A DNA stretch of 64,000 bases from a virus (IMGVR_UViG_3300032320_000838:1-64000), one strand, 5' to 3'; positions 1-64,000 are shown, numbered from the stretch's first letter. The notes: a model not told the origin generated them from the letters alone. Made by a program: numbers and translations.

Positions 1-587
1 ATAAACACTCCATCTATTACAAATCCCATACGAACGCTTCCTGCTCCAAGCCATTCTAAATCCATCCATAAAATTTGTGCTTTAGAAATATCAAGTGTGA
101 TGCCAGATTGACCGCTTCCATTCAATGTATCCCCATTCCAATTAGACTGTGCAATTCTGGTATTTACTGTTGATCCACTGACAGAACTTCGTTTTACCAA
201 ATAAATATCACTTCCATCAAGTTCAACATAAAATCCGTTGGCAGATCCAAAATATCCAGTTCTTTGTCTTAAACCCGATTTGGGTGAATTCATTGTAAAC
301 GAAGAAAGAATTTGCAAAGATTTTCCTGGCTGGTAGGGAAATACCTTTGTAGTTTCACGATAGACATAGTTGCCAGATGTAACTCCAATTGTCAGATCAA
401 CAAGACCTTGGTTGGTATTGAATGTTGCAGCAGATCCGCCCCCATTAACACCAGTAACCCATAAGCCATTATCTCGGTATCTATGAGTTGAATCAAAAAG
501 TGTAAATGGGTTAGTTACGGTTAGTCTACCAAATGCGTCTGTAGCAGTTGGTACAAAGCCAACTTGATTATTGTATAAGTATGACAT
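1..587 (-). CDS. Putative virion structural protein, runs off the left edge of the window
   Basis: Hand translation MSYLYNNQVGFVPTATDAFGRLTVTNPFTLFDSTHRYRDNGLW...WMDLEWLGAGSVRMGFVIDGVF is open to base 1. ATG overlaps the upstream TAA (TAATG). The DAFGRL..NPFTLFD start is one I recall from large environmental phages. Confidence 0.7.
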   Translation of the reverse strand, partial: MSYLYNNQVGFVPTATDAFGRLTVTNPFTLFDSTHRYRDNGLWVTGVNGGGSAATFNTNQGLVDLTIGVTSGNYVYRETTKVFPYQPGKSLQILSSFTMNSPKSGLRQRTGYFGSANGFYVELDGSDIYLVKRSSVSGSTVNTRIAQSNWNGDTLNGSGQSGITLDISKAQILWMDLEWLGAGSVRMGFVIDGVF

Positions 588-2602
588 TATATGATTCTCC
601 ATCCATTTCTATAAATGAATTGTAATGCACCATTGCTAATATTTAAAATTGCAGATTCTTCATTATCTATGAAATCGTTTGTATTGCCAGGAACAATTTC
701 AATGTAACGATTCGCATATCCTGCTTGTCCTGATTCATCTTTTACAATAATTGTTTTACCTGTTGATGGTGAATCTGGTAGAGTAATGGTTACGATTCCT
801 GCGTAATTAACGCCAATATAATAGTCCAATGATGTTGCTTGATATGAAGAAGTAGTAACACCTGTTGTTCTCTGAAGTCCTGTCGAACCCTGAGGTCCAA
901 CGACATAACCAGCATTTATAACAGTCGCATCGGTAAGGGTGATTATGAGATCACCGTTCGTATTTACATCAGCAGCAAATACACCAACACCAATTTCTCC
1001 TGCTGGACCTTGAGAACCAGTAGCACCAGTTGCTCCCTGTGGTCCAGCAGGTCCTATTACACTACCAACATTATCAGTTGTAGAATCTGTATATGTCAGT
1101 ATCAAATCACCATCTGTATTGACGAAAGCATCATCAATAGACACAGCAGCGGTATATTGAATAGTATCATCAGGGAATATAATTCCCGTTCCGACAGATC
1201 CACTCAAATCTAAAGAAGCAGGAATAATTAGATTAGAATCATCGGGATTTAATTTAAAACTGGGAGATGCTTCTAAATCGGTTGCACCATCATTTGCATA
1301 TTGAATGGATCCTTGTACGGACTTAACTGTTATGGCAGAACCACCACCCCCTCCAGTTACAATCTGAACCCACTGCAAAGAATCACCATCATCAATGTAA
1401 ACGAAATATTTACCAGTATCACTTTCAAACCAACGATCACCATTGATTGGATTTTCTGGTGGATCTGGTGCATATGTAAATCGGTTTGCAACTGTTGTGC
1501 CACCACCAGATATGTCTATGTTAACATTCTTACCGTCAGAAGATACTGATGAAATACCCGTTCCAGTAAAATTAATACTCTTTACTGCGGAAGATAATCT
1601 AGTACCTTCGTGTTTAATTATTACATTTCCACCACCACCACCCTGAGCAGTGTGTTTTTTACTTACATCATTAAGAAGATCATTAAAGAATTTTTGTTCA
1701 ACCGATAATGTTTTATCTTCTAGTTTCAGAGGATAAACAGCAGTAGCAACTCCTACTTCTCCTTGGGGACCGATCGGACCGGCAGGACCAACAGCACCTT
1801 GCGGACCAACAGAACCAACTTCTCCACGGGAACCAATAGGACCCTGAATACCTTGTTCACCCCGCGTCCCCTGAAGTCCCTGTTCTCCTCTTTCGCCTTT
1901 CTCTCCCTGTTTTCCTTGTAGACCTCGTTCTCCCTTCTTGCCAGGTACTCCCTGATCTCCCTTTTCACCTTTGTCCCCTTTATCGCCCTTAGATCCCTGA
2001 ACTCCCTGTGGACCTTGGGAACCGACTTCGCCTGTTGCTCCTTGCTCACCTCGGTCTCCCTTCTCCCCCTTCTCACCTTGGGGGCCTGGTTCTCCTCGTT
2101 CGCCTTGTTGTCCTTGCGCTCCATCAGAACCATCACGACCAGGTTCACCTTTCTCCCCAGCAACTCCTTGTGGACCCTGTGGTCCTTCTGGTCCCATCAT
2201 TCCACGGGGACCAGTTTCACCACGATCTCCCTTGTCTCCCTTTTCACCCTTTACTGGTTTGGAAACAACAGGAAGTGGTTGCTCTGTAAGAACTGGTGTT
2301 CTTTTCTCTGTTTTGATTACAGGTGGTTCGACAAACTCCATCAAAGCATCAATAATGCTTTCGTTCTTATCAACACCACCAGTTACACAAATAACTCTCA
2401 GATTTTGTTCATCGAAGAAATAATACTCACCTACACCACGAAGTTTAATCTTATATTGTGGATATTCTCTGGAGAGTTCTTCTGTGCAATATGCAAGAAC
2501 CGTATCCTCTTTAAGATCACCAATAGACGCAGTGGTCTTGAACATATGTCCAAAACGCGCCAAACCTAATCTCAAAGGAATATCGGATACTTTCTTCATC
2601 AT
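587..2602 (-). CDS. Collagen-like fibre protein
   Basis: 56 uninterrupted Gly-X-Y triplets, two (V)NT(D/N)GDLI repeats with short collagen linkers, and a phage fibre-type C-terminal domain. ATG-ATG at 2602/2599 is preferred over the GTG at 2629, which lies inside thyX. Confidence 0.8.
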   Translation of the reverse strand: MMKKVSDIPLRLGLARFGHMFKTTASIGDLKEDTVLAYCTEELSREYPQYKIKLRGVGEYYFFDEQNLRVICVTGGVDKNESIIDALMEFVEPPVIKTEKRTPVLTEQPLPVVSKPVKGEKGDKGDRGETGPRGMMGPEGPQGPQGVAGEKGEPGRDGSDGAQGQQGERGEPGPQGEKGEKGDRGEQGATGEVGSQGPQGVQGSKGDKGDKGEKGDQGVPGKKGERGLQGKQGEKGERGEQGLQGTRGEQGIQGPIGSRGEVGSVGPQGAVGPAGPIGPQGEVGVATAVYPLKLEDKTLSVEQKFFNDLLNDVSKKHTAQGGGGGNVIIKHEGTRLSSAVKSINFTGTGISSVSSDGKNVNIDISGGGTTVANRFTYAPDPPENPINGDRWFESDTGKYFVYIDDGDSLQWVQIVTGGGGGSAITVKSVQGSIQYANDGATDLEASPSFKLNPDDSNLIIPASLDLSGSVGTGIIFPDDTIQYTAAVSIDDAFVNTDGDLILTYTDSTTDNVGSVIGPAGPQGATGATGSQGPAGEIGVGVFAADVNTNGDLIITLTDATVINAGYVVGPQGSTGLQRTTGVTTSSYQATSLDYYIGVNYAGIVTITLPDSPSTGKTIIVKDESGQAGYANRYIEIVPGNTNDFIDNEESAILNISNGALQFIYRNGWRII
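1745..2248 (-). repeat. Collagen (Gly-X-Y)56 coding repeat
   Basis: Hand count of triplets from GEK to GVA, no interruption. Confidence 0.9.
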
Positions 2603-2604
2603 AT

Positions 2605-2611
2605 TATTTAT
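2605..2611 (-). promoter_or_regulatory. T4-type late promoter ATAAATA
   Basis: Overlaps the thyX stop codon, immediately before the collagen gene ATGs. Confidence 0.5.
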
Positions 2612-3306
2612 GAAACAAGTTGCTCCCACGAAACGGGGAAAAGCGGTTGAATTATGCTCCCAATCGCTTCAGCGTAGCAACGAACCTCCCACTGCGCGTG
2701 AGCGTCTATACGCTGCTTATAGACGCGGGCAAACGCAGATAGAGATCCTGTCCACCACCACTCTGTGTAGGTTGCCTGCGGTAGAATACCTCTTGCTTGC
2801 TCTGGTGCTACACCTAGGCCAAGAAGGTGATTGTATACTTTTACACACTCATTGGCTGCCTGTGCAAACCCATTATTTGCAATAATCTGCTCATCCGTGA
2901 TGAACTCAGAACTACCCTGTTTTGCACCATTTGTTGGCGCACCTCTCCAGATAGGAGTATAGAACTGCGGTTCTTCCACGACATACCGACGAGATACTTC
3001 GTTCATAACAAGCCCAACTTGATGTTTACCTAATTGTGCTCTAATAAAAATTGGTGTTTTAATGTGGATGGTTATTTGTGGATGAGCGAATGGTGTCCAG
3101 TGATTATTTTTTGCCAAATATCCAATCAATTTCTTGTCTTTGTCGGAGAGTTTTCTTTCTCTCGTTCCTGTCCAGTGCGGATCACTGTCCCAATCACTTT
3201 CTTTGTTAAATGACACTCTTGCTGCATTAACGACTGTAAGGTCGGAGCCCATATGTTCGATGTATCTAACAAATCCATGATCTAGCACATTAATAAGTTC
3301 ACTCAT
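2608..3306 (-). CDS. thyX: FAD-dependent thymidylate synthase
   Basis: GSDLTVVNAARVSF, HWTPF, RAQLGKHQVGLVMNEVSRRYV (ThyX motif variant), EQARGILPQ, HAQWE. Confidence 0.95.
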   Translation of the reverse strand: MSELINVLDHGFVRYIEHMGSDLTVVNAARVSFNKESDWDSDPHWTGTRERKLSDKDKKLIGYLAKNNHWTPFAHPQITIHIKTPIFIRAQLGKHQVGLVMNEVSRRYVVEEPQFYTPIWRGAPTNGAKQGSSEFITDEQIIANNGFAQAANECVKVYNHLLGLGVAPEQARGILPQATYTEWWWTGSLSAFARVYKQRIDAHAQWEVRCYAEAIGSIIQPLFPVSWEQLVS

Positions 3307-3748
3307 AATATTCCTTTTGCGATTTAAAATTTATGTTGTTTGTATTCAGAATGTTTTGCAAATATCTAACATATGGAGTATTAGCATTATTCTCAAAATA
3401 ATTACTCCATCGTAAATTGGTTACATGGTTATTAGAAGCATTTCCATCAATATGATCTACTATAGGTAAATTCGAAGGATTTGGTATAAATGCTTCTGCT
3501 ACTACTCTGTGGACTAATTTACTTCCTTGCGATCTACCATTTTTGTAAAAAGCAATACTCAAATGTCCAAAATCACCAACAGGACCTGCTTTTAATTCTT
3601 TTCCCAAAAATGTTCTTTTTCTTATGAAAGGTTTGCCACTTTTACTAAAATTTTTGTCTTGTATTATTCTTGTTTTTGATCTTATTTTTCCAGTATTTGA
3701 TACTTCATAATCATCAAACCCAACAACATTTACCCATATTTCTTCCAT
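3299..3748 (-). CDS. Free-standing NUMOD4-HNH homing endonuclease
   Basis: N-terminal NUMOD4 (W..VVGFDDYEVSNTGKIRS) plus HNH core VHRVVAEAFIPNPSNLPIVDHIDGNASNNHVTNLRW. Visibly AT-rich compared with its neighbours. Confidence 0.9.
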   Translation of the reverse strand: MEEIWVNVVGFDDYEVSNTGKIRSKTRIIQDKNFSKSGKPFIRKRTFLGKELKAGPVGDFGHLSIAFYKNGRSQGSKLVHRVVAEAFIPNPSNLPIVDHIDGNASNNHVTNLRWSNYFENNANTPYVRYLQNILNTNNINFKSQKEYYE

Positions 3749-3753
3749 TTTAA

Positions 3754-3793
3754 TCTCCTAAACAGTTGTTTAAACACAAACATATTTAGGAGA
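3754..3793 (-). promoter_or_regulatory. RBS-sequestering hairpin with embedded late promoter CTAAATA (3783-3789)
   Basis: Perfect 9-bp inverted repeat TCTCCTAAA (3793-3785) / TTTAGGAGA (3762-3754). The 3' arm contains the AGGAG RBS of the HNH gene. Confidence 0.75.
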
Positions 3794-3809
3794 AAACATT
3801 TTTACACCT

Positions 3810-4805
3810 TTATACTTTCTTCCATACCGACAATCTCAATTCTGCGCTCAATCCGCTATAGATGTTTTTGTTAATCGTCTCCAGAACCTCTCCGCGAGAC
3901 ATACCCGATCTGACCATATCGTTCACATCCTTCTGTGTTATATTGTCAGGCCAGATGCACACCCTGTAGTCATTCTTGATCAACTTGTCATATTGCTTGA
4001 TCACTTCCCTGTTTCTTGGTTCGTTGTCTAGAACAAATACTGGTTTCTTTACTGAAGGATCCAATTCGTGATTCATACCCAAGATGGCAACAGCATTAGG
4101 TAGGAACATAGAATCAATAGGTCCTTCCGTCACATAAACAGTAGAGTTAAAATCTACACGATCCATTCCATACGAAAGATATTCCTGATTCTCATCGAAC
4201 TTTATCGTGATGTATTTTACTTCACTTGGATAGATCGCTCTACCCTGAAATCCGATCAGTTTCTTCTCCGAATTCCGAAGTGGAATAATCAATCTTGGTT
4301 CTTGACCAACTGGCTTGTCTGGAATGTACCTGTGAACAAACTCAGCAAAGTTCTCGGCATAGAAAAGATCCGAGTGAAAATCCATCGGAATCTTTCTAGA
4401 GACGACATACTCCTTGCATTCGTGGTCATCGGCAAGTTCCACCACCGAAGGTAGATCAATTCTCTTTCCGTCGAATGCAGGTTGCTCAAACTTAAATTCA
4501 GGTTTTGCATAGTTGGAATGGCCATTCTCACCTTTCTTCCATCGCTCCAAGGCATATTCCCTGCACAGAGCAGGAGACACTTGCTCCAAAAACTTGTAGA
4601 AAGTTGTGCTTACGCCACAGTTGTGGCAACGATAGAAGATGTTGTTTCCCTTTTGATAGAAATATCCTCTTGCTCTGTTCTTGTTCTTCTGCGAATCACC
4701 GCACAAAGGACATCGACAGTTGGCAAGGTTGTCCTTCTTCCAAGCGAACTTCTCCAAGGAAGAGGAAACCATAGAAAGAAACTTCTTATCAGTTATTATT
4801 GACAT
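3810..4805 (-). CDS. gp61: DNA primase
   Basis: Zn finger CRCPLCGDS...CHNC; TOPRIM motifs VTEGPIDS, DNEPRN, KDVND. ATG at 4805 (MSIITDKKF). Confidence 0.95.
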   Translation of the reverse strand: MSIITDKKFLSMVSSSLEKFAWKKDNLANCRCPLCGDSQKNKNRARGYFYQKGNNIFYRCHNCGVSTTFYKFLEQVSPALCREYALERWKKGENGHSNYAKPEFKFEQPAFDGKRIDLPSVVELADDHECKEYVVSRKIPMDFHSDLFYAENFAEFVHRYIPDKPVGQEPRLIIPLRNSEKKLIGFQGRAIYPSEVKYITIKFDENQEYLSYGMDRVDFNSTVYVTEGPIDSMFLPNAVAILGMNHELDPSVKKPVFVLDNEPRNREVIKQYDKLIKNDYRVCIWPDNITQKDVNDMVRSGMSRGEVLETINKNIYSGLSAELRLSVWKKV

Positions 4806-4968
4806 ACATCTTGGCGTCAGGGAATGCTCTATTTGCCCATTCTTCCCACTCAGGAAGATCCTCGTCACGCACGAAAGGAAGGGCTGCTAGTCGTTCCTCG
4901 AAAGAACGAGTGTCATTATACGCGATGCTCTGCACTTGTCGATACTCTCCATCAAATGTTCCAGTCAT
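4789..4968 (-). CDS. Small hypothetical protein (59 aa, below the ORF-track cutoff)
   Basis: MTGTFDGEYRQVQSIAYNDTRSFEERLAALPFVRDEDLPEWEEWANRAFPDAKMYVNNN fills the gp41-gp61 gap and overlaps both genes. Confidence 0.6.
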   Translation of the reverse strand: MTGTFDGEYRQVQSIAYNDTRSFEERLAALPFVRDEDLPEWEEWANRAFPDAKMYVNNN

Positions 4969-6355
4969 TTACATTACCTTTCTTCTTGAATTTTGCGATA
5001 ATCTTTTCACCGTGGCCAGAGGAACCTACATCGTCCTCTTCGCCAGTACCAATCAAATCATCCTGTTCGGATGCATCCACATTATACAATTTCATCTTCG
5101 CTCTGTTGATTCCCACCACGAACTTTCTGTTCTTTGTCAGTTCGTTGTATCGGTTCTTGAGTTGCTTGACCATGATCTGATTCTTCTGATCCAGTTCCTC
5201 TGTACCGATCAGTGCGAACATAAGATCGGCAGTGGCAGGAAGTCCGAACGACTCGGATGTATTCTCAAGACCAATATCGGTGTTGTTGTGTCCCGAACGA
5301 TTCACCTGCGTTGCTGTGAACACAGGCACATTTCGTTCGATGGCAAGACCACGAAGTTCCTCTGCAATTGCTTTCACTACGCTATAAGAACTCATCGTTG
5401 CAGATGCCTTTACTCTGGCAGAAGAACAGATATTCAGATAGTCGATGAAGATGATGTCAGGTGTGAACTTCTTCTTGAGAAGCAACTCGTCAAGCAGATG
5501 TCGGAAGTGATTTACATGGGCAGTTGCCGTTGGGTATTCCTTGATAATCAACTTACCAGTAATACCCTTGGTTGCGTTGTAGATCTTCTTACCGTACATC
5601 GGTTTTGTAAGTTGCTTCATATCGTCAAGAGTGATGTCCATAATGTTGGCATCAATACGCTCGGCAATACGCTCTTCCGACATTTCACAAGTAATGTACA
5701 GTACATTCTTGTTCTGTACTAGACAGTTTGCAGCATGGTGGCAAAGGAAAAGCGACTTACCTACACCTGTACCAGCAATCACTACATTAAGTGTCTTTTG
5801 TGGTACTCCACCATTCGTAATTGAGTTAAAAAATTCGATGTCAAACGGAATTTTCTGTTCGACTTTGTGGTAGAAGTCATACCGCTTCTCAGCATCCTTG
5901 ATGAAGTCATGTCCGATGTTCGTGTCAAACGATACGGATAGGGCTTCGGAAAGTATCGAGGGGAGAGCGGTAGGAGTACGGGTCTTCGACTTACCTTCGA
6001 TGATCTGAATGGATTCCAGAATAGCGTTGTAAAGAGCACGGTCTTTACAGAACTTTTCAGTTTCGTCCACAAGCCAGTCTTCGTCTTCGGTTGTTTCCGA
6101 GAGATCTTGTACCAAGGTAGACGCCTTCTCGTAGTCCGTCTGCGTGAGGTCCTTGTCATTCTGCAAGGAGATGACCAGTGCGTCCTTATTAGGCAATCTG
6201 TTATAGTTATTGATGAAGTCATAAATCTTCCTAAAAACTTTTCTTTCACTGTTTTCCGCGAAATAATCTTCCTTAACGAATGGCAGTACGCGGCGAGAAT
6301 ACCCTTCGTTGTATATGAGGTTCTGAAGGATTACCTTCTGAATATTTGTACTCAT
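4952..6355 (-). CDS. gp41: Replicative DnaB-like helicase
   Basis: Walker A AGTGVGKS, IFIDYLNI, TATQVNR, SESFGLPATAD, KQLKNRY. Confidence 0.96.
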   Translation of the reverse strand: MSTNIQKVILQNLIYNEGYSRRVLPFVKEDYFAENSERKVFRKIYDFINNYNRLPNKDALVISLQNDKDLTQTDYEKASTLVQDLSETTEDEDWLVDETEKFCKDRALYNAILESIQIIEGKSKTRTPTALPSILSEALSVSFDTNIGHDFIKDAEKRYDFYHKVEQKIPFDIEFFNSITNGGVPQKTLNVVIAGTGVGKSLFLCHHAANCLVQNKNVLYITCEMSEERIAERIDANIMDITLDDMKQLTKPMYGKKIYNATKGITGKLIIKEYPTATAHVNHFRHLLDELLLKKKFTPDIIFIDYLNICSSARVKASATMSSYSVVKAIAEELRGLAIERNVPVFTATQVNRSGHNNTDIGLENTSESFGLPATADLMFALIGTEELDQKNQIMVKQLKNRYNELTKNRKFVVGINRAKMKLYNVDASEQDDLIGTGEEDDVGSSGHGEKIIAKFKKKGNVNDWNI

Positions 6356-7413
6356 TATTCCCCATCTGTCAAATTTTCCAACTGTTTAGTAAACTCCTCA
6401 TCGGAGACGATAATATTGTTGTTTGTGATCGAATACTTCTCACGAACAAACTGCGAGAATGTCGGATCAGTCAAAATTGGCAACCAGAATTCCTTGGTGT
6501 CCGTTTCCTTCTCTCGGTACTTCTTTTCTTCACCTTTTCTTGCATACCATCCGTTCGATGGCTTCACTACATGACCAGACTCAAGAGCAATATCAAGAAG
6601 ACCACTCCAACGACTAATACCTCCCTCGAAGGAAACGCTGATAGGAATCTTGGACTTCTCTTTGACATAACGAGACTTCTCCACATTTATAATGAAGTTG
6701 TAACCAGTAAGTTCGGTTCCGTCCTTCTCCTGCTGACGACCAAGGATGAAGATAGTATCGGCAGAATAGTATGATCCAGTACCACCACCAACGATGTCCT
6801 TTGGATACATTCCGATCTCCTTGTAGGTATGATTGACCACTACCATAGGAATATCCTTTAGGGTAAGATGCGGTGTAATCATACGGAATAGAGACTTGAT
6901 CTGCTTGGCGCGAGACATATCGGCAACAGACTTACCCTCCAGAGCATCCTCGACTTCCTTCTTGGAAGCCAGATTACCGATGGAGTCGATCACGATGATG
7001 AGTCTTTCTCCACGATCAAGACTCTGTAGTTGCTGCATGATGTCGAACTTAAGTTCTTCCACATCCTTGATTGGCGTATGAAGAACTCTATCCATATCAA
7101 TACCGAATGTTTCAAAATATCCCTGCGGAGTACCGAACTCCGAATCATAGAATAGCATAGCAGCATCCTTGTACTTGTCAAGGTAAGACTTCGCCATCAA
7201 CAAAGAAAATGCAGTCTTGAAGTGCTTGCTAGGGCCTGCCCACATGGTGATGCCAGGAACAAACCCACCATCCAGACGACCAGACAGAGCAACATTAATT
7301 ACAGGAACTGTGGTCTGAATCATATCCTTCTTGGTGAAGAACTTGGAAGAGGACAACACTTCCGAGTCCTTGATTGTAGAATTTTTCTTAAGTTTATCTA
7401 GAATACCCATCAC
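6355..7413 (-). CDS. uvsX: RecA-like recombinase
   Basis: GPSKHFKT, FYDSEFG, IDSIGNLASKKE, VGGGTG, INVEKSR. Confidence 0.96.
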   Translation of the reverse strand: MMGILDKLKKNSTIKDSEVLSSSKFFTKKDMIQTTVPVINVALSGRLDGGFVPGITMWAGPSKHFKTAFSLLMAKSYLDKYKDAAMLFYDSEFGTPQGYFETFGIDMDRVLHTPIKDVEELKFDIMQQLQSLDRGERLIIVIDSIGNLASKKEVEDALEGKSVADMSRAKQIKSLFRMITPHLTLKDIPMVVVNHTYKEIGMYPKDIVGGGTGSYYSADTIFILGRQQEKDGTELTGYNFIINVEKSRYVKEKSKIPISVSFEGGISRWSGLLDIALESGHVVKPSNGWYARKGEEKKYREKETDTKEFWLPILTDPTFSQFVREKYSITNNNIIVSDEEFTKQLENLTDGE

Positions 7414-7610
7414 TTAAGTCCTTTCATATTGTTTTTGACCGCTTCTATAACTTCTTTTATAGAGTTTGCTTCAGCAACATAGTTTTCATATGTGTCGATG
7501 TTGACATCTTTTCGCTTGTTGATTTCTTTTATGGTATACAGGAGTTCTGTTTGTTTTGTCTCAAGAACACCAAGAATAATGGCGTAATGTTCGTATTTTA
7601 GTTTATCCAA
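7410..7610 (-). CDS. Small hypothetical helical protein
   Basis: Fills the gp43-uvsX gap. Probable TTG start at 7610 overlapping the gp43 end; its stop overlaps the uvsX start. Confidence 0.55.
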   Translation of the reverse strand: MDKLKYEHYAIILGVLETKQTELLYTIKEINKRKDVNIDTYENYVAEANSIKEVIEAVKNNMKGLK

Positions 7611-10194
7611 AAAGGGACTCCAGTGTATTAGATTTCTCGTGCTTCCAACCAATCACATTTGTGATCGTGGTAAGAGGTTCGAGAAAACTCTTCTCGAACT
7701 GCATATTATAGTCGATAAACCGCTCAAGATCAAGTTCCTTCGGGATGCTTCCTAGAAAAGAAACAACTCTGTCCCCAATAGTATTAGGAACCTTGAGATA
7801 CACGAACTTGATCTTCTCTCCATCCTTGATGACAGGATATTTCTTCTGCAACTTCTTCTGCTTTATGGCATGATTGTACAGAAGAGAACCCTTTACATGG
7901 ATGGGAGTAGACTTGCGATAGATTGTATTTGCATCGGCATACTCTGACATTCCCCTACAACTACGGGGAAAAGCAATCTTCTCCGCTGGCAACTTGTTAA
8001 ACTGCTCACGGAACTTCTCGACAAACGAAATAAGATTATCTTCATCACCATTCATAAGAATGTCGATTGCTTTCTTAAGACCATCTCGCACTATCTGTGG
8101 AGTCGATGATCTTGTGGTTTCGATTCCCATGATCTTCATTTCTGGCTTATCAAGAAGAACATCATCTTCACCCATATACACATTAAGCATATAACGCTTC
8201 TTGGCAGTCCATATTCCCTTGTTGCAGATAGACTCTCGCTTCATATTCATCTTCTGCTGATATGCGTTCATCATCAGTGCAAGTTCTTCATACTTCTTCT
8301 GAATGAATGGGGTCAGAGATGATTTGCAAGCCTTGTCCAAGAACTTTGCAACTTTTTGATAATCCTGAGAATGAACACCAGTTGGATAAACCTTATCAAC
8401 TAACTTGTCTAGACAGATGTAAACAGAATCAGTATCGCTGGCGATAATATAGTCCTGATCCGTTGTCTGACAGGTCTTATTGAGAAAATCATTTAGATGC
8501 TTCTCAATCCAACGAATAGACAACTGACCAGAGATGGTGATTGCTTCAGCAAGATCGAGGTCATAGTAGCGAAAGTATTGATTTCCTACAGCACCGAAAG
8601 CAGAGTTAAGTTGAATCTTACGAACCAACTGAAAGTTGTGATACTTGGAGATGTCGTTATTCAGTTGCTCGACTTCCTGCTTTGTAAGAGTATCTTTCTT
8701 CTCCTTCAGACTTCTCTTACATTCCAACATTAGTTTCTTGTAGTGCTTGCGCTCTTCGTACATACTCTCCATAAGAGATGCGAGGAACCCCTGCTTATCC
8801 TTACGGAAAGCAACACCATTCGCTGCGATTGACAAATCGTCACTTTTCGCAGCAGAGAGATAGTCGTGAGGATCTACGAATGTTTTCGTTTTTTCACCAT
8901 TCACCATACGAAGTATTGAGTCGGGAGATACACTTCCTCGACTATAAACGGGATTTTGGTGCTTCGTCTCAGGAGAGATGTTGTACTGCATTATGAGATG
9001 CGGATACAGAGAATCCAAGTCGAACGACACGATCCACTTGTGCATTCCTGTCTGCGGATCCTTCACATAACCACCAGCAAACTGCTCTTCCTTTTCCTCG
9101 GCATTCTTCTGAGGAATGACGATGTTGCGATCAGAAAGATAGTGATAGATGATGGCATCCCAAGTGCGAACCTGAGAGAACACATCATTAAAGTTCACCT
9201 TGGCGTTATACGCAAGAGCAATACCCAGTTCCAACAACCGAAGTTTCTTCTCCAACTTCACGACAAGTTCGACATCAATATAGTTGTATTCCACGAACTT
9301 GGCGAAGTCCTTCTTGTAGAACTCCTGAATGTTGGAGTAATCGTCATACGAGATCTTGTTCTCTCCAAGTTCCACGGATGCAATATGATCCAACTTGTAG
9401 GACTCGCGTGTGACGAAAGTGAACTTACGATACAGATCGAAGTAATCCATCGTGGCAATACCAACGATGTCATACACCGTATGCTCTTTCTGCATTACCG
9501 TGACTATGCGCGTCTTGAGAGTTTCCCAAGGGGACATTCTCTTCGACTCACCTTCACCAAGTACCTTCTCGATTCTGGAAAGAAGATACGGAATGTCATA
9601 GAACTGAATGTTCCAACCCGTGACAATATCACAATCCTGGTCACGCCACAGAGCAACAAATGCCTGAAGAAGTTCGTCTTCCTCTTCGTAGTCGATGACA
9701 ATATGATCTTCGGTCATCTTCTTGGCATTACCAAGACACAGAGTGTATGTCTTCTCCCTGTCTCCCTGCACGAAACGCATCGTGATGACATTCACCCTCT
9801 GATCACACTTCTCAATCGTAGGAAAACCATCCTCACACTCCACTTCGATGTCCAAGTAGCACACCTTGAGAGCGGAAGGGTTGTATTGTATTTCGCCAGG
9901 AAACTGATCGTGAATGAAAGTATAAGTGAAATCTGTGTTTCCATAGATCTCCACTCCATTCACATCTTCATACTGCTTGACGAATTCACGACACTCTCGT
10001 ATCGAACCAAAGTCGATACGATCAACATACTTACCCTCCAAAGTCGTCCAGTCCGTCTTCTTATCCGAAGGCCAGTAGAGATATGGATTGTAGTTTTCTA
10101 CGATGGTAGAACGAACAAAAGATCCGTTGTTGGACTTGTATCCGCGACAAAGGATCTTTTCTCCGCGCACAAAGGCGTGAGTGTAGAATATCAT
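7603..10194 (-). CDS. gp43: Family B DNA polymerase
   Basis: Exonuclease motifs DIEVEC, GWNIQFYD, YNYID. Polymerase motifs DLDSLYPH, KIQLNSAFG, SDTDS, KKRY. C-terminal clamp-binding peptide TLESLFG. Confidence 0.97.
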   Translation of the reverse strand: MIFYTHAFVRGEKILCRGYKSNNGSFVRSTIVENYNPYLYWPSDKKTDWTTLEGKYVDRIDFGSIRECREFVKQYEDVNGVEIYGNTDFTYTFIHDQFPGEIQYNPSALKVCYLDIEVECEDGFPTIEKCDQRVNVITMRFVQGDREKTYTLCLGNAKKMTEDHIVIDYEEEDELLQAFVALWRDQDCDIVTGWNIQFYDIPYLLSRIEKVLGEGESKRMSPWETLKTRIVTVMQKEHTVYDIVGIATMDYFDLYRKFTFVTRESYKLDHIASVELGENKISYDDYSNIQEFYKKDFAKFVEYNYIDVELVVKLEKKLRLLELGIALAYNAKVNFNDVFSQVRTWDAIIYHYLSDRNIVIPQKNAEEKEEQFAGGYVKDPQTGMHKWIVSFDLDSLYPHLIMQYNISPETKHQNPVYSRGSVSPDSILRMVNGEKTKTFVDPHDYLSAAKSDDLSIAANGVAFRKDKQGFLASLMESMYEERKHYKKLMLECKRSLKEKKDTLTKQEVEQLNNDISKYHNFQLVRKIQLNSAFGAVGNQYFRYYDLDLAEAITISGQLSIRWIEKHLNDFLNKTCQTTDQDYIIASDTDSVYICLDKLVDKVYPTGVHSQDYQKVAKFLDKACKSSLTPFIQKKYEELALMMNAYQQKMNMKRESICNKGIWTAKKRYMLNVYMGEDDVLLDKPEMKIMGIETTRSSTPQIVRDGLKKAIDILMNGDEDNLISFVEKFREQFNKLPAEKIAFPRSCRGMSEYADANTIYRKSTPIHVKGSLLYNHAIKQKKLQKKYPVIKDGEKIKFVYLKVPNTIGDRVVSFLGSIPKELDLERFIDYNMQFEKSFLEPLTTITNVIGWKHEKSNTLESLFG

Positions 10195-10613
10195 TTTCTG
10201 TTCTTGCAGCAACCGTTGTTGAGGTATGGCGACTCGTTCAGCAGTCTTGGCTCAATATAAATGGGGGTTTCTTTTGTATCTTCTTGTTTGTTTTCAGCAT
10301 CTTTGTCCGCAATATAAGCAGACAAAAGAACCATATAGTTAATGACATCAAGTATAGCATCCTCATGTGTTTCGTTATCCACCGTGAGTTTGCCTTCATT
10401 AATAAATGTGGAAAGTCTTGATATCTTATCCGTTACTCTCAACAATATACCGGCTTCAGTGGAACATAGGTTAAAAATCTCACCTTTTCTGAAGTTAGAA
10501 TAGGGATCAGAACCGCTTGCATAATCGTGGTTTTTCTTTTTTAATATCTCAAATGCTTTATTTGTTAATTGATTGTGAGTATCGTATAGTTTTTGTCGTT
10601 TATTGTTCATCAT
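10191..10613 (-). CDS. DUF1599/Nmad1-like all-alpha nucleotide-pyrophosphatase-fold protein
   Basis: KKKNHDYASG..NF, LRVTDKISRL, EDAILDVINY pattern. Its stop overlaps the gp43 start (ATGA). Confidence 0.7.
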   Translation of the reverse strand: MMNNKRQKLYDTHNQLTNKAFEILKKKNHDYASGSDPYSNFRKGEIFNLCSTEAGILLRVTDKISRLSTFINEGKLTVDNETHEDAILDVINYMVLLSAYIADKDAENKQEDTKETPIYIEPRLLNESPYLNNGCCKNRK

Positions 10614-11193
10614 AAGACCATCCTAATATATTGTTTCTACACCTATACCTCAAAGTGCTAGCCGGAATACCAGTTTCCGCAGAGGCTTCGTATGTGCTGT
10701 TCCACTTTTTATCTCCGTGTATTGGGCATTTTCCTTTGGATTTGCCCATTATACTCATAGATTTTAATCTATCATCCGACCAAGGTCCAATTTTTTCTCT
10801 CTTCATTCTTTCTTGAAGATCTTTTTGGTATTGTTCAGAAAAGAAAAATGTTTTAGACTCTTTTCTAGATTCGACTGAGGCTTTTGCACCTAAATCCGGT
10901 CTTCTATTTGCAGAAAGATTTATAGAGGAAGATTTTCTTTTTTTGTCGGAAATCGAACTTCCTCCTTTTTTACCAGCGACGGCCGCGCCAGATATAAATT
11001 TTCCATGGCGACAAACAGGATCATTCTGTTGTAGATGTATCTGATAATGCTCCTCTGGAGAAACCATTATTAAATTTTTCGGATCATTATTTTGTCTGTT
11101 TCCATCAATATGATGGATATGAAAACCTTTAGGTATTTTTACATTATAAAACTGTTCGTATATTTTTCTATACACTCTGGATTGTATCTTCAT
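10600..11193 (-). CDS. Free-standing HNH homing endonuclease
   Basis: YRKIYEQF...IPKGFHIHHIDGNRQNNDPKNL..EEHYQIH, with a C-terminal HTH-like tail (SAYEASAETGIPASTLRYR type). AT-rich; GGAGG RBS. Confidence 0.85.
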   Translation of the reverse strand: MKIQSRVYRKIYEQFYNVKIPKGFHIHHIDGNRQNNDPKNLIMVSPEEHYQIHLQQNDPVCRHGKFISGAAVAGKKGGSSISDKKRKSSSINLSANRRPDLGAKASVESRKESKTFFFSEQYQKDLQERMKREKIGPWSDDRLKSMSIMGKSKGKCPIHGDKKWNSTYEASAETGIPASTLRYRCRNNILGWSYDEQ

Positions 11194-11208
11194 ATAGACC
11201 TCCAGATG

Positions 11209-11216
11209 TATGTATA
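11209..11216 (-). promoter_or_regulatory. Late promoter variant TATACATA
   Basis: Intergenic, upstream of the HNH RBS. The same 8-mer lies upstream of gp18. Confidence 0.5.
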
Positions 11217-11240
11217 CTTTTTAGTAGTTAGACTGTTCGA

Positions 11241-11762
11241 TCACACTCCTGTGGATCCAAATCCACCATTACGATCAGTTTTCTGAACTGGTTTAGTATA
11301 ACACTCATTCATCGCGTAGTCAAGTGTTTTTACGAGTTCTCCCTGTGCAATTCTATCTCCATGCTTTATCGTCACTCGACCAAGCGAATCGTTTTTCACC
11401 ATAACGAAACACTCTTCCACATAATCCTCATCAATCACTCCTTCCGAGTTTGCCAATACTAGTCCTTGCTTAAATGACAACCCAGATCTTGCGTGTATTC
11501 TCACGGAGTGTCCATAAGGAATATCAAATATCAATCCAGTAGGAATAAGGACTCGGAAATATGATGGGATGGTGATTTGTGGTATGTTGTTTTCATCAAA
11601 AGAACAACACTCCAGATCCATAGGTTCATTCATGGCGGTAAACGCTTTGAGTTTAGAACCATCCAGGCATGCCGATATATCGAAGCAGGCCGAGTGTTTT
11701 GTAGCAAACGATGGGGACTTAGCGGTGTCTCTTGTCTTATAGAAACTCAGCAAATTTGGCAT
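11241..11762 (-). CDS. dut: Trimeric dUTPase
   Basis: ACFDI, IPTGL, ARSGL, GVIDEDY, GDRIAQG, RNGGFGSTG. Confidence 0.95.
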   Translation of the reverse strand: MPNLLSFYKTRDTAKSPSFATKHSACFDISACLDGSKLKAFTAMNEPMDLECCSFDENNIPQITIPSYFRVLIPTGLIFDIPYGHSVRIHARSGLSFKQGLVLANSEGVIDEDYVEECFVMVKNDSLGRVTIKHGDRIAQGELVKTLDYAMNECYTKPVQKTDRNGGFGSTGV

Positions 11763-11765
11763 ATT

Positions 11766-12245
11766 TTAAATCTCACAAATAACTATTGTTTCTGTTGGTT
11801 CCGTCACAGTATCTATGGTGTAACTAGTGGGATCGACTAACGAAATCATTTGTAGAACTTCATTTTCATCAAAAGTCAGCATCTTTCCGCTTCTTGGAAA
11901 TGGCTTGATTGTGGAGAACACGACATACTTCTTGGCACGCTTTGATCCTTTTGCAAGAAGTTCTCGACACTGCTCCTTGTCACCATAGGCAAATACACCA
12001 AAAAAACATACAAGATCGTATTTCTTTCTTGCAGGAATAGAAGTATATGTCTTGCAGTTACAGAGAGCAAGAGATTCCTCTCTGATGTCCATCGCTTCAT
12101 ATGATATGTCACCAAGAACATTCTGCAATAGACAAGGACCAGATCCGACATCAAGAACAGAAGAAAACTCCAGGCGATTCAGAACAGAAAACCGTCTGAG
12201 ATCGCCTGGAGAATATCCTACATCTTTTGCGTTTTTATACATCAT
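11766..12245 (-). CDS. Small class I SAM-dependent methyltransferase, substrate unknown
   Basis: VLDVGSG motif I, acidic MDIREE, YDLVCFFGVF. Confidence 0.75.
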   Translation of the reverse strand: MMYKNAKDVGYSPGDLRRFSVLNRLEFSSVLDVGSGPCLLQNVLGDISYEAMDIREESLALCNCKTYTSIPARKKYDLVCFFGVFAYGDKEQCRELLAKGSKRAKKYVVFSTIKPFPRSGKMLTFDENEVLQMISLVDPTSYTIDTVTEPTETIVICEI

Positions 12246-12516
12246 CTGCAAAGATAAAATCACCAAGTGTCTTTATGAATTGATACACTTGGGCAATGTC
12301 GAGGCTTGATGGAAAATACTGCTGAACCATTTCAGCAGAGACATCGTACTCAAGAACCTTTAATGGACTTGCCATATTATCTCTTGCATCCTTGTCGTAG
12401 TAACCAGAGACAACCACATGGGCAGTTCCATGAAGACTGTCGAGTGAAATATCAGTGATCTTCCAATATGACGCAACTACTCCGTAATCGGTTCCGATTT
12501 GCTTGAAGAGTGCCAT
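12235..12516 (-). CDS. Small putative virion-associated protein
   Basis: ATG at 12516 overlaps the upstream TAA (TAATG). MALFKQIGTDYGVVASYWKI... Confidence 0.65.
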   Translation of the reverse strand: MALFKQIGTDYGVVASYWKITDISLDSLHGTAHVVVSGYYDKDARDNMASPLKVLEYDVSAEMVQQYFPSSLDIAQVYQFIKTLGDFIFADDV

Positions 12517-13991
12517 TATTCGAAGTATCCATTCACCATTACTTGACCTCTCCATACGAGGGAGGCAGTTGCTGCACCGTTGAGTTGCTTGAGAATGATG
12601 TGCATATATGTACCAGCAGGAACAACAAGTGGAGCATCAGTAAACTGCACATCGAAGCCTGGTGCCATGGTTCCTAGTGGTGCTGCTGCAAGGAAACTTT
12701 GGACTCCTAGCGGAACTCTCTTTGGCGCTACAGATGCTGACGCATCGGTGGTGGCAAGTGATACGGCAGATGATCCAACACCTGCTGCCCAGAAGAATGT
12801 TGTGGCATTTACGGCAGCAGCACCTGTCACAACAAGACCACAAACACGAATTGATGTGATATAGAGTGTCTTGCCTGGAAGTGCGTTGGTTCCAGTAGGA
12901 TTTTGATATCCAAACATTATCCAATCGGTTTCGTTGGTTGCGTTTGCTGCAAGTGCAAATTGACCACCCAAAGTAGAATATCCCTGTCCAGCACCGCCAG
13001 CCGCAGTATTTGACGGAGAAGTAATTGATACAGGAGCAGTAGAATTGTTCCAGTTTGCAGTCTGTGCAGGTGTAGATCCCAATTGATTTTGATAAGCACC
13101 TTGTCCAAGACCGCAAAGAGCATGTGACCAAGGCTTATTATTATGTTGATCGCCCAAAGAGACATTGAGGAATCCAATTTCAACACGGCGACCAGTAGAT
13201 GAAATACCAGTATTGTAGACGCGAGTGAAGATTGGTTGTGATGCGGATGATGTCAAGGATGGTTGTGCATCTGGACATCCAATTGACGCTACAAGAGTGT
13301 CATTCACCCAAAAGTTTGCAATGTCATTGTGAATAACGATGAGGAAGTGATTACACTCAGAAGGATCATATGCTCCAACACCAGATCGGACAGCAACATT
13401 GGTGGTATCAATTGTCGCTTCGGTTTCAGTACCACCGAAGTTCACGACTGCCTTGAGAACACCAGAAGTGTTTCTGCGGAAGAACACACCATCAGTCGGT
13501 GCTGTCGTGGTTGCAGCGTATCCAAGACCCCATTCGGAGATAGCATTCGTTGCATTGTGATTACCTTCACGAATCCATAGGTCGGTGTAGGTTGGATAGG
13601 TTCCATAGAGTGGGAAAGTACGGCGTGTGGTGACGACAGCATAGTTACCGTTTGCAGTTGCGTTACCGCTATTTAAAACAAAGTAACCAGACGCTTGGTT
13701 AGTTGTCATCGTTGAAAGAGACTGATTTATAATATGTGTAGCGATGGTAGTACCTTCAAACGATTGATTGTATAGCGTTTGATCAAGACCCACACGAAGA
13801 CGAAAATCGTCCGATGCTTCTAGCGGAATCACGGTGCGTGTTCCAAGAACATCGCCAGGATCTGCCTCTGTTGAGAGTTGCACGAAACCCGCATTGATTT
13901 CTGTCTGTGGAGTCACTACTTGTAACTCGTATGTTGCACTGACATTCGCAAGACCCGCCGAATTGTTTCCACCTTTAATTTGAACGCCCAT
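12516..13991 (-). CDS. Putative virion/receptor-binding beta-sandwich protein
   Basis: AAGGAG RBS before the ATG at 13991. T/A/G/S-rich beta composition; end of the fibre island. Confidence 0.6.
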   Translation of the reverse strand: MGVQIKGGNNSAGLANVSATYELQVVTPQTEINAGFVQLSTEADPGDVLGTRTVIPLEASDDFRLRVGLDQTLYNQSFEGTTIATHIINQSLSTMTTNQASGYFVLNSGNATANGNYAVVTTRRTFPLYGTYPTYTDLWIREGNHNATNAISEWGLGYAATTTAPTDGVFFRRNTSGVLKAVVNFGGTETEATIDTTNVAVRSGVGAYDPSECNHFLIVIHNDIANFWVNDTLVASIGCPDAQPSLTSSASQPIFTRVYNTGISSTGRRVEIGFLNVSLGDQHNNKPWSHALCGLGQGAYQNQLGSTPAQTANWNNSTAPVSITSPSNTAAGGAGQGYSTLGGQFALAANATNETDWIMFGYQNPTGTNALPGKTLYITSIRVCGLVVTGAAAVNATTFFWAAGVGSSAVSLATTDASASVAPKRVPLGVQSFLAAAPLGTMAPGFDVQFTDAPLVVPAGTYMHIILKQLNGAATASLVWRGQVMVNGYFE

Positions 13992-14003
13992 TATCAATTC
14001 TCC

Positions 14004-16505
14004 TTATTGTGCAAAGCACTTTACTGTATATTTTCCGTATGTTCCGTTTGGTGCGTAACCTATTATATCGAATCCTGTACCAACTACAAGATTATTTATC
14101 TCGAATTTGACTTCTTCTAATACTGCATCCTCTACATCGTGATCAGTTGATGTTCCGCCAAGAAGTCTACATGATATGCAAGAATCAGATGCAACCCAAG
14201 ACTGTCCTGTTACTGTTTTAACAACATAAGTTTCTGGTTTATGATATAAATTAATATTTGTTATTGAAGTCCAATATTCTAAAGGAACAGTTGGAGTTTG
14301 AATATAAACAGCATTTATAGTTTCAGCAATAACACCTTCCGCAGTTGTGCTTGTACCACCAACAAATGGTGGTTTTATTACTAATCTTGCTGACCACCCA
14401 TTTGTATCATCATAAAATGATTCGATACTTTCTAACTCACATGAGATGTAGGATGCTGTTCCCGTATCTATTGTTACTGGGGTATTTTCAATACCATATT
14501 TTTCTATATTTTGCAAAGAGGTATTAAAATCTACACCTAAACCATATATTGTTAATTGTATTTGATTAATGTTTACTGAAAAATCAACGGTTTGTGTCGT
14601 GGAAGTAGATACCACGGTCTGTGCAGTTAATCTTCCACCGACAGTAAGCGAATCTGTTGTTTTATTATAAGTAAGACCAGAATCACCACCAAGAGAGGTT
14701 CCACCATCATTAAACTGAACCTGAGTATTAGATCCTGCTGCTCCAGCGGACGCGCTGGCCCAAGAAAGCGTACCCGAACCATTTGTGGTCAATACCTGTC
14801 CATTACTTCCATTAGTGGTTGGGAAGGTATATAAACCAGTTCCCGTATCAAATGTAATTGTTCCTGCACTATCATTAACTGTCAATATAGTGCTGTTGCC
14901 CACACCATCAACATCACCTATTTGAATAGGACTACCTGATGTATTACACTTGATATTCATTCCGTTAGCAGAACCATCTGTAAGATTGGAATAGAATAAC
15001 ATTCCAGAACCAGTTCTTGAGAATGATATGTTTCCGTTACAGAGATTTATTACAGCACCGTTGGCATTTGTTCCAAGATTTACGGTGGTTGCAGCGGCGG
15101 TTCCCACATTGATAGTGGTTGCATTATTGTTGTACAAAGATGCCGAGCCTGTGGTAGTTGTTGTAATATCTCCACCGTTTACTGCAATATCTCCAGCAAG
15201 TGTAACACTGTCGGTTGTCTTGTTGTAAGTGAAACCGGCATCACCACCAAAAGTGCTACCATCATTAAACTGTACATAAGTATCAGAACCACCAGGCGAA
15301 CCAGAACCAGATACAGTCGCCCACTGTAGGGTTGCATCATTTCCTGCAACTGAAGCAATCTGCAATACTTGATTTGCAGATCCTACTGCGGATGGAAGCG
15401 TATAGATGTTGTTGTTAGATACTGTTGCTGGAGCCTGAAAGGCGACATAGTTGGAGGAATCTGAATCAGCAAGACGCAAATCTCCCTGCGAACCTATCTG
15501 TAGGTTCGTACCGTCAAAAATTAGATCAGCATCACCCTTGAGGTTCTTAGTACCACTGTCATAGAACTGAATTTGCTGATTTGTAGGAGATGCCATAACA
15601 CCAACAGTTCCACCAGCATCTGGTAGAGTGATCGTCCTATCAGCAGTAGGATCCTCGACAGTTAATGTGGTTTCGTTAGTATTGTTCGTTGCTCCTTCAA
15701 ATATGATGTTTACAGGAGTAAAAGTAGCATCATCTGCTGTCTTTCGAGCAAGAAAAAGATCTCCACCAGCAATCTCGACTACACCTGTTGCTCCATCTGT
15801 ATTCTCCACAGTAATAGAGGGAATGCTTCCTTGGAACAAAATACCCGTAGTGGGTGCAAGAATAACCTCACCATAAGGAGATATGGTTATATGATTGGTA
15901 GATCCGCTATTTGTAACTACACTGGATGCTGTGTTTCCTAATGTTAAAGTAGCATTTCTTATTGCAGCAGTTCCGCTCGTTGCTCCCATCGTCAGAGTGG
16001 TTGCAGCACCACCAACACTTAAATTAGTAACGGTAGTATTGAAGACCGTAGCAGTGGTGGCACTTGTGGTTATGTCACCACCGTTTACTGCTAAATCTAA
16101 TGTAGTTGTGAGATTGTTCCTCACCAGTGTAGTGCCAGTGGTTGCACCAAAAGTCAGAGTGGTTGCGCTACGAAATGCTGTAGCGTTGGTTATGGACGCA
16201 CCATCAAGCAAGGCAACAGTGGATGCCGTACTAGTAATATCTCCACCGTTGACGGCGAGATCACCAGTAACAGTCAGAGTATCCGTTGTCTTGTTGTATG
16301 TAAGACCCGAATCGCCACCCATCACTCCACCATCATTAAACTGTACTTGAGTATCGGAACCGCCAGGAGCAGAACCAATAAGATCGCCGCTACCACCAGC
16401 ATTACCGATGTATATTCTTTTGTTAGTGGTGTCTACTGCCAACTCGTATTCAGTCAGTCCTGTAGATGGTGCTCCCGATCCTCGTTTTGGTTTGATAGTT
16501 GCCAT
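14004..16505 (-). CDS. Fibre-like protein with Mtd_N-like head and three QFNDGG..GGD.G.TYNKTTD repeats
   Basis: Starts MATIKPKRG...ELAVDTTNKRIYIG; internal repeats; Thr/Gly-rich. Confidence 0.75.
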   Translation of the reverse strand: MATIKPKRGSGAPSTGLTEYELAVDTTNKRIYIGNAGGSGDLIGSAPGGSDTQVQFNDGGVMGGDSGLTYNKTTDTLTVTGDLAVNGGDITSTASTVALLDGASITNATAFRSATTLTFGATTGTTLVRNNLTTTLDLAVNGGDITTSATTATVFNTTVTNLSVGGAATTLTMGATSGTAAIRNATLTLGNTASSVVTNSGSTNHITISPYGEVILAPTTGILFQGSIPSITVENTDGATGVVEIAGGDLFLARKTADDATFTPVNIIFEGATNNTNETTLTVEDPTADRTITLPDAGGTVGVMASPTNQQIQFYDSGTKNLKGDADLIFDGTNLQIGSQGDLRLADSDSSNYVAFQAPATVSNNNIYTLPSAVGSANQVLQIASVAGNDATLQWATVSGSGSPGGSDTYVQFNDGSTFGGDAGFTYNKTTDSVTLAGDIAVNGGDITTTTTGSASLYNNNATTINVGTAAATTVNLGTNANGAVINLCNGNISFSRTGSGMLFYSNLTDGSANGMNIKCNTSGSPIQIGDVDGVGNSTILTVNDSAGTITFDTGTGLYTFPTTNGSNGQVLTTNGSGTLSWASASAGAAGSNTQVQFNDGGTSLGGDSGLTYNKTTDSLTVGGRLTAQTVVSTSTTQTVDFSVNINQIQLTIYGLGVDFNTSLQNIEKYGIENTPVTIDTGTASYISCELESIESFYDDTNGWSARLVIKPPFVGGTSTTAEGVIAETINAVYIQTPTVPLEYWTSITNINLYHKPETYVVKTVTGQSWVASDSCISCRLLGGTSTDHDVEDAVLEEVKFEINNLVVGTGFDIIGYAPNGTYGKYTVKCFAQ
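14652..16367. repeat. Three dispersed ~85-nt coding repeats (14652-14735, 15211-15297, 16282-16367)
   Basis: Each encodes GS(D/N)T(Q/Y)VQFNDG..GGD(S/A)G(L/F)TYNKTTD; all share ACCATCATTAAACTG on the plus strand. Confidence 0.85.
15637..15662. repeat. 26-nt exact repeat, copy 1 (copy 2 at 22162-22187)
   Basis: CTATCAGCAGTAGGATCCTCGACAGT inside the shared module PVNIIFEG..ETTLTVEDPTADRTITLP..GTVGV. Confidence 0.9.
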
Positions 16506-16531
16506 TATTTCTCCAGAATATAAAGATCAAA

Positions 16532-16750
16532 TCAGTATGTCTGACCGTCTAGTGATTCTTCCTTCTTCTTGGACTTCTTTTGTCCTTCTACCTTTGCTTG
16601 CAGTGCTTCAACCTTTGCCTGTAGATCTCTGTTTTTGGCCTGTTCTACAAGCAAATTTACTTCCAAAACAAGATTGTTATTCACAAGATCTTGATATTTC
16701 TTCTGTAAGACAGGTATGACTACTGTTTCACTATAGTTCACTTCGCTCAT
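16532..16750 (-). CDS. Small coiled-coil protein (possible fibre chaperone or adaptor)
   Basis: Heptad-like LQAKVEALQAKVE; AGGAG RBS; ends LDGQTY. Confidence 0.7.
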   Translation of the reverse strand: MSEVNYSETVVIPVLQKKYQDLVNNNLVLEVNLLVEQAKNRDLQAKVEALQAKVEGQKKSKKKEESLDGQTY

Positions 16751-16768
16751 TATAAATCTCCTTTACAT

Positions 16769-16775
16769 TATGTAT
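16769..16775 (-). promoter_or_regulatory. Late promoter variant ATACATA
   Basis: Intergenic, upstream of the AGGAG RBS of 16532..16750. Confidence 0.4.
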
Positions 16776-18151
16776 CAGAAGGTTCCACCATCCACGATGG
16801 CTTCTACTTTATAGGCAGTCAAAACACCAGTGGAAGGAACATAAGAAAGAACAGAAAGACCTGCTTGAGCAGTGGCATCAATCTTAAGAGCACCAGAAGC
16901 ACCAGAAGCAGCAAATGTCAGATAAAGAGCAGTGTTGTCGGAAGAAGTTGCTTCAGTCAGTCCGACATTAGTTGCTGTTGTTGCAGTGGTCGCTGTTGTA
17001 GCAGAACCTACCGAAAGAGAGGACTGAGAGGTCCAAGTCGGAGCAGCGGCTCCAGCAGATGTGAGAACTTGTCCAGATGTGCCAGCGGCAGATATTGCCA
17101 TTGCAGATGCGGTAGAATAAACCACACCACCGTTTACTGCTGTGAGAGATGCATTCGTACCACCGTGAGAAAGTCCAACATCAGTTGCTTCCCAAGTACC
17201 AGTACCGATTGTACCAACAGATGTTAGAGAAGATGCAGTCACACCAGAACCAAGTGTATTCGAGGAAAGAACACTTGTTCCGTTGATGTAATACGCCTTA
17301 CCAGAAGCAAGATTGAGATGCTCGGAAGAAGTCCAAGCATCAGTGGCATCTACCCAGTTAAATGTCTTATCGGTTGCACCCTTAAGAGTAATACCACCAC
17401 CATCAGCAGTAAGATCAGAAGGTGTGGCCACATCTCCGATTATAACATTCTTGTCTTCCACGACCAGATTGGTTGTGTTAATATTTGTTGTCGTACCATT
17501 TACAGTCAAATCACCGCTAAGGGTGAGTCCTACTGCTGTGATTACACCAGTGCTTGGGTTATAAGAAAGTGGTGTGGTGGTGTCATCGACATACAGAGTA
17601 GAACCAGATCCAGCAGTGGTAGACATCACCAAATATCTGGTGGTGTTGGTGTTGTCTGAAGTTGTGGTTACGGTTGTAGCAGAAGAAGCATCCGCCCAAG
17701 ACAATTGAGATATATTAGAAGAAGGAACAGCAGCGGAAAGAACTTGTCCTGCTGTTGGATCTGTGGTTGGCATCAAATATGTGATGTTTGTTGTTCTAGC
17801 AGAACCACGGAAAGCAGAGTAGTTAGAACCATCATCTGTATCTTCCAACAGACGGATTTCACCTGGCGCAGTTGCACCTTGTCCAAAGTTAACGACACCA
17901 GTGAAAGTTCCACCTGCCTTGGGCATAAAGGTGGTGTTGATGGCAGATTGTGTTGCTAGTTTTACTGCACTTGTCCAATCGCCAGGAGAGGTCTCGATTT
18001 GAGCACCAACCCAGATCGGAGTCGTTGTACCATCATCTGCGGTTTTCAGCCAGATCTTGGGTGTACTGGTATTCGCTGCCAACTCACCAGAGTTGGTTAC
18101 ATTTGCTGCTGTAGGATCGGTTGTACCTCTTTTGATTCTAATTGTAGCCAT
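16775..18151 (-). CDS. Fibre-like protein (KRG head, DGGTF tail)
   Basis: MATIRIKRG...GELAANT; module EDKNVIIG..TADGGGITLKG; ends VDGGTF. Confidence 0.75.
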   Translation of the reverse strand: MATIRIKRGTTDPTAANVTNSGELAANTSTPKIWLKTADDGTTTPIWVGAQIETSPGDWTSAVKLATQSAINTTFMPKAGGTFTGVVNFGQGATAPGEIRLLEDTDDGSNYSAFRGSARTTNITYLMPTTDPTAGQVLSAAVPSSNISQLSWADASSATTVTTTSDNTNTTRYLVMSTTAGSGSTLYVDDTTTPLSYNPSTGVITAVGLTLSGDLTVNGTTTNINTTNLVVEDKNVIIGDVATPSDLTADGGGITLKGATDKTFNWVDATDAWTSSEHLNLASGKAYYINGTSVLSSNTLGSGVTASSLTSVGTIGTGTWEATDVGLSHGGTNASLTAVNGGVVYSTASAMAISAAGTSGQVLTSAGAAAPTWTSQSSLSVGSATTATTATTATNVGLTEATSSDNTALYLTFAASGASGALKIDATAQAGLSVLSYVPSTGVLTAYKVEAIVDGGTF

Positions 18152-18166
18152 TTTCCACTCCTAATT

Positions 18167-18982
18167 TTAGAAAGTCCCACCATCCATAACCATATTTTCA
18201 CCCAGATATTCCAATTCAGCGTCTGTTCCGCCCCGAACCCCGACATCAGTTTCCAAATATCCAGAAACTATGAGGTTCCCTGTTATGTATATGTTTCCGT
18301 CACCCCCTGCAACCAAGTTAGTAACTCCGCCAATACTACCATTACCAACACTAAAATTCATTTCTAATGTATTTGATAGATTGATTTGTTGAGATTGAAT
18401 GTTTAAAGGACAGGTTATTGTACCTATTACCAATTCTTCTGTCGGTGCAATTATTACATTTGAACCATTTATATAAACCTTGGAATTTAAACCTTCCGTG
18501 TCTATTTTTAAAATATCTATTTTAACACCCGATGCATTCTGTAAAGTACTCATTCTAAATGCATTTGGATTATTGTCTTGTAGAGATATTCCAAAAAACT
18601 CGTCATTTGAACCATCATATAACGAGGTAGACAAACCAAGATACATACCACTTCTTAGTAAATTCTGTAATGTGATCAAATCTGTAGTACCAGTGGAAAC
18701 ATCTAGAAAAGGCAACTTGTCTGCTTTATTGATACTCGTGTCTGTTCTCGTTATTGTAAACAAATCTAAGTTGAGATTGTTGTTGGTGTTTATATTAACA
18801 CCCTCACCGCTACTGTAAACATCCGCAGTGAAATTGTAATCCGAAATCAAAGCAGGGGATGCAGTACCATCACCGATCCAGATCTTCTTGTCTGGAATGT
18901 TTACTGCCATTTCACCCATTTCTAGATCAGTAGGTATTACTCCAGAGGTAGTGGAACGCTTGGTTCTTAATACTACGGACAT
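18167..18982 (-). CDS. Fibre-like protein (Mtd_N-like head, DGGTF tail)
   Basis: MSVVLRTKRS..GEMAVNIPDKKIWIGDG; ends MDGGTF. Confidence 0.75.
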   Translation of the reverse strand: MSVVLRTKRSTTSGVIPTDLEMGEMAVNIPDKKIWIGDGTASPALISDYNFTADVYSSGEGVNINTNNNLNLDLFTITRTDTSINKADKLPFLDVSTGTTDLITLQNLLRSGMYLGLSTSLYDGSNDEFFGISLQDNNPNAFRMSTLQNASGVKIDILKIDTEGLNSKVYINGSNVIIAPTEELVIGTITCPLNIQSQQINLSNTLEMNFSVGNGSIGGVTNLVAGGDGNIYITGNLIVSGYLETDVGVRGGTDAELEYLGENMVMDGGTF

Positions 18983-20157
18983 CAGTAGAACCCTCCATCT
19001 ATGTCTATATCACCCACAGTAGCGGTTCCTGTGACTGTCAGATCTCCGTATATGGTAGTTGCAGTTATTCCATCAGTGGAACCATCACCAATCTCTATGA
19101 GTTCTGCTGCACCACCGATACTCAGATCTGTTATGTTTGTGTCGAAGATAGAGGCGGCACCCGTCAAACTGCTTTTAATAGTCGCAGGATACGATACGCT
19201 TGCTTCTGTATATGGGGTTATATCAATATAACTTTCTATACCTATTGGAGAAAGAAATGTCTGCTTTCCTTTTGTTGCACCATCAGATCCGAGTAGAGCG
19301 ACTTTTGCTCCCGCTGTGTCCGCAAGATAGGCATTAAACGCAGCAAATGATTGTACAAATCCCAACTGTACGGTTGCTGGCTCTGCGCCGTTTGCAGCAT
19401 ATACTGTCTTAGAACACAAGAAATAGTAAACACCACCACCAGAATTGCCTGGAACCCATATGTCGCCATCATTTCCAGTTTGGTCGGGAAAACAATACTT
19501 TAAAGAAGCAGTAACTCTGTTTGCAAAATTGCTGTTAAAAGTAGTAACACTGTCACCAGATGAAACACCACCATTCGCATTAGTCCATGCACCAAATTCT
19601 ATAAATTCTCTATTGGTGCCGGTAGTATCGGGTTGGGCCGTATCCGTAAGATCGAGTTTTCTTTCATATACACGCAAAGGCATCGCTGAAATTGCCTTCT
19701 GTGTGACCAAGACATAATCAGAAGGTCTATTCCAATCTGCCTTTAGAACAACAAAATTTCCATTAGATCCACCATCCTCTTTTTGAGGATAATACGCTCG
19801 TATCTCTGCACCGACCCAGAGAGGTCTTGTCTGATCAACATTTGTCGCTGGACTACCAGTGTAAGGATAGGCATTAGTATACTGAGAATTATCGAATGTA
19901 GTATCGCTTTCAGCGGTTCCTCCATTAGTCGAACCAAAACTGTCCATACCCAACCACAAACGATTAGGATAGTTGTTTTTTGCGAAACCAGTAAGACCGG
20001 TAGTTGATCTATAAAACTCAGACAACCCCACTATCTGAGCGGCAGGCATACCCTTAAGCAATACCTTTGCGTCAGTATCAGGATCTGTATTATCCTGTGT
20101 GTAATCGTACGGCATCACAGAGCCGCGCTTGAGTAGTAGATTACCAGTTCCTGCCAT
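18982..20157 (-). CDS. Fibre-like protein, N-terminal paralog of 20205..23411
   Basis: MAGTGNLLLKRG...YPNRLW...W.GAEIRA...ADW..PSDYVLVTQKAI; ends IDGGFY. Confidence 0.7.
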   Translation of the reverse strand: MAGTGNLLLKRGSVMPYDYTQDNTDPDTDAKVLLKGMPAAQIVGLSEFYRSTTGLTGFAKNNYPNRLWLGMDSFGSTNGGTAESDTTFDNSQYTNAYPYTGSPATNVDQTRPLWVGAEIRAYYPQKEDGGSNGNFVVLKADWNRPSDYVLVTQKAISAMPLRVYERKLDLTDTAQPDTTGTNREFIEFGAWTNANGGVSSGDSVTTFNSNFANRVTASLKYCFPDQTGNDGDIWVPGNSGGGVYYFLCSKTVYAANGAEPATVQLGFVQSFAAFNAYLADTAGAKVALLGSDGATKGKQTFLSPIGIESYIDITPYTEASVSYPATIKSSLTGAASIFDTNITDLSIGGAAELIEIGDGSTDGITATTIYGDLTVTGTATVGDIDIDGGFY

Positions 20158-20190
20158 TATTCATCCTATAGAGTTCGAAGGAAACAGAAG

Positions 20191-20197
20191 TATTTAG
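20191..20197 (-). promoter_or_regulatory. Late promoter CTAAATA
   Basis: In the 47-nt intergenic gap upstream of 18982..20157. Confidence 0.55.
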
Positions 20198-20204
20198 TTA
20201 AGTA

Positions 20205-23200
20205 TCAGGTGTATGATCCGCAATCCAAAGTTGCTCCGATGTAGTCGCAGTAGAGAGTTCCTGTCCCATTACCGACCTCATAAAACAGACCAGTGCTTGA
20301 ATTTGTTGGAGCAGATGGTGTACTTTGCATAGTCGCGTTGGTCGCATCTGTAAACAGGTAAGCAGTGGCTGTATTACCATCCGCAGACAAACCACTCCAA
20401 GAAGAAGCAGGATTATTATCAGAACTGGAACCCAAGAAAGGAACAGGATACTTAGTAGTGGTAGCGTTTGATTCTGTTCTTACAGTTACTGTACTTGCAG
20501 AAGAACTACCCCAAGACAAATTACCAGAACCATCATTAGTCAGAACAGTGTTTGCACCACCCTGTGCTGCTGGCAAAGACAAAGTATACGATGTAGTGAT
20601 TGCGTTTGGATTGATTGTAATATTTCCACTTGTGCTCCCATATAACTTTAAAGTTGTTTTATTCAGAACAATATCATCCACAACAGTAAAAGATTTACCG
20701 CTTGCGATACTGAAGTGCTCAGAAGACCTCCAAACACCTGTAGTACCTGATATAGAAGTGTTGTTCCACAATAAAGTTTTATCAGTTGTACCTTTGAGAG
20801 TAATACCACCACCATCTGCTGTAGTGGCATCATTAGGAGTGGTGACAGATCCAATTTCGATATTTTTGTCATCTACTGTTAAAGTCGTGGAATTTACTGT
20901 TGTTGTTGTTCCCTCGACAACAAGATTACCTTTAACATTTACTGTCGCGCCAGTGGATCCACCACCAAGATTAATAGTAGCAGTACTTGAACCAATATTT
21001 ACTGTTGTGGCCGCGCCTCCGAGATTAAGGGTAGTGGCATTCGCGTTAAACACATTCGCTGTAGGGGCATTAGTGTTGATAGTCGCAGATCCGCTACCAG
21101 TGGCGCCTCTGATGTTAAGACTACTACTTCCACCTGTTTTTCCTATATTTACTACAGCACTATCATCACCCAAATGAATAGTGCTTGCACCACCAGTATT
21201 TGTTGTTGCTGATGTGCTACTTGTTCCTATTCTTACTACAGTTGCTGTTGTTGCAAACAAACTCGCTTCAGAAGTCGTTGTCGTGATATCCGCGCTTGTT
21301 GCTCCGTTTACGGCAAGATCACCACCAACACTTGCACTACCAGCGATAGCAACAGTACCTGAAGCATTACCTATATTCATACCCGATGTTGCACCACCAC
21401 CGATATTGACTGTAACGGCATTAGTATTAAATAGTGTTGCAGTACCAGTTGATGTAGTTGTGATGTCTCCACCATTTACGGCAAGATCACCCGTCATAGT
21501 CAATTTATCAGTAGACGGATTGTATGTGATACCATCAGAACTGTCTATAGAAAGACCAAGAGTACCGCCGGACAAAGCAAGTGGTCCTAATACCAAGTTA
21601 TATTCTGCGTTATCACTTACTTCAGTTCCGCTAACAGTGGAAGCATTACCAGTAGATGCCCAAGTAAGAGCACCCGAAGTACCACTCGCAACAAGAGCAT
21701 AACCGCTAGTACCAGATGGAGCATCTGGTAATGTCAGAGTGTAAGAAGAAGCAACCGAATCTGGTGACTTTATACCAACATATTGACTTCCATTTCCAGA
21801 TGCTTCGAACAGTTGGACGGTTTTTGTAGTAGCACCTCCACCAATCTTAAGATCACTGGCAACGGCAACAATACCAGAACTATTTCCAATATTAACAGCA
21901 GTAGTAGCACCACCACCAAAGTTTATTGTAGTTGCCGTACTGTTCAGAAGACTCACAGTACTATTACTTGTTCCTAATGTGTTTCCTATATTTACGACAC
22001 CATCAAGTGTGAATGTTGTTGTGGAGTCATTAAACGAGAAAGAAGAAGAACCCAAAAGATTTCTTGTCGTTGTATCGTAATATGGTATTCTACCATCAGT
22101 CAAGGCGGTAGATGTATCAAGAACACCCACAGTACCAGAAGCATTAGGCAAAGTTATTGTTCTATCAGCAGTAGGATCCTCGACAGTCAATGTCGTTTCA
22201 GAACCATCAGCAGTTGTTCCTTCGAATATTATATTTACTGGAGTAGAGGCTCCACCATCTGTTATTATTTTATTTCCTAGATAAAGATCACCACCTTCAA
22301 TATTGACAAACTGATTATTTGTTCCCGATAATTGACCAGGCATTACAGTTAAAGTTGGTCTTGTACTACCGTCAACAGTAGCCTGACTTCCTCTTATCAC
22401 AGTACCATTACCACCAGAAGCATTTATTTCTAAAGTATTGTTATTTCCTATTTTTTCGGTAGTCAATCCTGATGCACCATTAAGAATCATAGCATTAGTT
22501 GTGATGGTGTTTGTGCTTGGATTGTATGTAAGATCAGTATCGGTTCTTACATTTTCATTTCCTGTAGCGGCATCAACAAATGTGATATAGTGTGTGGCGT
22601 TTGTGCTGTTTGTTGCCGTTAGTTTTATATTTGTCGCAGATACTGTAGCAGAACCTGTGGAAGTGGTTACAGAAATATCTCCACCAAGCACACCGAGAGC
22701 AGTACCTATAGTGAAATTTCTGGTAACATTCGAATTAGAGATATCAACACCAGACAAAAAATCACCAACAGCAGGTGAGGGTTCGGTAGTAAGTTCGGAT
22801 AAATCCAAACTAAAAGTAACTGTGTCACCAGAAACAGCAGTATCTACACCAGTTCCGCCAGTCAGGGTTAATGTGTCACTATCGACTATGGTTGTAGTGG
22901 TAGAACCATCAGAAACAGTAAACGAAGACATAGATCCAGCACCCAAAGTAGTGGTGGCCCAAGTATGAATTGCTTTCTGTGTGACGAGAACATAATCGGA
23001 GGGATTGTCCCAATCTGCTCGCATTACTACTGGTGAATCGGGAGGTGTATTGCTATTAGAATCACCGGTCGCATATACAGCGGTATCTGCTCTGATTTCA
23101 GCACCCATCCAAAGAGAACGATTGTTTCCACCAGTCGGTAGACCGTAAGGCATACTACCTATCGTACCACCAGGTCCAGTACCCGCTTCCGAAGAAGTAG

Positions 23201-23411
23201 AACCATAACCTTCAACACCAACCCAAAGACGATTTGGATAATTATCATACGCAAATGGTCCAGAAGCACTACCAGCACTGTTAGAAGGTCTAGATAAACC
23301 CATAATTTGAACAGCAGGCATACCATTTATAAGAGAAATGGTTGCGCTATTTTGTGCGGTAAGTGGCGTTGTCGTACCGCGCTTAAGAATTAAATTACCA
23401 GTTCCAGCCAT
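20205..23411 (-). CDS. Long fibre-like protein
   Basis: 1068 aa, T/G/S/A-rich; GDLAVNG.DITT repeats; shares modules with 14004..16505 and 16775..18151; ends LDCGSYT. Confidence 0.75.
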   Translation of the reverse strand: MAGTGNLILKRGTTTPLTAQNSATISLINGMPAVQIMGLSRPSNSAGSASGPFAYDNYPNRLWVGVEGYGSTSSEAGTGPGGTIGSMPYGLPTGGNNRSLWMGAEIRADTAVYATGDSNSNTPPDSPVVMRADWDNPSDYVLVTQKAIHTWATTTLGAGSMSSFTVSDGSTTTTIVDSDTLTLTGGTGVDTAVSGDTVTFSLDLSELTTEPSPAVGDFLSGVDISNSNVTRNFTIGTALGVLGGDISVTTSTGSATVSATNIKLTATNSTNATHYITFVDAATGNENVRTDTDLTYNPSTNTITTNAMILNGASGLTTEKIGNNNTLEINASGGNGTVIRGSQATVDGSTRPTLTVMPGQLSGTNNQFVNIEGGDLYLGNKIITDGGASTPVNIIFEGTTADGSETTLTVEDPTADRTITLPNASGTVGVLDTSTALTDGRIPYYDTTTRNLLGSSSFSFNDSTTTFTLDGVVNIGNTLGTSNSTVSLLNSTATTINFGGGATTAVNIGNSSGIVAVASDLKIGGGATTKTVQLFEASGNGSQYVGIKSPDSVASSYTLTLPDAPSGTSGYALVASGTSGALTWASTGNASTVSGTEVSDNAEYNLVLGPLALSGGTLGLSIDSSDGITYNPSTDKLTMTGDLAVNGGDITTTSTGTATLFNTNAVTVNIGGGATSGMNIGNASGTVAIAGSASVGGDLAVNGATSADITTTTSEASLFATTATVVRIGTSSTSATTNTGGASTIHLGDDSAVVNIGKTGGSSSLNIRGATGSGSATINTNAPTANVFNANATTLNLGGAATTVNIGSSTATINLGGGSTGATVNVKGNLVVEGTTTTVNSTTLTVDDKNIEIGSVTTPNDATTADGGGITLKGTTDKTLLWNNTSISGTTGVWRSSEHFSIASGKSFTVVDDIVLNKTTLKLYGSTSGNITINPNAITTSYTLSLPAAQGGANTVLTNDGSGNLSWGSSSASTVTVRTESNATTTKYPVPFLGSSSDNNPASSWSGLSADGNTATAYLFTDATNATMQSTPSAPTNSSTGLFYEVGNGTGTLYCDYIGATLDCGSYT
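22162..22187. repeat. 26-nt exact repeat, copy 2
   Basis: Identical to 15637-15662. Confidence 0.9.
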
Positions 23412-23434
23412 ATTCTAACCCCTTTGCGAAAAAG

Positions 23435-23830
23435 TCAGTAGTTTCCACAATCCATCAACATACCGTTTCCAAGATATTCCAACGCTTCATCCGTTCCACC
23501 ACGAATACCTGTGTCCGTCTCCAGATAGCCAGTGAGTATGATGTTTGCATCTATATGTATATTTCCAAAAGCATCTGGTATTAACATAATAACCTGACGC
23601 CAATTGGCATTATCTGTCCCCCCAATCAGAGTATAGAAAGCATTATTTGTACTTTCATACACCATCATTCCAACCTGTCTACGATCACTGGATATACCTT
23701 CTCTTTCCGTCGAATCGACCACAGTGCGTAGACCACCAAGACCATACTTCGGGTTGGTTACTGGGTAAGTGTCCAACTCCGAAGTTGGTGCAATCGGTGC
23801 AGCAACTGTGACGGTATTCGTGATTGGCAT
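23435..23830 (-). CDS. Small virion/fibre adaptor-like protein
   Basis: C-terminal GYLETDTGIRGGTDEALEYLG..MLMDCGNY is paralogous to the tail of 18167..18982. Confidence 0.7.
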   Translation of the reverse strand: MPITNTVTVAAPIAPTSELDTYPVTNPKYGLGGLRTVVDSTEREGISSDRRQVGMMVYESTNNAFYTLIGGTDNANWRQVIMLIPDAFGNIHIDANIILTGYLETDTGIRGGTDEALEYLGNGMLMDCGNY

Positions 23831-23831
23831 A

Positions 23832-24839
23832 TCAGGTTATATTCAGAGTGAAATCTCCATTAAGTTGATTAGTGGACTTGTATACCCTATAGGTAGAACT
23901 CGCTCCAGATGCATTCGTAAAGGTATAACTGGAAGAAACCAGAGGAAATGCTGGTGTCTGATCGGTCGTTCCTATGGATATGGATGTTATTGGGTTTAGG
24001 GAAGTGTGAACAAAAATATACACATATCCAGATCCTGCGGTAAGAGAAATACCAGATGCAGCAGGAGATGAACTGGAAGTGATGAACTGACTTGTTCCGT
24101 TGCTCAACTGTGCGTGATTTGTGATTGTAGTATGGTCGCTACTTGTGTTCTTACCGACATAGATCTTGCTTCTCCAAGAAATCGTCTGTGTACGAGTTGC
24201 CGCGGATCCTTCTTCCTGTGCAACACTTATTGTGTATATCAAGGTAGAACCAACTGTCGTAGTGGTTATTGCTGGAGGGTTCACGGATACGGATCCAGAT
24301 GATGCTGGATTTGCACCACTCAAAACGCTACCAGAAAACCCACCAGAGTACACATATGTGATGTTTGTTCCCGTTGCAGTTGCGTTGGAGATGTTCTGCA
24401 AACTCCAAGTAGGATTCAAGGCAGTAGTGGGAGATGTCTGTCCTATCTCAAATACAGTCTGAGAATAGTTCATACTGAAAGATGACACGGATACTGCCAG
24501 ATATGGATACAATATCCTCTCAAGAATGTCTATTGCAGTAAGACCAGTTAGAACATCACCCTGCTCAACACCACCTAATGTGATGTACACTGGTTCTGGG
24601 TTTGTCCAAGTTTCCGCTACTATTCCTGCGATATTATCAGCATACAGGGTTCCGCAACGAAGAATATCGACCTTGGATATGTCGTTGGTTATGATCGCTG
24701 CGTTAGGTAGTAGCGTTCCTTGTTGATCATAACCTCGCAATAGTTGACGCATTTCCGAGATTGTAGGTCTCGGTGCATCGGGTATTGGGAAGGGCTGAGC
24801 AACTCCATTTCTTACGATGTAGTTTTGTCTCTCAGCCAT
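23832..24839 (-). CDS. Putative virion structural protein
   Basis: GAGG RBS; S/T-rich beta composition; position in the late island. Confidence 0.6.
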   Translation of the reverse strand: MAERQNYIVRNGVAQPFPIPDAPRPTISEMRQLLRGYDQQGTLLPNAAIITNDISKVDILRCGTLYADNIAGIVAETWTNPEPVYITLGGVEQGDVLTGLTAIDILERILYPYLAVSVSSFSMNYSQTVFEIGQTSPTTALNPTWSLQNISNATATGTNITYVYSGGFSGSVLSGANPASSGSVSVNPPAITTTTVGSTLIYTISVAQEEGSAATRTQTISWRSKIYVGKNTSSDHTTITNHAQLSNGTSQFITSSSSPAASGISLTAGSGYVYIFVHTSLNPITSISIGTTDQTPAFPLVSSSYTFTNASGASSTYRVYKSTNQLNGDFTLNIT

Positions 24840-24842
24840 TTA

Positions 24843-24962
24843 TCACCTCGTATATACTATACTCGTTTTGTTGCTCTGTATTTTGACCTTGAACACATTC
24901 ACTTGATCCCTGACAGGTGTTATTTTAGGACGGACCTGCTCCGTTATTTTTATCTTGTTCAC
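24843..24962 (-). CDS. Small basic hypothetical protein (39 aa, not in the ORF track)
   Basis: GTGA start/stop overlap; MNKIKITEQVRPKITPVRDQVNVFKVKIQSNKTSIVYTR exactly fills the gap. Confidence 0.5.
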   Translation of the reverse strand: MNKIKITEQVRPKITPVRDQVNVFKVKIQSNKTSIVYTR

Positions 24963-25348
24963 GGAGCCTCCACCACGAATCTACCCTTCAGCAAACAATC
25001 CACCACATCGGTACTTGTTTCCAAAAACAGGTAGTAGAAATAAGGACCAGGATAAACAGTAGTCATCGTTTCGGTGCTGATGGTGATAGTCACCTCTTCA
25101 CCAGAAACCAAAATTGTTCCATAGGATCCTACAAGTGGTAAAGACAAATAACCTTCTTCGATATTGTCATCATAAGACAACTCAAAGAGATTCTTTTCCT
25201 GCGGAATGGCAGATCTTCTCACCACAAATCTTACATTTTCATATGTGGGGAGAATATCCAAAGCAGTATCATCACTTCCAAAGTACTGGAAAGCGATGGT
25301 ATACTCAGAACCCTGTTCGGCATAAATGTCGTGTATTCCTGCAAGCAT
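24959..25348 (-). CDS. Small Ig-like (BppU-like) virion protein
   Basis: AGIHDIYAEQGSEY...V.RLLKGRFVVE-type pattern typical of small T4-like virion proteins; TGATG coupling to regA. Confidence 0.55.
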   Translation of the reverse strand: MLAGIHDIYAEQGSEYTIAFQYFGSDDTALDILPTYENVRFVVRRSAIPQEKNLFELSYDDNIEEGYLSLPLVGSYGTILVSGEEVTITISTETMTTVYPGPYFYYLFLETSTDVVDCLLKGRFVVEAP

Positions 25349-25749
25349 CAGTTCTTCTTTCCTATGTGATATTTAGGAATAAGTTGCCAAGCATTCTTAT
25401 CCTTAAATGGAATGATTTTAATCTGATTTATTCCTGCAAACTTACCCTCTATACGATTGGGATCCACTATTTGCAGTAAACCCCATTCCTCCAATAGAGT
25501 GGCTATTGTATTTCTTCTGGCAAGATCATTTTCGTCTATAGAAGAAGAAAGTCCATCAAGGAGAAACAACTCCTTAAAATGGACTATGTAATACTTACCC
25601 TTCTTGTGCAGGATATGGCAGGATTGCCAGAGTTTGTTTTCTGTCTTGGAGGACACACCTATTCGTGTGAGAGTTTCCTTTATTTTTAGAAAATCATCTT
25701 CTTTCGGTAGTGTAACTTCTAATAAATCGTCAACTGAAATGGTAGCCAT
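25348..25749 (-). CDS. regA: Translational repressor RegA
   Basis: DDFLKIKETLTRIGVSS..LWQSCHILHKKGKYYIVHFKELFLLDG..RRNTIATLLEEWGL. Confidence 0.96.
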   Translation of the reverse strand: MATISVDDLLEVTLPKEDDFLKIKETLTRIGVSSKTENKLWQSCHILHKKGKYYIVHFKELFLLDGLSSSIDENDLARRNTIATLLEEWGLLQIVDPNRIEGKFAGINQIKIIPFKDKNAWQLIPKYHIGKKN

Positions 25750-25762
25750 AATGTTCCCTCAA

Positions 25763-25788
25763 AAATAAAGGTAGATCCCTTTATTTAT
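25763..25788 (-). promoter_or_regulatory. Late promoter ATAAATA (25782-25788) overlapping a weak terminator-like hairpin
   Basis: Minus strand AAATAAAGG-GATCTA-CCTTTATTT-TT, upstream of regA. Confidence 0.45.
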
Positions 25789-25797
25789 GAAAAAACA

Positions 25798-26178
25798 TCA
25801 TTTACGAGATCCGCCAATATCCATTTCTTTTTTAATATTAGAAATCTGATCCTTAGACAGAATACGAAGAGCCTCTCTGGCTCTCTTGTCCGAATATCCG
25901 AAGTAGTTCTTTACCAGTTCTATATCGTTACTTTCTTCCTTCTTTAACCACTTAGAGAAGCGTTTACGAGCACGAATGGAACCAAGGTAATAATCGTACT
26001 GAACCTTCTTGTCTAGGAAGTTCAGACGATTCATCTCGTTGGCGTGAAGTAAAGTGTCGGGGAAATACGATAAACACCTATTTACCACATACGGTGCATA
26101 TGTCCTTTCCGTTTCTACATCGACCATCAAGTTCTTCTTGGAATAGTTGATGGAGTTGAGATATTCCGTCAAGTTCAT
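25798..26178 (-). CDS. gp62: Clamp loader small subunit
   Basis: YLNSINYSKKN..YAPYVVNRCLSYFPDT..ANEMN..RKRFSKWLK..YFGYS..AREAL. Confidence 0.93.
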   Translation of the reverse strand: MNLTEYLNSINYSKKNLMVDVETERTYAPYVVNRCLSYFPDTLLHANEMNRLNFLDKKVQYDYYLGSIRARKRFSKWLKKEESNDIELVKNYFGYSDKRAREALRILSKDQISNIKKEMDIGGSRK

Positions 26179-27128
26179 TTAAAGTTGCACTCCATCATCA
26201 ACTGAACGATGCAAGCGGTGAGATTAATCTCGTGATCCGCAACAAATGCTGCTTTGTACTGATAGTCGGCAATAATCAGAATGGCAGGAGGAATACTAGA
26301 AGGTTCCAAGTTCTCCTGTAGAGCATCATACATCTTTCGGAAGATATGTGAAGTATCGTTGTCTAGGTTCATCGTCACCCACTTACGAACATCCTGAAAG
26401 TTCTTACCCTTCATCGCCTTGATCAGTTCCTCTACGGCAATATCCCCCGCTTCGGACAGAATACCGACATCAACAGAACCTGAACGAGAATACCGCTGTA
26501 GTTCGTTGATAAGCCTACGGAAGTCGGGCGAATGCTTGACGATGAGTTTTGCAAGAACCTTCTCATCGAACTCCACCTTCTCGGAAGTGAGAATGAACTT
26601 TGCACGATCCATAAACTTGGATGCAAACTTCATCTTCTCCTTGCTGTCGAACTTAAAGTCGATGCAAGTGCAACGAGAATGAAGGGGTTCGATCACTCGG
26701 TTCTTGAAGTTGCAAGTGAGAATGAACCTACAGTTCTTGGAGAACTCCTCCATAAACCCACGAAGAGCGGGTTGCATCGACTGTGGATTAGCATAATCAA
26801 ACTCGTCTAGGATCACCGCTTTCTTGTTTCCAGAGATGGAAATACTACTGGCAAACTGACGAATCTTTGTTCGCAGTGTGTCAATGTTTCCATCCTCAGA
26901 GCAGTTGATGAGGATCCAATCCGTGTTTAGTTCGTTGCAGAGTGCCTTTGCTACTGTGGTCTTGCCGCAACCAGGTCCACCAGACAGGAGAAGATTCTGG
27001 AGTTCACCAGAATCAACGATCTCCTGAAAGGTGTTCTTGAGGTTGTCGGGAAGAATGCAATCGACAATCCGCTGTGGGCGATACTTCTCCACCCACAGGT
27101 AATTTGCGTTGTCTGTAATCATAATCAC
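26175..27128 (-). CDS. gp44: Clamp loader AAA+ subunit
   Basis: LWVEKYRP, GGPGCGKTT, ILDEFD, PLHSRC. Start is GTG 27128 or ATG 27122. Confidence 0.96.
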   Translation of the reverse strand: MIMITDNANYLWVEKYRPQRIVDCILPDNLKNTFQEIVDSGELQNLLLSGGPGCGKTTVAKALCNELNTDWILINCSEDGNIDTLRTKIRQFASSISISGNKKAVILDEFDYANPQSMQPALRGFMEEFSKNCRFILTCNFKNRVIEPLHSRCTCIDFKFDSKEKMKFASKFMDRAKFILTSEKVEFDEKVLAKLIVKHSPDFRRLINELQRYSRSGSVDVGILSEAGDIAVEELIKAMKGKNFQDVRKWVTMNLDNDTSHIFRKMYDALQENLEPSSIPPAILIIADYQYKAAFVADHEINLTACIVQLMMECNFK

Positions 27129-27811
27129 TTATTAAAGTTAGAGTCGGCTTCGAGAGCGATCCAATAGTTTAGGTTCATCGACTGGTTGCTGAACTTACTT
27201 ACAACCTTCTCACAGATCTCCACATCATAATCACCAGTGAGCAACTTGAGGTTCTCGATCTTGAAGAACATCTCAAACGAGTTGGAACCTTCATATTCAC
27301 CTACACCGATGGAATATGTGTTGCTGCTTACATCTGCCTTATCAAGGGCAGTCATACTGATCAGAGTTCCATCATTAGTTACGGAAATATCAGACACCTG
27401 AAGAACGGATGCTGCCTTCTGCAACTCCGCAAACTTCTTCTGTGTCAGAGTGAAGTTGATGGCAGTAGATGGCATGTTGATCTTCTTGGTCGGAACAGTG
27501 AGCAACTTTGGTTCGCAGTAGTGATACTTGACCGAACCGTTGCTGCCGCTGATGCGAACATACTTCTCCTCAAACTCGAACTCTGGATCATTAAACAAGG
27601 AAACCACACCAAGGAACTTGTTCAGATCCCAAATACCAAACTCGGTGTCAAAGGTTTCTTCCACGGTTGCTTCTGCCAAGACATTCTTGACGGGAGAGAT
27701 AGTGGTGATCTTGTTGCCTGGATGAACAAGAATGTTGGAGTTGATGGACGCAAAGTTCTTAAGGATGTCTAGTGTCTTCTTGGAAATTTTCATCGCTGTT
27801 GTTGTGCTCAT
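27125..27811 (-). CDS. gp45: Sliding clamp
   Basis: ILKNFASINSNI..FGIWDLNKFL..KIENLKLLTGDYDV..YWIALE; GGAG RBS before the ATG at 27811. Confidence 0.93.
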   Translation of the reverse strand: MSTTTAMKISKKTLDILKNFASINSNILVHPGNKITTISPVKNVLAEATVEETFDTEFGIWDLNKFLGVVSLFNDPEFEFEEKYVRISGSNGSVKYHYCEPKLLTVPTKKINMPSTAINFTLTQKKFAELQKAASVLQVSDISVTNDGTLISMTALDKADVSSNTYSIGVGEYEGSNSFEMFFKIENLKLLTGDYDVEICEKVVSKFSNQSMNLNYWIALEADSNFNK

Positions 27812-27826
27812 AATATATTTCTCCAA

Positions 27827-28363
27827 TCACTTTGGATTGCTATGCTGTGTAATATACTCTATACCGTACCGCTTTTCCAGTTCTTTCTTTCTGGAATTCT
27901 CACTTACTCCTTCTTCGGAAGGAGCATAGTCGCTAAATCCTGGCATCTTAAACGGACAGGAAACCTTTGGATAATCTAGTTTGGAATACTGTGACTCACC
28001 ATTAATGGTCATGTTGATCAACTGAGTGCCTTTCTTGTCTCCACAACCACAAGCACCACAGTAATACGATCCTTCGTACTTTGCACTTTGTTTTCTTTCC
28101 GAGCAGGGAGGGAGAAGATCTGTGTTGTCCCCGTGACAACTGAAAAGCCTCAGAACCTTGGTTTCACCGCTGCATTCTTTCTTAGAAAATCCCTTGGAAA
28201 GAACTGCTTCTGCATATGTCTTTGCTTTGGCAAAGACAGAAGCATCTTTATGCTCTACTTTTTCATCTTTTAGTTTCTTGAAGGCTTCTTGCTCTTCTAG
28301 CAACTTTTTATTGATTTCTACAACATCTTCGTCGGTGAGTTTACTTTTTCTTGGATTTTCCAT
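27827..28363 (-). CDS. Cys-rich putative metal-binding protein
   Basis: Seven Cys including YYCGACGC and SCP; GAGG RBS before the ATG at 28363. Confidence 0.65.
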   Translation of the reverse strand: MENPRKSKLTDEDVVEINKKLLEEQEAFKKLKDEKVEHKDASVFAKAKTYAEAVLSKGFSKKECSGETKVLRLFSCHGDNTDLLPPCSERKQSAKYEGSYYCGACGCGDKKGTQLINMTINGESQYSKLDYPKVSCPFKMPGFSDYAPSEEGVSENSRKKELEKRYGIEYITQHSNPK

Positions 28364-28526
28364 GGTCGTCTTCCTCGTAATCTGGGAAATCTTCTTCATC
28401 CACATTACCAAAAGTGAACTCTCGTAGATGCGCCTTTTCAGAGTTGCGAGTATTCTTCTTCATCTGCTTTCGTACTCGGCGGCGATCACGATCATCATAA
28501 TCGTCATTATGAAAACTTCTACCCAT
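28341..28526 (-). CDS. Small, highly charged hypothetical protein
   Basis: AGGGG RBS; D/E/R/K-rich, 61 aa. Confidence 0.6.
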   Translation of the reverse strand: MGRSFHNDDYDDRDRRRVRKQMKKNTRNSEKAHLREFTFGNVDEEDFPDYEEDDHGKSKKK

Positions 28527-28527
28527 A

Positions 28528-28953
28528 TTATTCCCCTAATAGATCAGGAAATGCCTTAAGGGCAAGTTCCTTGCTGATGTATGGCAATTCCGTCTTGAGA
28601 ATGATCGCTTCCAAGATCGGTGTTTCCGTCCAGTGTATTATTTCCAATATGTTGGAAAGTTTTCTGTTTCGAATAGCATCATTCTTGATGTATTGATTGG
28701 TATTCAAAAAGAACGGAATACGAACATATTCCCTGTGCAGACCACTGATGCTCAACCCTACAGGGGAATCATCTGGCCGATAAGGCGGGATGCTGGTGTA
28801 TGATGTGGTGAACCTGTCATCATAGGCAAAACGAAGAAGTGCAAGAAGTGCAGTACCCTTGCTTCTTCGCAGAAAATCAATCTTGTCTTCTTCTGTTTGT
28901 AGTTTGCCTACTGTCAGGAAAATATCTGAAATAAAATCTGCTTGGGTTTTCAT
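28528..28953 (-). CDS. Conserved T4-like phage hypothetical protein (DUF6433-like)
   Basis: KIDFLR..ALLALLRFAYD..PPYRPDDSP.G..LHREY..ILEIIH.E pattern recalled from T4-like phages. Confidence 0.6.
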   Translation of the reverse strand: MKTQADFISDIFLTVGKLQTEEDKIDFLRRSKGTALLALLRFAYDDRFTTSYTSIPPYRPDDSPVGLSISGLHREYVRIPFFLNTNQYIKNDAIRNRKLSNILEIIHWTETPILEAIILKTELPYISKELALKAFPDLLGE

Positions 28954-29789
28954 TATATCAACTCATCAACGCTTTCTAGAATAAGTTTCATATTATTCTT
29001 GACAAGATAATCAAACACCTTGCCCTTGTTTCCTGCATATGGAACAGCATATTCGTTGAGAATATTCTGCTCGATGTCCTCTGGTATGTATGCAAGATCC
29101 ACTAGATTTTTGTTTCTGTCGAAGTTTCTTTCGTGTTCTGGGGGAACACCATCGAACGCCCAGTCGTTTACCTTCTTTGTAGAAAGTGGCTTCTGACGCT
29201 TGGTGTCGTTCACAAAGGTGTCGTCATCCGACAGAATATTTGGCACACCGTCACCAGTGTCGCCACGGAGAATGTGTTCGAACAGATGCTTCTCGGGATT
29301 CTCGCACTTCAGAAAGTCCTTGTGAATAGGACTGAACTGCACGATATTCGGAAAGCGTTGCAGTTGCTGAAAATCCTTATCGCTAGAGACAATAAGGATC
29401 TTCTCCTGTGTGTGAAACTTCTTTGCAAGAGTGGCAATAATGTCGTCCGCTTCGCAGCGGTCAACTCGCATATTCTTGTAAGGAAAGTTCTCCATAATCT
29501 CTTGACGAATCTTGGTCAAGATTTCGAAGATCTTATCCCACTGCTCCTTGTCCTTATCATGGGCCTTCTTACGGTTAGCCTTGTAATGTGGAAACATCTC
29601 CCTACGCCAAGGATTAGCGGAGTCCTGACAGATGACAAGATCACCGTATTCGTCCTTAAAACGAGTTCGGTACATTCTGTATGTGTTGATCACGATATGT
29701 CGAACGACATCTTCAGACACATCGTTCATATTCTTGTATTGTGAGAAGATACTTGCAATCAAAATTTGTGTATTGTCGATGAGAATCAT
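28953..29789 (-). CDS. rnh: T4 RNase H-type 5'-3' exonuclease
   Basis: ILID, WRR..FPHYKANR, EADDII, SSDKDFQQL, GDTGDGVPNILS; ATGA overlap at the start. Confidence 0.93.
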   Translation of the reverse strand: MILIDNTQILIASIFSQYKNMNDVSEDVVRHIVINTYRMYRTRFKDEYGDLVICQDSANPWRREMFPHYKANRKKAHDKDKEQWDKIFEILTKIRQEIMENFPYKNMRVDRCEADDIIATLAKKFHTQEKILIVSSDKDFQQLQRFPNIVQFSPIHKDFLKCENPEKHLFEHILRGDTGDGVPNILSDDDTFVNDTKRQKPLSTKKVNDWAFDGVPPEHERNFDRNKNLVDLAYIPEDIEQNILNEYAVPYAGNKGKVFDYLVKNNMKLILESVDELI

Positions 29790-30889
29790 TTTGTAATCGC
29801 TTGCAGAATAATGCACTGCTCGTTGACTTTACCGTTTACTGGCTTTTCTTTTGTCTTAATCTCGCCGAATGCGTTGTTGATGGCACGAATACCACCCAAG
29901 AACTTACTGACAGACTTCTTTGGATCTCGTACCTTCTTCATAGTGGATGTCTTGATGTCGTAGTTGAGAATCTTGTTTCCCTTGACACTCAAGCCACTTG
30001 ACAGTTCCGACGAGTTGTATACAGCAACAACCTGTGTCTTGGTATTATACACCACAAGTCGGTTCGCACCGATTATTTCCGCAGGATTGATTGATTTGAT
30101 GGAGAGTTCTGCAAACTCTTTCATATAAACCATCTTAGACACCAGTTGCTCTGGAGTCTTTTGCTTCTTCTTGCGGGGTTTACGATTGGTCTTCGCTACG
30201 CTCACCTGCTCCTTGGCAAGAGTGATGATCTCTGTATAGAAATCGGCATACTTTCTTAGACCTGGTTTCGACAACCAAGAGTATGCCTCCTTCATATCCT
30301 TGTCCCCTTCTAGGGCCAGATTGATGTCATCTAGACGAGGTTGGAAATGAGTAGAAATGAAATCCGCTTGAGCGGCTTTTACTTCATGTCGCTTAAACCA
30401 TTCCACAAGATCATAAGAATGCTTCTTACTGTTCTTGAGTGCCACTGCCAAGGAATCTATTTCCAACTCCAAAGAACAAATAAGCCTATGTGCTTTTTCT
30501 TTAATGTGATCCTGTACACTCAGTTTTGGCGCATCTTCTACTGGTTTAGTAGCGGTTTTCTCCAAAAGATAGTTGATACTGTCCTTGAGTTTCTTGGATG
30601 CATCTTCTGGAAGAGACACACCACGGGACACCATTCTGCCATAAGCAGCGGCAGCGAAGTATTCGTATGCTTTCTTTGGTCCCTTGACTGCTCTGGAGAT
30701 TTCATCTTTAGAAAAAGATTGCTTCTCCATATATTCCTTGATGAACTTTGGATACATCTTTGCTGGCGCATTCCTGTACCAATTAAGGGCACTAGGAATC
30801 TGGCCATCATCCGTTACATCGGGTTCGGAGCCAATAAGAACACTGATGGGATCAGATCCCTTACTGAGTGTTTTGTATCGCTTAGTCAT
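29786..30889 (-). CDS. Conserved hypothetical protein
   Basis: 367-aa intact ORF with its own sigma70 promoter; ALNWY..VVYNTK..KKVRDP pattern. Confidence 0.75.
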   Translation of the reverse strand: MTKRYKTLSKGSDPISVLIGSEPDVTDDGQIPSALNWYRNAPAKMYPKFIKEYMEKQSFSKDEISRAVKGPKKAYEYFAAAAYGRMVSRGVSLPEDASKKLKDSINYLLEKTATKPVEDAPKLSVQDHIKEKAHRLICSLELEIDSLAVALKNSKKHSYDLVEWFKRHEVKAAQADFISTHFQPRLDDINLALEGDKDMKEAYSWLSKPGLRKYADFYTEIITLAKEQVSVAKTNRKPRKKKQKTPEQLVSKMVYMKEFAELSIKSINPAEIIGANRLVVYNTKTQVVAVYNSSELSSGLSVKGNKILNYDIKTSTMKKVRDPKKSVSKFLGGIRAINNAFGEIKTKEKPVNGKVNEQCIILQAITK

Positions 30890-30895
30890 ATCAAT

Positions 30896-30923
30896 ATTCT
30901 ACAACAAGATACACCGAAGTCAA
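30896..30923 (-). promoter_or_regulatory. sigma70-type promoter TTGACT-N16-TAGAAT
   Basis: -35 at 30923-30918 and -10 at 30901-30896; the ATG starts 7 nt past the -10 end. Confidence 0.65.
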
Positions 30924-30924
30924 G

Positions 30925-32502
30925 TCAAGGTTTCCAGAATACAAACACAGGTTCATATTTTAAATACCGCCCATCCACCTTGCAGTAGTTCTTACACTTA
31001 GGAATACCATCTTCACCGATACGGTTGGTTCCAGGCATAGGTTCTAGAGCCATCTTTACAGTCATCTTGTATTTCATTCCAAGTTCTTCTAGTATCTTTC
31101 TAGAATCCTCTTCCAGTGGCAGATAATCCCCCTTTACAAGAAGATCAGCAATATTCCAAAGCAAATAACGCTGTGGTCGCAACCACTCGACACAGGTTTC
31201 TAGAGTAGGTCGTAGAAACCCATCTCTCCAGTTTTCATATGAAGAAAACTTCTTGTAGGATTGATTAGAGTCCTCGGAATATGCCTCTCTATTAAAATAT
31301 GGCGGAGAGGTGAAAACTAGATCTACTTTTCCTTTGTGCTCGGCGAATCTTTCATTATTTCTAATAACTTCTGATCCAAGCATATGGACTTCGTAAGTGT
31401 TTGTCTCGGAGAAGAATCCGCTTCCCCTGTATGTCTTGGTGTTGTAAAAATCCGCAATACAGCCGTATTTACCACACGGATGCATCCCTTCAGGATAGTT
31501 CTCGGGATTAGTACCCACATAATGAACTCTACGGTCATCACGCACAGACATAGCACCAAGAATACGACCACCCCAACCACTGGATGGGTCGTATATGACA
31601 ACTCGGTCTTGGTCCTTGCAGTGTTCCGTGAACCGTTCATAGAGGTACTTTGCTGTGAGTGGAGGAAAGTTTACTGCCGGCTGTATGTATCCGATTCGAA
31701 ACGAAGCAAACCCTGCTGGAAATACTTTTTCACCTTTTTTATAGATACGCAGAGCATATATTCTATCGTCTGGTAGATTGTCCGCATCGAATGTGGAATA
31801 ATGTCTATAAGACATCTTTGATTTCCACTTGACGAACTGTTCTTTAGAAAGATGCAAGATCTTGTTTTGTTCGATCTGGAAATAACCAGAGTTCAGTCCC
31901 TCTCTTGGCTCCACTTGCTCCAGCATAAAATCATATCCAACGAACACAGAAGGATTACTAAAGAAAGCATCCATCCACTCATCAGCGTTATTCACATCCA
32001 CTATGGAATACTTCTTGTCGTTGCGAATAGCAGACAGCGCGTGCTTGTACATAGAGTCACGACGAAGATGACGCATAGCACCTTTGACTACACGGGGAAG
32101 AAACTCGTCTTTTGCGAATAGATCGTAGATAGAATACCCCGTATCCTTGTCTGAATAATTGATACGAGTCTTAAACATATTGGAGAAGAACTGATCGACC
32201 TCCACACCTACTCTCGACTTATTGATAATCACATCGTCTGGTGTGTTGGAAAGTTGATCTGAGTTGGTGAATTCGTGTACAGGAAACGACTCAAGCCGAT
32301 TAAACTGCTCGATGATTTCCTGCTCGGTCTTACCTGTTCTTGGCGGACAACCATTCGTATCCCACGAATGCAGGATTTCTTTTCGCATATCTCCCACCCA
32401 CTTCTCGAAATCTTGTGGTGTCATTTCAAGAAGATCCTCAAAGAGAACATTTATCTTTGAGTTGATCACATAATCGTTGCGTTCATAATATGGTTTGTTC
32501 AT
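30925..32502 (-). CDS. Amino (N4-C or N6-A) DNA methyltransferase with long N-terminal region
   Basis: SAM-binding YDPSSGWGGRILG and catalytic DLVFTSPPYF. Confidence 0.85.
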   Translation of the reverse strand: MNKPYYERNDYVINSKINVLFEDLLEMTPQDFEKWVGDMRKEILHSWDTNGCPPRTGKTEQEIIEQFNRLESFPVHEFTNSDQLSNTPDDVIINKSRVGVEVDQFFSNMFKTRINYSDKDTGYSIYDLFAKDEFLPRVVKGAMRHLRRDSMYKHALSAIRNDKKYSIVDVNNADEWMDAFFSNPSVFVGYDFMLEQVEPREGLNSGYFQIEQNKILHLSKEQFVKWKSKMSYRHYSTFDADNLPDDRIYALRIYKKGEKVFPAGFASFRIGYIQPAVNFPPLTAKYLYERFTEHCKDQDRVVIYDPSSGWGGRILGAMSVRDDRRVHYVGTNPENYPEGMHPCGKYGCIADFYNTKTYRGSGFFSETNTYEVHMLGSEVIRNNERFAEHKGKVDLVFTSPPYFNREAYSEDSNQSYKKFSSYENWRDGFLRPTLETCVEWLRPQRYLLWNIADLLVKGDYLPLEEDSRKILEELGMKYKMTVKMALEPMPGTNRIGEDGIPKCKNYCKVDGRYLKYEPVFVFWKP

Positions 32503-32651
32503 TTTTTCTTTCCTAGATTAACAAGCAAAATAACTAGATCCCATATCCAAAAAAGTAAAAACACCAAAGTGGCAGAAACTATCAATCCAATATGGACTAG
32601 AAAATAAGTAACAACATCAAATATTGTATTTTTTACTTTTTGTAAGTACAT
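32499..32651 (-). CDS. Small membrane protein (50 aa, not in the ORF track)
   Basis: MYLQKVKNTIFDVVTYFLVHIGLIVSATLVFLLFWIWDLVILLVNLGKKK: long hydrophobic segment; stop overlaps the MTase ATG (ATGA). Confidence 0.6.
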   Translation of the reverse strand: MYLQKVKNTIFDVVTYFLVHIGLIVSATLVFLLFWIWDLVILLVNLGKKK

Positions 32652-33406
32652 AGAATTATACCTTTTCCATCACCATTATCAATCAAATAATTAAGATTAG
32701 ATTCATCTGTCCAACACCCACAGTTAAGATAATGAATCTTTCCTATCATCTTATCTGCTGGTTCGTGAATATGTCCGCACACTACACCATCATATCCGTT
32801 TTGTTCTGCGTAGGTCGCAAGATGCTTCTCAAAGTTTCCTATGAACATCGTTGCTTTTTTAAACTTTACTTTTACATATTTGGATAAAGATGAATACTTA
32901 AATCCTAGTTTTTTTCTAAACCAATTATACCATTCATTTACATCAATCAACAACTCATATCCAACATCACCTATTTTAGAAACAAATGTGCCTATTTTAT
33001 ATTTACATACTAAGTCGAATTGATGTCCGTGAAGAACCAAATATCGTCTACCATCCGATGCAACATAATCGCATCTTTCGTGTAAATGCACTCCTCCGAA
33101 AGATTTTGATTCGGAAAAACGATGCATAAACTCATCGTGATTTCCCCAAATGTAATGAACTTGTCCGTGTTTTGCTTTCTTCAGTAATCTCCTAATGCAG
33201 TCAACATGATGCGTCTGTGTATCAACTCCCATCTTAAATACTTGTTTAAATCTCCAAATATCAATAACATCTCCGACTAAGTAAATACAAGAACTAGAAT
33301 CATTTTTTATAAAATCAGACAAAAGTTTTGCTTTACATTTATTTGATGCTATATGCAAATCCGATATAAAAAGTGTCTGTTTATAATCAAAGTATGATTT
33401 GTTCAT
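32633..33406 (-). CDS. PlcP/LpxH-like calcineurin-family metallophosphoesterase
   Basis: ISDLH, VGDVID, WGNHDE, LHGHQFD, CGHIH, NCGCW plus an amphipathic lid WYNWFRKKLGFKYSSLSKY. Confidence 0.85.
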   Translation of the reverse strand: MNKSYFDYKQTLFISDLHIASNKCKAKLLSDFIKNDSSSCIYLVGDVIDIWRFKQVFKMGVDTQTHHVDCIRRLLKKAKHGQVHYIWGNHDEFMHRFSESKSFGGVHLHERCDYVASDGRRYLVLHGHQFDLVCKYKIGTFVSKIGDVGYELLIDVNEWYNWFRKKLGFKYSSLSKYVKVKFKKATMFIGNFEKHLATYAEQNGYDGVVCGHIHEPADKMIGKIHYLNCGCWTDESNLNYLIDNGDGKGIILCTYKK

Positions 33407-33839
33407 TTGAATACCTGAATATTAGTCCTGCTAGGGTTCCGTTCATCCACTTTACTGTACCAACTTCGGAGAAGCCACTTTTCTCATAAAAAGCAGTTGC
33501 TCTTGAGTTGTCTCCACGAACACTCAACCAAACTGCTGGCAAGTTGAGCGAAGATATGTAGGCAAGAAACTGCTTGAGAACTTCCTTTGCTTTACCGTTT
33601 CCTTCATTACCATTCACGATCTGATGAAGCATACAGTTGTTTCTTGGTATGGAGCAAGTTCCCACTCTGGTTCTCTTTTTGTATATACTGAAGATAATCA
33701 CGACACCATCTTGATACACGCACCTACCGCTGCTTATAGCGCGCATCAGGTAATCGTATCTTATATGAGGGAAAAAATCTACCCTCTTTCTGAAGATTTC
33801 GTATATCTCCTTACTTTGTTCTTTTGTAGCAAATATCAT
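33387..33839 (-). CDS. GNAT acetyltransferase
   Basis: LHQIV..EGNGKA (motif A) and WLSVRGDNSRATAFYEKSGF (motif B). Confidence 0.85.
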   Translation of the reverse strand: MIFATKEQSKEIYEIFRKRVDFFPHIRYDYLMRAISSGRCVYQDGVVIIFSIYKKRTRVGTCSIPRNNCMLHQIVNGNEGNGKAKEVLKQFLAYISSLNLPAVWLSVRGDNSRATAFYEKSGFSEVGTVKWMNGTLAGLIFRYSNEQIIL

Positions 33840-35536
33840 AGCATTTTACTGAAGTTGTTCTTCTTGATGAAGGAAATGTGTTGCTGGAACTTGTCTTGCA
33901 AAAGTTCCTTTGATTTATGTGAGATGACATAGATGTTTGTGTCTGTACCGAACGACTTGAGAATATTGAGGAACGACTCGGTTGCATAATCATCCAAACT
34001 TCCATCAAGGACTTCATCAAAAATCAACAGATTACAACTCAAGGAGTTCTTGATGGCAGCAATCTTTCTCCAAGCAAACAGAAGAGCCAAGTCAATCTTA
34101 CGCTTCTCACCTTCACTGAAACTATCATATGTGAAGATGTCTCGGTGACGGGACTTGATGGTTTCTTCGAAAGATTCGCTCAACTCAAACTGAACAAAGA
34201 AATCCATCTGTGCCAGATACTTATTGATTACCTTGTTCATAATAGGCAGATAATGCTTGATGATCTTACCTTTGATGCCACTATCCTTGAGAAGAGATGC
34301 TGCGATAGTGTGATAGTGAACATCCTCGACTATGGTCTTTCTGTTCTCAGTTGCATTAAGACCTTCTTGTACTAGCAGATTGAACTTTTCCTTCTCATCG
34401 TCCACATTCTTTGTATCGTTTGCCGCTTTATTGATCTGTTCGGTGGTCTTGTTGATTATACCTTTGGCAAAAGCAATCTTTGCATTATTCAACTGAATCT
34501 GCTTGTTTAGATCAGTTATTGATTTGTTTGTCTTGGAGTTGCTTTCAATATGATCTTTGATCACCTTCATTCTTCCAAGAACTGTTGTTTTCTTGGAACT
34601 TAGATTGGATAGATCTTCCTTGAGGACCTTTGTTATGCTTTGCTTATGTTCCTCGCAGAGATCTTGCTTACAACGAGTACACGAACTGTTCTTCTCATAG
34701 AAGGATATTTCCTTTTCCAACTTGCTCTCTTCCGTCTCTATCTTGGACAGTTCGATGTCCTGAATAGCCATATCCGTTGGAATGAGTTTTTTCTCCAACT
34801 CATCAACTTGTGTGAGCAGTTTTTCGTTCTCTTCAGTCAGAGTTTCTATTTCTTTTCTATACTCCTCAAGAGAACTGTGCGATTTCTCTATTTGCTCCTT
34901 GTTGGAACTCTCTAGAGTTTTCACCAGTTTCTTCTGACCCTCTGCTCTTTCTCGCAATAGGACTATCTTGGTGTCCGCATCCTTCTGCTGATCCTTTAGA
35001 AGAGACAACTTTCCTTTTAGAAGAATATTCATATTGGAGAATACATCTATATCCAATAGGTTCTCTACGACCGATCTACGCTCCGCCGCAGTTAGACGCA
35101 TAAACGGAACATAGTTGGTGGAACCAAGAATAACCACCTGGCAAAAGGATTTGTAAGACATTCGCAGGATCTGATCCTCGAACATCTTCTGGTAATCCTT
35201 GTTTGTGGCATCTTGATCTATTAGTTTGCCATCTTTGTATATCTCAAAGAACTTTGGAGCAATACCACGACGAACCTTGTACTTGATCCCAGATACATCA
35301 AACTCGATTTCCGTCACACAATCTTTTTGATTGATCGAGTTCACTAGTTGAGGTATGTTGATGTTTCTATAAGGTTTGCCAAATAAACAAAACACAATAG
35401 CGTCAAGAACAGTGGTCTTACCAGCACCATTCTCGCCGCTAATCAGTGTTGTTTCAGTTTTGTTGAGTTGTAACTCTGTAAAGACATTACCTGTTGAGAG
35501 AAAGTTTCTCCAACGGATCTTCTCAAATTTGATCAT
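33836..35536 (-). CDS. gp46: Rad50/SbcC-like recombination ATPase
   Basis: GENGAGKTT, zinc hook CTRC, signature FSEGEK, LIFDEVLDGSLD. Confidence 0.96.
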   Translation of the reverse strand: MIKFEKIRWRNFLSTGNVFTELQLNKTETTLISGENGAGKTTVLDAIVFCLFGKPYRNINIPQLVNSINQKDCVTEIEFDVSGIKYKVRRGIAPKFFEIYKDGKLIDQDATNKDYQKMFEDQILRMSYKSFCQVVILGSTNYVPFMRLTAAERRSVVENLLDIDVFSNMNILLKGKLSLLKDQQKDADTKIVLLRERAEGQKKLVKTLESSNKEQIEKSHSSLEEYRKEIETLTEENEKLLTQVDELEKKLIPTDMAIQDIELSKIETEESKLEKEISFYEKNSSCTRCKQDLCEEHKQSITKVLKEDLSNLSSKKTTVLGRMKVIKDHIESNSKTNKSITDLNKQIQLNNAKIAFAKGIINKTTEQINKAANDTKNVDDEKEKFNLLVQEGLNATENRKTIVEDVHYHTIAASLLKDSGIKGKIIKHYLPIMNKVINKYLAQMDFFVQFELSESFEETIKSRHRDIFTYDSFSEGEKRKIDLALLFAWRKIAAIKNSLSCNLLIFDEVLDGSLDDYATESFLNILKSFGTDTNIYVISHKSKELLQDKFQQHISFIKKNNFSKML

Positions 35537-35542
35537 AATAAA

Positions 35543-36064
35543 TCACTTCTTGTGTTTTTTATCTTCGTGATGTGGTTTGTGTGGTCGTCTTTTCATAGAA
35601 ATCTTACGACGACGATTTGCTTGCGAACGCTTTCTTCTTGCTTTTCTGGCAGCACGGCGTGCTCTTCTCTTCATTTTCATCAGATCTCTGGAAGATCTCT
35701 TCGCACACCTACGACCTATCTTCTTCTGCCCTGGAGGGCACTTAAAGATGATCCTTCTCTTACCCTTGCGAATGACGACTTTTCTTTTGGCAGATGCTTC
35801 CATCAAATCGGATGCGGAAGCAGTATCTAGTTCATAATCTTCCAGTTCTTCCAATACTTCGTCAATCGGATCATATACTTCCACACCCTCTTCGATTATA
35901 CCATATGCGAAGTCGTTTTCCTCAAGAAAAATAGTAAGTTCTTCCACAGGAATAGTATCGGAAACCAAGATCACGCGATCATCTGTTTCTACGATTTCCA
36001 GTAGACCAGTGTTTTCACGCAACTGGTGTAACTTGTGCATTTCCTCTTGTAACTTGTAGCGCAT
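35543..36064 (-). CDS. Acidic-N/basic-C protein resembling prohead core gp68
   Basis: GAGGG RBS; D/E-rich N half and R/K-rich tail KRRARRAARKARRKRSQANRRRKISMKRR. Confidence 0.55.
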   Translation of the reverse strand: MRYKLQEEMHKLHQLRENTGLLEIVETDDRVILVSDTIPVEELTIFLEENDFAYGIIEEGVEVYDPIDEVLEELEDYELDTASASDLMEASAKRKVVIRKGKRRIIFKCPPGQKKIGRRCAKRSSRDLMKMKRRARRAARKARRKRSQANRRRKISMKRRPHKPHHEDKKHKK

Positions 36065-36617
36065 TTAGACCCTCGGTATACCAGTCAGGAACATTACCCA
36101 TCTTCCACTTAGCGAAGCGGGACTTCTCATTTATGTAGTATTGGCGATACGCTGTGACAGGATCTGGATCCTTGTATTGTGGCGGCATTGCCTGTGGAAA
36201 CTCTGTGAGAATATTATGCTTGTGATGAACAAACATCTTTGGAGTATGGATCAAATAGTCCCAATATAGAGATTCCATCTTGTGTACTTTACCGTAACGC
36301 GCAGTGTATTCTTGCAATAATTGCATACCGTGACGACACAACCACTTGTAGTTTTCCCGTGTCTCTATACACCAAGCAGTGCAGGGGTGATTTGGCATAA
36401 CCGCTTTACATAGAATATTGTCCCATTCTGCATCTGGCATAACATATTTCTTATACTTTCTACCAGAAGCAGAAGTGCTATTCAGAGGCACACCGTCAAG
36501 TACACGGTGTGCGGTGGAAAGCATCTGGGCGGTTTCCACGATCATCTTGACCACATGCTTGTCGCACATCTGTTTAGCAGCAATATAAGGATCATTGGCC
36601 AATACAAAGATATTCAT
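36015..36617 (-). CDS. denV: Pyrimidine-dimer DNA glycosylase family (DenV-like)
   Basis: MNIFVL..CDKHVVKMIVETAQMLSTAH..NHPCTAW..NYKWL..YTARYGKVH..PQAMP..YRQYY. Confidence 0.8.
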   Translation of the reverse strand: MNIFVLANDPYIAAKQMCDKHVVKMIVETAQMLSTAHRVLDGVPLNSTSASGRKYKKYVMPDAEWDNILCKAVMPNHPCTAWCIETRENYKWLCRHGMQLLQEYTARYGKVHKMESLYWDYLIHTPKMFVHHKHNILTEFPQAMPPQYKDPDPVTAYRQYYINEKSRFAKWKMGNVPDWYTEGLNALQVTRGNAQVTPVA

Positions 36618-37657
36618 AGTGTCAGGCTTTCCATATAGAGTTCTTGTACGATCTTCTTTAACTTAGATTTGTCATCGACTTCTTCCATAGAGTCGATCTC
36701 GTTATTGATGATTGTAATAGTATCTTCTGTCGTGTCAACTATATCTTCCTTGGAAATCTCAATCACATCTTCTATAAAGGTCACGGAGGTAGGTTGTACC
36801 GAATATATGGCATCAACATACCGATCATAAGTATATGGTTTTGTCTTGTTAGTTACTATAATTTTAACAAAACTATTCTTGTATTTACTGACATCCAATC
36901 CCTTAAGAGGATCTTCTGTTTTGTCATCATAAGTCAACACATAGAACATCTTTCTTTCATTAGGAATGAAAGTCATACTACGATCTTCCGTGTCGAAGAT
37001 GTGGAATCCCTTGATGTCATATGCATCCGAAAATGTTATTTGATAAGGTGTTCCAAGATATGTTATGTTTCCGTCTGACTGCTTTATATGAAAATGACCA
37101 GAATAAACAGCATCAAACTTATCGAACAAGGAAGGAGAAAGACCGTGTTCGTGTTTTACTCCAGACACAACCTGAAATCCGTTGATCTCAAAATGACCCA
37201 TTACAACAGAAACACCAGCATCTTGCAGAAACTTAATACACTCATCTGTATTTGCTTCATTTATCCACGGAACCAGACCAATATCCATACCATCTAGATT
37301 GATAGTAACTGGATTACTGTAAATATGAACATTCTTATAATGAGAAAACAACTCTGACATAGAGTTGATGCTGCTGGTATTTCGATAGAATGTATCGTGA
37401 TTACCTAGAATGATGTGCAGAGTTATATTGTGCTTCTCGAAGAAGGACATAAATCTATCTCTGACTTGTGCCAGAGTATAGAAGTTTACGAACTTTCTTC
37501 GATCTAGAAGATCACCCAGATGTAAGACTGTAGTGATATTATTTTCTAGAAGATAGGGAAAGAACTGTTTTTCGAAGAAAGCGAGAAACTCATCTAGGAA
37601 AAGAGGAGAATCATTCTTCACACCAAAATGCGTATCCGTTACAACGGCAACTTTCAT
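36614..37657 (-). CDS. gp47: Mre11/SbcD-like nuclease
   Basis: TDTHFG, LGDLLD, GNHD, GHFE, SGHFH, YLGTPYQ. Confidence 0.96.
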   Translation of the reverse strand: MKVAVVTDTHFGVKNDSPLFLDEFLAFFEKQFFPYLLENNITTVLHLGDLLDRRKFVNFYTLAQVRDRFMSFFEKHNITLHIILGNHDTFYRNTSSINSMSELFSHYKNVHIYSNPVTINLDGMDIGLVPWINEANTDECIKFLQDAGVSVVMGHFEINGFQVVSGVKHEHGLSPSLFDKFDAVYSGHFHIKQSDGNITYLGTPYQITFSDAYDIKGFHIFDTEDRSMTFIPNERKMFYVLTYDDKTEDPLKGLDVSKYKNSFVKIIVTNKTKPYTYDRYVDAIYSVQPTSVTFIEDVIEISKEDIVDTTEDTITIINNEIDSMEEVDDKSKLKKIVQELYMESLTL

Positions 37658-38145
37658 TCTTTCTTCTTTCCTTTTGGTTTCTTTTCTAGAGTCTGAAAGT
37701 GCTGGGTTTCTTCTTCAGTTATTCCCATCGCTTTTAATATCTCCGAGAAATCACCCTTCTTATCCAGAGACTCTAGATATTTGTATTTTACATAGTTCTG
37801 TTTCTTTTCTTTTTGTATTCGTCTAAGAAAAGCGTAGTAGATTATTTGTGTAAAGTACGAGAAAGGATTGTTGGACTTCTCTGGATCAAAGTTTGCACAA
37901 TACATCAGACAGTTTTCTACCCCATCACTTATCATATCCTCTTTAAAAGGATAGTTCATAAAGTTGGGTTTCTTAGCAAGATTTTCACCTATTTCTAGAA
38001 AGCATCTAGCGATATAGTCAGTCACCTGTGGTTTAGGTTCATCTGTCTCTTCTGCTTCCTTTACTTTCTTCTTCCAATCTAACATCTCTTGATAGAACTT
38101 GGCATTATCTACATAATGCTCTTTTGCTTTCTTTTGTTTCTTCAT
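37654..38145 (-). CDS. gp55: Late sigma factor
   Basis: HYVDN..KPNFMNYPFKEDMISDG.ENC..FDPEKSNNPFSYFTQIIYYAFLRRIQKEKKQ. Confidence 0.96.
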   Translation of the reverse strand: MKKQKKAKEHYVDNAKFYQEMLDWKKKVKEAEETDEPKPQVTDYIARCFLEIGENLAKKPNFMNYPFKEDMISDGVENCLMYCANFDPEKSNNPFSYFTQIIYYAFLRRIQKEKKQNYVKYKYLESLDKKGDFSEILKAMGITEEETQHFQTLEKKPKGKKKE

Positions 38146-38164
38146 AACGAATCTCCTTGCACAG

Positions 38165-38192
38165 ATTATAGATCAAAATGATCTTCAGTCAA
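38165..38192 (-). promoter_or_regulatory. sigma70-type promoter TTGACT-N16-TATAAT upstream of gp55
   Basis: -35 at 38192-38187, -10 at 38170-38165, followed by an AAGGAG RBS. Confidence 0.8.
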
Positions 38193-38220
38193 GAAAATAT
38201 TGAGATTTTGATAGAGGGCC

Positions 38221-38249
38221 TTGACTTTTGTTGGTTGGGCGATTACAAT
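38221..38249 (+). promoter_or_regulatory. Divergent sigma70-type promoter TTGACT-N17-TACAAT
   Basis: -35 at 38221-38226, -10 at 38244-38249; points antisense into the Sm-like/uvsW genes. Confidence 0.6.
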
Positions 38250-38286
38250 CAACTGTGTCAGTTGGAAAGGGAATAAGGCCTAAGAC

Positions 38287-38922
38287 CTACTTAAGATAGT
38301 CATTAGGATCTGGTGACCAGTCGTCGGGACTGTTGCCAAAGGTAAGAGATGGATCTCTTTTATTCTTATTAGCCGCTGACTTTCTTGCAGAAGGAACAGG
38401 TGGAGGAGGCGGAGGTTGGAAATCAGCATCATCCTCTAGATCTAAATCTTCTGGGTCTTCCTCTTCCTCGTCCGCTTCATCATCCAGATCCTCAAACTCA
38501 ATACCTAACAGTTCTAGAAACTGTTCGCTTGCTTCAGGTGGCAGTTGTAGTTGGATGTTCATTTTTTGCATAGGAAAATCATTCTCATCCATACCCTGTG
38601 GAGGCAAGTTGAGAGGAGTAATCTCTTGAGGATTGTCTTCTTTTTCCTTTTCCAGATTATAGACCATAACAAGTTTTTCGTCTGGTTGTAGTATAGCCAA
38701 TATACTATCGTTTGGTATTTCTACTGCTTTATCTGTAGAATATTCTGCCCAGTTACGAATGAGAAGATAATCCCTTACCCCCATACTTTTATCATCCATA
38801 ACAGTCATCGTCTTGAACTGCATTGGTCTTTCTAATATCAGAGTGTTCTTTTCAGTTATAGAACCCAATCCTGCGATTACCGAATCACCGTTCTTGAGTT
38901 TTAATATTCTGTAGTTTTCCAT
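38287..38922 (-). CDS. Sm-like domain protein with acidic/Pro-rich tail
   Basis: YRILKLKNGDSVIA..LILERPMQF..LIRNW; occupies the uvsW-gp55 position where T4-like phages usually carry this gene. Confidence 0.6.
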   Translation of the reverse strand: MENYRILKLKNGDSVIAGLGSITEKNTLILERPMQFKTMTVMDDKSMGVRDYLLIRNWAEYSTDKAVEIPNDSILAILQPDEKLVMVYNLEKEKEDNPQEITPLNLPPQGMDENDFPMQKMNIQLQLPPEASEQFLELLGIEFEDLDDEADEEEEDPEDLDLEDDADFQPPPPPPVPSARKSAANKNKRDPSLTFGNSPDDWSPDPNDYLK

Positions 38923-40418
38923 CAGGATTCTCCTATTGGAATAAGTATTTTCTTATACACGAACTTTTCGGAATCGTAGATTTTTAATCTTTCTACGAAA
39001 TGACGAAGAGTGTGGTTCTGATGCGACTTCCAAGAAAGATCATCTGCAATATCGTACAACTTTGCTTTTTCCTTGTGTTCGGACTTACGCAACTGTCTTC
39101 CTATCGACTGTAGAACTCTAATCCTGCTCTTGGAAGGGGAGGAGAACACAATATTATGTAGTCTTCTAATGGATACACCAGTAGAGAAGGTTCCATAAGA
39201 AGCCACAAGAATGGCATCTTCTTCCTTCTCCACGATATGTCTTATCTGTTCTCTGTCTTCCGCTTCCGTACCACCGTGAATGAAGAACACTTTTCTTTTG
39301 TTTGCCAGTTTCTTTATCTTGTCGAACAGAGGTTGTCCGTGCTTTTCGACAAACTGGAACAATACTAAAGTATTTCCTTTTGTATTCTTTGCAAGTTTGG
39401 CAATAAAATCATTTCTTGCTTCGTTCTGGACCAACCAATCTATCTCTTCTTGATATGTCAACTTTTTTGTGCTTTGGCGTATTTCGTCTGGATATTGTAG
39501 AACCAGGCAATCTATATTGAGTTCAGACAATAGATTCTTTTCCATCAACTCTTTGGTGGATGTGAGACGATGTACTCGACCAAACAATCCTTCGATTACC
39601 AGTTTATGTGTAAAGGAACCGTCAAGAGTTCCTGTTGTTCCTATTCTGTATGGACAATCCTTCAGTTTTGTCATAATACTGGTGAGTGATTTTGATTTAA
39701 ACAAATGACACTCGTCTCCTATGACAGCACTGAACTGCTGAAAATATTTCTCTGGTAGATTGTATATGCTCTGCCAAGTCGTGATGACTATCTTCTTGTC
39801 CGTATCTTTCTCTTGACCACCAAAGATCTTATGACAGTTCTCTCTGCATTTCCAAGAAGTACCTTTTGAGTAATCGAAGAAATCAGAATACATCTGTGAC
39901 ACAAGAGATATTGTGGGAACTATCAGGAGTATTTTCTTATCATCCGCAATCTGGTTTTGTAAATAACGACATATAACATAAATCATCAAACTCTTACCAG
40001 AACCAGTAGGAGAAAGTAACAAACATCTTTCTTTCGACAAAGCGTGAGTTATTCCGTCTATTTGGTGATCGTGTGGATCTATTGTTTTTCCTGCTGCTTT
40101 TAGATCCAGAGTCTTACAATAATCCTTGATGTATTCGGAAGTAATATCTTGGTTATGTGGCTGATCGTGAGTTGTAATAGAATAAGAACGATCATTTGCA
40201 AACTTCACGACATAATCATATAGACCTGCGTAGATTTCCTTGGTGAGTGAGTTGTAGAGTTTTATCTTGCCATCCCACATCTTGTTGCGATATGCTGGCA
40301 TAAACTTGTGACCTGGAACCTGAAATGTGAAATGATCGGACAACTCTTTTGTGAAGCCGGCATCACATTTTACGCGAATGAATACGCTGTTAATAGGTTC
40401 TACTACAAAATCACTCAT
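38922..40418 (-). CDS. uvsW: SF2 helicase
   Basis: PTGSGKS, TTWQS, DECH, GTTGT, QSIGR. Confidence 0.96.
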   Translation of the reverse strand: MSDFVVEPINSVFIRVKCDAGFTKELSDHFTFQVPGHKFMPAYRNKMWDGKIKLYNSLTKEIYAGLYDYVVKFANDRSYSITTHDQPHNQDITSEYIKDYCKTLDLKAAGKTIDPHDHQIDGITHALSKERCLLLSPTGSGKSLMIYVICRYLQNQIADDKKILLIVPTISLVSQMYSDFFDYSKGTSWKCRENCHKIFGGQEKDTDKKIVITTWQSIYNLPEKYFQQFSAVIGDECHLFKSKSLTSIMTKLKDCPYRIGTTGTLDGSFTHKLVIEGLFGRVHRLTSTKELMEKNLLSELNIDCLVLQYPDEIRQSTKKLTYQEEIDWLVQNEARNDFIAKLAKNTKGNTLVLFQFVEKHGQPLFDKIKKLANKRKVFFIHGGTEAEDREQIRHIVEKEEDAILVASYGTFSTGVSIRRLHNIVFSSPSKSRIRVLQSIGRQLRKSEHKEKAKLYDIADDLSWKSHQNHTLRHFVERLKIYDSEKFVYKKILIPIGES

Positions 40419-40423
40419 CCTAT

Positions 40424-40431
40424 TATTTATA
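40424..40431 (-). promoter_or_regulatory. Late promoter TATAAATA
   Basis: Exact T4 late consensus, 5 nt before the uvsW ATG. Confidence 0.6.
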
Positions 40432-40864
40432 CTACACCATTAACGAACTTCTTCCAACTAATGGCATCTCGAATGTGATATTGGCGTGTATTCAGACCTT
40501 TTATAATGCTCTCAAGGTAGTTTACTTTTTCCTGTTGATATTCCATTCGTCCTTCAGCAACAACGAGATCTTCATCGGCATTCATATACAGTTCTACATC
40601 CTGCTTGAGAATGCGAAGAGCAAAAGGTTCCCATCCTTTTTCCTTAAGAGTTTCTTCATCAATTTTACCTGTATAATATTCCCACTTCAGTTTCTGAAGT
40701 TTGCGGAAATCTATTCTGTATTTTTGTAAAAGTAGTTTCTCGTCGTGTAGAATATTTAAATATTTGTTATGAAGACGGGGAACATTAAGAGATTCTTTGT
40801 CTAGAGATGTTTCATCTATTGGCAGATCTTTTTCTGCCATCTCACGAATTTGTTTTAGATCCAT
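40427..40864 (-). CDS. uvsY: Recombination mediator
   Basis: DLPIDETSLDKES..LHNKY..KWEYYTGK..WEPF..LKQD; AAGGA RBS before the ATG at 40864. Confidence 0.9.
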   Translation of the reverse strand: MDLKQIREMAEKDLPIDETSLDKESLNVPRLHNKYLNILHDEKLLLQKYRIDFRKLQKLKWEYYTGKIDEETLKEKGWEPFALRILKQDVELYMNADEDLVVAEGRMEYQQEKVNYLESIIKGLNTRQYHIRDAISWKKFVNGVV

Positions 40865-40865
40865 T

Positions 40866-41426
40866 TTATCCTTCAATAATGTATTCTACATCCATACCAG
40901 AATATGCAAAACGAACATCGCAAGTTGCTGGTTGTATGTCTGTCACAGTAGTAGCAAAATCTATTCCACCTATTTCTATGGGCCAGCATCTAAAGAATGT
41001 GGCTTTCACAAACGGTTTAGATTTACTGTTCATAAGAATCAAAGTCGCATCCGATACTTTTTCTGGTTCCCAAGAGTTCTGTGAGAAATCTCTTTCACCT
41101 GTTAGAAGTTTCATCCAGTTTCTAATTTCAAACCAGTTTGTCATATTTTCATCTACTATGAACTTTACCATAAGATCACCCATAATAGTAGAAGTTCCAG
41201 GTCTTCTGACTTTGGTGGAGTATGGTGTTGGTTGTAATGTCTCTCCTATGATAATACCAGGCAGATTTGCAGATTGACACATATACACGACTGCTGGTGT
41301 TCTGTGTAGAACAAACTTAAACTCGTTTAGTTGCAGAAAGTTGTCGTTGGAAATCTGGCGTGACATCGCGTTCTTCAGCGAAGCACTATCCAAATATGTT
41401 GGCATACCTTTGTTTCGTGGATCCAT
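40866..41426 (-). CDS. gp3: Tail completion / tube terminator protein
   Basis: NFLQLNEFKF.LHRTP..QSANLPG..GDL.VKFIVDENM.NW..SDATL..FFRCWP; GGAG RBS before the ATG at 41426. Confidence 0.85.
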   Translation of the reverse strand: MDPRNKGMPTYLDSASLKNAMSRQISNDNFLQLNEFKFVLHRTPAVVYMCQSANLPGIIIGETLQPTPYSTKVRRPGTSTIMGDLMVKFIVDENMTNWFEIRNWMKLLTGERDFSQNSWEPEKVSDATLILMNSKSKPFVKATFFRCWPIEIGGIDFATTVTDIQPATCDVRFAYSGMDVEYIIEG

Positions 41427-41440
41427 ATTAACTCCCATAG

Positions 41441-41448
41441 TATCTATA
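41441..41448 (-). promoter_or_regulatory. Late promoter variant TATAGATA
   Basis: Just downstream of the gp23 terminator, upstream of gp3. Confidence 0.5.
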
Positions 41449-41453
41449 AACAA

Positions 41454-41479
41454 CAAGGGGGATCTTTCGATCCCCCTTG
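41454..41479 (-). terminator. Rho-independent terminator after gp23
   Basis: CAAGGGGGATC-GAAA-GATCCCCCTTG (11-bp stem, GNRA loop) followed by TTGTTT. Confidence 0.85.
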
Positions 41480-41502
41480 CTTACCTATACATTATTCAAC
41501 TA

Positions 41503-42954
41503 TCAGTTTGAGGCTGGGTTGAATGTGGCGTCATTACCGTGGAGGTTGTCTACACGGAAGATGCGGTAGTATTGGTTGGTGCGGCGAGTGAGTGCTTCGC
41601 CGTCTGGTGTTGTACCACCAACTGTTGTTGTGACGAATGGATTACTTACCATACCGTAACGGGTCTTGAAGCCGATCTTTGGTTGGAATGTACCAGTGTC
41701 AACTGCTCTTACCATTTGGAGAGGTACATATGGGCAGTAGAAGAGGCCTGCATCATATGGACTTGTACCCTTATATCCGAGGCAGACATAATTGATTGGG
41801 GTGAAGTCATTATAGTTGGTTGGCATAGAATATGGGTCGATGTAGACCTTGATTCTACCTTGGTGGAGAGTTCCAGCGAAGGTGTTGCCGTTTACATCAG
41901 TGTTGATTTGACCACTGAATGCTGGGGAGAAGTCGAGAAGACCGCTCATGGAGAGAGCAGCAGCAACATCTGGGGAGACGATTGCGATGTTACCCTTACC
42001 ACGACGGGTTTCTGCACCGATGACATTACATTCACGCTCAATCTGGAATGTCAAGCCACGGAACTTCTCAGCAGACCAACGACCGTCTGAGTCGAGTTCG
42101 AGATCGTATACACCACCGAATGTACTCTGCAACTTTCTTGTTGTCATAGAAGCGAGATCTGCTTGCTTGCAACCAAGTTTAGCAACTTCATAGATTGTAC
42201 GAACGAGTTCGCGGTTGATTTCGAACATAATCTCGGTGGAGAGAATGTTAGCCAACTCTGTCTCAGCATCAAGTCCGTGAACGGCCTTGAGGTCTTGAGC
42301 GAGTTCGGTTGTGTATTCAGCCTTGAGAGCACGGCTCTTAGCAGTTACGGATGTCTTCTCGATGGAGAATGTCATCTCGTTGAATGCTGTACCACCTGCG
42401 GCACCGAGACGCTCGGCTGTGGTTGTTGCCATTGGACGACCTGCTTCGAATGTATTGTCAGAAAGACCGTCTTCGAAGATGTCTGCCATTGTACCGTATG
42501 TTGGGCTGGAGTTAGAACCAGACTTGTTGAGGGCTTCGTTATAGAGAGCCTCGAGGCCGCTTCTTGCTCCGTTAGATTCAACTGCGGAACCGTTTGTGTT
42601 GCCGTACTTAGACTTCATAGCGAAGATGAGTCCTGTTGGACCATTCATTGGCTGTACACCAGCGATGTCGTAAGCCATTAGATTTGGCATAGCACGACGA
42701 ACGAGGCTGATGAGGATTGGATCGAATGCATCAATACCTTGTCCTGCTACAGTAGATGCACCACCGATTGTTCCAAGTCCTGTTCCAGCGATGCCTTGGA
42801 GGCTGTCTTCGCGGAGGAATTTCTCTTGATTCTCAAGAAGGATGGTTGTTACATTCTTCTTGTAGGAATCCTTGATCTCTGGGAGAGCCTTGTGTTCTAC
42901 GATAGGCGCCCACTTCTTTCTTGTGCTTTCATTAAGCATTACTCTGTTATCCAT
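41503..42954 (-). CDS. gp23: Major capsid protein
   Basis: DPILISLVRRAMPNL, GVQPMNGPTGLIFAM, SRALKAEYT.ELAQDLKAVHGLDAE.EL, FYCPYVPL, FQPKIGFKTRY. Confidence 0.98.
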   Translation of the reverse strand: MDNRVMLNESTRKKWAPIVEHKALPEIKDSYKKNVTTILLENQEKFLREDSLQGIAGTGLGTIGGASTVAGQGIDAFDPILISLVRRAMPNLMAYDIAGVQPMNGPTGLIFAMKSKYGNTNGSAVESNGARSGLEALYNEALNKSGSNSSPTYGTMADIFEDGLSDNTFEAGRPMATTTAERLGAAGGTAFNEMTFSIEKTSVTAKSRALKAEYTTELAQDLKAVHGLDAETELANILSTEIMFEINRELVRTIYEVAKLGCKQADLASMTTRKLQSTFGGVYDLELDSDGRWSAEKFRGLTFQIERECNVIGAETRRGKGNIAIVSPDVAAALSMSGLLDFSPAFSGQINTDVNGNTFAGTLHQGRIKVYIDPYSMPTNYNDFTPINYVCLGYKGTSPYDAGLFYCPYVPLQMVRAVDTGTFQPKIGFKTRYGMVSNPFVTTTVGGTTPDGEALTRRTNQYYRIFRVDNLHGNDATFNPASN

Positions 42955-42984
42955 TTTTTTCTCCTTTAACTATTTCTAGTTTTT

Positions 42985-44241
42985 TTAGTTTTTGATTACT
43001 CGATTGATTGTCTCATAATATACTTTCATAGAGGCTGGAACTTCTGCTTCTTCCTCTACTGTTTCTTCTTCCAGAACAACTCTTTCGAAGAGTGGCTTTG
43101 GTGTTTGTTTCTTTGATTCGTTGAGTTGTTTCTTGGAAGATGTCTTTACAACACCTTCTACGAGCACACCAATCTTGGAACGATAGTCTTGTTCAGACTC
43201 AAACTGAACATTTTCTGCAAGTGGGCGAAGTTGCTCTGCTTGCATATTTGTCAGGTTGTTTGTTGCTTCTGCAAAGATTTGTTGTGCTTTGAGTGTCTTG
43301 ATTGTTCCGATGAGTTTGGCGTTTGCTTCGATCTCCTCGTTGAGACGGTTCTCAAGATGATCAACTGCTTCTGCCATCTCATCAAATGCGTTTGCCTTGT
43401 CTTGTGGGACTTCGATATAGGACTCGGTGAAGAGATCCTTGAGTTTGCCCATGAAGTTTTCTGCGATTTCGGTACGAAGACCGTTTTCGATGGCGATCTC
43501 GTTTTCCTTCATCCATTCCTCAACGACATAGTTGAGATATGTGTCAAGTTGCTCTTCGAGTGTGCTCTTGACAGCGAGGATCTTCTCCTCGAACTGTTCT
43601 GCAAGTTCTACACGGAGACTTTCGGCAATTTGAGAAACCTTTGTAACGACTGCTGCTTCGTAGAGAGAAGCGGCCTTGCTTACAAACTCCTCGGAGAGAT
43701 CTTCATCTCCACCGAACATCACACGAACATCGTTCTCAAGTTGTTCTCTCTGAACCGATGGCATGGAAGCGTTTGCAAAAGATGGCTTCATCTGAAGGGA
43801 GGATGCTGCTTGACCAGGAGCATAACCAACGGTTTGCTTGGTTTGTAGTTCGAAACCCTTACCTGCGGCATCGTGAGCAGTTCCACCATGAGCATCGGAT
43901 TCCAGATCATTACCAGCAGATGGAACTCCACCAGTTGGCATTTGAGCACTTGCCCAAGATGGTTTAGTTGCTAAAGTAGAGGCCAGACCACCTGTCTTAG
44001 AAGCACCTTGTGGTGCTGACTGCTTTGGTGCTTCTGGTGCTTCATCTTCATCTTCGTCGCCATAATCTTCGTCTTCAGACTCATCGGCGTCTTCAGCACT
44101 ATCTTCAGCGCCTTCATCTTCGCCTTCGTCCTCGTCTTCTTCGTCTTTTTCTTCCTCTTCGTAGAGATCGTCCTCGTAAACCTCGTCGTTATTCTCGAAC
44201 AAGTTCTCTAATATTTCTTTAGCAAGTTGCTTAGGATCCAT
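42985..44241 (-). CDS. gp22: Prohead core/scaffold protein
   Basis: Very acidic; LSEEFVSKA..LYEAAV..YLNYVVEEWM.ENE.AIE.GLR.E..ENF..LK.LF.E.YIEVP. Confidence 0.92.
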   Translation of the reverse strand: MDPKQLAKEILENLFENNDEVYEDDLYEEEEKDEEDEDEGEDEGAEDSAEDADESEDEDYGDEDEDEAPEAPKQSAPQGASKTGGLASTLATKPSWASAQMPTGGVPSAGNDLESDAHGGTAHDAAGKGFELQTKQTVGYAPGQAASSLQMKPSFANASMPSVQREQLENDVRVMFGGDEDLSEEFVSKAASLYEAAVVTKVSQIAESLRVELAEQFEEKILAVKSTLEEQLDTYLNYVVEEWMKENEIAIENGLRTEIAENFMGKLKDLFTESYIEVPQDKANAFDEMAEAVDHLENRLNEEIEANAKLIGTIKTLKAQQIFAEATNNLTNMQAEQLRPLAENVQFESEQDYRSKIGVLVEGVVKTSSKKQLNESKKQTPKPLFERVVLEEETVEEEAEVPASMKVYYETINRVIKN

Positions 44242-44269
44242 TTTCTATTCTCCTTAAGTGTATACTTTT

Positions 44270-44277
44270 TATTTATA
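44270..44277 (-). promoter_or_regulatory. Late promoter TATAAATA
   Basis: Overlaps the gp21 stop, upstream of the gp22 AGGAG RBS. Confidence 0.7.
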
Positions 44278-44926
44278 ACTTCTTTAGTTTTGACAAAAAA
44301 CTCTCAAATACCTTGAGTTTTGTCTTCTCAAGGTCACGAGATGATGATCTGGATATTTGTTTTTTAGCATTTTCGAGATCTACTGCCTTGAAAATACCGT
44401 GTTCCAGAACCCATTCACGACCTTCCATAATACCATTAACGAATGCATTAGGAGCAGAAGGATCTGCAACAATATCTACTGCGGCAAGCATAAAGTCCTC
44501 TTGGACTTCCTGATAGCCGTTCTTTTCGATCAACGAACCCATACCACGGGAAGAAACACCAAGTTTGGCGCCTTCGTCCATAAGGTTCTTGACGATCTTA
44601 CCGTATGGTGTGTCGAGAACTTTGGCTCTACCGCAGATTTGGTTCTTATCGAAGTGTAGTTCTTTGATCATATGGGCAGCACGCTCAAGATTGACGGTTG
44701 GACCTTCTGGGTGTCCGAGTTCTCCGAGTGCTCTGCTGGTGTTCACATATTCTGTGATGTAGCGGTTTACCTCTTTTTGCATAATAGGCATGGGGTAAAC
44801 TCTACCATTTCTATTTCTCGCATCAGACTCCATAAAGACACCTTCGATGAAATAGTTCTTCTTTCCATCGGTGGATGCTTCTGTGAGGACACGAACATCA
44901 AGTGTTGTTTCGGTGATTAACTTCAT
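44273..44926 (-). CDS. gp21: Prohead protease
   Basis: [36 protein letters not shown]. Confidence 0.97.
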
Positions 44927-45219
44927 TTTTTACCCTTTATGGCCTTACCGATTGCTTTTCTGCGGTTCTTTAGATAAGAATCGGTGTTATTTACTTTTCC
45001 ATCATTATTGATGTCAGAATCCTCTTTACCAACTGGATCTAGTTTTTCATCTATTTGCTCACCACAAGAAGAGCATTCTTCTTCGGTGAAAAGATCAGAA
45101 GCAAGTTCTTTCTTTCTTTCCGCCAAAGCATCACTGACCTTGGAATACAGATTGGCGTTTACGGACTGTTTAAACAGTTCCAGTTCGCCGTTGATTAGGT
45201 GGTTTATTTCATTAGACAT
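44923..45219 (-). CDS. gp67: gp67-like prohead core protein with a DxNxDG motif
   Basis: Position before gp21; LY.K..DAL.ERK.ELA..LF; C-terminal [31 protein letters not shown]. Confidence 0.6.
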
Positions 45220-45239
45220 AAGTTAATCTCCAGTGTTTG

Positions 45240-45263
45240 TATTTATTCATTTCTATTATTTAG
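45240..45263 (-). promoter_or_regulatory. Tandem late promoters CTAAATA (45257-45263) and ATAAATA (45240-45246)
   Basis: Both lie in the 49-nt gap upstream of the gp67-like gene. Confidence 0.6.
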
Positions 45264-45268
45264 TAGAG

Positions 45269-47941
45269 TTATGTTACTGTAACTTGTAGACCTATACCGT
45301 CACCCCAAGCAAGACGGTTTCCGAACTCATCGGATAAACAGGTTGTGGCAGGTGGATTAGACCACATGCTGTCTAAAGTCAAAGGTCCAAAATCCGATGG
45401 AGTGATTGGTGTTGTTCCTACTGGTACACAGTGTGCAGTTGAATAAAATGCTTTAACGGGACATTCTTCTCCAGTAGTGCAGAAACAACCAATAATAGAA
45501 ATAATTTCTCCAGTAATAGGATCTGTAATCACACTTTGGAATTCTCCCGGTCGTACCTCTATCTCGGTTCTAAGTTTAGCCATATATCTTCTACCGTATA
45601 GTATAGCGGTAGTTGTACCGTCGCCTGTATATTCTGCAATTGTTGGATTTCCCGAAGAATCTCCAGCATAATCTGGTCCTGTTGGAGAAGTGCTGCAAGT
45701 AACATCGAATGGGTATGCGGCAGTCCCTCTCCATCTTGCACCCCACCAGTAATTGGAAGAACCTGTAGCGGTTATACCTCTGGAACCAAGTACACTATTA
45801 ATGACACTGGCAAATTGAGCAGGGGTTCCATTACCAGTAAATGTACAGCCATCTATTGTTATGGTTGCCTCATCGGTGCTTGCACTTCCTGGGCTACAAA
45901 AAACCCAGGCAAAAGGAGATGTGGATGGACAAGTTCTGGTTATAGTTAAAGCAACACCAAAAGGATCAGAGCATTCTCCCTGTATTACAGTTCCATCAAA
46001 AACCTGCTCTGCCATCATCACCGTTTCTATGTCTGCTTGGTGTAATGGACGAATACAACTAGTAAATTGTGGCTGATCTGGAGTTACGGTACATAAACCT
46101 TCTTGAATAAAATATGTACCCATCAAACTATTAAAAAGACAATCAATACCATTATTACTTGGTTCTTCTGTGCAATTCCAGCACTGAGGTGATACATCTC
46201 CTACTTCACTACCACAAGGAGAAATACCATCAAGCCATTCTTTGCACATTTTATACGAAGCAACATAATCTATCATTGTGTTGTCTGGACATGCCGCATT
46301 CCTCGGATTATCGAAAGTCAATCCGTTATATGGAAATGTAAGAGTATATGTCGAGTTACATCTAAACCCACCAGTGTCTGTATTTGGTCCAACAGTCCAA
46401 GTTGTCTGTGTGGTTTCTGTGCATGGCCATGCACCTATGGATTTAAGTGTTCCTTCATTCAGAGGTGTTGGTGGTTCTGTCAAACAATCACCATCGGAAG
46501 GATTAAATAGAAGTTTATAATCACAACCCAAATAGGTGATAAGGATACAATCCATATTATTGATGTCACACATAGAGACACCTAAAGTTTGTGTCAGGTA
46601 TTGTTCACAGAAATATATGGTCGGTGGACATACTTCTGGACATCCGTTCAGACATTCACCACCAATAAGTATTTTATTTGCCGCCCATATCTTACAGCAA
46701 TATCCAGAATCGGAAACATATCTTCCACCGCTTATATCCGCAGTATCCACTAAACGGTCACAAGGACGATCTATACCGACTTCGGTGTTGTTTAGATCTA
46801 GGTAATATGGCCATCCTTTGTAATCAAATCCAATCATACTACCGCACTGACCGTTGCTATATGAAGCAAGATCTTTGATGCTGTTAAACTGATCTACTGT
46901 CAAGCAAATATGCAGTGCTGGTGGTAGTCCTGCTGGTGTTTCTTCGCAAGGACAATCATCACACGCTCTCCACTGTATGACTGCTCTGCCGTCTCCTCCA
47001 ACACCAAGTCCACCGTCACCTATTCCTCTTGTGTTTGTTATTTGAGTGAAAGGACTTGCTTGTGTGTAACCATTTCTTCCAGCATGGCATCTGGTTAAAT
47101 CGGAATCACCAACAAAAGACGCTCCACCAGAACCAGCACCACCGTATGTCGTGGTTGTTGGTGTCGTTATTGTTTGATTGCCTCCTCCACCTCCACCACC
47201 AAATCCTCCTCCACCTCCTCCACCTCCACCTTGTCCTGTGGTTGCGTTTACTGCCGCACCAACACCACCAGCACCATTATTCGGTAAAGTTCCAAGAATA
47301 CCACTTCCGCCACCAACAACACCACCAGAACCTGCTGTTGTATTGTTTGCGTTTCCGCCGGCTGAGATATTAGATGATGGTGAAATGGAGGAACTTATTC
47401 CTGCGTCACCACCTCTTCCGTGTAGATTAGTTGATGTAAAAAAGTTGAGAGAGGATGCACCACCACCACCGCCTGCAATAAAGACATCTGATGTTTGTGT
47501 AGAGGATGATAGAGCAGTTCTATAACTAGTGGAGCCTCCACCATATCTGTATTGATTTGCAGGCGCAGTTGCAGGACCTATTCTACCACCACCAAACATG
47601 GTGTTGGCAATATTTGTGATTGGTCCACCAACACCAACTCTTATAGTAGATGTCTGTGATATATTAAAGTTTGTTTCTATATAAGCACCACCACCACCAG
47701 AGTAACCACCATTTCCTGCACCACCAGCACCTATAAGAACAAGAAAAACTTCTGTCTCTATAGGCGGTATGAACGAGTTGGGTGATCCTCCAGATGAGGT
47801 GACTAATGTTTGTGGAGTTGCGTTATTCGAAGTGGGAGAACCATTATTATTAAAAACTCTCTCTCGCATTTCCCAGCAAGGATATGCGATATATCTACCG
47901 TTTTCGCAGGGGCAACACCCTAAAGGTGATACTGAACTCAT
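45269..47941 (-). CDS. Cys-rich and Gly-rich 890-aa hypothetical late protein
   Basis: About 40 Cys by hand count; Gly-rich GAGG/GGGGG domain; ATGA coupling to the upstream gene. Confidence 0.75.
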   Translation of the reverse strand: MSSVSPLGCCPCENGRYIAYPCWEMRERVFNNNGSPTSNNATPQTLVTSSGGSPNSFIPPIETEVFLVLIGAGGAGNGGYSGGGGAYIETNFNISQTSTIRVGVGGPITNIANTMFGGGRIGPATAPANQYRYGGGSTSYRTALSSSTQTSDVFIAGGGGGASSLNFFTSTNLHGRGGDAGISSSISPSSNISAGGNANNTTAGSGGVVGGGSGILGTLPNNGAGGVGAAVNATTGQGGGGGGGGGFGGGGGGGNQTITTPTTTTYGGAGSGGASFVGDSDLTRCHAGRNGYTQASPFTQITNTRGIGDGGLGVGGDGRAVIQWRACDDCPCEETPAGLPPALHICLTVDQFNSIKDLASYSNGQCGSMIGFDYKGWPYYLDLNNTEVGIDRPCDRLVDTADISGGRYVSDSGYCCKIWAANKILIGGECLNGCPEVCPPTIYFCEQYLTQTLGVSMCDINNMDCILITYLGCDYKLLFNPSDGDCLTEPPTPLNEGTLKSIGAWPCTETTQTTWTVGPNTDTGGFRCNSTYTLTFPYNGLTFDNPRNAACPDNTMIDYVASYKMCKEWLDGISPCGSEVGDVSPQCWNCTEEPSNNGIDCLFNSLMGTYFIQEGLCTVTPDQPQFTSCIRPLHQADIETVMMAEQVFDGTVIQGECSDPFGVALTITRTCPSTSPFAWVFCSPGSASTDEATITIDGCTFTGNGTPAQFASVINSVLGSRGITATGSSNYWWGARWRGTAAYPFDVTCSTSPTGPDYAGDSSGNPTIAEYTGDGTTTAILYGRRYMAKLRTEIEVRPGEFQSVITDPITGEIISIIGCFCTTGEECPVKAFYSTAHCVPVGTTPITPSDFGPLTLDSMWSNPPATTCLSDEFGNRLAWGDGIGLQVTVT

Positions 47942-49374
47942 GCTTCACACCTTGCCTTATATGCATTTGGTATGGAGAATGCATATGTCTCTGGATTTTT
48001 ATTTTTCTGCATCAAAACTACTACACCTGTTCTAATCGGAAGCATCTCGAAACTACCAGCAGGAAAGTTGTCGAATATACCATCACCTATACCTTCTATA
48101 TCATTTAATATTTCGCTGCCATTAATAGCGGTTCCAGTTATTCCACTAGTGGTTGTGGTGAATCCATTAGATGTGTTGGGAAACACTTGCTCGAATTGAT
48201 ATGTCCATTTAAAGAATGGTGGTGTTGCACCAACACCAGTTGATCCAGTTATTCTTGCGAAGAATGTATTATCTACTGGTGGATTTCTTACTGCGGGTGG
48301 TGGTGGTATTTCTGGGAAGGATGGTTGTCTTCGAAGAGGTATACCGTTCTGGTTAAATCGAGGAGAACCAGATGGCCAATCTTGATCGTCCCGTGTATAC
48401 ATTACTCCGTTTTCAGTATCCACAAACACATCACAAGAAGTCAAACCAGATATTGTGCTCAGAATATTAGCATCAGGTGGACCCTGAATACAATCTATAC
48501 AATCATATGCAACACCTATGCTTCCATCTGATTTTATAATCTCGTGTCCAAGATTGCTTACTGTTGCTGGATTATCGGAAGAATATGTGTCAGATCTTAT
48601 GGTTCCACTAACTATTCCTGACACAGTGTTTTTAAACTGTGTTGGGTAATATGGACCATTGACGCCACCCATAGCAGCACCTTCTTTGGATATGAAGGTG
48701 TATGGTCTATTGTTTGGTACTTGTGCATTTACACAGTTAAGTAAACTGGGAATATCGTTTCTATAACCAACAGTATACAGTTCCGCTGGAGTTGAGTATG
48801 AAGGATCTTTTGATGCTGCATCTCTCAAACCACACATTTCCAAGAACTGTTGGAACGAAGGTGTGTGATTGTAATATGATATTCCAGTCGGACCTACTGT
48901 CTGGTATGCTATTGGATAAAAAGTATCTTCATTACTGATCTGCCCAGATCCAATAGTACCATTTATGTTTAGAAAAGAAATATCACCATTTGGATATGTA
49001 ACAACATCTGCGTCTATTTCTGCTACAGAATAGTTACCACCAACAACACTGAGTCGGACGATCTCACCCTTGCTACCAAGTAGATCCTGAAATGCCTGTT
49101 CGTCTATACCAGTGGTACTGGAAGAAACAAGAGGTCCAGCATAAACATTAGAGCATCCAGTAGAACCAGAATCTCCTCTTGGACCCGCTGGACCAGGAGG
49201 TCCCTGTGGACCTGGAGGACAATCACAACAACCATCACCACTACCACCACCACCACCAGAGGTCGAAACACCTGGTCTGTTGATTATGTAGTTTATGTTG
49301 CAACTATCATCGGAACAACCAACTCTTCTGGATTGTTCGTAATCTTCTGCTGTGAACTTCGGAAACTCTGGCAT
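47938..49374 (-). CDS. 478-aa hypothetical late protein with CCDC plus a short collagen motif
   Basis: GCCDCPPGPQGPPGPAGPRGDSG; AGGAG RBS; own late promoter. Confidence 0.75.
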   Translation of the reverse strand: MPEFPKFTAEDYEQSRRVGCSDDSCNINYIINRPGVSTSGGGGGSGDGCCDCPPGPQGPPGPAGPRGDSGSTGCSNVYAGPLVSSSTTGIDEQAFQDLLGSKGEIVRLSVVGGNYSVAEIDADVVTYPNGDISFLNINGTIGSGQISNEDTFYPIAYQTVGPTGISYYNHTPSFQQFLEMCGLRDAASKDPSYSTPAELYTVGYRNDIPSLLNCVNAQVPNNRPYTFISKEGAAMGGVNGPYYPTQFKNTVSGIVSGTIRSDTYSSDNPATVSNLGHEIIKSDGSIGVAYDCIDCIQGPPDANILSTISGLTSCDVFVDTENGVMYTRDDQDWPSGSPRFNQNGIPLRRQPSFPEIPPPPAVRNPPVDNTFFARITGSTGVGATPPFFKWTYQFEQVFPNTSNGFTTTTSGITGTAINGSEILNDIEGIGDGIFDNFPAGSFEMLPIRTGVVVLMQKNKNPETYAFSIPNAYKARCEA

Positions 49375-49393
49375 ATGTGCCTCCTACTTTTGT

Positions 49394-49401
49394 TATTTAT
49401 A
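49394..49401 (-). promoter_or_regulatory. Late promoter TATAAATA
   Basis: Overlaps the gp20 stop, upstream of the 478-aa gene. Confidence 0.7.
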
Positions 49402-51055
49402 GAAGGCTACTTGCGTCGTAATCGACTCCCTTATTGCTGATGAAAGTGCTCTGGACTTGACCAGGTTGAGCGTCTGGTGCAGGAGCACCACCCATATTAG
49501 GTGAACCTCCCATATCCGCACCAGGCATCGGTTGTCCATCTGGGCCCATAGGTTGCTGAGATTGCATCTGCGCCAACTCTTCAGCCTTCTGTTGCTCGAT
49601 TTGTGCGTCGATCTCTGCAATATCTTCATCAGTTTGTCGGAGAATATTCTTACGAATCCAGTAATCAGAATAGAATTTACCAGAGTAATCTGCGACCTCG
49701 CGCATAATTGCCATGCGATCCTTCATAATCTCTGCTTGCTTGGATTCTGCAAAATATGAATCGGTTGCGAAATCCAACTTGATGTTTTGATAGATCTCTA
49801 TCCAATCCTCTTCGTTCATTATCTGTTTTGCAAGACACTGAATCTTTAGGAAGTTTGTGATGAGTTCACCGAAGCGAAGACGGATTCTGCCAATCATCTT
49901 AGCATACTTGAGTTCGTCTCTATTGATCTCGGATGCTCTTCCCATATTAAAACCATTATCTGCTTGTAGGCGAGATTCTGGAATACCGAGAGCACGCATT
50001 AGTTTCTTCTGGAAATATAGAACATCTGCCATTTCACCGAGGTTCTGTCCGCCTGGAAGTGTTTCGATGGAAGTTCCCTTACCACCTTCTCTTCTTGGAA
50101 GCCAGAAATCCTCCAACATACTCATATGCTTCTTGTCGTCGCGGATTTCACCTGTGCTTGCATCGTACACTACCTTGTTTCGGTAGCGATTCATAACTTC
50201 GCGCAGATACTGTTCTGCCTTGTTCTTTGGTAGAGAACCAACATCAATATAGAATATTCTACGCTCGGGTGCTCTAGACCAGCGGTAGATGACAGTAGCA
50301 TCCTCTACCATTCTCAACTGATTGAGTGGTTTGATTGCCTTGTGTAAGTATCCAATCACTTTACGAGTGTTTGGATCATACATTCCTGAATGCACATAAT
50401 TGATGGAATCTGGAGAAATCTTTATTCCCTGCTCTGGGGAGTTGTAGTTTATGTTGTATGTACTTGGCATGGTCTTCTCAAAAGGCATGTACAAGTAATA
50501 TTCTTCCATCTCCGTTGGAACTTCTACATTTCCAACTCTTTCCTTTTCCTTCACTTCCTTGATTTTCTTGATGCGAAGAGGATCGACATAACGATACTCT
50601 TTTGCACCCTTCTTCTTATTCTCGTGAAGTATTATGTGGTAGTAAAGTCTTCCGTCGATGTAAAACCGGCGGAAGATGTCGTATCCTTTTCTCTCAAAAT
50701 CAAGAAGATACAGAACCTCTTTGAAGGAGTCCTGTATCTTCTCTTTGATTGATTGTGGAACATCAACTTTATCTAAGTTGAGTTTAACTACTTGGTTTCT
50801 AGCATCTTCGGTGATTACTTCATTCACAACATCGTCTATGGCCATATCGACTTCTGCGTGTAAGGCCATTTCACGATACTTTCGTATCATGTCGATCTCG
50901 TTACGGAGAGTTCCGTCAAGATCAACATAATATCCCTGAAGACCTCCACCCTCTATAACAGTCGCACCATCCTCAGCGGATGGTGGGACTATCGAGAATA
51001 CTTCTTCGTCGGTTTCCTTGCGACCAAAAGTAAATCCGAAAATATTAAAAGCCAT
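49397..51055 (-). CDS. gp20: Portal protein
   Basis: FYIDGRLYYH, SYLHKAIK-type GYLHKAIKPLNQLRMVEDA.VIYR..RAPERRIFYIDVG, EDFWLPRREGG.GT.I.TLPGGQNLG. Confidence 0.97.
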   Translation of the reverse strand: MAFNIFGFTFGRKETDEEVFSIVPPSAEDGATVIEGGGLQGYYVDLDGTLRNEIDMIRKYREMALHAEVDMAIDDVVNEVITEDARNQVVKLNLDKVDVPQSIKEKIQDSFKEVLYLLDFERKGYDIFRRFYIDGRLYYHIILHENKKKGAKEYRYVDPLRIKKIKEVKEKERVGNVEVPTEMEEYYLYMPFEKTMPSTYNINYNSPEQGIKISPDSINYVHSGMYDPNTRKVIGYLHKAIKPLNQLRMVEDATVIYRWSRAPERRIFYIDVGSLPKNKAEQYLREVMNRYRNKVVYDASTGEIRDDKKHMSMLEDFWLPRREGGKGTSIETLPGGQNLGEMADVLYFQKKLMRALGIPESRLQADNGFNMGRASEINRDELKYAKMIGRIRLRFGELITNFLKIQCLAKQIMNEEDWIEIYQNIKLDFATDSYFAESKQAEIMKDRMAIMREVADYSGKFYSDYWIRKNILRQTDEDIAEIDAQIEQQKAEELAQMQSQQPMGPDGQPMPGADMGGSPNMGGAPAPDAQPGQVQSTFISNKGVDYDASSLL

Positions 51056-51085
51056 TATGTAGTCAACCTTTCGAGGTTAGAGTTA

Positions 51086-51679
51086 TTATCTCTTGCCGCC
51101 GAGGTTGAGTTGTGCGCCTGGTCCTTGCTTGACTTGGAAGTATGTGTAACCGAATGTAACTTGGAATTCGGATACAGTGTCGTTTTGGTCATAAGCAAGT
51201 TCGATTGCAGCAACATCCTTGGGGAAGCAAGCGATCAGTTCGTACTTCTGTACTGTCTGACCCTTTCTATTTAGTTGCTCTACAGTAGCGGTGCAACCAG
51301 TTACATGGCCCCAGAATGGAGCGGATGTTTCTGTTGTTGCAGCACCAGTGACATCGCCGACCATGTTGTTGACGATGCCGTTGTAGTAACGGTTCCACTT
51401 CTCGAACTCGTTGCGGATTGTATAGTCCTCTGTGTTGAGAACTGTTACAGTCCAGTCTTCGAAGGTTCTGTCGCCAGGAACCTTGATCTGACGGCCCAAG
51501 TATGGTACGGTGATTTCACCGAGTGTTGAGCCTGGAATGGAGGTTGCCTTTGCGTAGAAGGTGAGACGGTTGCTGAACTTGATTACACCTGATCTGTCTG
51601 TTACTGTAACTCTGAACAGTGTTGGTCTAGAACCACCGTCAAAGTCCTGAATAAATCTGTCAATTCCTAAGTATGCCAT
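51086..51679 (-). CDS. gp19: Tail tube protein
   Basis: GGSRPTLFRV..IPGSTLG.I.VPYLGR.IKVPGDRTF.DWTVTV.N..D..IR..FE.W. Confidence 0.95.
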   Translation of the reverse strand: MAYLGIDRFIQDFDGGSRPTLFRVTVTDRSGVIKFSNRLTFYAKATSIPGSTLGEITVPYLGRQIKVPGDRTFEDWTVTVLNTEDYTIRNEFEKWNRYYNGIVNNMVGDVTGAATTETSAPFWGHVTGCTATVEQLNRKGQTVQKYELIACFPKDVAAIELAYDQNDTVSEFQVTFGYTYFQVKQGPGAQLNLGGKR

Positions 51680-51730
51680 TTATGGTACTCCTATGTTCGT
51701 GAGTTTTATCTTTGTTCTTTAACGGGTTTA

Positions 51731-53506
51731 TTAGGATGCAGTGCCGGTAAGTTCGGCGAATGCGAGTCCTGTTGGGGTTGCCACGAAGTTCAACTGTACG
51801 AAGTTGATGGATCTTGTTGGCTTGATGAAGATGTCGCCGACAAATCCGTTCGAGTCGATTACTTGTGGTGTGTTGTTGGTTTCGTCGCAAACTACACGGA
51901 AGTCCGTAATACCGCGGCGTCCTGCAACTTCACGAAGGAATGGCTGAACCAGTTGTTCGAACTGATTTCTGGTGAACTCGTCGTTGAACTCGAAGAGAAT
52001 AAATCTGGATGCGGTGGAGATGGCCTTCTCAAGGACGATGAACAGACGACGAACATTGATGCGGTCGAATGCGGATGGTCTGTTGAGGAGGGTCTTATCA
52101 CCGAAGAGGATTGCGCCTTCGCCTGGGAAGGTAGCAACTGGATTAACTTGCTTCTTGTAGAGTTCATCGCGGTCGGTTTGACCTGGGTTGTATGCAAGAC
52201 GAACAACATTCTTGATACGACCTCTGTCATAACCGGCTGGAGAGAACCAAGGATCTTGATTGGTGTCTGTTCTTACGCAGCAACCAGCGATGTCGGCATT
52301 GAGTGGAGTGTAGATGTAACGATCATTATAGGAATCATACTGGAGTTTGTAACCAGAGTCCATGAAACCGTAAGAAGAAGACAGGTTAAGTGCTGATCTA
52401 TAAGCCAAGCACTCATCCAGAGACTGAGAAGCGATTGTATCATAATCTCCTGCGTTGTTTGGAGAAACGAAAGCAACACAGTCCTTTCTGGATTCGGCGA
52501 CATTAATCACGGTTGCAGCGTGAGTTGCACTCATTGGGCCAGTGATGAGAATACTGACATCAATATTCTGACCGCTGAGGAAGAATGTCTCGAATGCAGT
52601 GGCGCAATCACCTTCTACAGTATCAACATTAGCAGCGTTGATTGTGGTGATGACGCCTCCTGTGAGTGATTTTACACTTATTCCAGAAGTGAGAGACTTG
52701 AACACGCTTGCATCGTCGATGTCCAGTGCATCACCCCAATCAGAGTTGGCGCCAGAACCAGCAACGCTTGCTGTTGGGTGTGAAAGCCATCTTACATATT
52801 CGGAGTTAGTGTTAACAACATCCTTGTAATAGTTTGATTGTCCGTCAGCGTTTTGGGCGTTAGATGCCTTGGAAACGAACGCAAATCTCTCAAGAACTGT
52901 TCCTGCTACACCAGAGAACAAACCACCCTTGTCTACTACGAGAACATGGAGTTCGTCTTTGGCGCCTGTAGCACCGATGCTTTGTGCCCACACAGAGGTT
53001 GCTGGAGCATCATCGAAGTTTTTGATGTAATCGGCATATTCATCTTCGAGTAGAGGATCGCCGTCTGTGTTACCGTTTCCACCATTATCGAGAACTACAA
53101 CTTTGAGGCTGTCTCCTAGTTTGCCTGGATAACGAGCACACCAAGGTCCGTTAGCAGCATTGGAAGCAGCGTTGTCGGAATATGTGGTATCGTTGTAGAT
53201 GTTGGCAATACCAGAAACACAAGATGCAGTACGGTCACCAGTTACTTTAACTCTGACTACATTAAGGTTACTTCCGTAGTCGAGGAAGTTGGATGCCGTC
53301 CACCAGAATCTTGCGTAGTACGCATCTCTATCTGGTTTACCGAACTTTGCGAGAAGTTCTCTCTTATCTGAAAGAAGGGTAGTCTCATCGACTGGACCCC
53401 ATGTGAAGGCTCCGACGAAGGCAGCAGGAGTTGTTGCTACTGCTGGCACGATGAGTGTCAGATCCTTTTCTGTTACTGTAACGCCTGGACTGATTTGGAA
53501 TGCCAT
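51731..53506 (-). CDS. gp18: Tail sheath protein
   Basis: FQISPGV.V.EKDLT, F.WGPV, PWFSPAG..RG, LFGDKT..SAFDRINVRRLF, F.G.IFIKP.RSINF..LNF. Confidence 0.97.
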   Translation of the reverse strand: MAFQISPGVTVTEKDLTLIVPAVATTPAAFVGAFTWGPVDETTLLSDKRELLAKFGKPDRDAYYARFWWTASNFLDYGSNLNVVRVKVTGDRTASCVSGIANIYNDTTYSDNAASNAANGPWCARYPGKLGDSLKVVVLDNGGNGNTDGDPLLEDEYADYIKNFDDAPATSVWAQSIGATGAKDELHVLVVDKGGLFSGVAGTVLERFAFVSKASNAQNADGQSNYYKDVVNTNSEYVRWLSHPTASVAGSGANSDWGDALDIDDASVFKSLTSGISVKSLTGGVITTINAANVDTVEGDCATAFETFFLSGQNIDVSILITGPMSATHAATVINVAESRKDCVAFVSPNNAGDYDTIASQSLDECLAYRSALNLSSSYGFMDSGYKLQYDSYNDRYIYTPLNADIAGCCVRTDTNQDPWFSPAGYDRGRIKNVVRLAYNPGQTDRDELYKKQVNPVATFPGEGAILFGDKTLLNRPSAFDRINVRRLFIVLEKAISTASRFILFEFNDEFTRNQFEQLVQPFLREVAGRRGITDFRVVCDETNNTPQVIDSNGFVGDIFIKPTRSINFVQLNFVATPTGLAFAELTGTAS

Positions 53507-53561
53507 TGTTTGTTCTCCTTTGATACTTTACTGAAATCACTATGAGTTGGATTACTAGTTT

Positions 53562-53569
53562 TATGTATA
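53562..53569 (-). promoter_or_regulatory. Late promoter variant TATACATA
   Basis: In the gp17-gp18 intergenic gap. Confidence 0.55.
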
Positions 53570-53581
53570 AAATTGTATTTT

Positions 53582-55201
53582 TTAGTTGTTGTACCAGACA
53601 GTACCTTTATTGTCTGTCTCGATATCCTCTTCCAAACCATTATCAATAAATCCAAAAGGAACGATTTCATCCTCAAGTTCTTTCAACTTTGCATCAAATA
53701 GTGTCTTTCTGATGTCCATGTTGGTCAGATCTTTAAAATAACCTTGAGTCGTCAACCAACAGAAAAGCACCATACACATAACCAGATCGTCATTGTGTCC
53801 CGTATCCGCTTCATATGAAGTAGATTTGGCAACAAAGGTCACAAGTTCCTGTATTATATTTAGATCCTGAATGATCAGTTTATCGTCTTCTATCATACTT
53901 TTCAGAAGAGAACAGCCAATTCTCTTCAGCGGTTTGGTCGTCCTAACACCTAGTTGCGTCTGGGAAGCACCGAAACCACCGTCCAAGGTCTGTCCCTTAC
54001 GACCTCGGAAACTAGACATAAGCATATTTTCGTATTCTAGTTCATTATACAAAATATCCGCCACTTGTCCGCCAATATCGTTTATCTCTACCAGAATGTA
54101 AGCATCGTTGTATTTCTGTGCTATGGGATAGATGGCATTTGGATAAATCATGGGCGACATTTCGTTGTTCTTAAAAGAAGCAACTACCTTGTAGGGTATG
54201 GTGGTAATGTCTACCACGATATAGGCATGATAGTCGAACCCCACACCTCTGGAAGTATCCACCGTCATTACATAAATGTGATCTTTATGTGGGTACTCAT
54301 ATATGCTCAAACCTTGCTCGCTCTTGGATATTGGCGTCTTGTATGCCATACTCTTCAGTTTTGTGGCAGCAATCAGGGTATTTGTGGAACCGATAAAGTC
54401 ACATTCATACTCTACCCTGAACTGTTCTTCAGAAGAGTTAGCGATCTGTTGCTTTCTCCAGTTTTGATCACGACCAGGGATGTCCGACCAGTGAACGGAA
54501 ACCGTCTGAAAGGAGTTTCTCTTCTCCTCAGCATCCGTCCAGATCTTGTAGTACATATTCAATCCATTAGGTGTAGAGAAGATCAACACCTTGGTGTCCG
54601 TACCAGACGAAATAGTGGGGTAGGCTGACGCATAGAAGTCATCTGCGATGTTTGGGGGGACATACGCAAACTCGTCCAAGAAGATCATATTGAAAGAACC
54701 ACCACGAATAGCGGAAGACGAAGTGGCAGATGCTTTTACTTTAGATTTGTTTTCAAGAACAACCGATCCTTTGTTCCATTCAACTACGCCCTGCTGCAAC
54801 CACTTTGGAAGATATTCATATGCTACTTTTAGTTTACCTAATAGTTCACGAGCAATCTCCTGCTTGTGTGCAAGAATCGCAACATTCACTTCTGGATTAA
54901 ATAAAATGTAGTGCAGGATATAAGAAACAACCGTGGTGGATTTACCTGACTGACGGGGTAGTTTGGCAATCGTAAAACGATTATTGTGTATGGTTTTCAC
55001 CATATCTTCCTGAAACTTATACATCTGAAAATCCACCAAACCCTTATCCAGATTTATGATCTTGATGTATTTTTTGATAAAATAAACAGGATCTTGAGAA
55101 CACTTGATGTATTCCTCAAGTTGCTCTGGTGTCCACTGAACCTTTACTCCAGCGGCCTTAAGATTTTCATTTCCGAGATAGGAGTTATTGCTCATCTGCA
55201 A
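53582..55201 (-). CDS. gp17: Terminase large subunit
   Basis: YLGNENLK, PRQSGKST, IFLDEFA, STPNG, VDTSRG.G.D, HNDDLVM. Confidence 0.97.
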   Translation of the reverse strand: MQMSNNSYLGNENLKAAGVKVQWTPEQLEEYIKCSQDPVYFIKKYIKIINLDKGLVDFQMYKFQEDMVKTIHNNRFTIAKLPRQSGKSTTVVSYILHYILFNPEVNVAILAHKQEIARELLGKLKVAYEYLPKWLQQGVVEWNKGSVVLENKSKVKASATSSSAIRGGSFNMIFLDEFAYVPPNIADDFYASAYPTISSGTDTKVLIFSTPNGLNMYYKIWTDAEEKRNSFQTVSVHWSDIPGRDQNWRKQQIANSSEEQFRVEYECDFIGSTNTLIAATKLKSMAYKTPISKSEQGLSIYEYPHKDHIYVMTVDTSRGVGFDYHAYIVVDITTIPYKVVASFKNNEMSPMIYPNAIYPIAQKYNDAYILVEINDIGGQVADILYNELEYENMLMSSFRGRKGQTLDGGFGASQTQLGVRTTKPLKRIGCSLLKSMIEDDKLIIQDLNIIQELVTFVAKSTSYEADTGHNDDLVMCMVLFCWLTTQGYFKDLTNMDIRKTLFDAKLKELEDEIVPFGFIDNGLEEDIETDNKGTVWYNN

Positions 55202-55640
55202 ACTTCGTTTCGTCTAGTTCTTTCATTCTTCCTTTGAGCATTTTCTGTAACTCAGTAGTGCTTCCAACGAAAATAGAATTATTAGTGATGCTTGTGTTGT
55301 TGTCGCCCTGGACCTCTATCTTCTTTATTTCTTTCATTTGTTTATGAAGACCTATGAGATCCTTATTAGCATCAGAAACACTCTTTATGAGTGTTGCGAC
55401 GACTTCGTATGCTCTGGGTGATTGGGTTTCCGATGCAACCATCATTATTCCGTCGATTGCTTCGGTTCCTCTTTTTACTATTTCTTTTAGATTTTCTCTT
55501 ACAGTAGTGTAATCCTTGTCGGCATCTTCTTTATCCACTACCACTTCCTTAACTACAGGAACTATATCTCCGACTGTGCTAGGGACTTCTTTTTTCTCCA
55601 AGGAGAAAACCTGTTCCATTTTGTTTTCGAACTCATCCAT
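55185..55640 (-). CDS. gp16: Terminase small subunit
   Basis: DY..VRENL..I..G..AI..A..SPRAYEV...LIK..N...NSIFVGSTTELQKML. Confidence 0.9.
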   Translation of the reverse strand: MDEFENKMEQVFSLEKKEVPSTVGDIVPVVKEVVVDKEDADKDYTTVRENLKEIVKRGTEAIDGIMMVASETQSPRAYEVVATLIKSVSDANKDLIGLHKQMKEIKKIEVQGDNNTSITNNSIFVGSTTELQKMLKGRMKELDETKFADEQ

Positions 55641-55650
55641 AATAAACCTT

Positions 55651-55860
55651 TCATCCTATCAGTATTCCTTCGTATCTAAACTCACCGTGATTTTCCAGTT
55701 GTTTTATAGTTACGAAAGCATAATCTTCTGAAGCACTCACTTGTTGTCTGTTTTTAGACACAACTTTATCGCCATTACTATCTATCACAAAATCATTATT
55801 AGTATTGGTTTCGTATACTACTGGATAGAAAGTCATAGAAACCAGTTTATTTGTGGGCAT
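55651..55860 (-). CDS. Small hypothetical protein
   Basis: AAGGA RBS; fills the gp15-gp16 gap. Confidence 0.55.
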   Translation of the reverse strand: MPTNKLVSMTFYPVVYETNTNNDFVIDSNGDKVVSKNRQQVSASEDYAFVTIKQLENHGEFRYEGILIG

Positions 55861-55869
55861 GTTTTATCC

Positions 55870-56553
55870 TTATGGTTGATCGTTTTCTATATCCACTATA
55901 TTTGCTTCGATGTAGTTTATAACATTATGCTGCTTTACTGGACCGTATAGGTTTATCTTGGCAGTAAATGTCATATCCCACATAATAAATCTACTATTTT
56001 CTGTAACAAGTGGTCCTTCGAATGCTTCTTCAGTTGTCACTTGAGTTAGAATAATAGGTATGTCTAGTTTTTCTTGTTCATTACCAAGAACGCCAGGTTT
56101 GATCGTCATACTGAACTCTGGAGTAAAATACGGGAGTATCTGCTCCACTATCTGAAGTCCATCATCCATATTTCTGACATAACTGGATAGTGTGATGTCT
56201 AGGTTGTAAGGAACTGGCATATGGTGGTATGAATATTCTGTATCACCATTTGTGTTGATAGTTTCCATATATCTTCTGTTTATGCTGTTCTTCTTTCTTT
56301 CAGCATCATAAGAGATATTTGTGATTGCAAAAGACATTCTAGGTAGAGTGATCTGGACTGCTTGATTGCTGAGATCAGCCAAACTCACACTCAAACGATT
56401 TACGAACTTTTCCTTGACAGAATATGTAAGAGGAACCTTTATTCTCTGGGAAACACCATTTGGTATTTCTCTATTAATATGAATATTGTTAAATAAGGTT
56501 CCAAAGGAAACTACTGTTTTTCTTATTATTCCGTGGTAGAAATCTGTAAACAT
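55870..56553 (-). CDS. gp15: Tail sheath stabilizer/terminator
   Basis: FYH.IIRK.V.SFGTLFNNI..KVPL.Y..KEKF..LPRMSF..PVPYN..QIVEQILPYF.P. Confidence 0.93.
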   Translation of the reverse strand: MFTDFYHGIIRKTVVSFGTLFNNIHINREIPNGVSQRIKVPLTYSVKEKFVNRLSVSLADLSNQAVQITLPRMSFAITNISYDAERKKNSINRRYMETINTNGDTEYSYHHMPVPYNLDITLSSYVRNMDDGLQIVEQILPYFTPEFSMTIKPGVLGNEQEKLDIPIILTQVTTEEAFEGPLVTENSRFIMWDMTFTAKINLYGPVKQHNVINYIEANIVDIENDQP

Positions 56554-57245
56554 CAGTAGTTGCCTTCCGAGAATGGATCAACTTCTGTAAAATCAAGAAG
56601 AGATGCTGCGTTTTGCTGAATAATAGTGTTGTCCTTTATTGTCTTACCATCCTGTATTGCGTCGGGTGTTCCGTCACCGTCTTCGTCTATCAGAGATACT
56701 ATATTCTCTTCTATTGCATCAATATCAGACACACCCGTGTCGATCTCTTCCATAGAATACTTGAAGAGTTCACAATCCAATCTATATGTGTATAGTTTTC
56801 CACCTTGGAAAAATACTTGTTTATTATCCACATATTTGATCTCAAACAGACCCTTCGATAATGGAAAATAAATTAGATCACCCATCATAGGTGCTTCTAA
56901 TTCTATTGGACGATCTGCCATAGTCGGAACTTTTGCTGCTTCTTGCTGAAATCTCTTCTTAGCAACAACCAAGGACATATTGTCACGGACTTCTATGCCA
57001 AACTTGGAAACTATTTCTCTTTCGCCCTCGAAACCATTAAATGTTTCCAGATACATTTCTATCGGAAAAGAAACATCAAAATGTGAAAGAACATCTTCAC
57101 CAAAAATCTGATCAAGTTTTCTGAATCTTCTTGGGATGTAATACACATCCATACCCTTGCTCTTGATGGATTCGATCATAAGATCTTCCATCAAATCTTG
57201 AGTTGGTGCATATTTGTTGTTGTTAAAATACGGATTTGTAGCCAT
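56553..57245 (-). CDS. gp14: Neck protein
   Basis: NPYFN..DL.IESIK..G.DVYYIPR..FGED..F..EMY..KFG.E..GDLIYFP..LFEIKYV. Confidence 0.93.
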   Translation of the reverse strand: MATNPYFNNNKYAPTQDLMEDLMIESIKSKGMDVYYIPRRFRKLDQIFGEDVLSHFDVSFPIEMYLETFNGFEGEREIVSKFGIEVRDNMSLVVAKKRFQQEAAKVPTMADRPIELEAPMMGDLIYFPLSKGLFEIKYVDNKQVFFQGGKLYTYRLDCELFKYSMEEIDTGVSDIDAIEENIVSLIDEDGDGTPDAIQDGKTIKDNTIIQQNAASLLDFTEVDPFSEGNY

Positions 57246-57247
57246 TT

Positions 57248-58066
57248 TTATCCGACAAAGAAGTTAGGTGGAAGTTCGTATTTGTTCTGTACTTGCTGCT
57301 CAAGTTCCTTGATGTTTTCTCTAGCGGACGACAATATTTCACCGCCATTAAGTGTTACACCGCCTGGTAGAGACACATTATTAAACTTGGATAGGTTCAT
57401 ACCCCACTGTTCCTGTATTCTGTATGTGCAATATTCTTTTAGCAAACGATCATTAAATATTTCACCATATGTTTCTGGATCAAGAACCCTGTACGCTTCG
57501 AACATCATATAGTTTCCAATAACTGGATGTGTTTCCCAATCCATATCCACATATATTCTGTTCGTCACTCTGCTGAAAGTCACTGCTTTTTCTGGTGTAA
57601 GCATATCTTGTAACATCTGCATATGTGATCTTGTAAAGTTATATGAGATGAGAGAATCGCTGTATGTGTTGGTTCTGAGTCCATAAAGATCGTTGAGTGC
57701 AATCTGGTAGCGAGCATCAAACATACCAGTTCCACCGAGAGTGTCGTATAGTTGAAAACAACGAATAACACTTATGATTGATTTGCCATTAGGATCCAAC
57801 GCTGGAGCCGCCTGTATTCCTACAGACGAATCTGCCAGCGTTGGTTGCGTCAAGTCGATATACTTCTGATCTATATCGTCCTGAGTTATTTGTTTTCTTA
57901 AATAGCATCTTTCCACACCATCGAAGTGATATTCAGCAAAGAACTGTAAAGCATCGTCTATTCTATCCTCGATTTGTGCATCGTCGATATTGATCTCGAT
58001 GACTGGATAGCCTAGCCTGCGTAAGCAGTATTGCTTCAGTTGTTCTCTGGTTTGTGGTTGTGCCAT
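57248..58066 (-). CDS. gp13: Neck protein
   Basis: LKQYCLRRLG.PVIEIN.DD.QIEDRID.ALQ.F.EYH.DG..QWG.NL.KF..LPGGVTLNG. Confidence 0.95.
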   Translation of the reverse strand: MAQPQTREQLKQYCLRRLGYPVIEINIDDAQIEDRIDDALQFFAEYHFDGVERCYLRKQITQDDIDQKYIDLTQPTLADSSVGIQAAPALDPNGKSIISVIRCFQLYDTLGGTGMFDARYQIALNDLYGLRTNTYSDSLISYNFTRSHMQMLQDMLTPEKAVTFSRVTNRIYVDMDWETHPVIGNYMMFEAYRVLDPETYGEIFNDRLLKEYCTYRIQEQWGMNLSKFNNVSLPGGVTLNGGEILSSARENIKELEQQVQNKYELPPNFFVG

Positions 58067-58083
58067 TTGTTCTCCTTTAGTAA

Positions 58084-58091
58084 TATTTATA
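58084..58091 (-). promoter_or_regulatory. Late promoter TATAAATA
   Basis: Upstream of the gp13 AGGAG RBS. Confidence 0.75.
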
Positions 58092-58111
58092 CTTCTCGGA
58101 GAACTCTAATA

Positions 58112-58465
58112 TCAGTCGCGGAAAAGGAACTGGATCTTGGTGATCTCCGACACAGAAAGTTCTACATTTCCCAGAGAGTCGATAGAAATTGGATCCCAAT
58201 CCACATCTATTTGTGTCTCTAGAAGTTCACTGAATTCCTTGAGGAAATCTTCCTTGTGCTTCTCCAAGACAGAAACCACTCCGTCTTTCTCTTCTCCGTA
58301 CTTGTTGATCAACTTCTGTCTCTCGTCCTCCAACATCTTTAGTTCGTCATTAAACTTCTTCATAATCTTGACAAACTTATATGATGATTTGGCGGGAAGT
58401 GCCAAATCTACCAGTTTGTTAAGGACACCAACGGACGAATAAATCTCAAATAAACTCACTTTCAT
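58112..58465 (-). CDS. Small helical protein (DUF1617-like, possible fibre chaperone)
   Basis: LPAKSSYK..K..ELK..EDERQKLINKYGE..F..EF.ELL pattern; AAGGAG RBS. Confidence 0.6.
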   Translation of the reverse strand: MKVSLFEIYSSVGVLNKLVDLALPAKSSYKFVKIMKKFNDELKMLEDERQKLINKYGEEKDGVVSVLEKHKEDFLKEFSELLETQIDVDWDPISIDSLGNVELSVSEITKIQFLFRD

Positions 58466-58484
58466 TATATAATCTCCTTAGTCG

Positions 58485-61400
58485 TTATGCTTGGATCGAC
58501 ATCTTATGTAGGGTGATATTGTATGTTCCCTGCATACATTTGTTGAGTGTTATTCCTACTTCGTTTGCACCCAGAGATGGTAGAGCAACGCTACAATCTG
58601 GTGAAACTGGCAATATGGAAATATCACCCTGAGCACCAGTTCCCGTAACTGGAGTTAGCAATACTATTCCTGCTCCAGAATTTTCTTCGCTGTTGACGAA
58701 CAGTTCAGAAGAATCTGACTGTACCATAGTGTTTATTATTTCTAAACTTCTGAAATTGGATCCGTTGATTATGACATTAAACTCAACTAATGCGCTTTCC
58801 GCAGGAACAAGAGAGTTTTGTATGTACATAAAATATTTTATTGCTTTTTCTGTACTAGTGTTATAGTTAATTACATCCAAATATCCACTGCTCATGCCAC
58901 CAGTACCTGAAATAGTTCCACCAGTATTACCAGTGGGAACAGTTATAGATCCATTCTTTACTCTATAGAATCCAGATTTGTTGGTTGATTGTAACTTAAG
59001 AGCACCAGAAAAATCATTACTTTCCACATTTATAGTGATATTCTTATCAGAAGCGGTTATTGTCTTGCTATCAAGAAGAATATCAGAATTAAACTGCACT
59101 CTTGTCGATCCAGATGTTGGGATGGTAGAAAGTCCAGTTGCACCAGAAACAAGTATCAAGTTTCCTGTAGTGTTGTTTGTAATGATGCCTGTATTGTTGC
59201 CGTCAAATCTAAAAGCACAATAATTTGTATTTGATACACCAGTTACTCTGACATCATAACCAGCCGCTGCTGTTTGTATTGCTAGGTGTTTGTTTACGGC
59301 CGAAGTTCCTATCGTAACTATACCGCCCACACCACTTTCTAATAATATGTGTTTTGCTGTGGTTGATGTAGAAAGTGCAGTGATGCTTAGTGTAGATGCT
59401 GTCTTAATGCTGGGAGAAGTTCCTCCTATAAGAACTGCTCCTCCTCTCAGTGGAGTCAATCCCAAATCTACAGAAACAGATAATTCGCCCGACGCCGCGC
59501 AACCTATAGTAGGAACACCTGTACCAGAAGGACCAGAAGATATTGTGAAATGTCTGGTGTTTCCAGAAACAGAAGAAAATGCTAGGATATTGCTTCCTGT
59601 TCGTGTAAAACTAAATGTAGATACATCCAGATTACCTCCCAAAGAAGGAGCAGTGTCAGAGGAAACAACTGTCTGACTACTTATTGTGAAAGTAGATGTA
59701 CCCGATCCTGCATCATGTGTCGGAACAACTGTGGTTCTTGCTCCTGCTGCTACTGAAAGAATATGTGGACCATTTCCTGTTACGGCAACATTTGTGGATC
59801 CGTTGGAAATGGTAGTATAATATGGCAAACCGTTAGTCGTACTCGCAACCTGTCTGAGTGTTGCGCTGCACAGAGAACCGTTGGCCTGTCTGTATAGAAG
59901 AGAGTTTACATTCAGTTGCAGATTTGCAGCAAGATGTCCCTCTACTCCATTTCTTTCTGTCGGATTAGCAGTCGTGGAGCCATTGAATGTAGCAATATTA
60001 TTTGCTGTTTTTATAGATCCTGCTGGCATCAAACCGAGATCGTAATCTATTCTGATGTTATCACCATTTAAAGTTGGAACTAGATCTATGTTCTCATATG
60101 AGGTAGAAGTAATAGGATCTACTAGATTAACTAGACCTACAGTAAAACTGGCAGGATTGTTTAGTTGGACATCTGTTTCTATATCAGTAGCAGTTATTCT
60201 CGTCAATCCACTGGTAGCACCACCAAGTGAATTTATGGTGTAAGTATTAGTAGAACCCACTCTGGTTATACTGATGTTGGTTCCTTCTTGTAGAACGAAT
60301 GTTTCGTTCAAAGAACTTGCTGTTATTAGAGAACCAGATACTTCAGAACCAGCAGAGTTGTTTATCTTTATGCTCTTGAAGTAGTTGCTGGAAGTCAATC
60401 CAAGTATTTGCTTGACTTCAGTGGAGGTGAGGGACTTGATGTTCTGTCCTGAAAGTCTACCGAGGATTTGGTTTTCACCGATTAGGAGATCCACTGGATT
60501 TGGATCATCTGTGTTATTTACGCTTGCTTTGACTGTGTTTACTGGCATATTTGCAAGCATATCATTCGTTATAGACTCTGGTTTGATGTAGAAAACCAAA
60601 CCAAGATTGGTGCTTACATCCACTCCAACAGCGTCACTATCATCTATTTCTATTACACCAGCGGTTTCTCCTGTGGTGAAGAAATTTCCAGTTCTTGTGT
60701 TTATTATGTTCTGGAAACCACCAGCAGTATCGGCAGCATCTATACGAATAGCGATCTTATTGTCGGGTGCTCCAGTATTAGTTTTTGTCAGAGTGATATT
60801 ATCTCCCTGAATGAAAACCAGTTCTCCTGCTTTACCATCAGCAGTTTGAGATTGTATTACTGATCCACCAGTATCATATAAGAACCAAGAGTTAAACAGA
60901 TTAGAGTTTTCTTCCAAGAAACCTGTTGGAGATGCACCTAATATGCTTCTAAGTTCTTCTCTACCCAAAGCAGTTATATTGGATATTTGACCAGTTTCGT
61001 CAACCCATCTACCAAACACATATCCCGCTATTTCTGTTGGTGGTGCCCATGCAAGAACACTATTTCCAGATATACTCTGAATGGTTGTGTATTCTGTACT
61101 GGTTTCCTGATCTGTATAGATCTTGGGATCACCAATATCACCAGTTCCAGTAACAACATATGGCAGTGATGACAATCTATCAAGTGGATCAAAAATATCA
61201 ATTGGTCTTCCGCTGGATTGTGCTCCCTTGATGCTGAAAGGAACCATATCATCTAGTTTATTATTAGTAATAGAACCATCAGCGGGAACAGATAATCCAG
61301 TTGCTTCGAACAGAATATCATTATTACTGTTTGATGTTATGCTTATACCCGTTCCAGAACGCAGATAAAGAACATCGTTTGCACTTTCAGCCTCTAGAGT

Positions 61401-63092
61401 ATAATCAAGTTCGTTTGTATTTACTCCTATAATCTGTACAGTGGAGTATCCGTTTGCGCCGTTGATAAAGACAGTATTTCCACCTGGTGCAAAAGTTTGA
61501 ATACCATTTTGACCAACGATAGTTGCAGTATCTTCTCCCGAAGCAGTAATAATACCAAAATCACCCTGTATTACCTTGAAGTAATCTGCTTGAGACAAAG
61601 AAGCAGCACTTATTTCGATTTCATTATTTGTATTCTTTTCTATAGTGATGTTTGCGCCTGGAATAAGTGTCAAAGTATCACTGACACTATTTGCATCCAC
61701 AAGTGCTCCACCAGAAATCTGCACATTTGCAAAAGAAGGACTTGAAGAGGACGAAGACGAAGTAATAAGACCAACAGTGGTTGCATAAGCAAACATAACT
61801 GGTTTCACCAGTCCCGTCGTTGGTTTGGTTGTTGTCATTTTACCAGGCAAAGTCTGAGAAAGATAATACAGAGAACCAGAGGTAAGTCCTGTTGTATTGA
61901 ACAAACCTGTCAAAGCAATCCATATTTTGCCACCAGAAATACGCTCAACTATACCGAATATTTCCGAGTTAGATTCACTATTTGCTTGAGAGCGGACAAA
62001 CTGCGAAGCGTTCCATCTTACAACATCACCCACTACTATAGAACCATCATATGATGTGGAGGTGAATCTGTTTGTGAACTTGTAATCGACAATACCATTC
62101 GTATTGGTCAACGGAACCTTGTGTTCTGTGTAATCTGAACTCGTCAGGAACTGAGTGGAGTTCTGAATATCTTCGATGTATATTCTACCACCAACATTAA
62201 ACAGAACATAACTACCACCACTATCGTATTTTCCATAAAATAGAGGTGTTCTGGCTCCAGAGTTGGTTATGTAAGAAACATCAAAAGCATTAGTTGAGTC
62301 TATTGCTCTAAGAGTGATGCTTTCGTCCGTATCTGTCGTTATGATTTCTGTGGTTCTTGTACCGAGAAGCATATTGATCTCGGTATTTGCCTGAGTTGCA
62401 CCTTTTGGACTGAAGTTAAACTTTGCATATGTGGATCCAGAGGGACCTTCCGACACAAATGCCTGATCATAGGATAAACCGATATTCTGATTGGTGTACC
62501 AAGCAAGAAGATCACCACGATATACCAGAGAAGGATCCTCATCCAGTGCGTCTATTCTGAACCCCACCGACGATATGGCAGATCTTGCTGTTGAGGAAAC
62601 ATTACCGATCTTGATTGAACTTGCTTTTAGATGCGTATTGGAAGAATCTACAGTGAAGTTTGCGGTTGATATGTCAATAGACGAAGAACCACCACCTACA
62701 AAATCGTGATCTCCTGAAACCGTATATGGGAGAATATTGGTTGCTTCTACTCTTCTGAATGTTTCACAATCAGTAGCATCTGTGGTGATATTTGTGCTAT
62801 TAGCAAGTTCTATAATATAGTTGTCTTGTTCGTCTGGTATTGTTTTTTCTGGTAGGTTTTGTATATCCAGAGTCAAAGATACATTTGCATCGTGACGAAG
62901 ACCACAACCAACATTTACACTAAGAACAGCAACACCATCGGTTATTCTGGTTACAGTTATACCAGGTCCAGCAGCAACATCATAGATGTTCAAAGGATTA
63001 AGTGCTTCAGAAATACTGTTGGTAGTTTCCCACCAGTTGTAGAAAGTGTCACTCAGTTTTAGTGGTTGGATTGGATCAAAGAGCGTGCTCAT
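58485..63092 (-). CDS. 1535-aa modular fibre/baseplate-associated protein
   Basis: N-terminal LSDTFYNWWETTN resembling T4-like fibre/baseplate anchors; repeated DTL.L..G.NI.I and SITN..L..M modules; at the wac position before gp13. Confidence 0.7.
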   Translation of the reverse strand: MSTLFDPIQPLKLSDTFYNWWETTNSISEALNPLNIYDVAAGPGITVTRITDGVAVLSVNVGCGLRHDANVSLTLDIQNLPEKTIPDEQDNYIIELANSTNITTDATDCETFRRVEATNILPYTVSGDHDFVGGGSSSIDISTANFTVDSSNTHLKASSIKIGNVSSTARSAISSVGFRIDALDEDPSLVYRGDLLAWYTNQNIGLSYDQAFVSEGPSGSTYAKFNFSPKGATQANTEINMLLGTRTTEIITTDTDESITLRAIDSTNAFDVSYITNSGARTPLFYGKYDSGGSYVLFNVGGRIYIEDIQNSTQFLTSSDYTEHKVPLTNTNGIVDYKFTNRFTSTSYDGSIVVGDVVRWNASQFVRSQANSESNSEIFGIVERISGGKIWIALTGLFNTTGLTSGSLYYLSQTLPGKMTTTKPTTGLVKPVMFAYATTVGLITSSSSSSSPSFANVQISGGALVDANSVSDTLTLIPGANITIEKNTNNEIEISAASLSQADYFKVIQGDFGIITASGEDTATIVGQNGIQTFAPGGNTVFINGANGYSTVQIIGVNTNELDYTLEAESANDVLYLRSGTGISITSNSNNDILFEATGLSVPADGSITNNKLDDMVPFSIKGAQSSGRPIDIFDPLDRLSSLPYVVTGTGDIGDPKIYTDQETSTEYTTIQSISGNSVLAWAPPTEIAGYVFGRWVDETGQISNITALGREELRSILGASPTGFLEENSNLFNSWFLYDTGGSVIQSQTADGKAGELVFIQGDNITLTKTNTGAPDNKIAIRIDAADTAGGFQNIINTRTGNFFTTGETAGVIEIDDSDAVGVDVSTNLGLVFYIKPESITNDMLANMPVNTVKASVNNTDDPNPVDLLIGENQILGRLSGQNIKSLTSTEVKQILGLTSSNYFKSIKINNSAGSEVSGSLITASSLNETFVLQEGTNISITRVGSTNTYTINSLGGATSGLTRITATDIETDVQLNNPASFTVGLVNLVDPITSTSYENIDLVPTLNGDNIRIDYDLGLMPAGSIKTANNIATFNGSTTANPTERNGVEGHLAANLQLNVNSLLYRQANGSLCSATLRQVASTTNGLPYYTTISNGSTNVAVTGNGPHILSVAAGARTTVVPTHDAGSGTSTFTISSQTVVSSDTAPSLGGNLDVSTFSFTRTGSNILAFSSVSGNTRHFTISSGPSGTGVPTIGCAASGELSVSVDLGLTPLRGGAVLIGGTSPSIKTASTLSITALSTSTTAKHILLESGVGGIVTIGTSAVNKHLAIQTAAAGYDVRVTGVSNTNYCAFRFDGNNTGIITNNTTGNLILVSGATGLSTIPTSGSTRVQFNSDILLDSKTITASDKNITINVESNDFSGALKLQSTNKSGFYRVKNGSITVPTGNTGGTISGTGGMSSGYLDVINYNTSTEKAIKYFMYIQNSLVPAESALVEFNVIINGSNFRSLEIINTMVQSDSSELFVNSEENSGAGIVLLTPVTGTGAQGDISILPVSPDCSVALPSLGANEVGITLNKCMQGTYNITLHKMSIQA

Positions 63093-63304
63093 TTAAGTCC
63101 TCTATTTAACAGTTCTTTTAGCATTTTATTCATTTCGAACAGATTGTTTTTTAACTCTCTTACTTCTTGTTCCATTTTTATGTATCTTTGCTGATCTTCT
63201 TTTCTTTTCTTAGCAGCAATATAACCCGCCCTGTTTGTTGACAGTATGGCTTTACTATGTCCATCTCTAATGATGTCTGTTCTGTTTTCGAATGGATATT
63301 TCAT
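63089..63304 (-). CDS. Small conserved coiled-coil protein
   Basis: MKYPFENRTDIIRD.HSKAILSTN..ELKNNLFEMNKML.ELL; ATGA overlaps at both ends. Confidence 0.7.
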   Translation of the reverse strand: MKYPFENRTDIIRDGHSKAILSTNRAGYIAAKKRKEDQQRYIKMEQEVRELKNNLFEMNKMLKELLNRGLK

Positions 63305-64000
63305 AGGACTGCAATTGCTCTGAGATCTCTTATTTTTGGAACATTCCAAGGTTGATCACTATACAGACACACCTTAATGCAGAAACGATTAAATGGTGTT
63401 TCTGTATCGTTTAACATAGAGAACTCTACTTCTCTGAAATCATTTGGATTGTCTGTGTAATATGTATCGAAATTAGTAACATTTGGCGTCAGTGCAATAT
63501 ATGAGTTTGAGTGGAAATCATCGGTATTTTCACTGTCCTGTACTTTGGCAAAAACTTGTATGTTTGTTCCTATTGGTTTATTGATAGACAGAGCAACTTT
63601 CATATTGCTGGAATCGAAACCATCCTCCAAAGTCACCACGCGACTGATGTATCTTGCTCTAGCAATACCTGTGCTGATGGGGACGAATGGATCAAGTTCA
63701 CCGTTACTAGAAGCATCATTACCTTCTACCAGATTCTTCACTGCAAACAAACTAAGGGATTGTAGATCTATGATGGGAGATACATCCTTGTTTGTTGTTC
63801 TTGCATTTATGGTGAGGTTAAATGGAACCACGGTTGATGGTGAACCAGTTCTTGTTCCATATGAATATGTGCTTCCCAGTTCTACATTCGTATTTGGCTC
63901 AACAACAATATTAGGCGATACTCCGCCAACAAGTGGCGTGATGTTCACATTCCAAGAAGCACGACATGAGTTAAAATCGACATATTTACTGTTGATGTTG
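63301..64000 (-). CDS. C-terminal part of a large virion structural protein (DUF4815-like), 5'-partial
   Basis: Frame is open to the window edge; SPIIDL..ARYISR.V.LE..F.EVEF..F..F.IK...VPKIRDLRAIA ending typical of this T4-like family. Confidence 0.7.
   Translation of the reverse strand, partial: NINSKYVDFNSCRASWNVNITPLVGGVSPNIVVEPNTNVELGSTYSYGTRTGSPSTVVPFNLTINARTTNKDVSPIIDLQSLSLFAVKNLVEGNDASSNGELDPFVPISTGIARARYISRVVTLEDGFDSSNMKVALSINKPIGTNIQVFAKVQDSENTDDFHSNSYIALTPNVTNFDTYYTDNPNDFREVEFSMLNDTETPFNRFCIKVCLYSDQPWNVPKIRDLRAIAVL

What the first reader, a model, noticed from the sequence alone, without database searches (positions are those of the whole stretch)
14004..23830. Collinear plug-and-socket fibre genes: C-terminal D[G/C]Gx[F/Y] peptide followed by a KR[G/S]-headed protein
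Seen: six consecutive genes end in the same short motif: MDCGNY (23435), LDCGSYT (20205), IDGGFY (18982), MDGGTF (18167), VDGGTF (16775) and LDGQTY (16532). Five start with a KR[G/S] head: NLILKRG, NLLLKRG, VLRTKRS, IRIKRG and IKPKRG, several continuing GE(L/M)AV(N/D)T..KIWIGDG like the Mtd N-terminal domain. The series opens with a tail-only gene (23435) and closes with a head-only gene (14004). In five of six cases a tail-motif gene is immediately followed by a head-motif gene; the exception is the 72-aa coiled coil. Inference: the terminal peptide completes or docks into the next protein's N-terminal beta domain, so separately encoded trimers could build an ordered or branched fibre. I cannot verify that this is undescribed.
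Basis: partly seen in the sequence, partly recalled or inferred. Interest (0 to 1): 0.85.

Follow-up and report, generated by a model that had tools for sequence, protein, structure and literature searches.

The report
Peptide-and-cap joints linking phage fibre proteins
Seven neighbouring tail-fibre genes of an uncultured T4-like phage carry matching end motifs (a short C-terminal "DGG-aromatic" peptide, then an N-terminal cap on the next protein) that most likely snap separate proteins end to end into one long fibre; I found no description of this connector, and binding was not tested here.

Summary
Six consecutive minus-strand genes end in h-h-D-[G/C]-[G/Q]-x-[F/Y], and five begin with a KR[G/S] cap. 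No other ORF in the 64 kb has either motif.

The pattern recurs in about ten other lineages. These include the two proteins that define Pfam Mtd_N: BPP-1 Bbp9 ends ADLGGIA just before Mtd, and a streptococcal prophage tail protein ends ILDGGKK just before HylP.

Four comparative results favour a real joint:
- In a 27-member anchor family the last six residues stay invariant (D, G) while everything between the N-domain and the tail is replaced or deleted.
- DCG tails are always followed by the "GNLxLKRG" cap subtype, and DGG tails by canonical caps. Homologous anchors in other phages follow the same rule.
- One natural protein fuses the bodies of genes 3 and 4. It loses only the inner tail and cap and keeps the outer ones.
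- The small coiled-coil protein lacks its tail in the one phage where no cap gene follows.

Junction DNA is not conserved, so these are not recombination linkers.

Physical docking stays untested. The complex predictor was closed, and a monomer read-through fold showed no confident contact.

Earlier follow-ups in this scan reported the same connector in giant viruses and other phages. I found no paper describing it.

The parts
Possibly the baseplate-proximal piece.
   Evidence: A g0-like gene sits directly before the anchor in L010, L026, L027 and L028. In L027, L028 and P0017 the g0-like body carries an Mtd_N cap.
23435..23830 (-). g1, 131-aa anchor. Conserved N-domain (residues 1-85), no cap, tail MDCGNY at 23438-23455.
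   Evidence: 37 homologues were found. In alignment A6 all 27 members end h-h-D-[C/G]-G-x-[Y/F], and D127 and G129 are invariant even where the middle part is deleted. PHROG hits are to virion and tail proteins.
20205..23411 (-). g2, 1068-aa fibre shaft. GNL-type cap at 23277-23411, tail LDCGSYT at 20208-20228.
   Evidence: A DCG tail precedes it in the window, L001, L002, L007, L013 and L026.
18982..20157 (-). g3, 391 aa. GNL-type cap at 20023-20157, tail IDGGFY at 18985-19002.
   Evidence: Its body occurs fused to the g4 C-terminal module in P0007 on L029.
18167..18982 (-). g4, 271 aa. Canonical Mtd_N-like cap at 18848-18982, tail MDGGTF at 18170-18187.
   Evidence: Pfam Mtd_N E=0.0075, below the cut-off. 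A search with the 153-aa g4 homologue of L001 gave 266 relatives; caps lie at residues 1-50 and tail domains at the exact C-terminus.
16775..18151 (-). g5, 458 aa. Cap at 18017-18151, tail VDGGTF at 16778-16795.
   Evidence: In the AF2 model the cap has pLDDT about 90, and it aligns to Mtd residues 5-49 at rmsd 2.4 A over 44 residues. The middle module is shared with cyanophage virion structural proteins.
16532..16750 (-). g6, 72-aa coiled coil. No cap; conserved N-terminus EVNYxETV..P.LQ.K; tail LDGQTY at 16535-16552.
   Evidence: Alignment A7. A DGG tail always precedes it. It carries h-DG-x-TY where a cap gene follows (window, L001, L002, L010) and lacks it in L026, where none follows.
14004..16505 (-). 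g7, 833-aa distal fibre. Cap at 16371-16505, no tail, variable C-terminal domain.
   Evidence: Mtd_N E=0.013; tail fibre PHROG. The C-terminal half differs in L001 and L002.

Best explanation
These seven genes encode segments of one multi-protein tail fibre of a T4-like myovirus. The segments are joined non-covalently, head to tail. Each proximal trimer ends in a short peptide, hydrophobic-hydrophobic-D-[G/C]-G-x-aromatic, at or within two residues of the C-terminus. That peptide binds the small three-stranded Mtd_N/HylP-type cap that starts the next trimer. g1 is the anchor: it has a baseplate-side N-domain plus a tail and no cap. g2 to g5 are shaft segments with a cap and a tail. g6 is a coiled-coil coupler. 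g7 is the distal, receptor-side segment with a cap and no tail. Two specificity classes exist: DCG tails pair with GNL-type caps, and DGG tails pair with canonical caps.

Shown here: the motifs, their strict terminal position, collinearity across lineages, class covariation, the fusion variant, and the correlated loss.

Inferred, not shown: direct binding, its geometry (perhaps strand addition to the cap), trimer stoichiometry, and a serial rather than branched order.
For: 1. The motifs occur only in these genes within the window and are kept in L001, L002 and L007 despite different middle parts.
2. Junction DNA differs at synonymous sites and the spacers are unrelated, so selection acts on the protein.
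3. Of 266 relatives of the 153-aa g4 homologue of L001, caps sit at residues 1-50 and tail domains end exactly at the C-terminus. Minimal cap+tail adaptors of 80-94 aa exist.
4. The anchor family keeps the terminal hexapeptide while the preceding 40 residues are replaced or deleted.
5. A tail gene is followed directly by a cap gene in L010, L013, L014, L015, L018, L026, L027 and L029.
6. Covariation: DCG anchors are followed by GNL caps (window, L001, L002, L007, L013, L026). Homologous DGG anchors are followed by canonical caps (L010, L027).
7. L029: a g2-like DCG tail is followed by P0007, which equals g3 residues 2-377 fused to g4-short residues 81-153. P0007 lacks the g3 tail and the g4 cap but keeps the GNL cap and the MVMDGGTF tail, and a g5-like cap gene follows it.
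8. L026: the coiled-coil protein lacks the tail and no cap gene follows.
9. Archetypes: BPP-1 Bbp9 ends GLADLGGIA, 15 nt before mtd, and Mtd is known to sit at the fibre ends (PMC2408619). The prophage 315.4 tail protein ends QIILDGGKK and overlaps the start of hylP.
10. The cap model aligns to the N-terminal caps of Mtd and HylP.
Against: No binding was predicted or measured here. Adjacent motifs are genetically linked, so covariation with only two classes could reflect co-inheritance of a junction block. The fusion protein P0007 is known from a single 1.4-kb contig. In L028 an anchor tail is followed by a gene without a cap. Fourteen proteins have internal caps behind extra N-terminal domains and no DGG, so a free N-terminus is not required. 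The first cap of some chains has no tail gene upstream (L014, L018). No virion proteomics exist for this phage. Pfam Mtd_N scores are below the gathering threshold.
Confidence: 0.6

Rival explanations
1. The tails and caps are real conserved modules but do not bind each other. Each binds a third party, such as a common baseplate hub, an assembly chaperone (perhaps the g6-like coiled coil) or a host structure. Adjacency would then reflect only tandem duplication of fibre genes.
For: Fibre genes duplicate and shuffle modules readily: g1 and g4 share a C-terminal cassette (51% identity), and modules are shared with other cyanophage proteins. No docking has been demonstrated.
Against: The first gene has a tail only and the last has a cap only. 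The L029 fusion loses exactly the inner tail and cap together. g6 loses its tail when no cap gene follows. Tail and cap subtypes covary. Mtd sits at the end of the fibre whose gene ends in DLGG.
Confidence: 0.17
2. The joints exist but the architecture is branched or alternative, not one serial seven-part fibre. For example, several cap-bearing fibres could compete for, or share, DGG tails on a hub.
For: Three DGG-to-canonical-cap junctions (g3-g4, g4-g5, g6-g7) belong to one class with no obvious discriminator. g5's tail faces a protein without a cap. BPP-1 is reported to carry two Mtd trimers per fibre (PMC2408619).
Against: There is one anchor per locus. Collinear order is conserved across lineages. 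The fusion joins g3 to g4 in gene order.
Confidence: 0.15
3. The conserved gene ends are DNA-level recombination linkers for shuffling fibre cassettes and have no role in the protein.
For: The middle parts of the genes are swapped between relatives while the ends stay.
Against: The junctions share no DNA identity beyond what the amino acids force: synonymous codons differ and spacers of -1 to 47 nt are unrelated. The motif also persists across very distant phages with different GC content.
Confidence: 0.04
4. The 'tail' is only the natural end of a common fibre beta-repeat. The internal LAVNGGDIT motif of g2 and g7 resembles AIVDGGTF, so genes would tend to end there by chance of repeat phase.
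For: I noticed this resemblance by eye in the translations. Internal NGGDIT motifs are followed in-chain by a hairpin that resembles the cap hairpin.
Against: The tail also ends proteins with no such repeat: the coiled coil g6, the 93-aa anchors, and the streptococcal tail protein. If the homology is real, it rather suggests that the joint mimics a continuous repeat.
Confidence: 0.04

Closest known systems
Phage T4 long tail fibre, gp34-gp35-gp36-gp37 (from my own knowledge)
   Same: Contiguous, collinear genes encode separate fibre segments that join non-covalently end to end. The total size is similar: about 3200 residues per chain set here against about 2900 in T4. The phage backbone is T4-like.
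   Different: There is no sequence relation to gp34-37. T4 is not known to use a repeated, portable peptide-and-cap connector. Here the same two motifs recur at every joint and in unrelated phages.
Bordetella phage BPP-1 Mtd on its tail fibre (Mtd_N, PF18454; PDB 1YU0)
   Same: An N-terminal three-stranded cap sits on a trimeric receptor-binding protein located at the fibre end (PMC2408619). The upstream fibre gene bbp9 ends GLADLGGIA, 15 nt before mtd. The g5 cap model aligns to Mtd residues 5-49.
   Different: BPP-1 has a single joint and a variant tail (D-L-G-G-I-A, with no terminal aromatic). I found no description of a role for the Bbp9 C-terminus. The window's caps score below the Pfam threshold.
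Streptococcal prophage hyaluronidase HylP (PDB 2C3F, 6X3M)
   Same: It has an N-terminal cap of the same Pfam family. In prophage 315.4 the preceding tail protein ends QIILDGGKK and overlaps the hylP start. The cap model aligns to HylP residues 7-67.
   Different: It is a siphophage baseplate context with one joint. The tail is followed by KK, not an aromatic. HylP itself has no DGG tail.
Branched tailspike adaptors of CBA120/G7C-type phages and BppU-BppL of TP901-1 (from my own knowledge)
   Same: Separately encoded receptor-binding trimers dock through conserved N-terminal modules onto another fibre protein.
   Different: Those use gp10-like or Ig-like docking domains, not a C-terminal hexapeptide. 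No such domains were detected here.

Membership tests
Mtd_N (Pfam PF18454) N-terminal cap | Match to the Pfam model above its gathering score | tested here: inconclusive
   g4 scores 16.6 bits and g7 15.8 bits against a cut-off of 26.3; g2, g3 and g5 give no hit. Of 24 aligned caps, 10 hit Mtd_N and no other family, best E 1.5e-4. On L027 the precomputed Pfam annotation lists Mtd_N for cap-bearing neighbours.
Mtd_N (Pfam PF18454) N-terminal cap | Small three-stranded beta cap at the extreme N-terminus of a trimeric fibre or receptor-binding protein, superposable on Mtd and HylP | tested here: inconclusive
   In the AF2 model the cap has pLDDT about 90 with three strands. The top Foldseek hits are HylP and Mtd, but with E>0.4. 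VIA gives Z 3.2, rmsd 2.4 A over 44 residues to Mtd 5-49, and Z 3.1 to HylP 7-67. The position is right but the scores are weak for so small a domain. Caps sit at residues 1-50 in most relatives.
T4-type serial long tail fibre | Homology to gp34, gp35, gp36 or gp37 | tested here: not met
   No Pfam or PHROG match to these families.
T4-type serial long tail fibre | Collinear adjacent genes for separately folded segments that join end to end | tested here: inconclusive
   Gene order and the L029 fusion support contiguity of g3 and g4. Physical joining was not tested.
Fibres with a C-terminal intramolecular chaperone (Peptidase_S74) | C-terminal autoproteolytic chaperone domain | tested here: not met
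   No Pfam hit in any of the seven proteins. The conserved element is only six to seven residues long.
DGG-tail / Mtd_N-cap connector (informal class from this scan's earlier follow-ups) | A gene ending in h-D-G-G-x near the C-terminus, directly followed by a gene starting with an Mtd_N-type cap | tested here: met
   Five junctions in the window. Further junctions in L010, L013, L014, L015, L018, L026, L027, L029, BPP-1 and prophage 315.4.
DGG-tail / Mtd_N-cap connector (informal class from this scan's earlier follow-ups) | Direct binding of the tail peptide to the cap | not testable with these tools

The most novel reading that the evidence does not exclude
The C-terminal h-h-D-G/C-G-x-aromatic peptide and the Mtd_N-type cap form a universal, portable, non-covalent connector with specificity classes (DCG/GNL against DGG/canonical). 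Very different viruses use it to build ordered multi-protein fibres, from T4-like myoviruses and small podophages to the classic Mtd and HylP systems and, according to earlier notes of this scan, giant viruses. The connector substitutes for a peptide bond, so genes can be split, fused or swapped at these joints.
Probability: 0.45. Interest if true: 0.85.

Novelty: new variant of a known kind. Interest (0 to 1): 0.72.

Why it matters
Tail fibres decide which hosts a phage can infect, yet how multi-gene fibres find their order of assembly is known in detail for very few phages. A short, recognisable tail-and-cap code would have three uses:
- The order and partners of fibre proteins could be read straight from metagenomic sequence.
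- It would explain how fibre segments are exchanged between phages without breaking assembly.
- It would assign a function to the Mtd_N/HylP cap, whose role in attachment I did not find described.

It would also give a small natural "snap" module for joining trimeric proteins. All of this depends on showing that the peptide really binds the cap.

Tried and rejected
No docking test was possible.
- The script machine was lost, so no large-scale statistics or trees were made. Motif tallies after that point were read by eye.
- I folded a stand-in as an AF2 monomer: the natural in-frame read-through of g4 tail, six residues, then g5 cap (table 6). The cap was confident, the tail was at pLDDT about 53, and there was no contact. 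This says nothing either way for an obligate trimer.
- Sequence searches of the PDB with g4, the cap profile and the anchor profile found nothing meaningful.
- tblastn of g3 and g4 against 50,697 phage records gave no match. Megablast of the locus gave none.
- Cultured relatives that share only middle modules (S-PM2 p175-177, S-CBP3 fibres) have neither motif.
- The anchor N-domain fold matched only collagen XV/XVIII trimerisation domains and SH2 domains weakly, so I made no assignment.
- The T4 late promoter TATAAATA is absent from the fibre block.
- An ESM Atlas search with g6 returned only unnamed viral clusters.
- Literature searches for a DGG motif, Mtd_N, Bbp9 and end-to-end fibre joints found no description. 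One of these searches was wasted on 'mtDNA' matches.
Full report
**Context**

The window is the first 64 kb of a 77.8-kb IMG/VR virus record, estimated about 43% complete. All genes lie on the minus strand in T4-like order: terminase, sheath, portal, scaffold, major capsid protein, UvsW, gp46/47, gp45, gp44, regA, then gp43 and gp41. Baseplate genes lie beyond the window. The capsid protein is only about 55% identical to those of cyanomyoviruses and of Methylophilales phage Melnitz. The phage is therefore a distant T4-like myovirus of unknown host. The fibre block sits between regA and gp43.

**The observation**

The ORF list reproduces every motif and coordinate in the finding. A six-frame scan of the window found the C-terminal motif only in the six named genes. 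It found the N-terminal KR[G/S] motif only in the five named genes, apart from two short ORFs on the non-coding strand.

Alignments show that the common tail is just hydrophobic-hydrophobic-D-[G/C]-[G/Q/S]-x-[F/Y], ending zero or one residue before the stop. The D is invariant. What precedes the tail is unrelated between genes, except that g1 and g4 share a cassette of about 45 residues.

The caps share KR[G/S] and a G-[E/M]-x-A motif. g4, g5 and g7 are canonical Mtd_N-like. g2 and g3 form a "GNLxLKRG" subtype with large insertions.

**Protein-level or DNA-level conservation**

The six junctions use different synonymous codons for the motif. Their spacers, from -1 to 47 nt, are unrelated. The conservation is therefore at the protein level. 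A role as a recombination linker is unlikely.

**Close relatives**

Three IMG/VR contigs (L001, L002, L007) keep the same series of tails and caps. Their middle regions differ strongly: g4 is 153 aa against 271, g5 is 635 or 530 against 458, and g7 is 601 or 509 against 833 with a different C-terminal domain. The ends are held constant while the bodies are exchanged.

**Wider distribution**

A full HMMER search of 1.84 billion representatives with the 153-aa g4 homologue of L001 gave 266 hits.
- Cap matches lie at residues 1-50 of almost all targets.
- Matches to the tail cassette always end at the target's last residue.
- Many cap-bearing proteins also end in DGG-x-[Y/F/W]. They include minimal adaptors of 80-94 aa that are little more than a cap and a tail.
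- Fourteen proteins carry the cap internally. There it follows extra N-terminal domains and PT-rich linkers, never a DGG motif.

**The anchor family**

g1 has 37 homologues. Across 27 of them the N-domain (residues 1-85) is conserved and the last six residues are always h-h-D-[C/G]-G-x-[Y/F]. The segment between varies: it is the 45-residue cassette, an unrelated 30-residue stretch, or nothing at all in the 93-94-aa forms. The hexapeptide therefore behaves as an autonomous element under strong selection at the exact C-terminus.

**Gene order elsewhere**

Contexts were read by eye.
- L010, T4-like with the same synteny: the anchor ends LDGGSY, followed by a 1327-aa protein that starts ATIKFKRG. 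That protein ends IDGGTYS, followed by a 79-aa coiled coil ending MDGETY, followed by a cap starting ATIKPRRG.
- L013: an anchor ending MDCGYY, then a GNL cap.
- L026: an anchor with a DCG tail, then a GNL cap protein with a DCG tail, then a GNL cap protein with a DGG tail, then the coiled coil.
- L014: a 90-aa adaptor (LDGGNF), then a cap protein ending IDGGSF, then a cap protein with a Collar domain.
- L015: two junctions.
- L018: four proteins in a row.
- L027, a polA phage with higher GC: three junctions.
- Exceptions: in L028 the anchor is followed by a gene without a cap (a cap-bearing gene lies just upstream instead). On L017 a protein ending NGGTF has no co-directional neighbour.

**Four results that go beyond adjacency**

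1. Subtype covariation. DCG tails are followed only by GNL caps (window twice, L001 twice, L002 twice, L007, L013, L026 twice, L029). Homologous anchors with DGG are followed by canonical caps (L010, L027).
2. A natural fusion. P0007 on L029 equals g3 residues 2-377 joined to g4-short residues 81-153 (53% and 70% identity). It lacks g3's tail and g4's cap. It keeps the GNL cap, which faces an upstream DCG tail, and the MVMDGGTF tail, which faces a downstream g5-like cap. The caveat is that this comes from one short contig.
3. Correlated loss. The coiled-coil protein ends h-DG-x-TY in the four lineages where a cap gene follows. It ends GDELTP in L026, where dUTPase follows.
4. The archetypes. 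BPP-1 bbp9 ends GLADLGGIA, 15 nt before mtd, and Mtd is located at the fibre ends (PMC2408619). The prophage 315.4 tail protein ends QIILDGGKK and overlaps the hylP start.

**Structure**

An AF2 monomer of the natural read-through, g4 tail then six residues then g5 cap, gave a confident three-stranded cap (pLDDT about 90) and an unstructured tail with no contact. For a trimeric assembly this says nothing either way.

The cap model's best structural neighbours are the N-terminal caps of HylP and Mtd. For Mtd residues 5-49 the rmsd is 2.4 A over 44 residues with Z 3.2; for HylP residues 7-67, Z is 3.1. These scores are weak, as expected for 45 residues. Pfam Mtd_N is the only family hit by the caps, at sub-threshold scores. 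The anchor N-domain folds with moderate confidence and has no clear neighbour.

**Interpretation**

The most economical reading is a non-covalent joint, C-terminal peptide into N-terminal cap, repeated along a fibre. g1 would be the anchor and g7 the distal, host-facing segment. The summed length is comparable to the T4 long tail fibre.

The coiled-coil g6 is not a random exception. A DGG tail always precedes it, and its N-terminus is invariant (EVNYxETV..P.LQ.K), so that N-terminus may be a second kind of socket. I hold this only weakly.

I also noticed by eye that the tail resembles the internal LAVNGGDIT motif of g2 and g7, which in-chain is followed by a hairpin like that of the cap. If the resemblance is real, the joint mimics a continuous fibre repeat. 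I could not test this after losing the script machine.

**Novelty**

Multi-protein fibres with non-covalent joints are known, for example in T4, in branched tailspike systems and in BppU/BppL. A repeated, portable hexapeptide-and-cap connector with specificity classes is not something I could find described. The library searched is incomplete.

Earlier follow-ups in this scan reported the same pairing in giant viruses and other phages. My evidence was gathered independently of theirs. It adds the T4-like case, the anchor family, the covariation, the fusion, the correlated loss, and the sequence-level check of the two archetypes.

Noticed in passing
window 23832-24839 (g0); L027 5871-6869; L028 6905-7999: A g0-like gene always sits directly upstream of the anchor. 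In other phages, and in P0017, the same body carries an Mtd_N cap, which the window's g0 lacks. It may be the baseplate-side partner of the anchor.
   Followed up: partly
window 14004-16505 and 20205-23411: g7 and g2 contain several copies of an internal repeat (QVQFNDGG..GLTYNKTTDxLTVxGDLAVNGGDIT). The repeat is also shared with the S-CBP3/S-CBP4 podophage tail fibres. Its NGGDIT part resembles the terminal tail motif.
   Followed up: partly
window 12235-25348: About 13 kb of structural fibre genes is inserted in the replication module between regA and gp43. The same placement is seen in L010 and L026.
   Followed up: partly
window 12516-13997 (g8): This 493-aa protein has no family hit. It starts VQIKGGN...ATYELQVVT, faintly cap-like, and follows the tail-less g7 after 6 nt. 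It is not conserved at this position in L001 or L002.
   Followed up: no
proteins P0022, P0023, P0025, P0029, P0032, P0059, P0073, P0105: Cap-bearing fibre proteins with extra N-terminal domains (a cysteine-containing beta domain, IPT/TIG) joined by PT-rich linkers ahead of the cap. P0073 and P0105 are only decoration + cap + IDGGTF tail.
   Followed up: partly
L001 9751-11556; L002 12356-13885; P0023, P0032, P0049: A shared distal tip domain ending ...WDGG..WY..GG(L/Q)NF(Y) closes many of these chains. The window's g7 has a different tip, which suggests receptor-domain swapping.
   Followed up: no
window 587-2629: A 680-aa collagen-like tail fibre protein (many PHROG tail fibre hits) lies downstream of gp41, outside the fibre block. 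It has neither a cap nor a tail.
   Followed up: no
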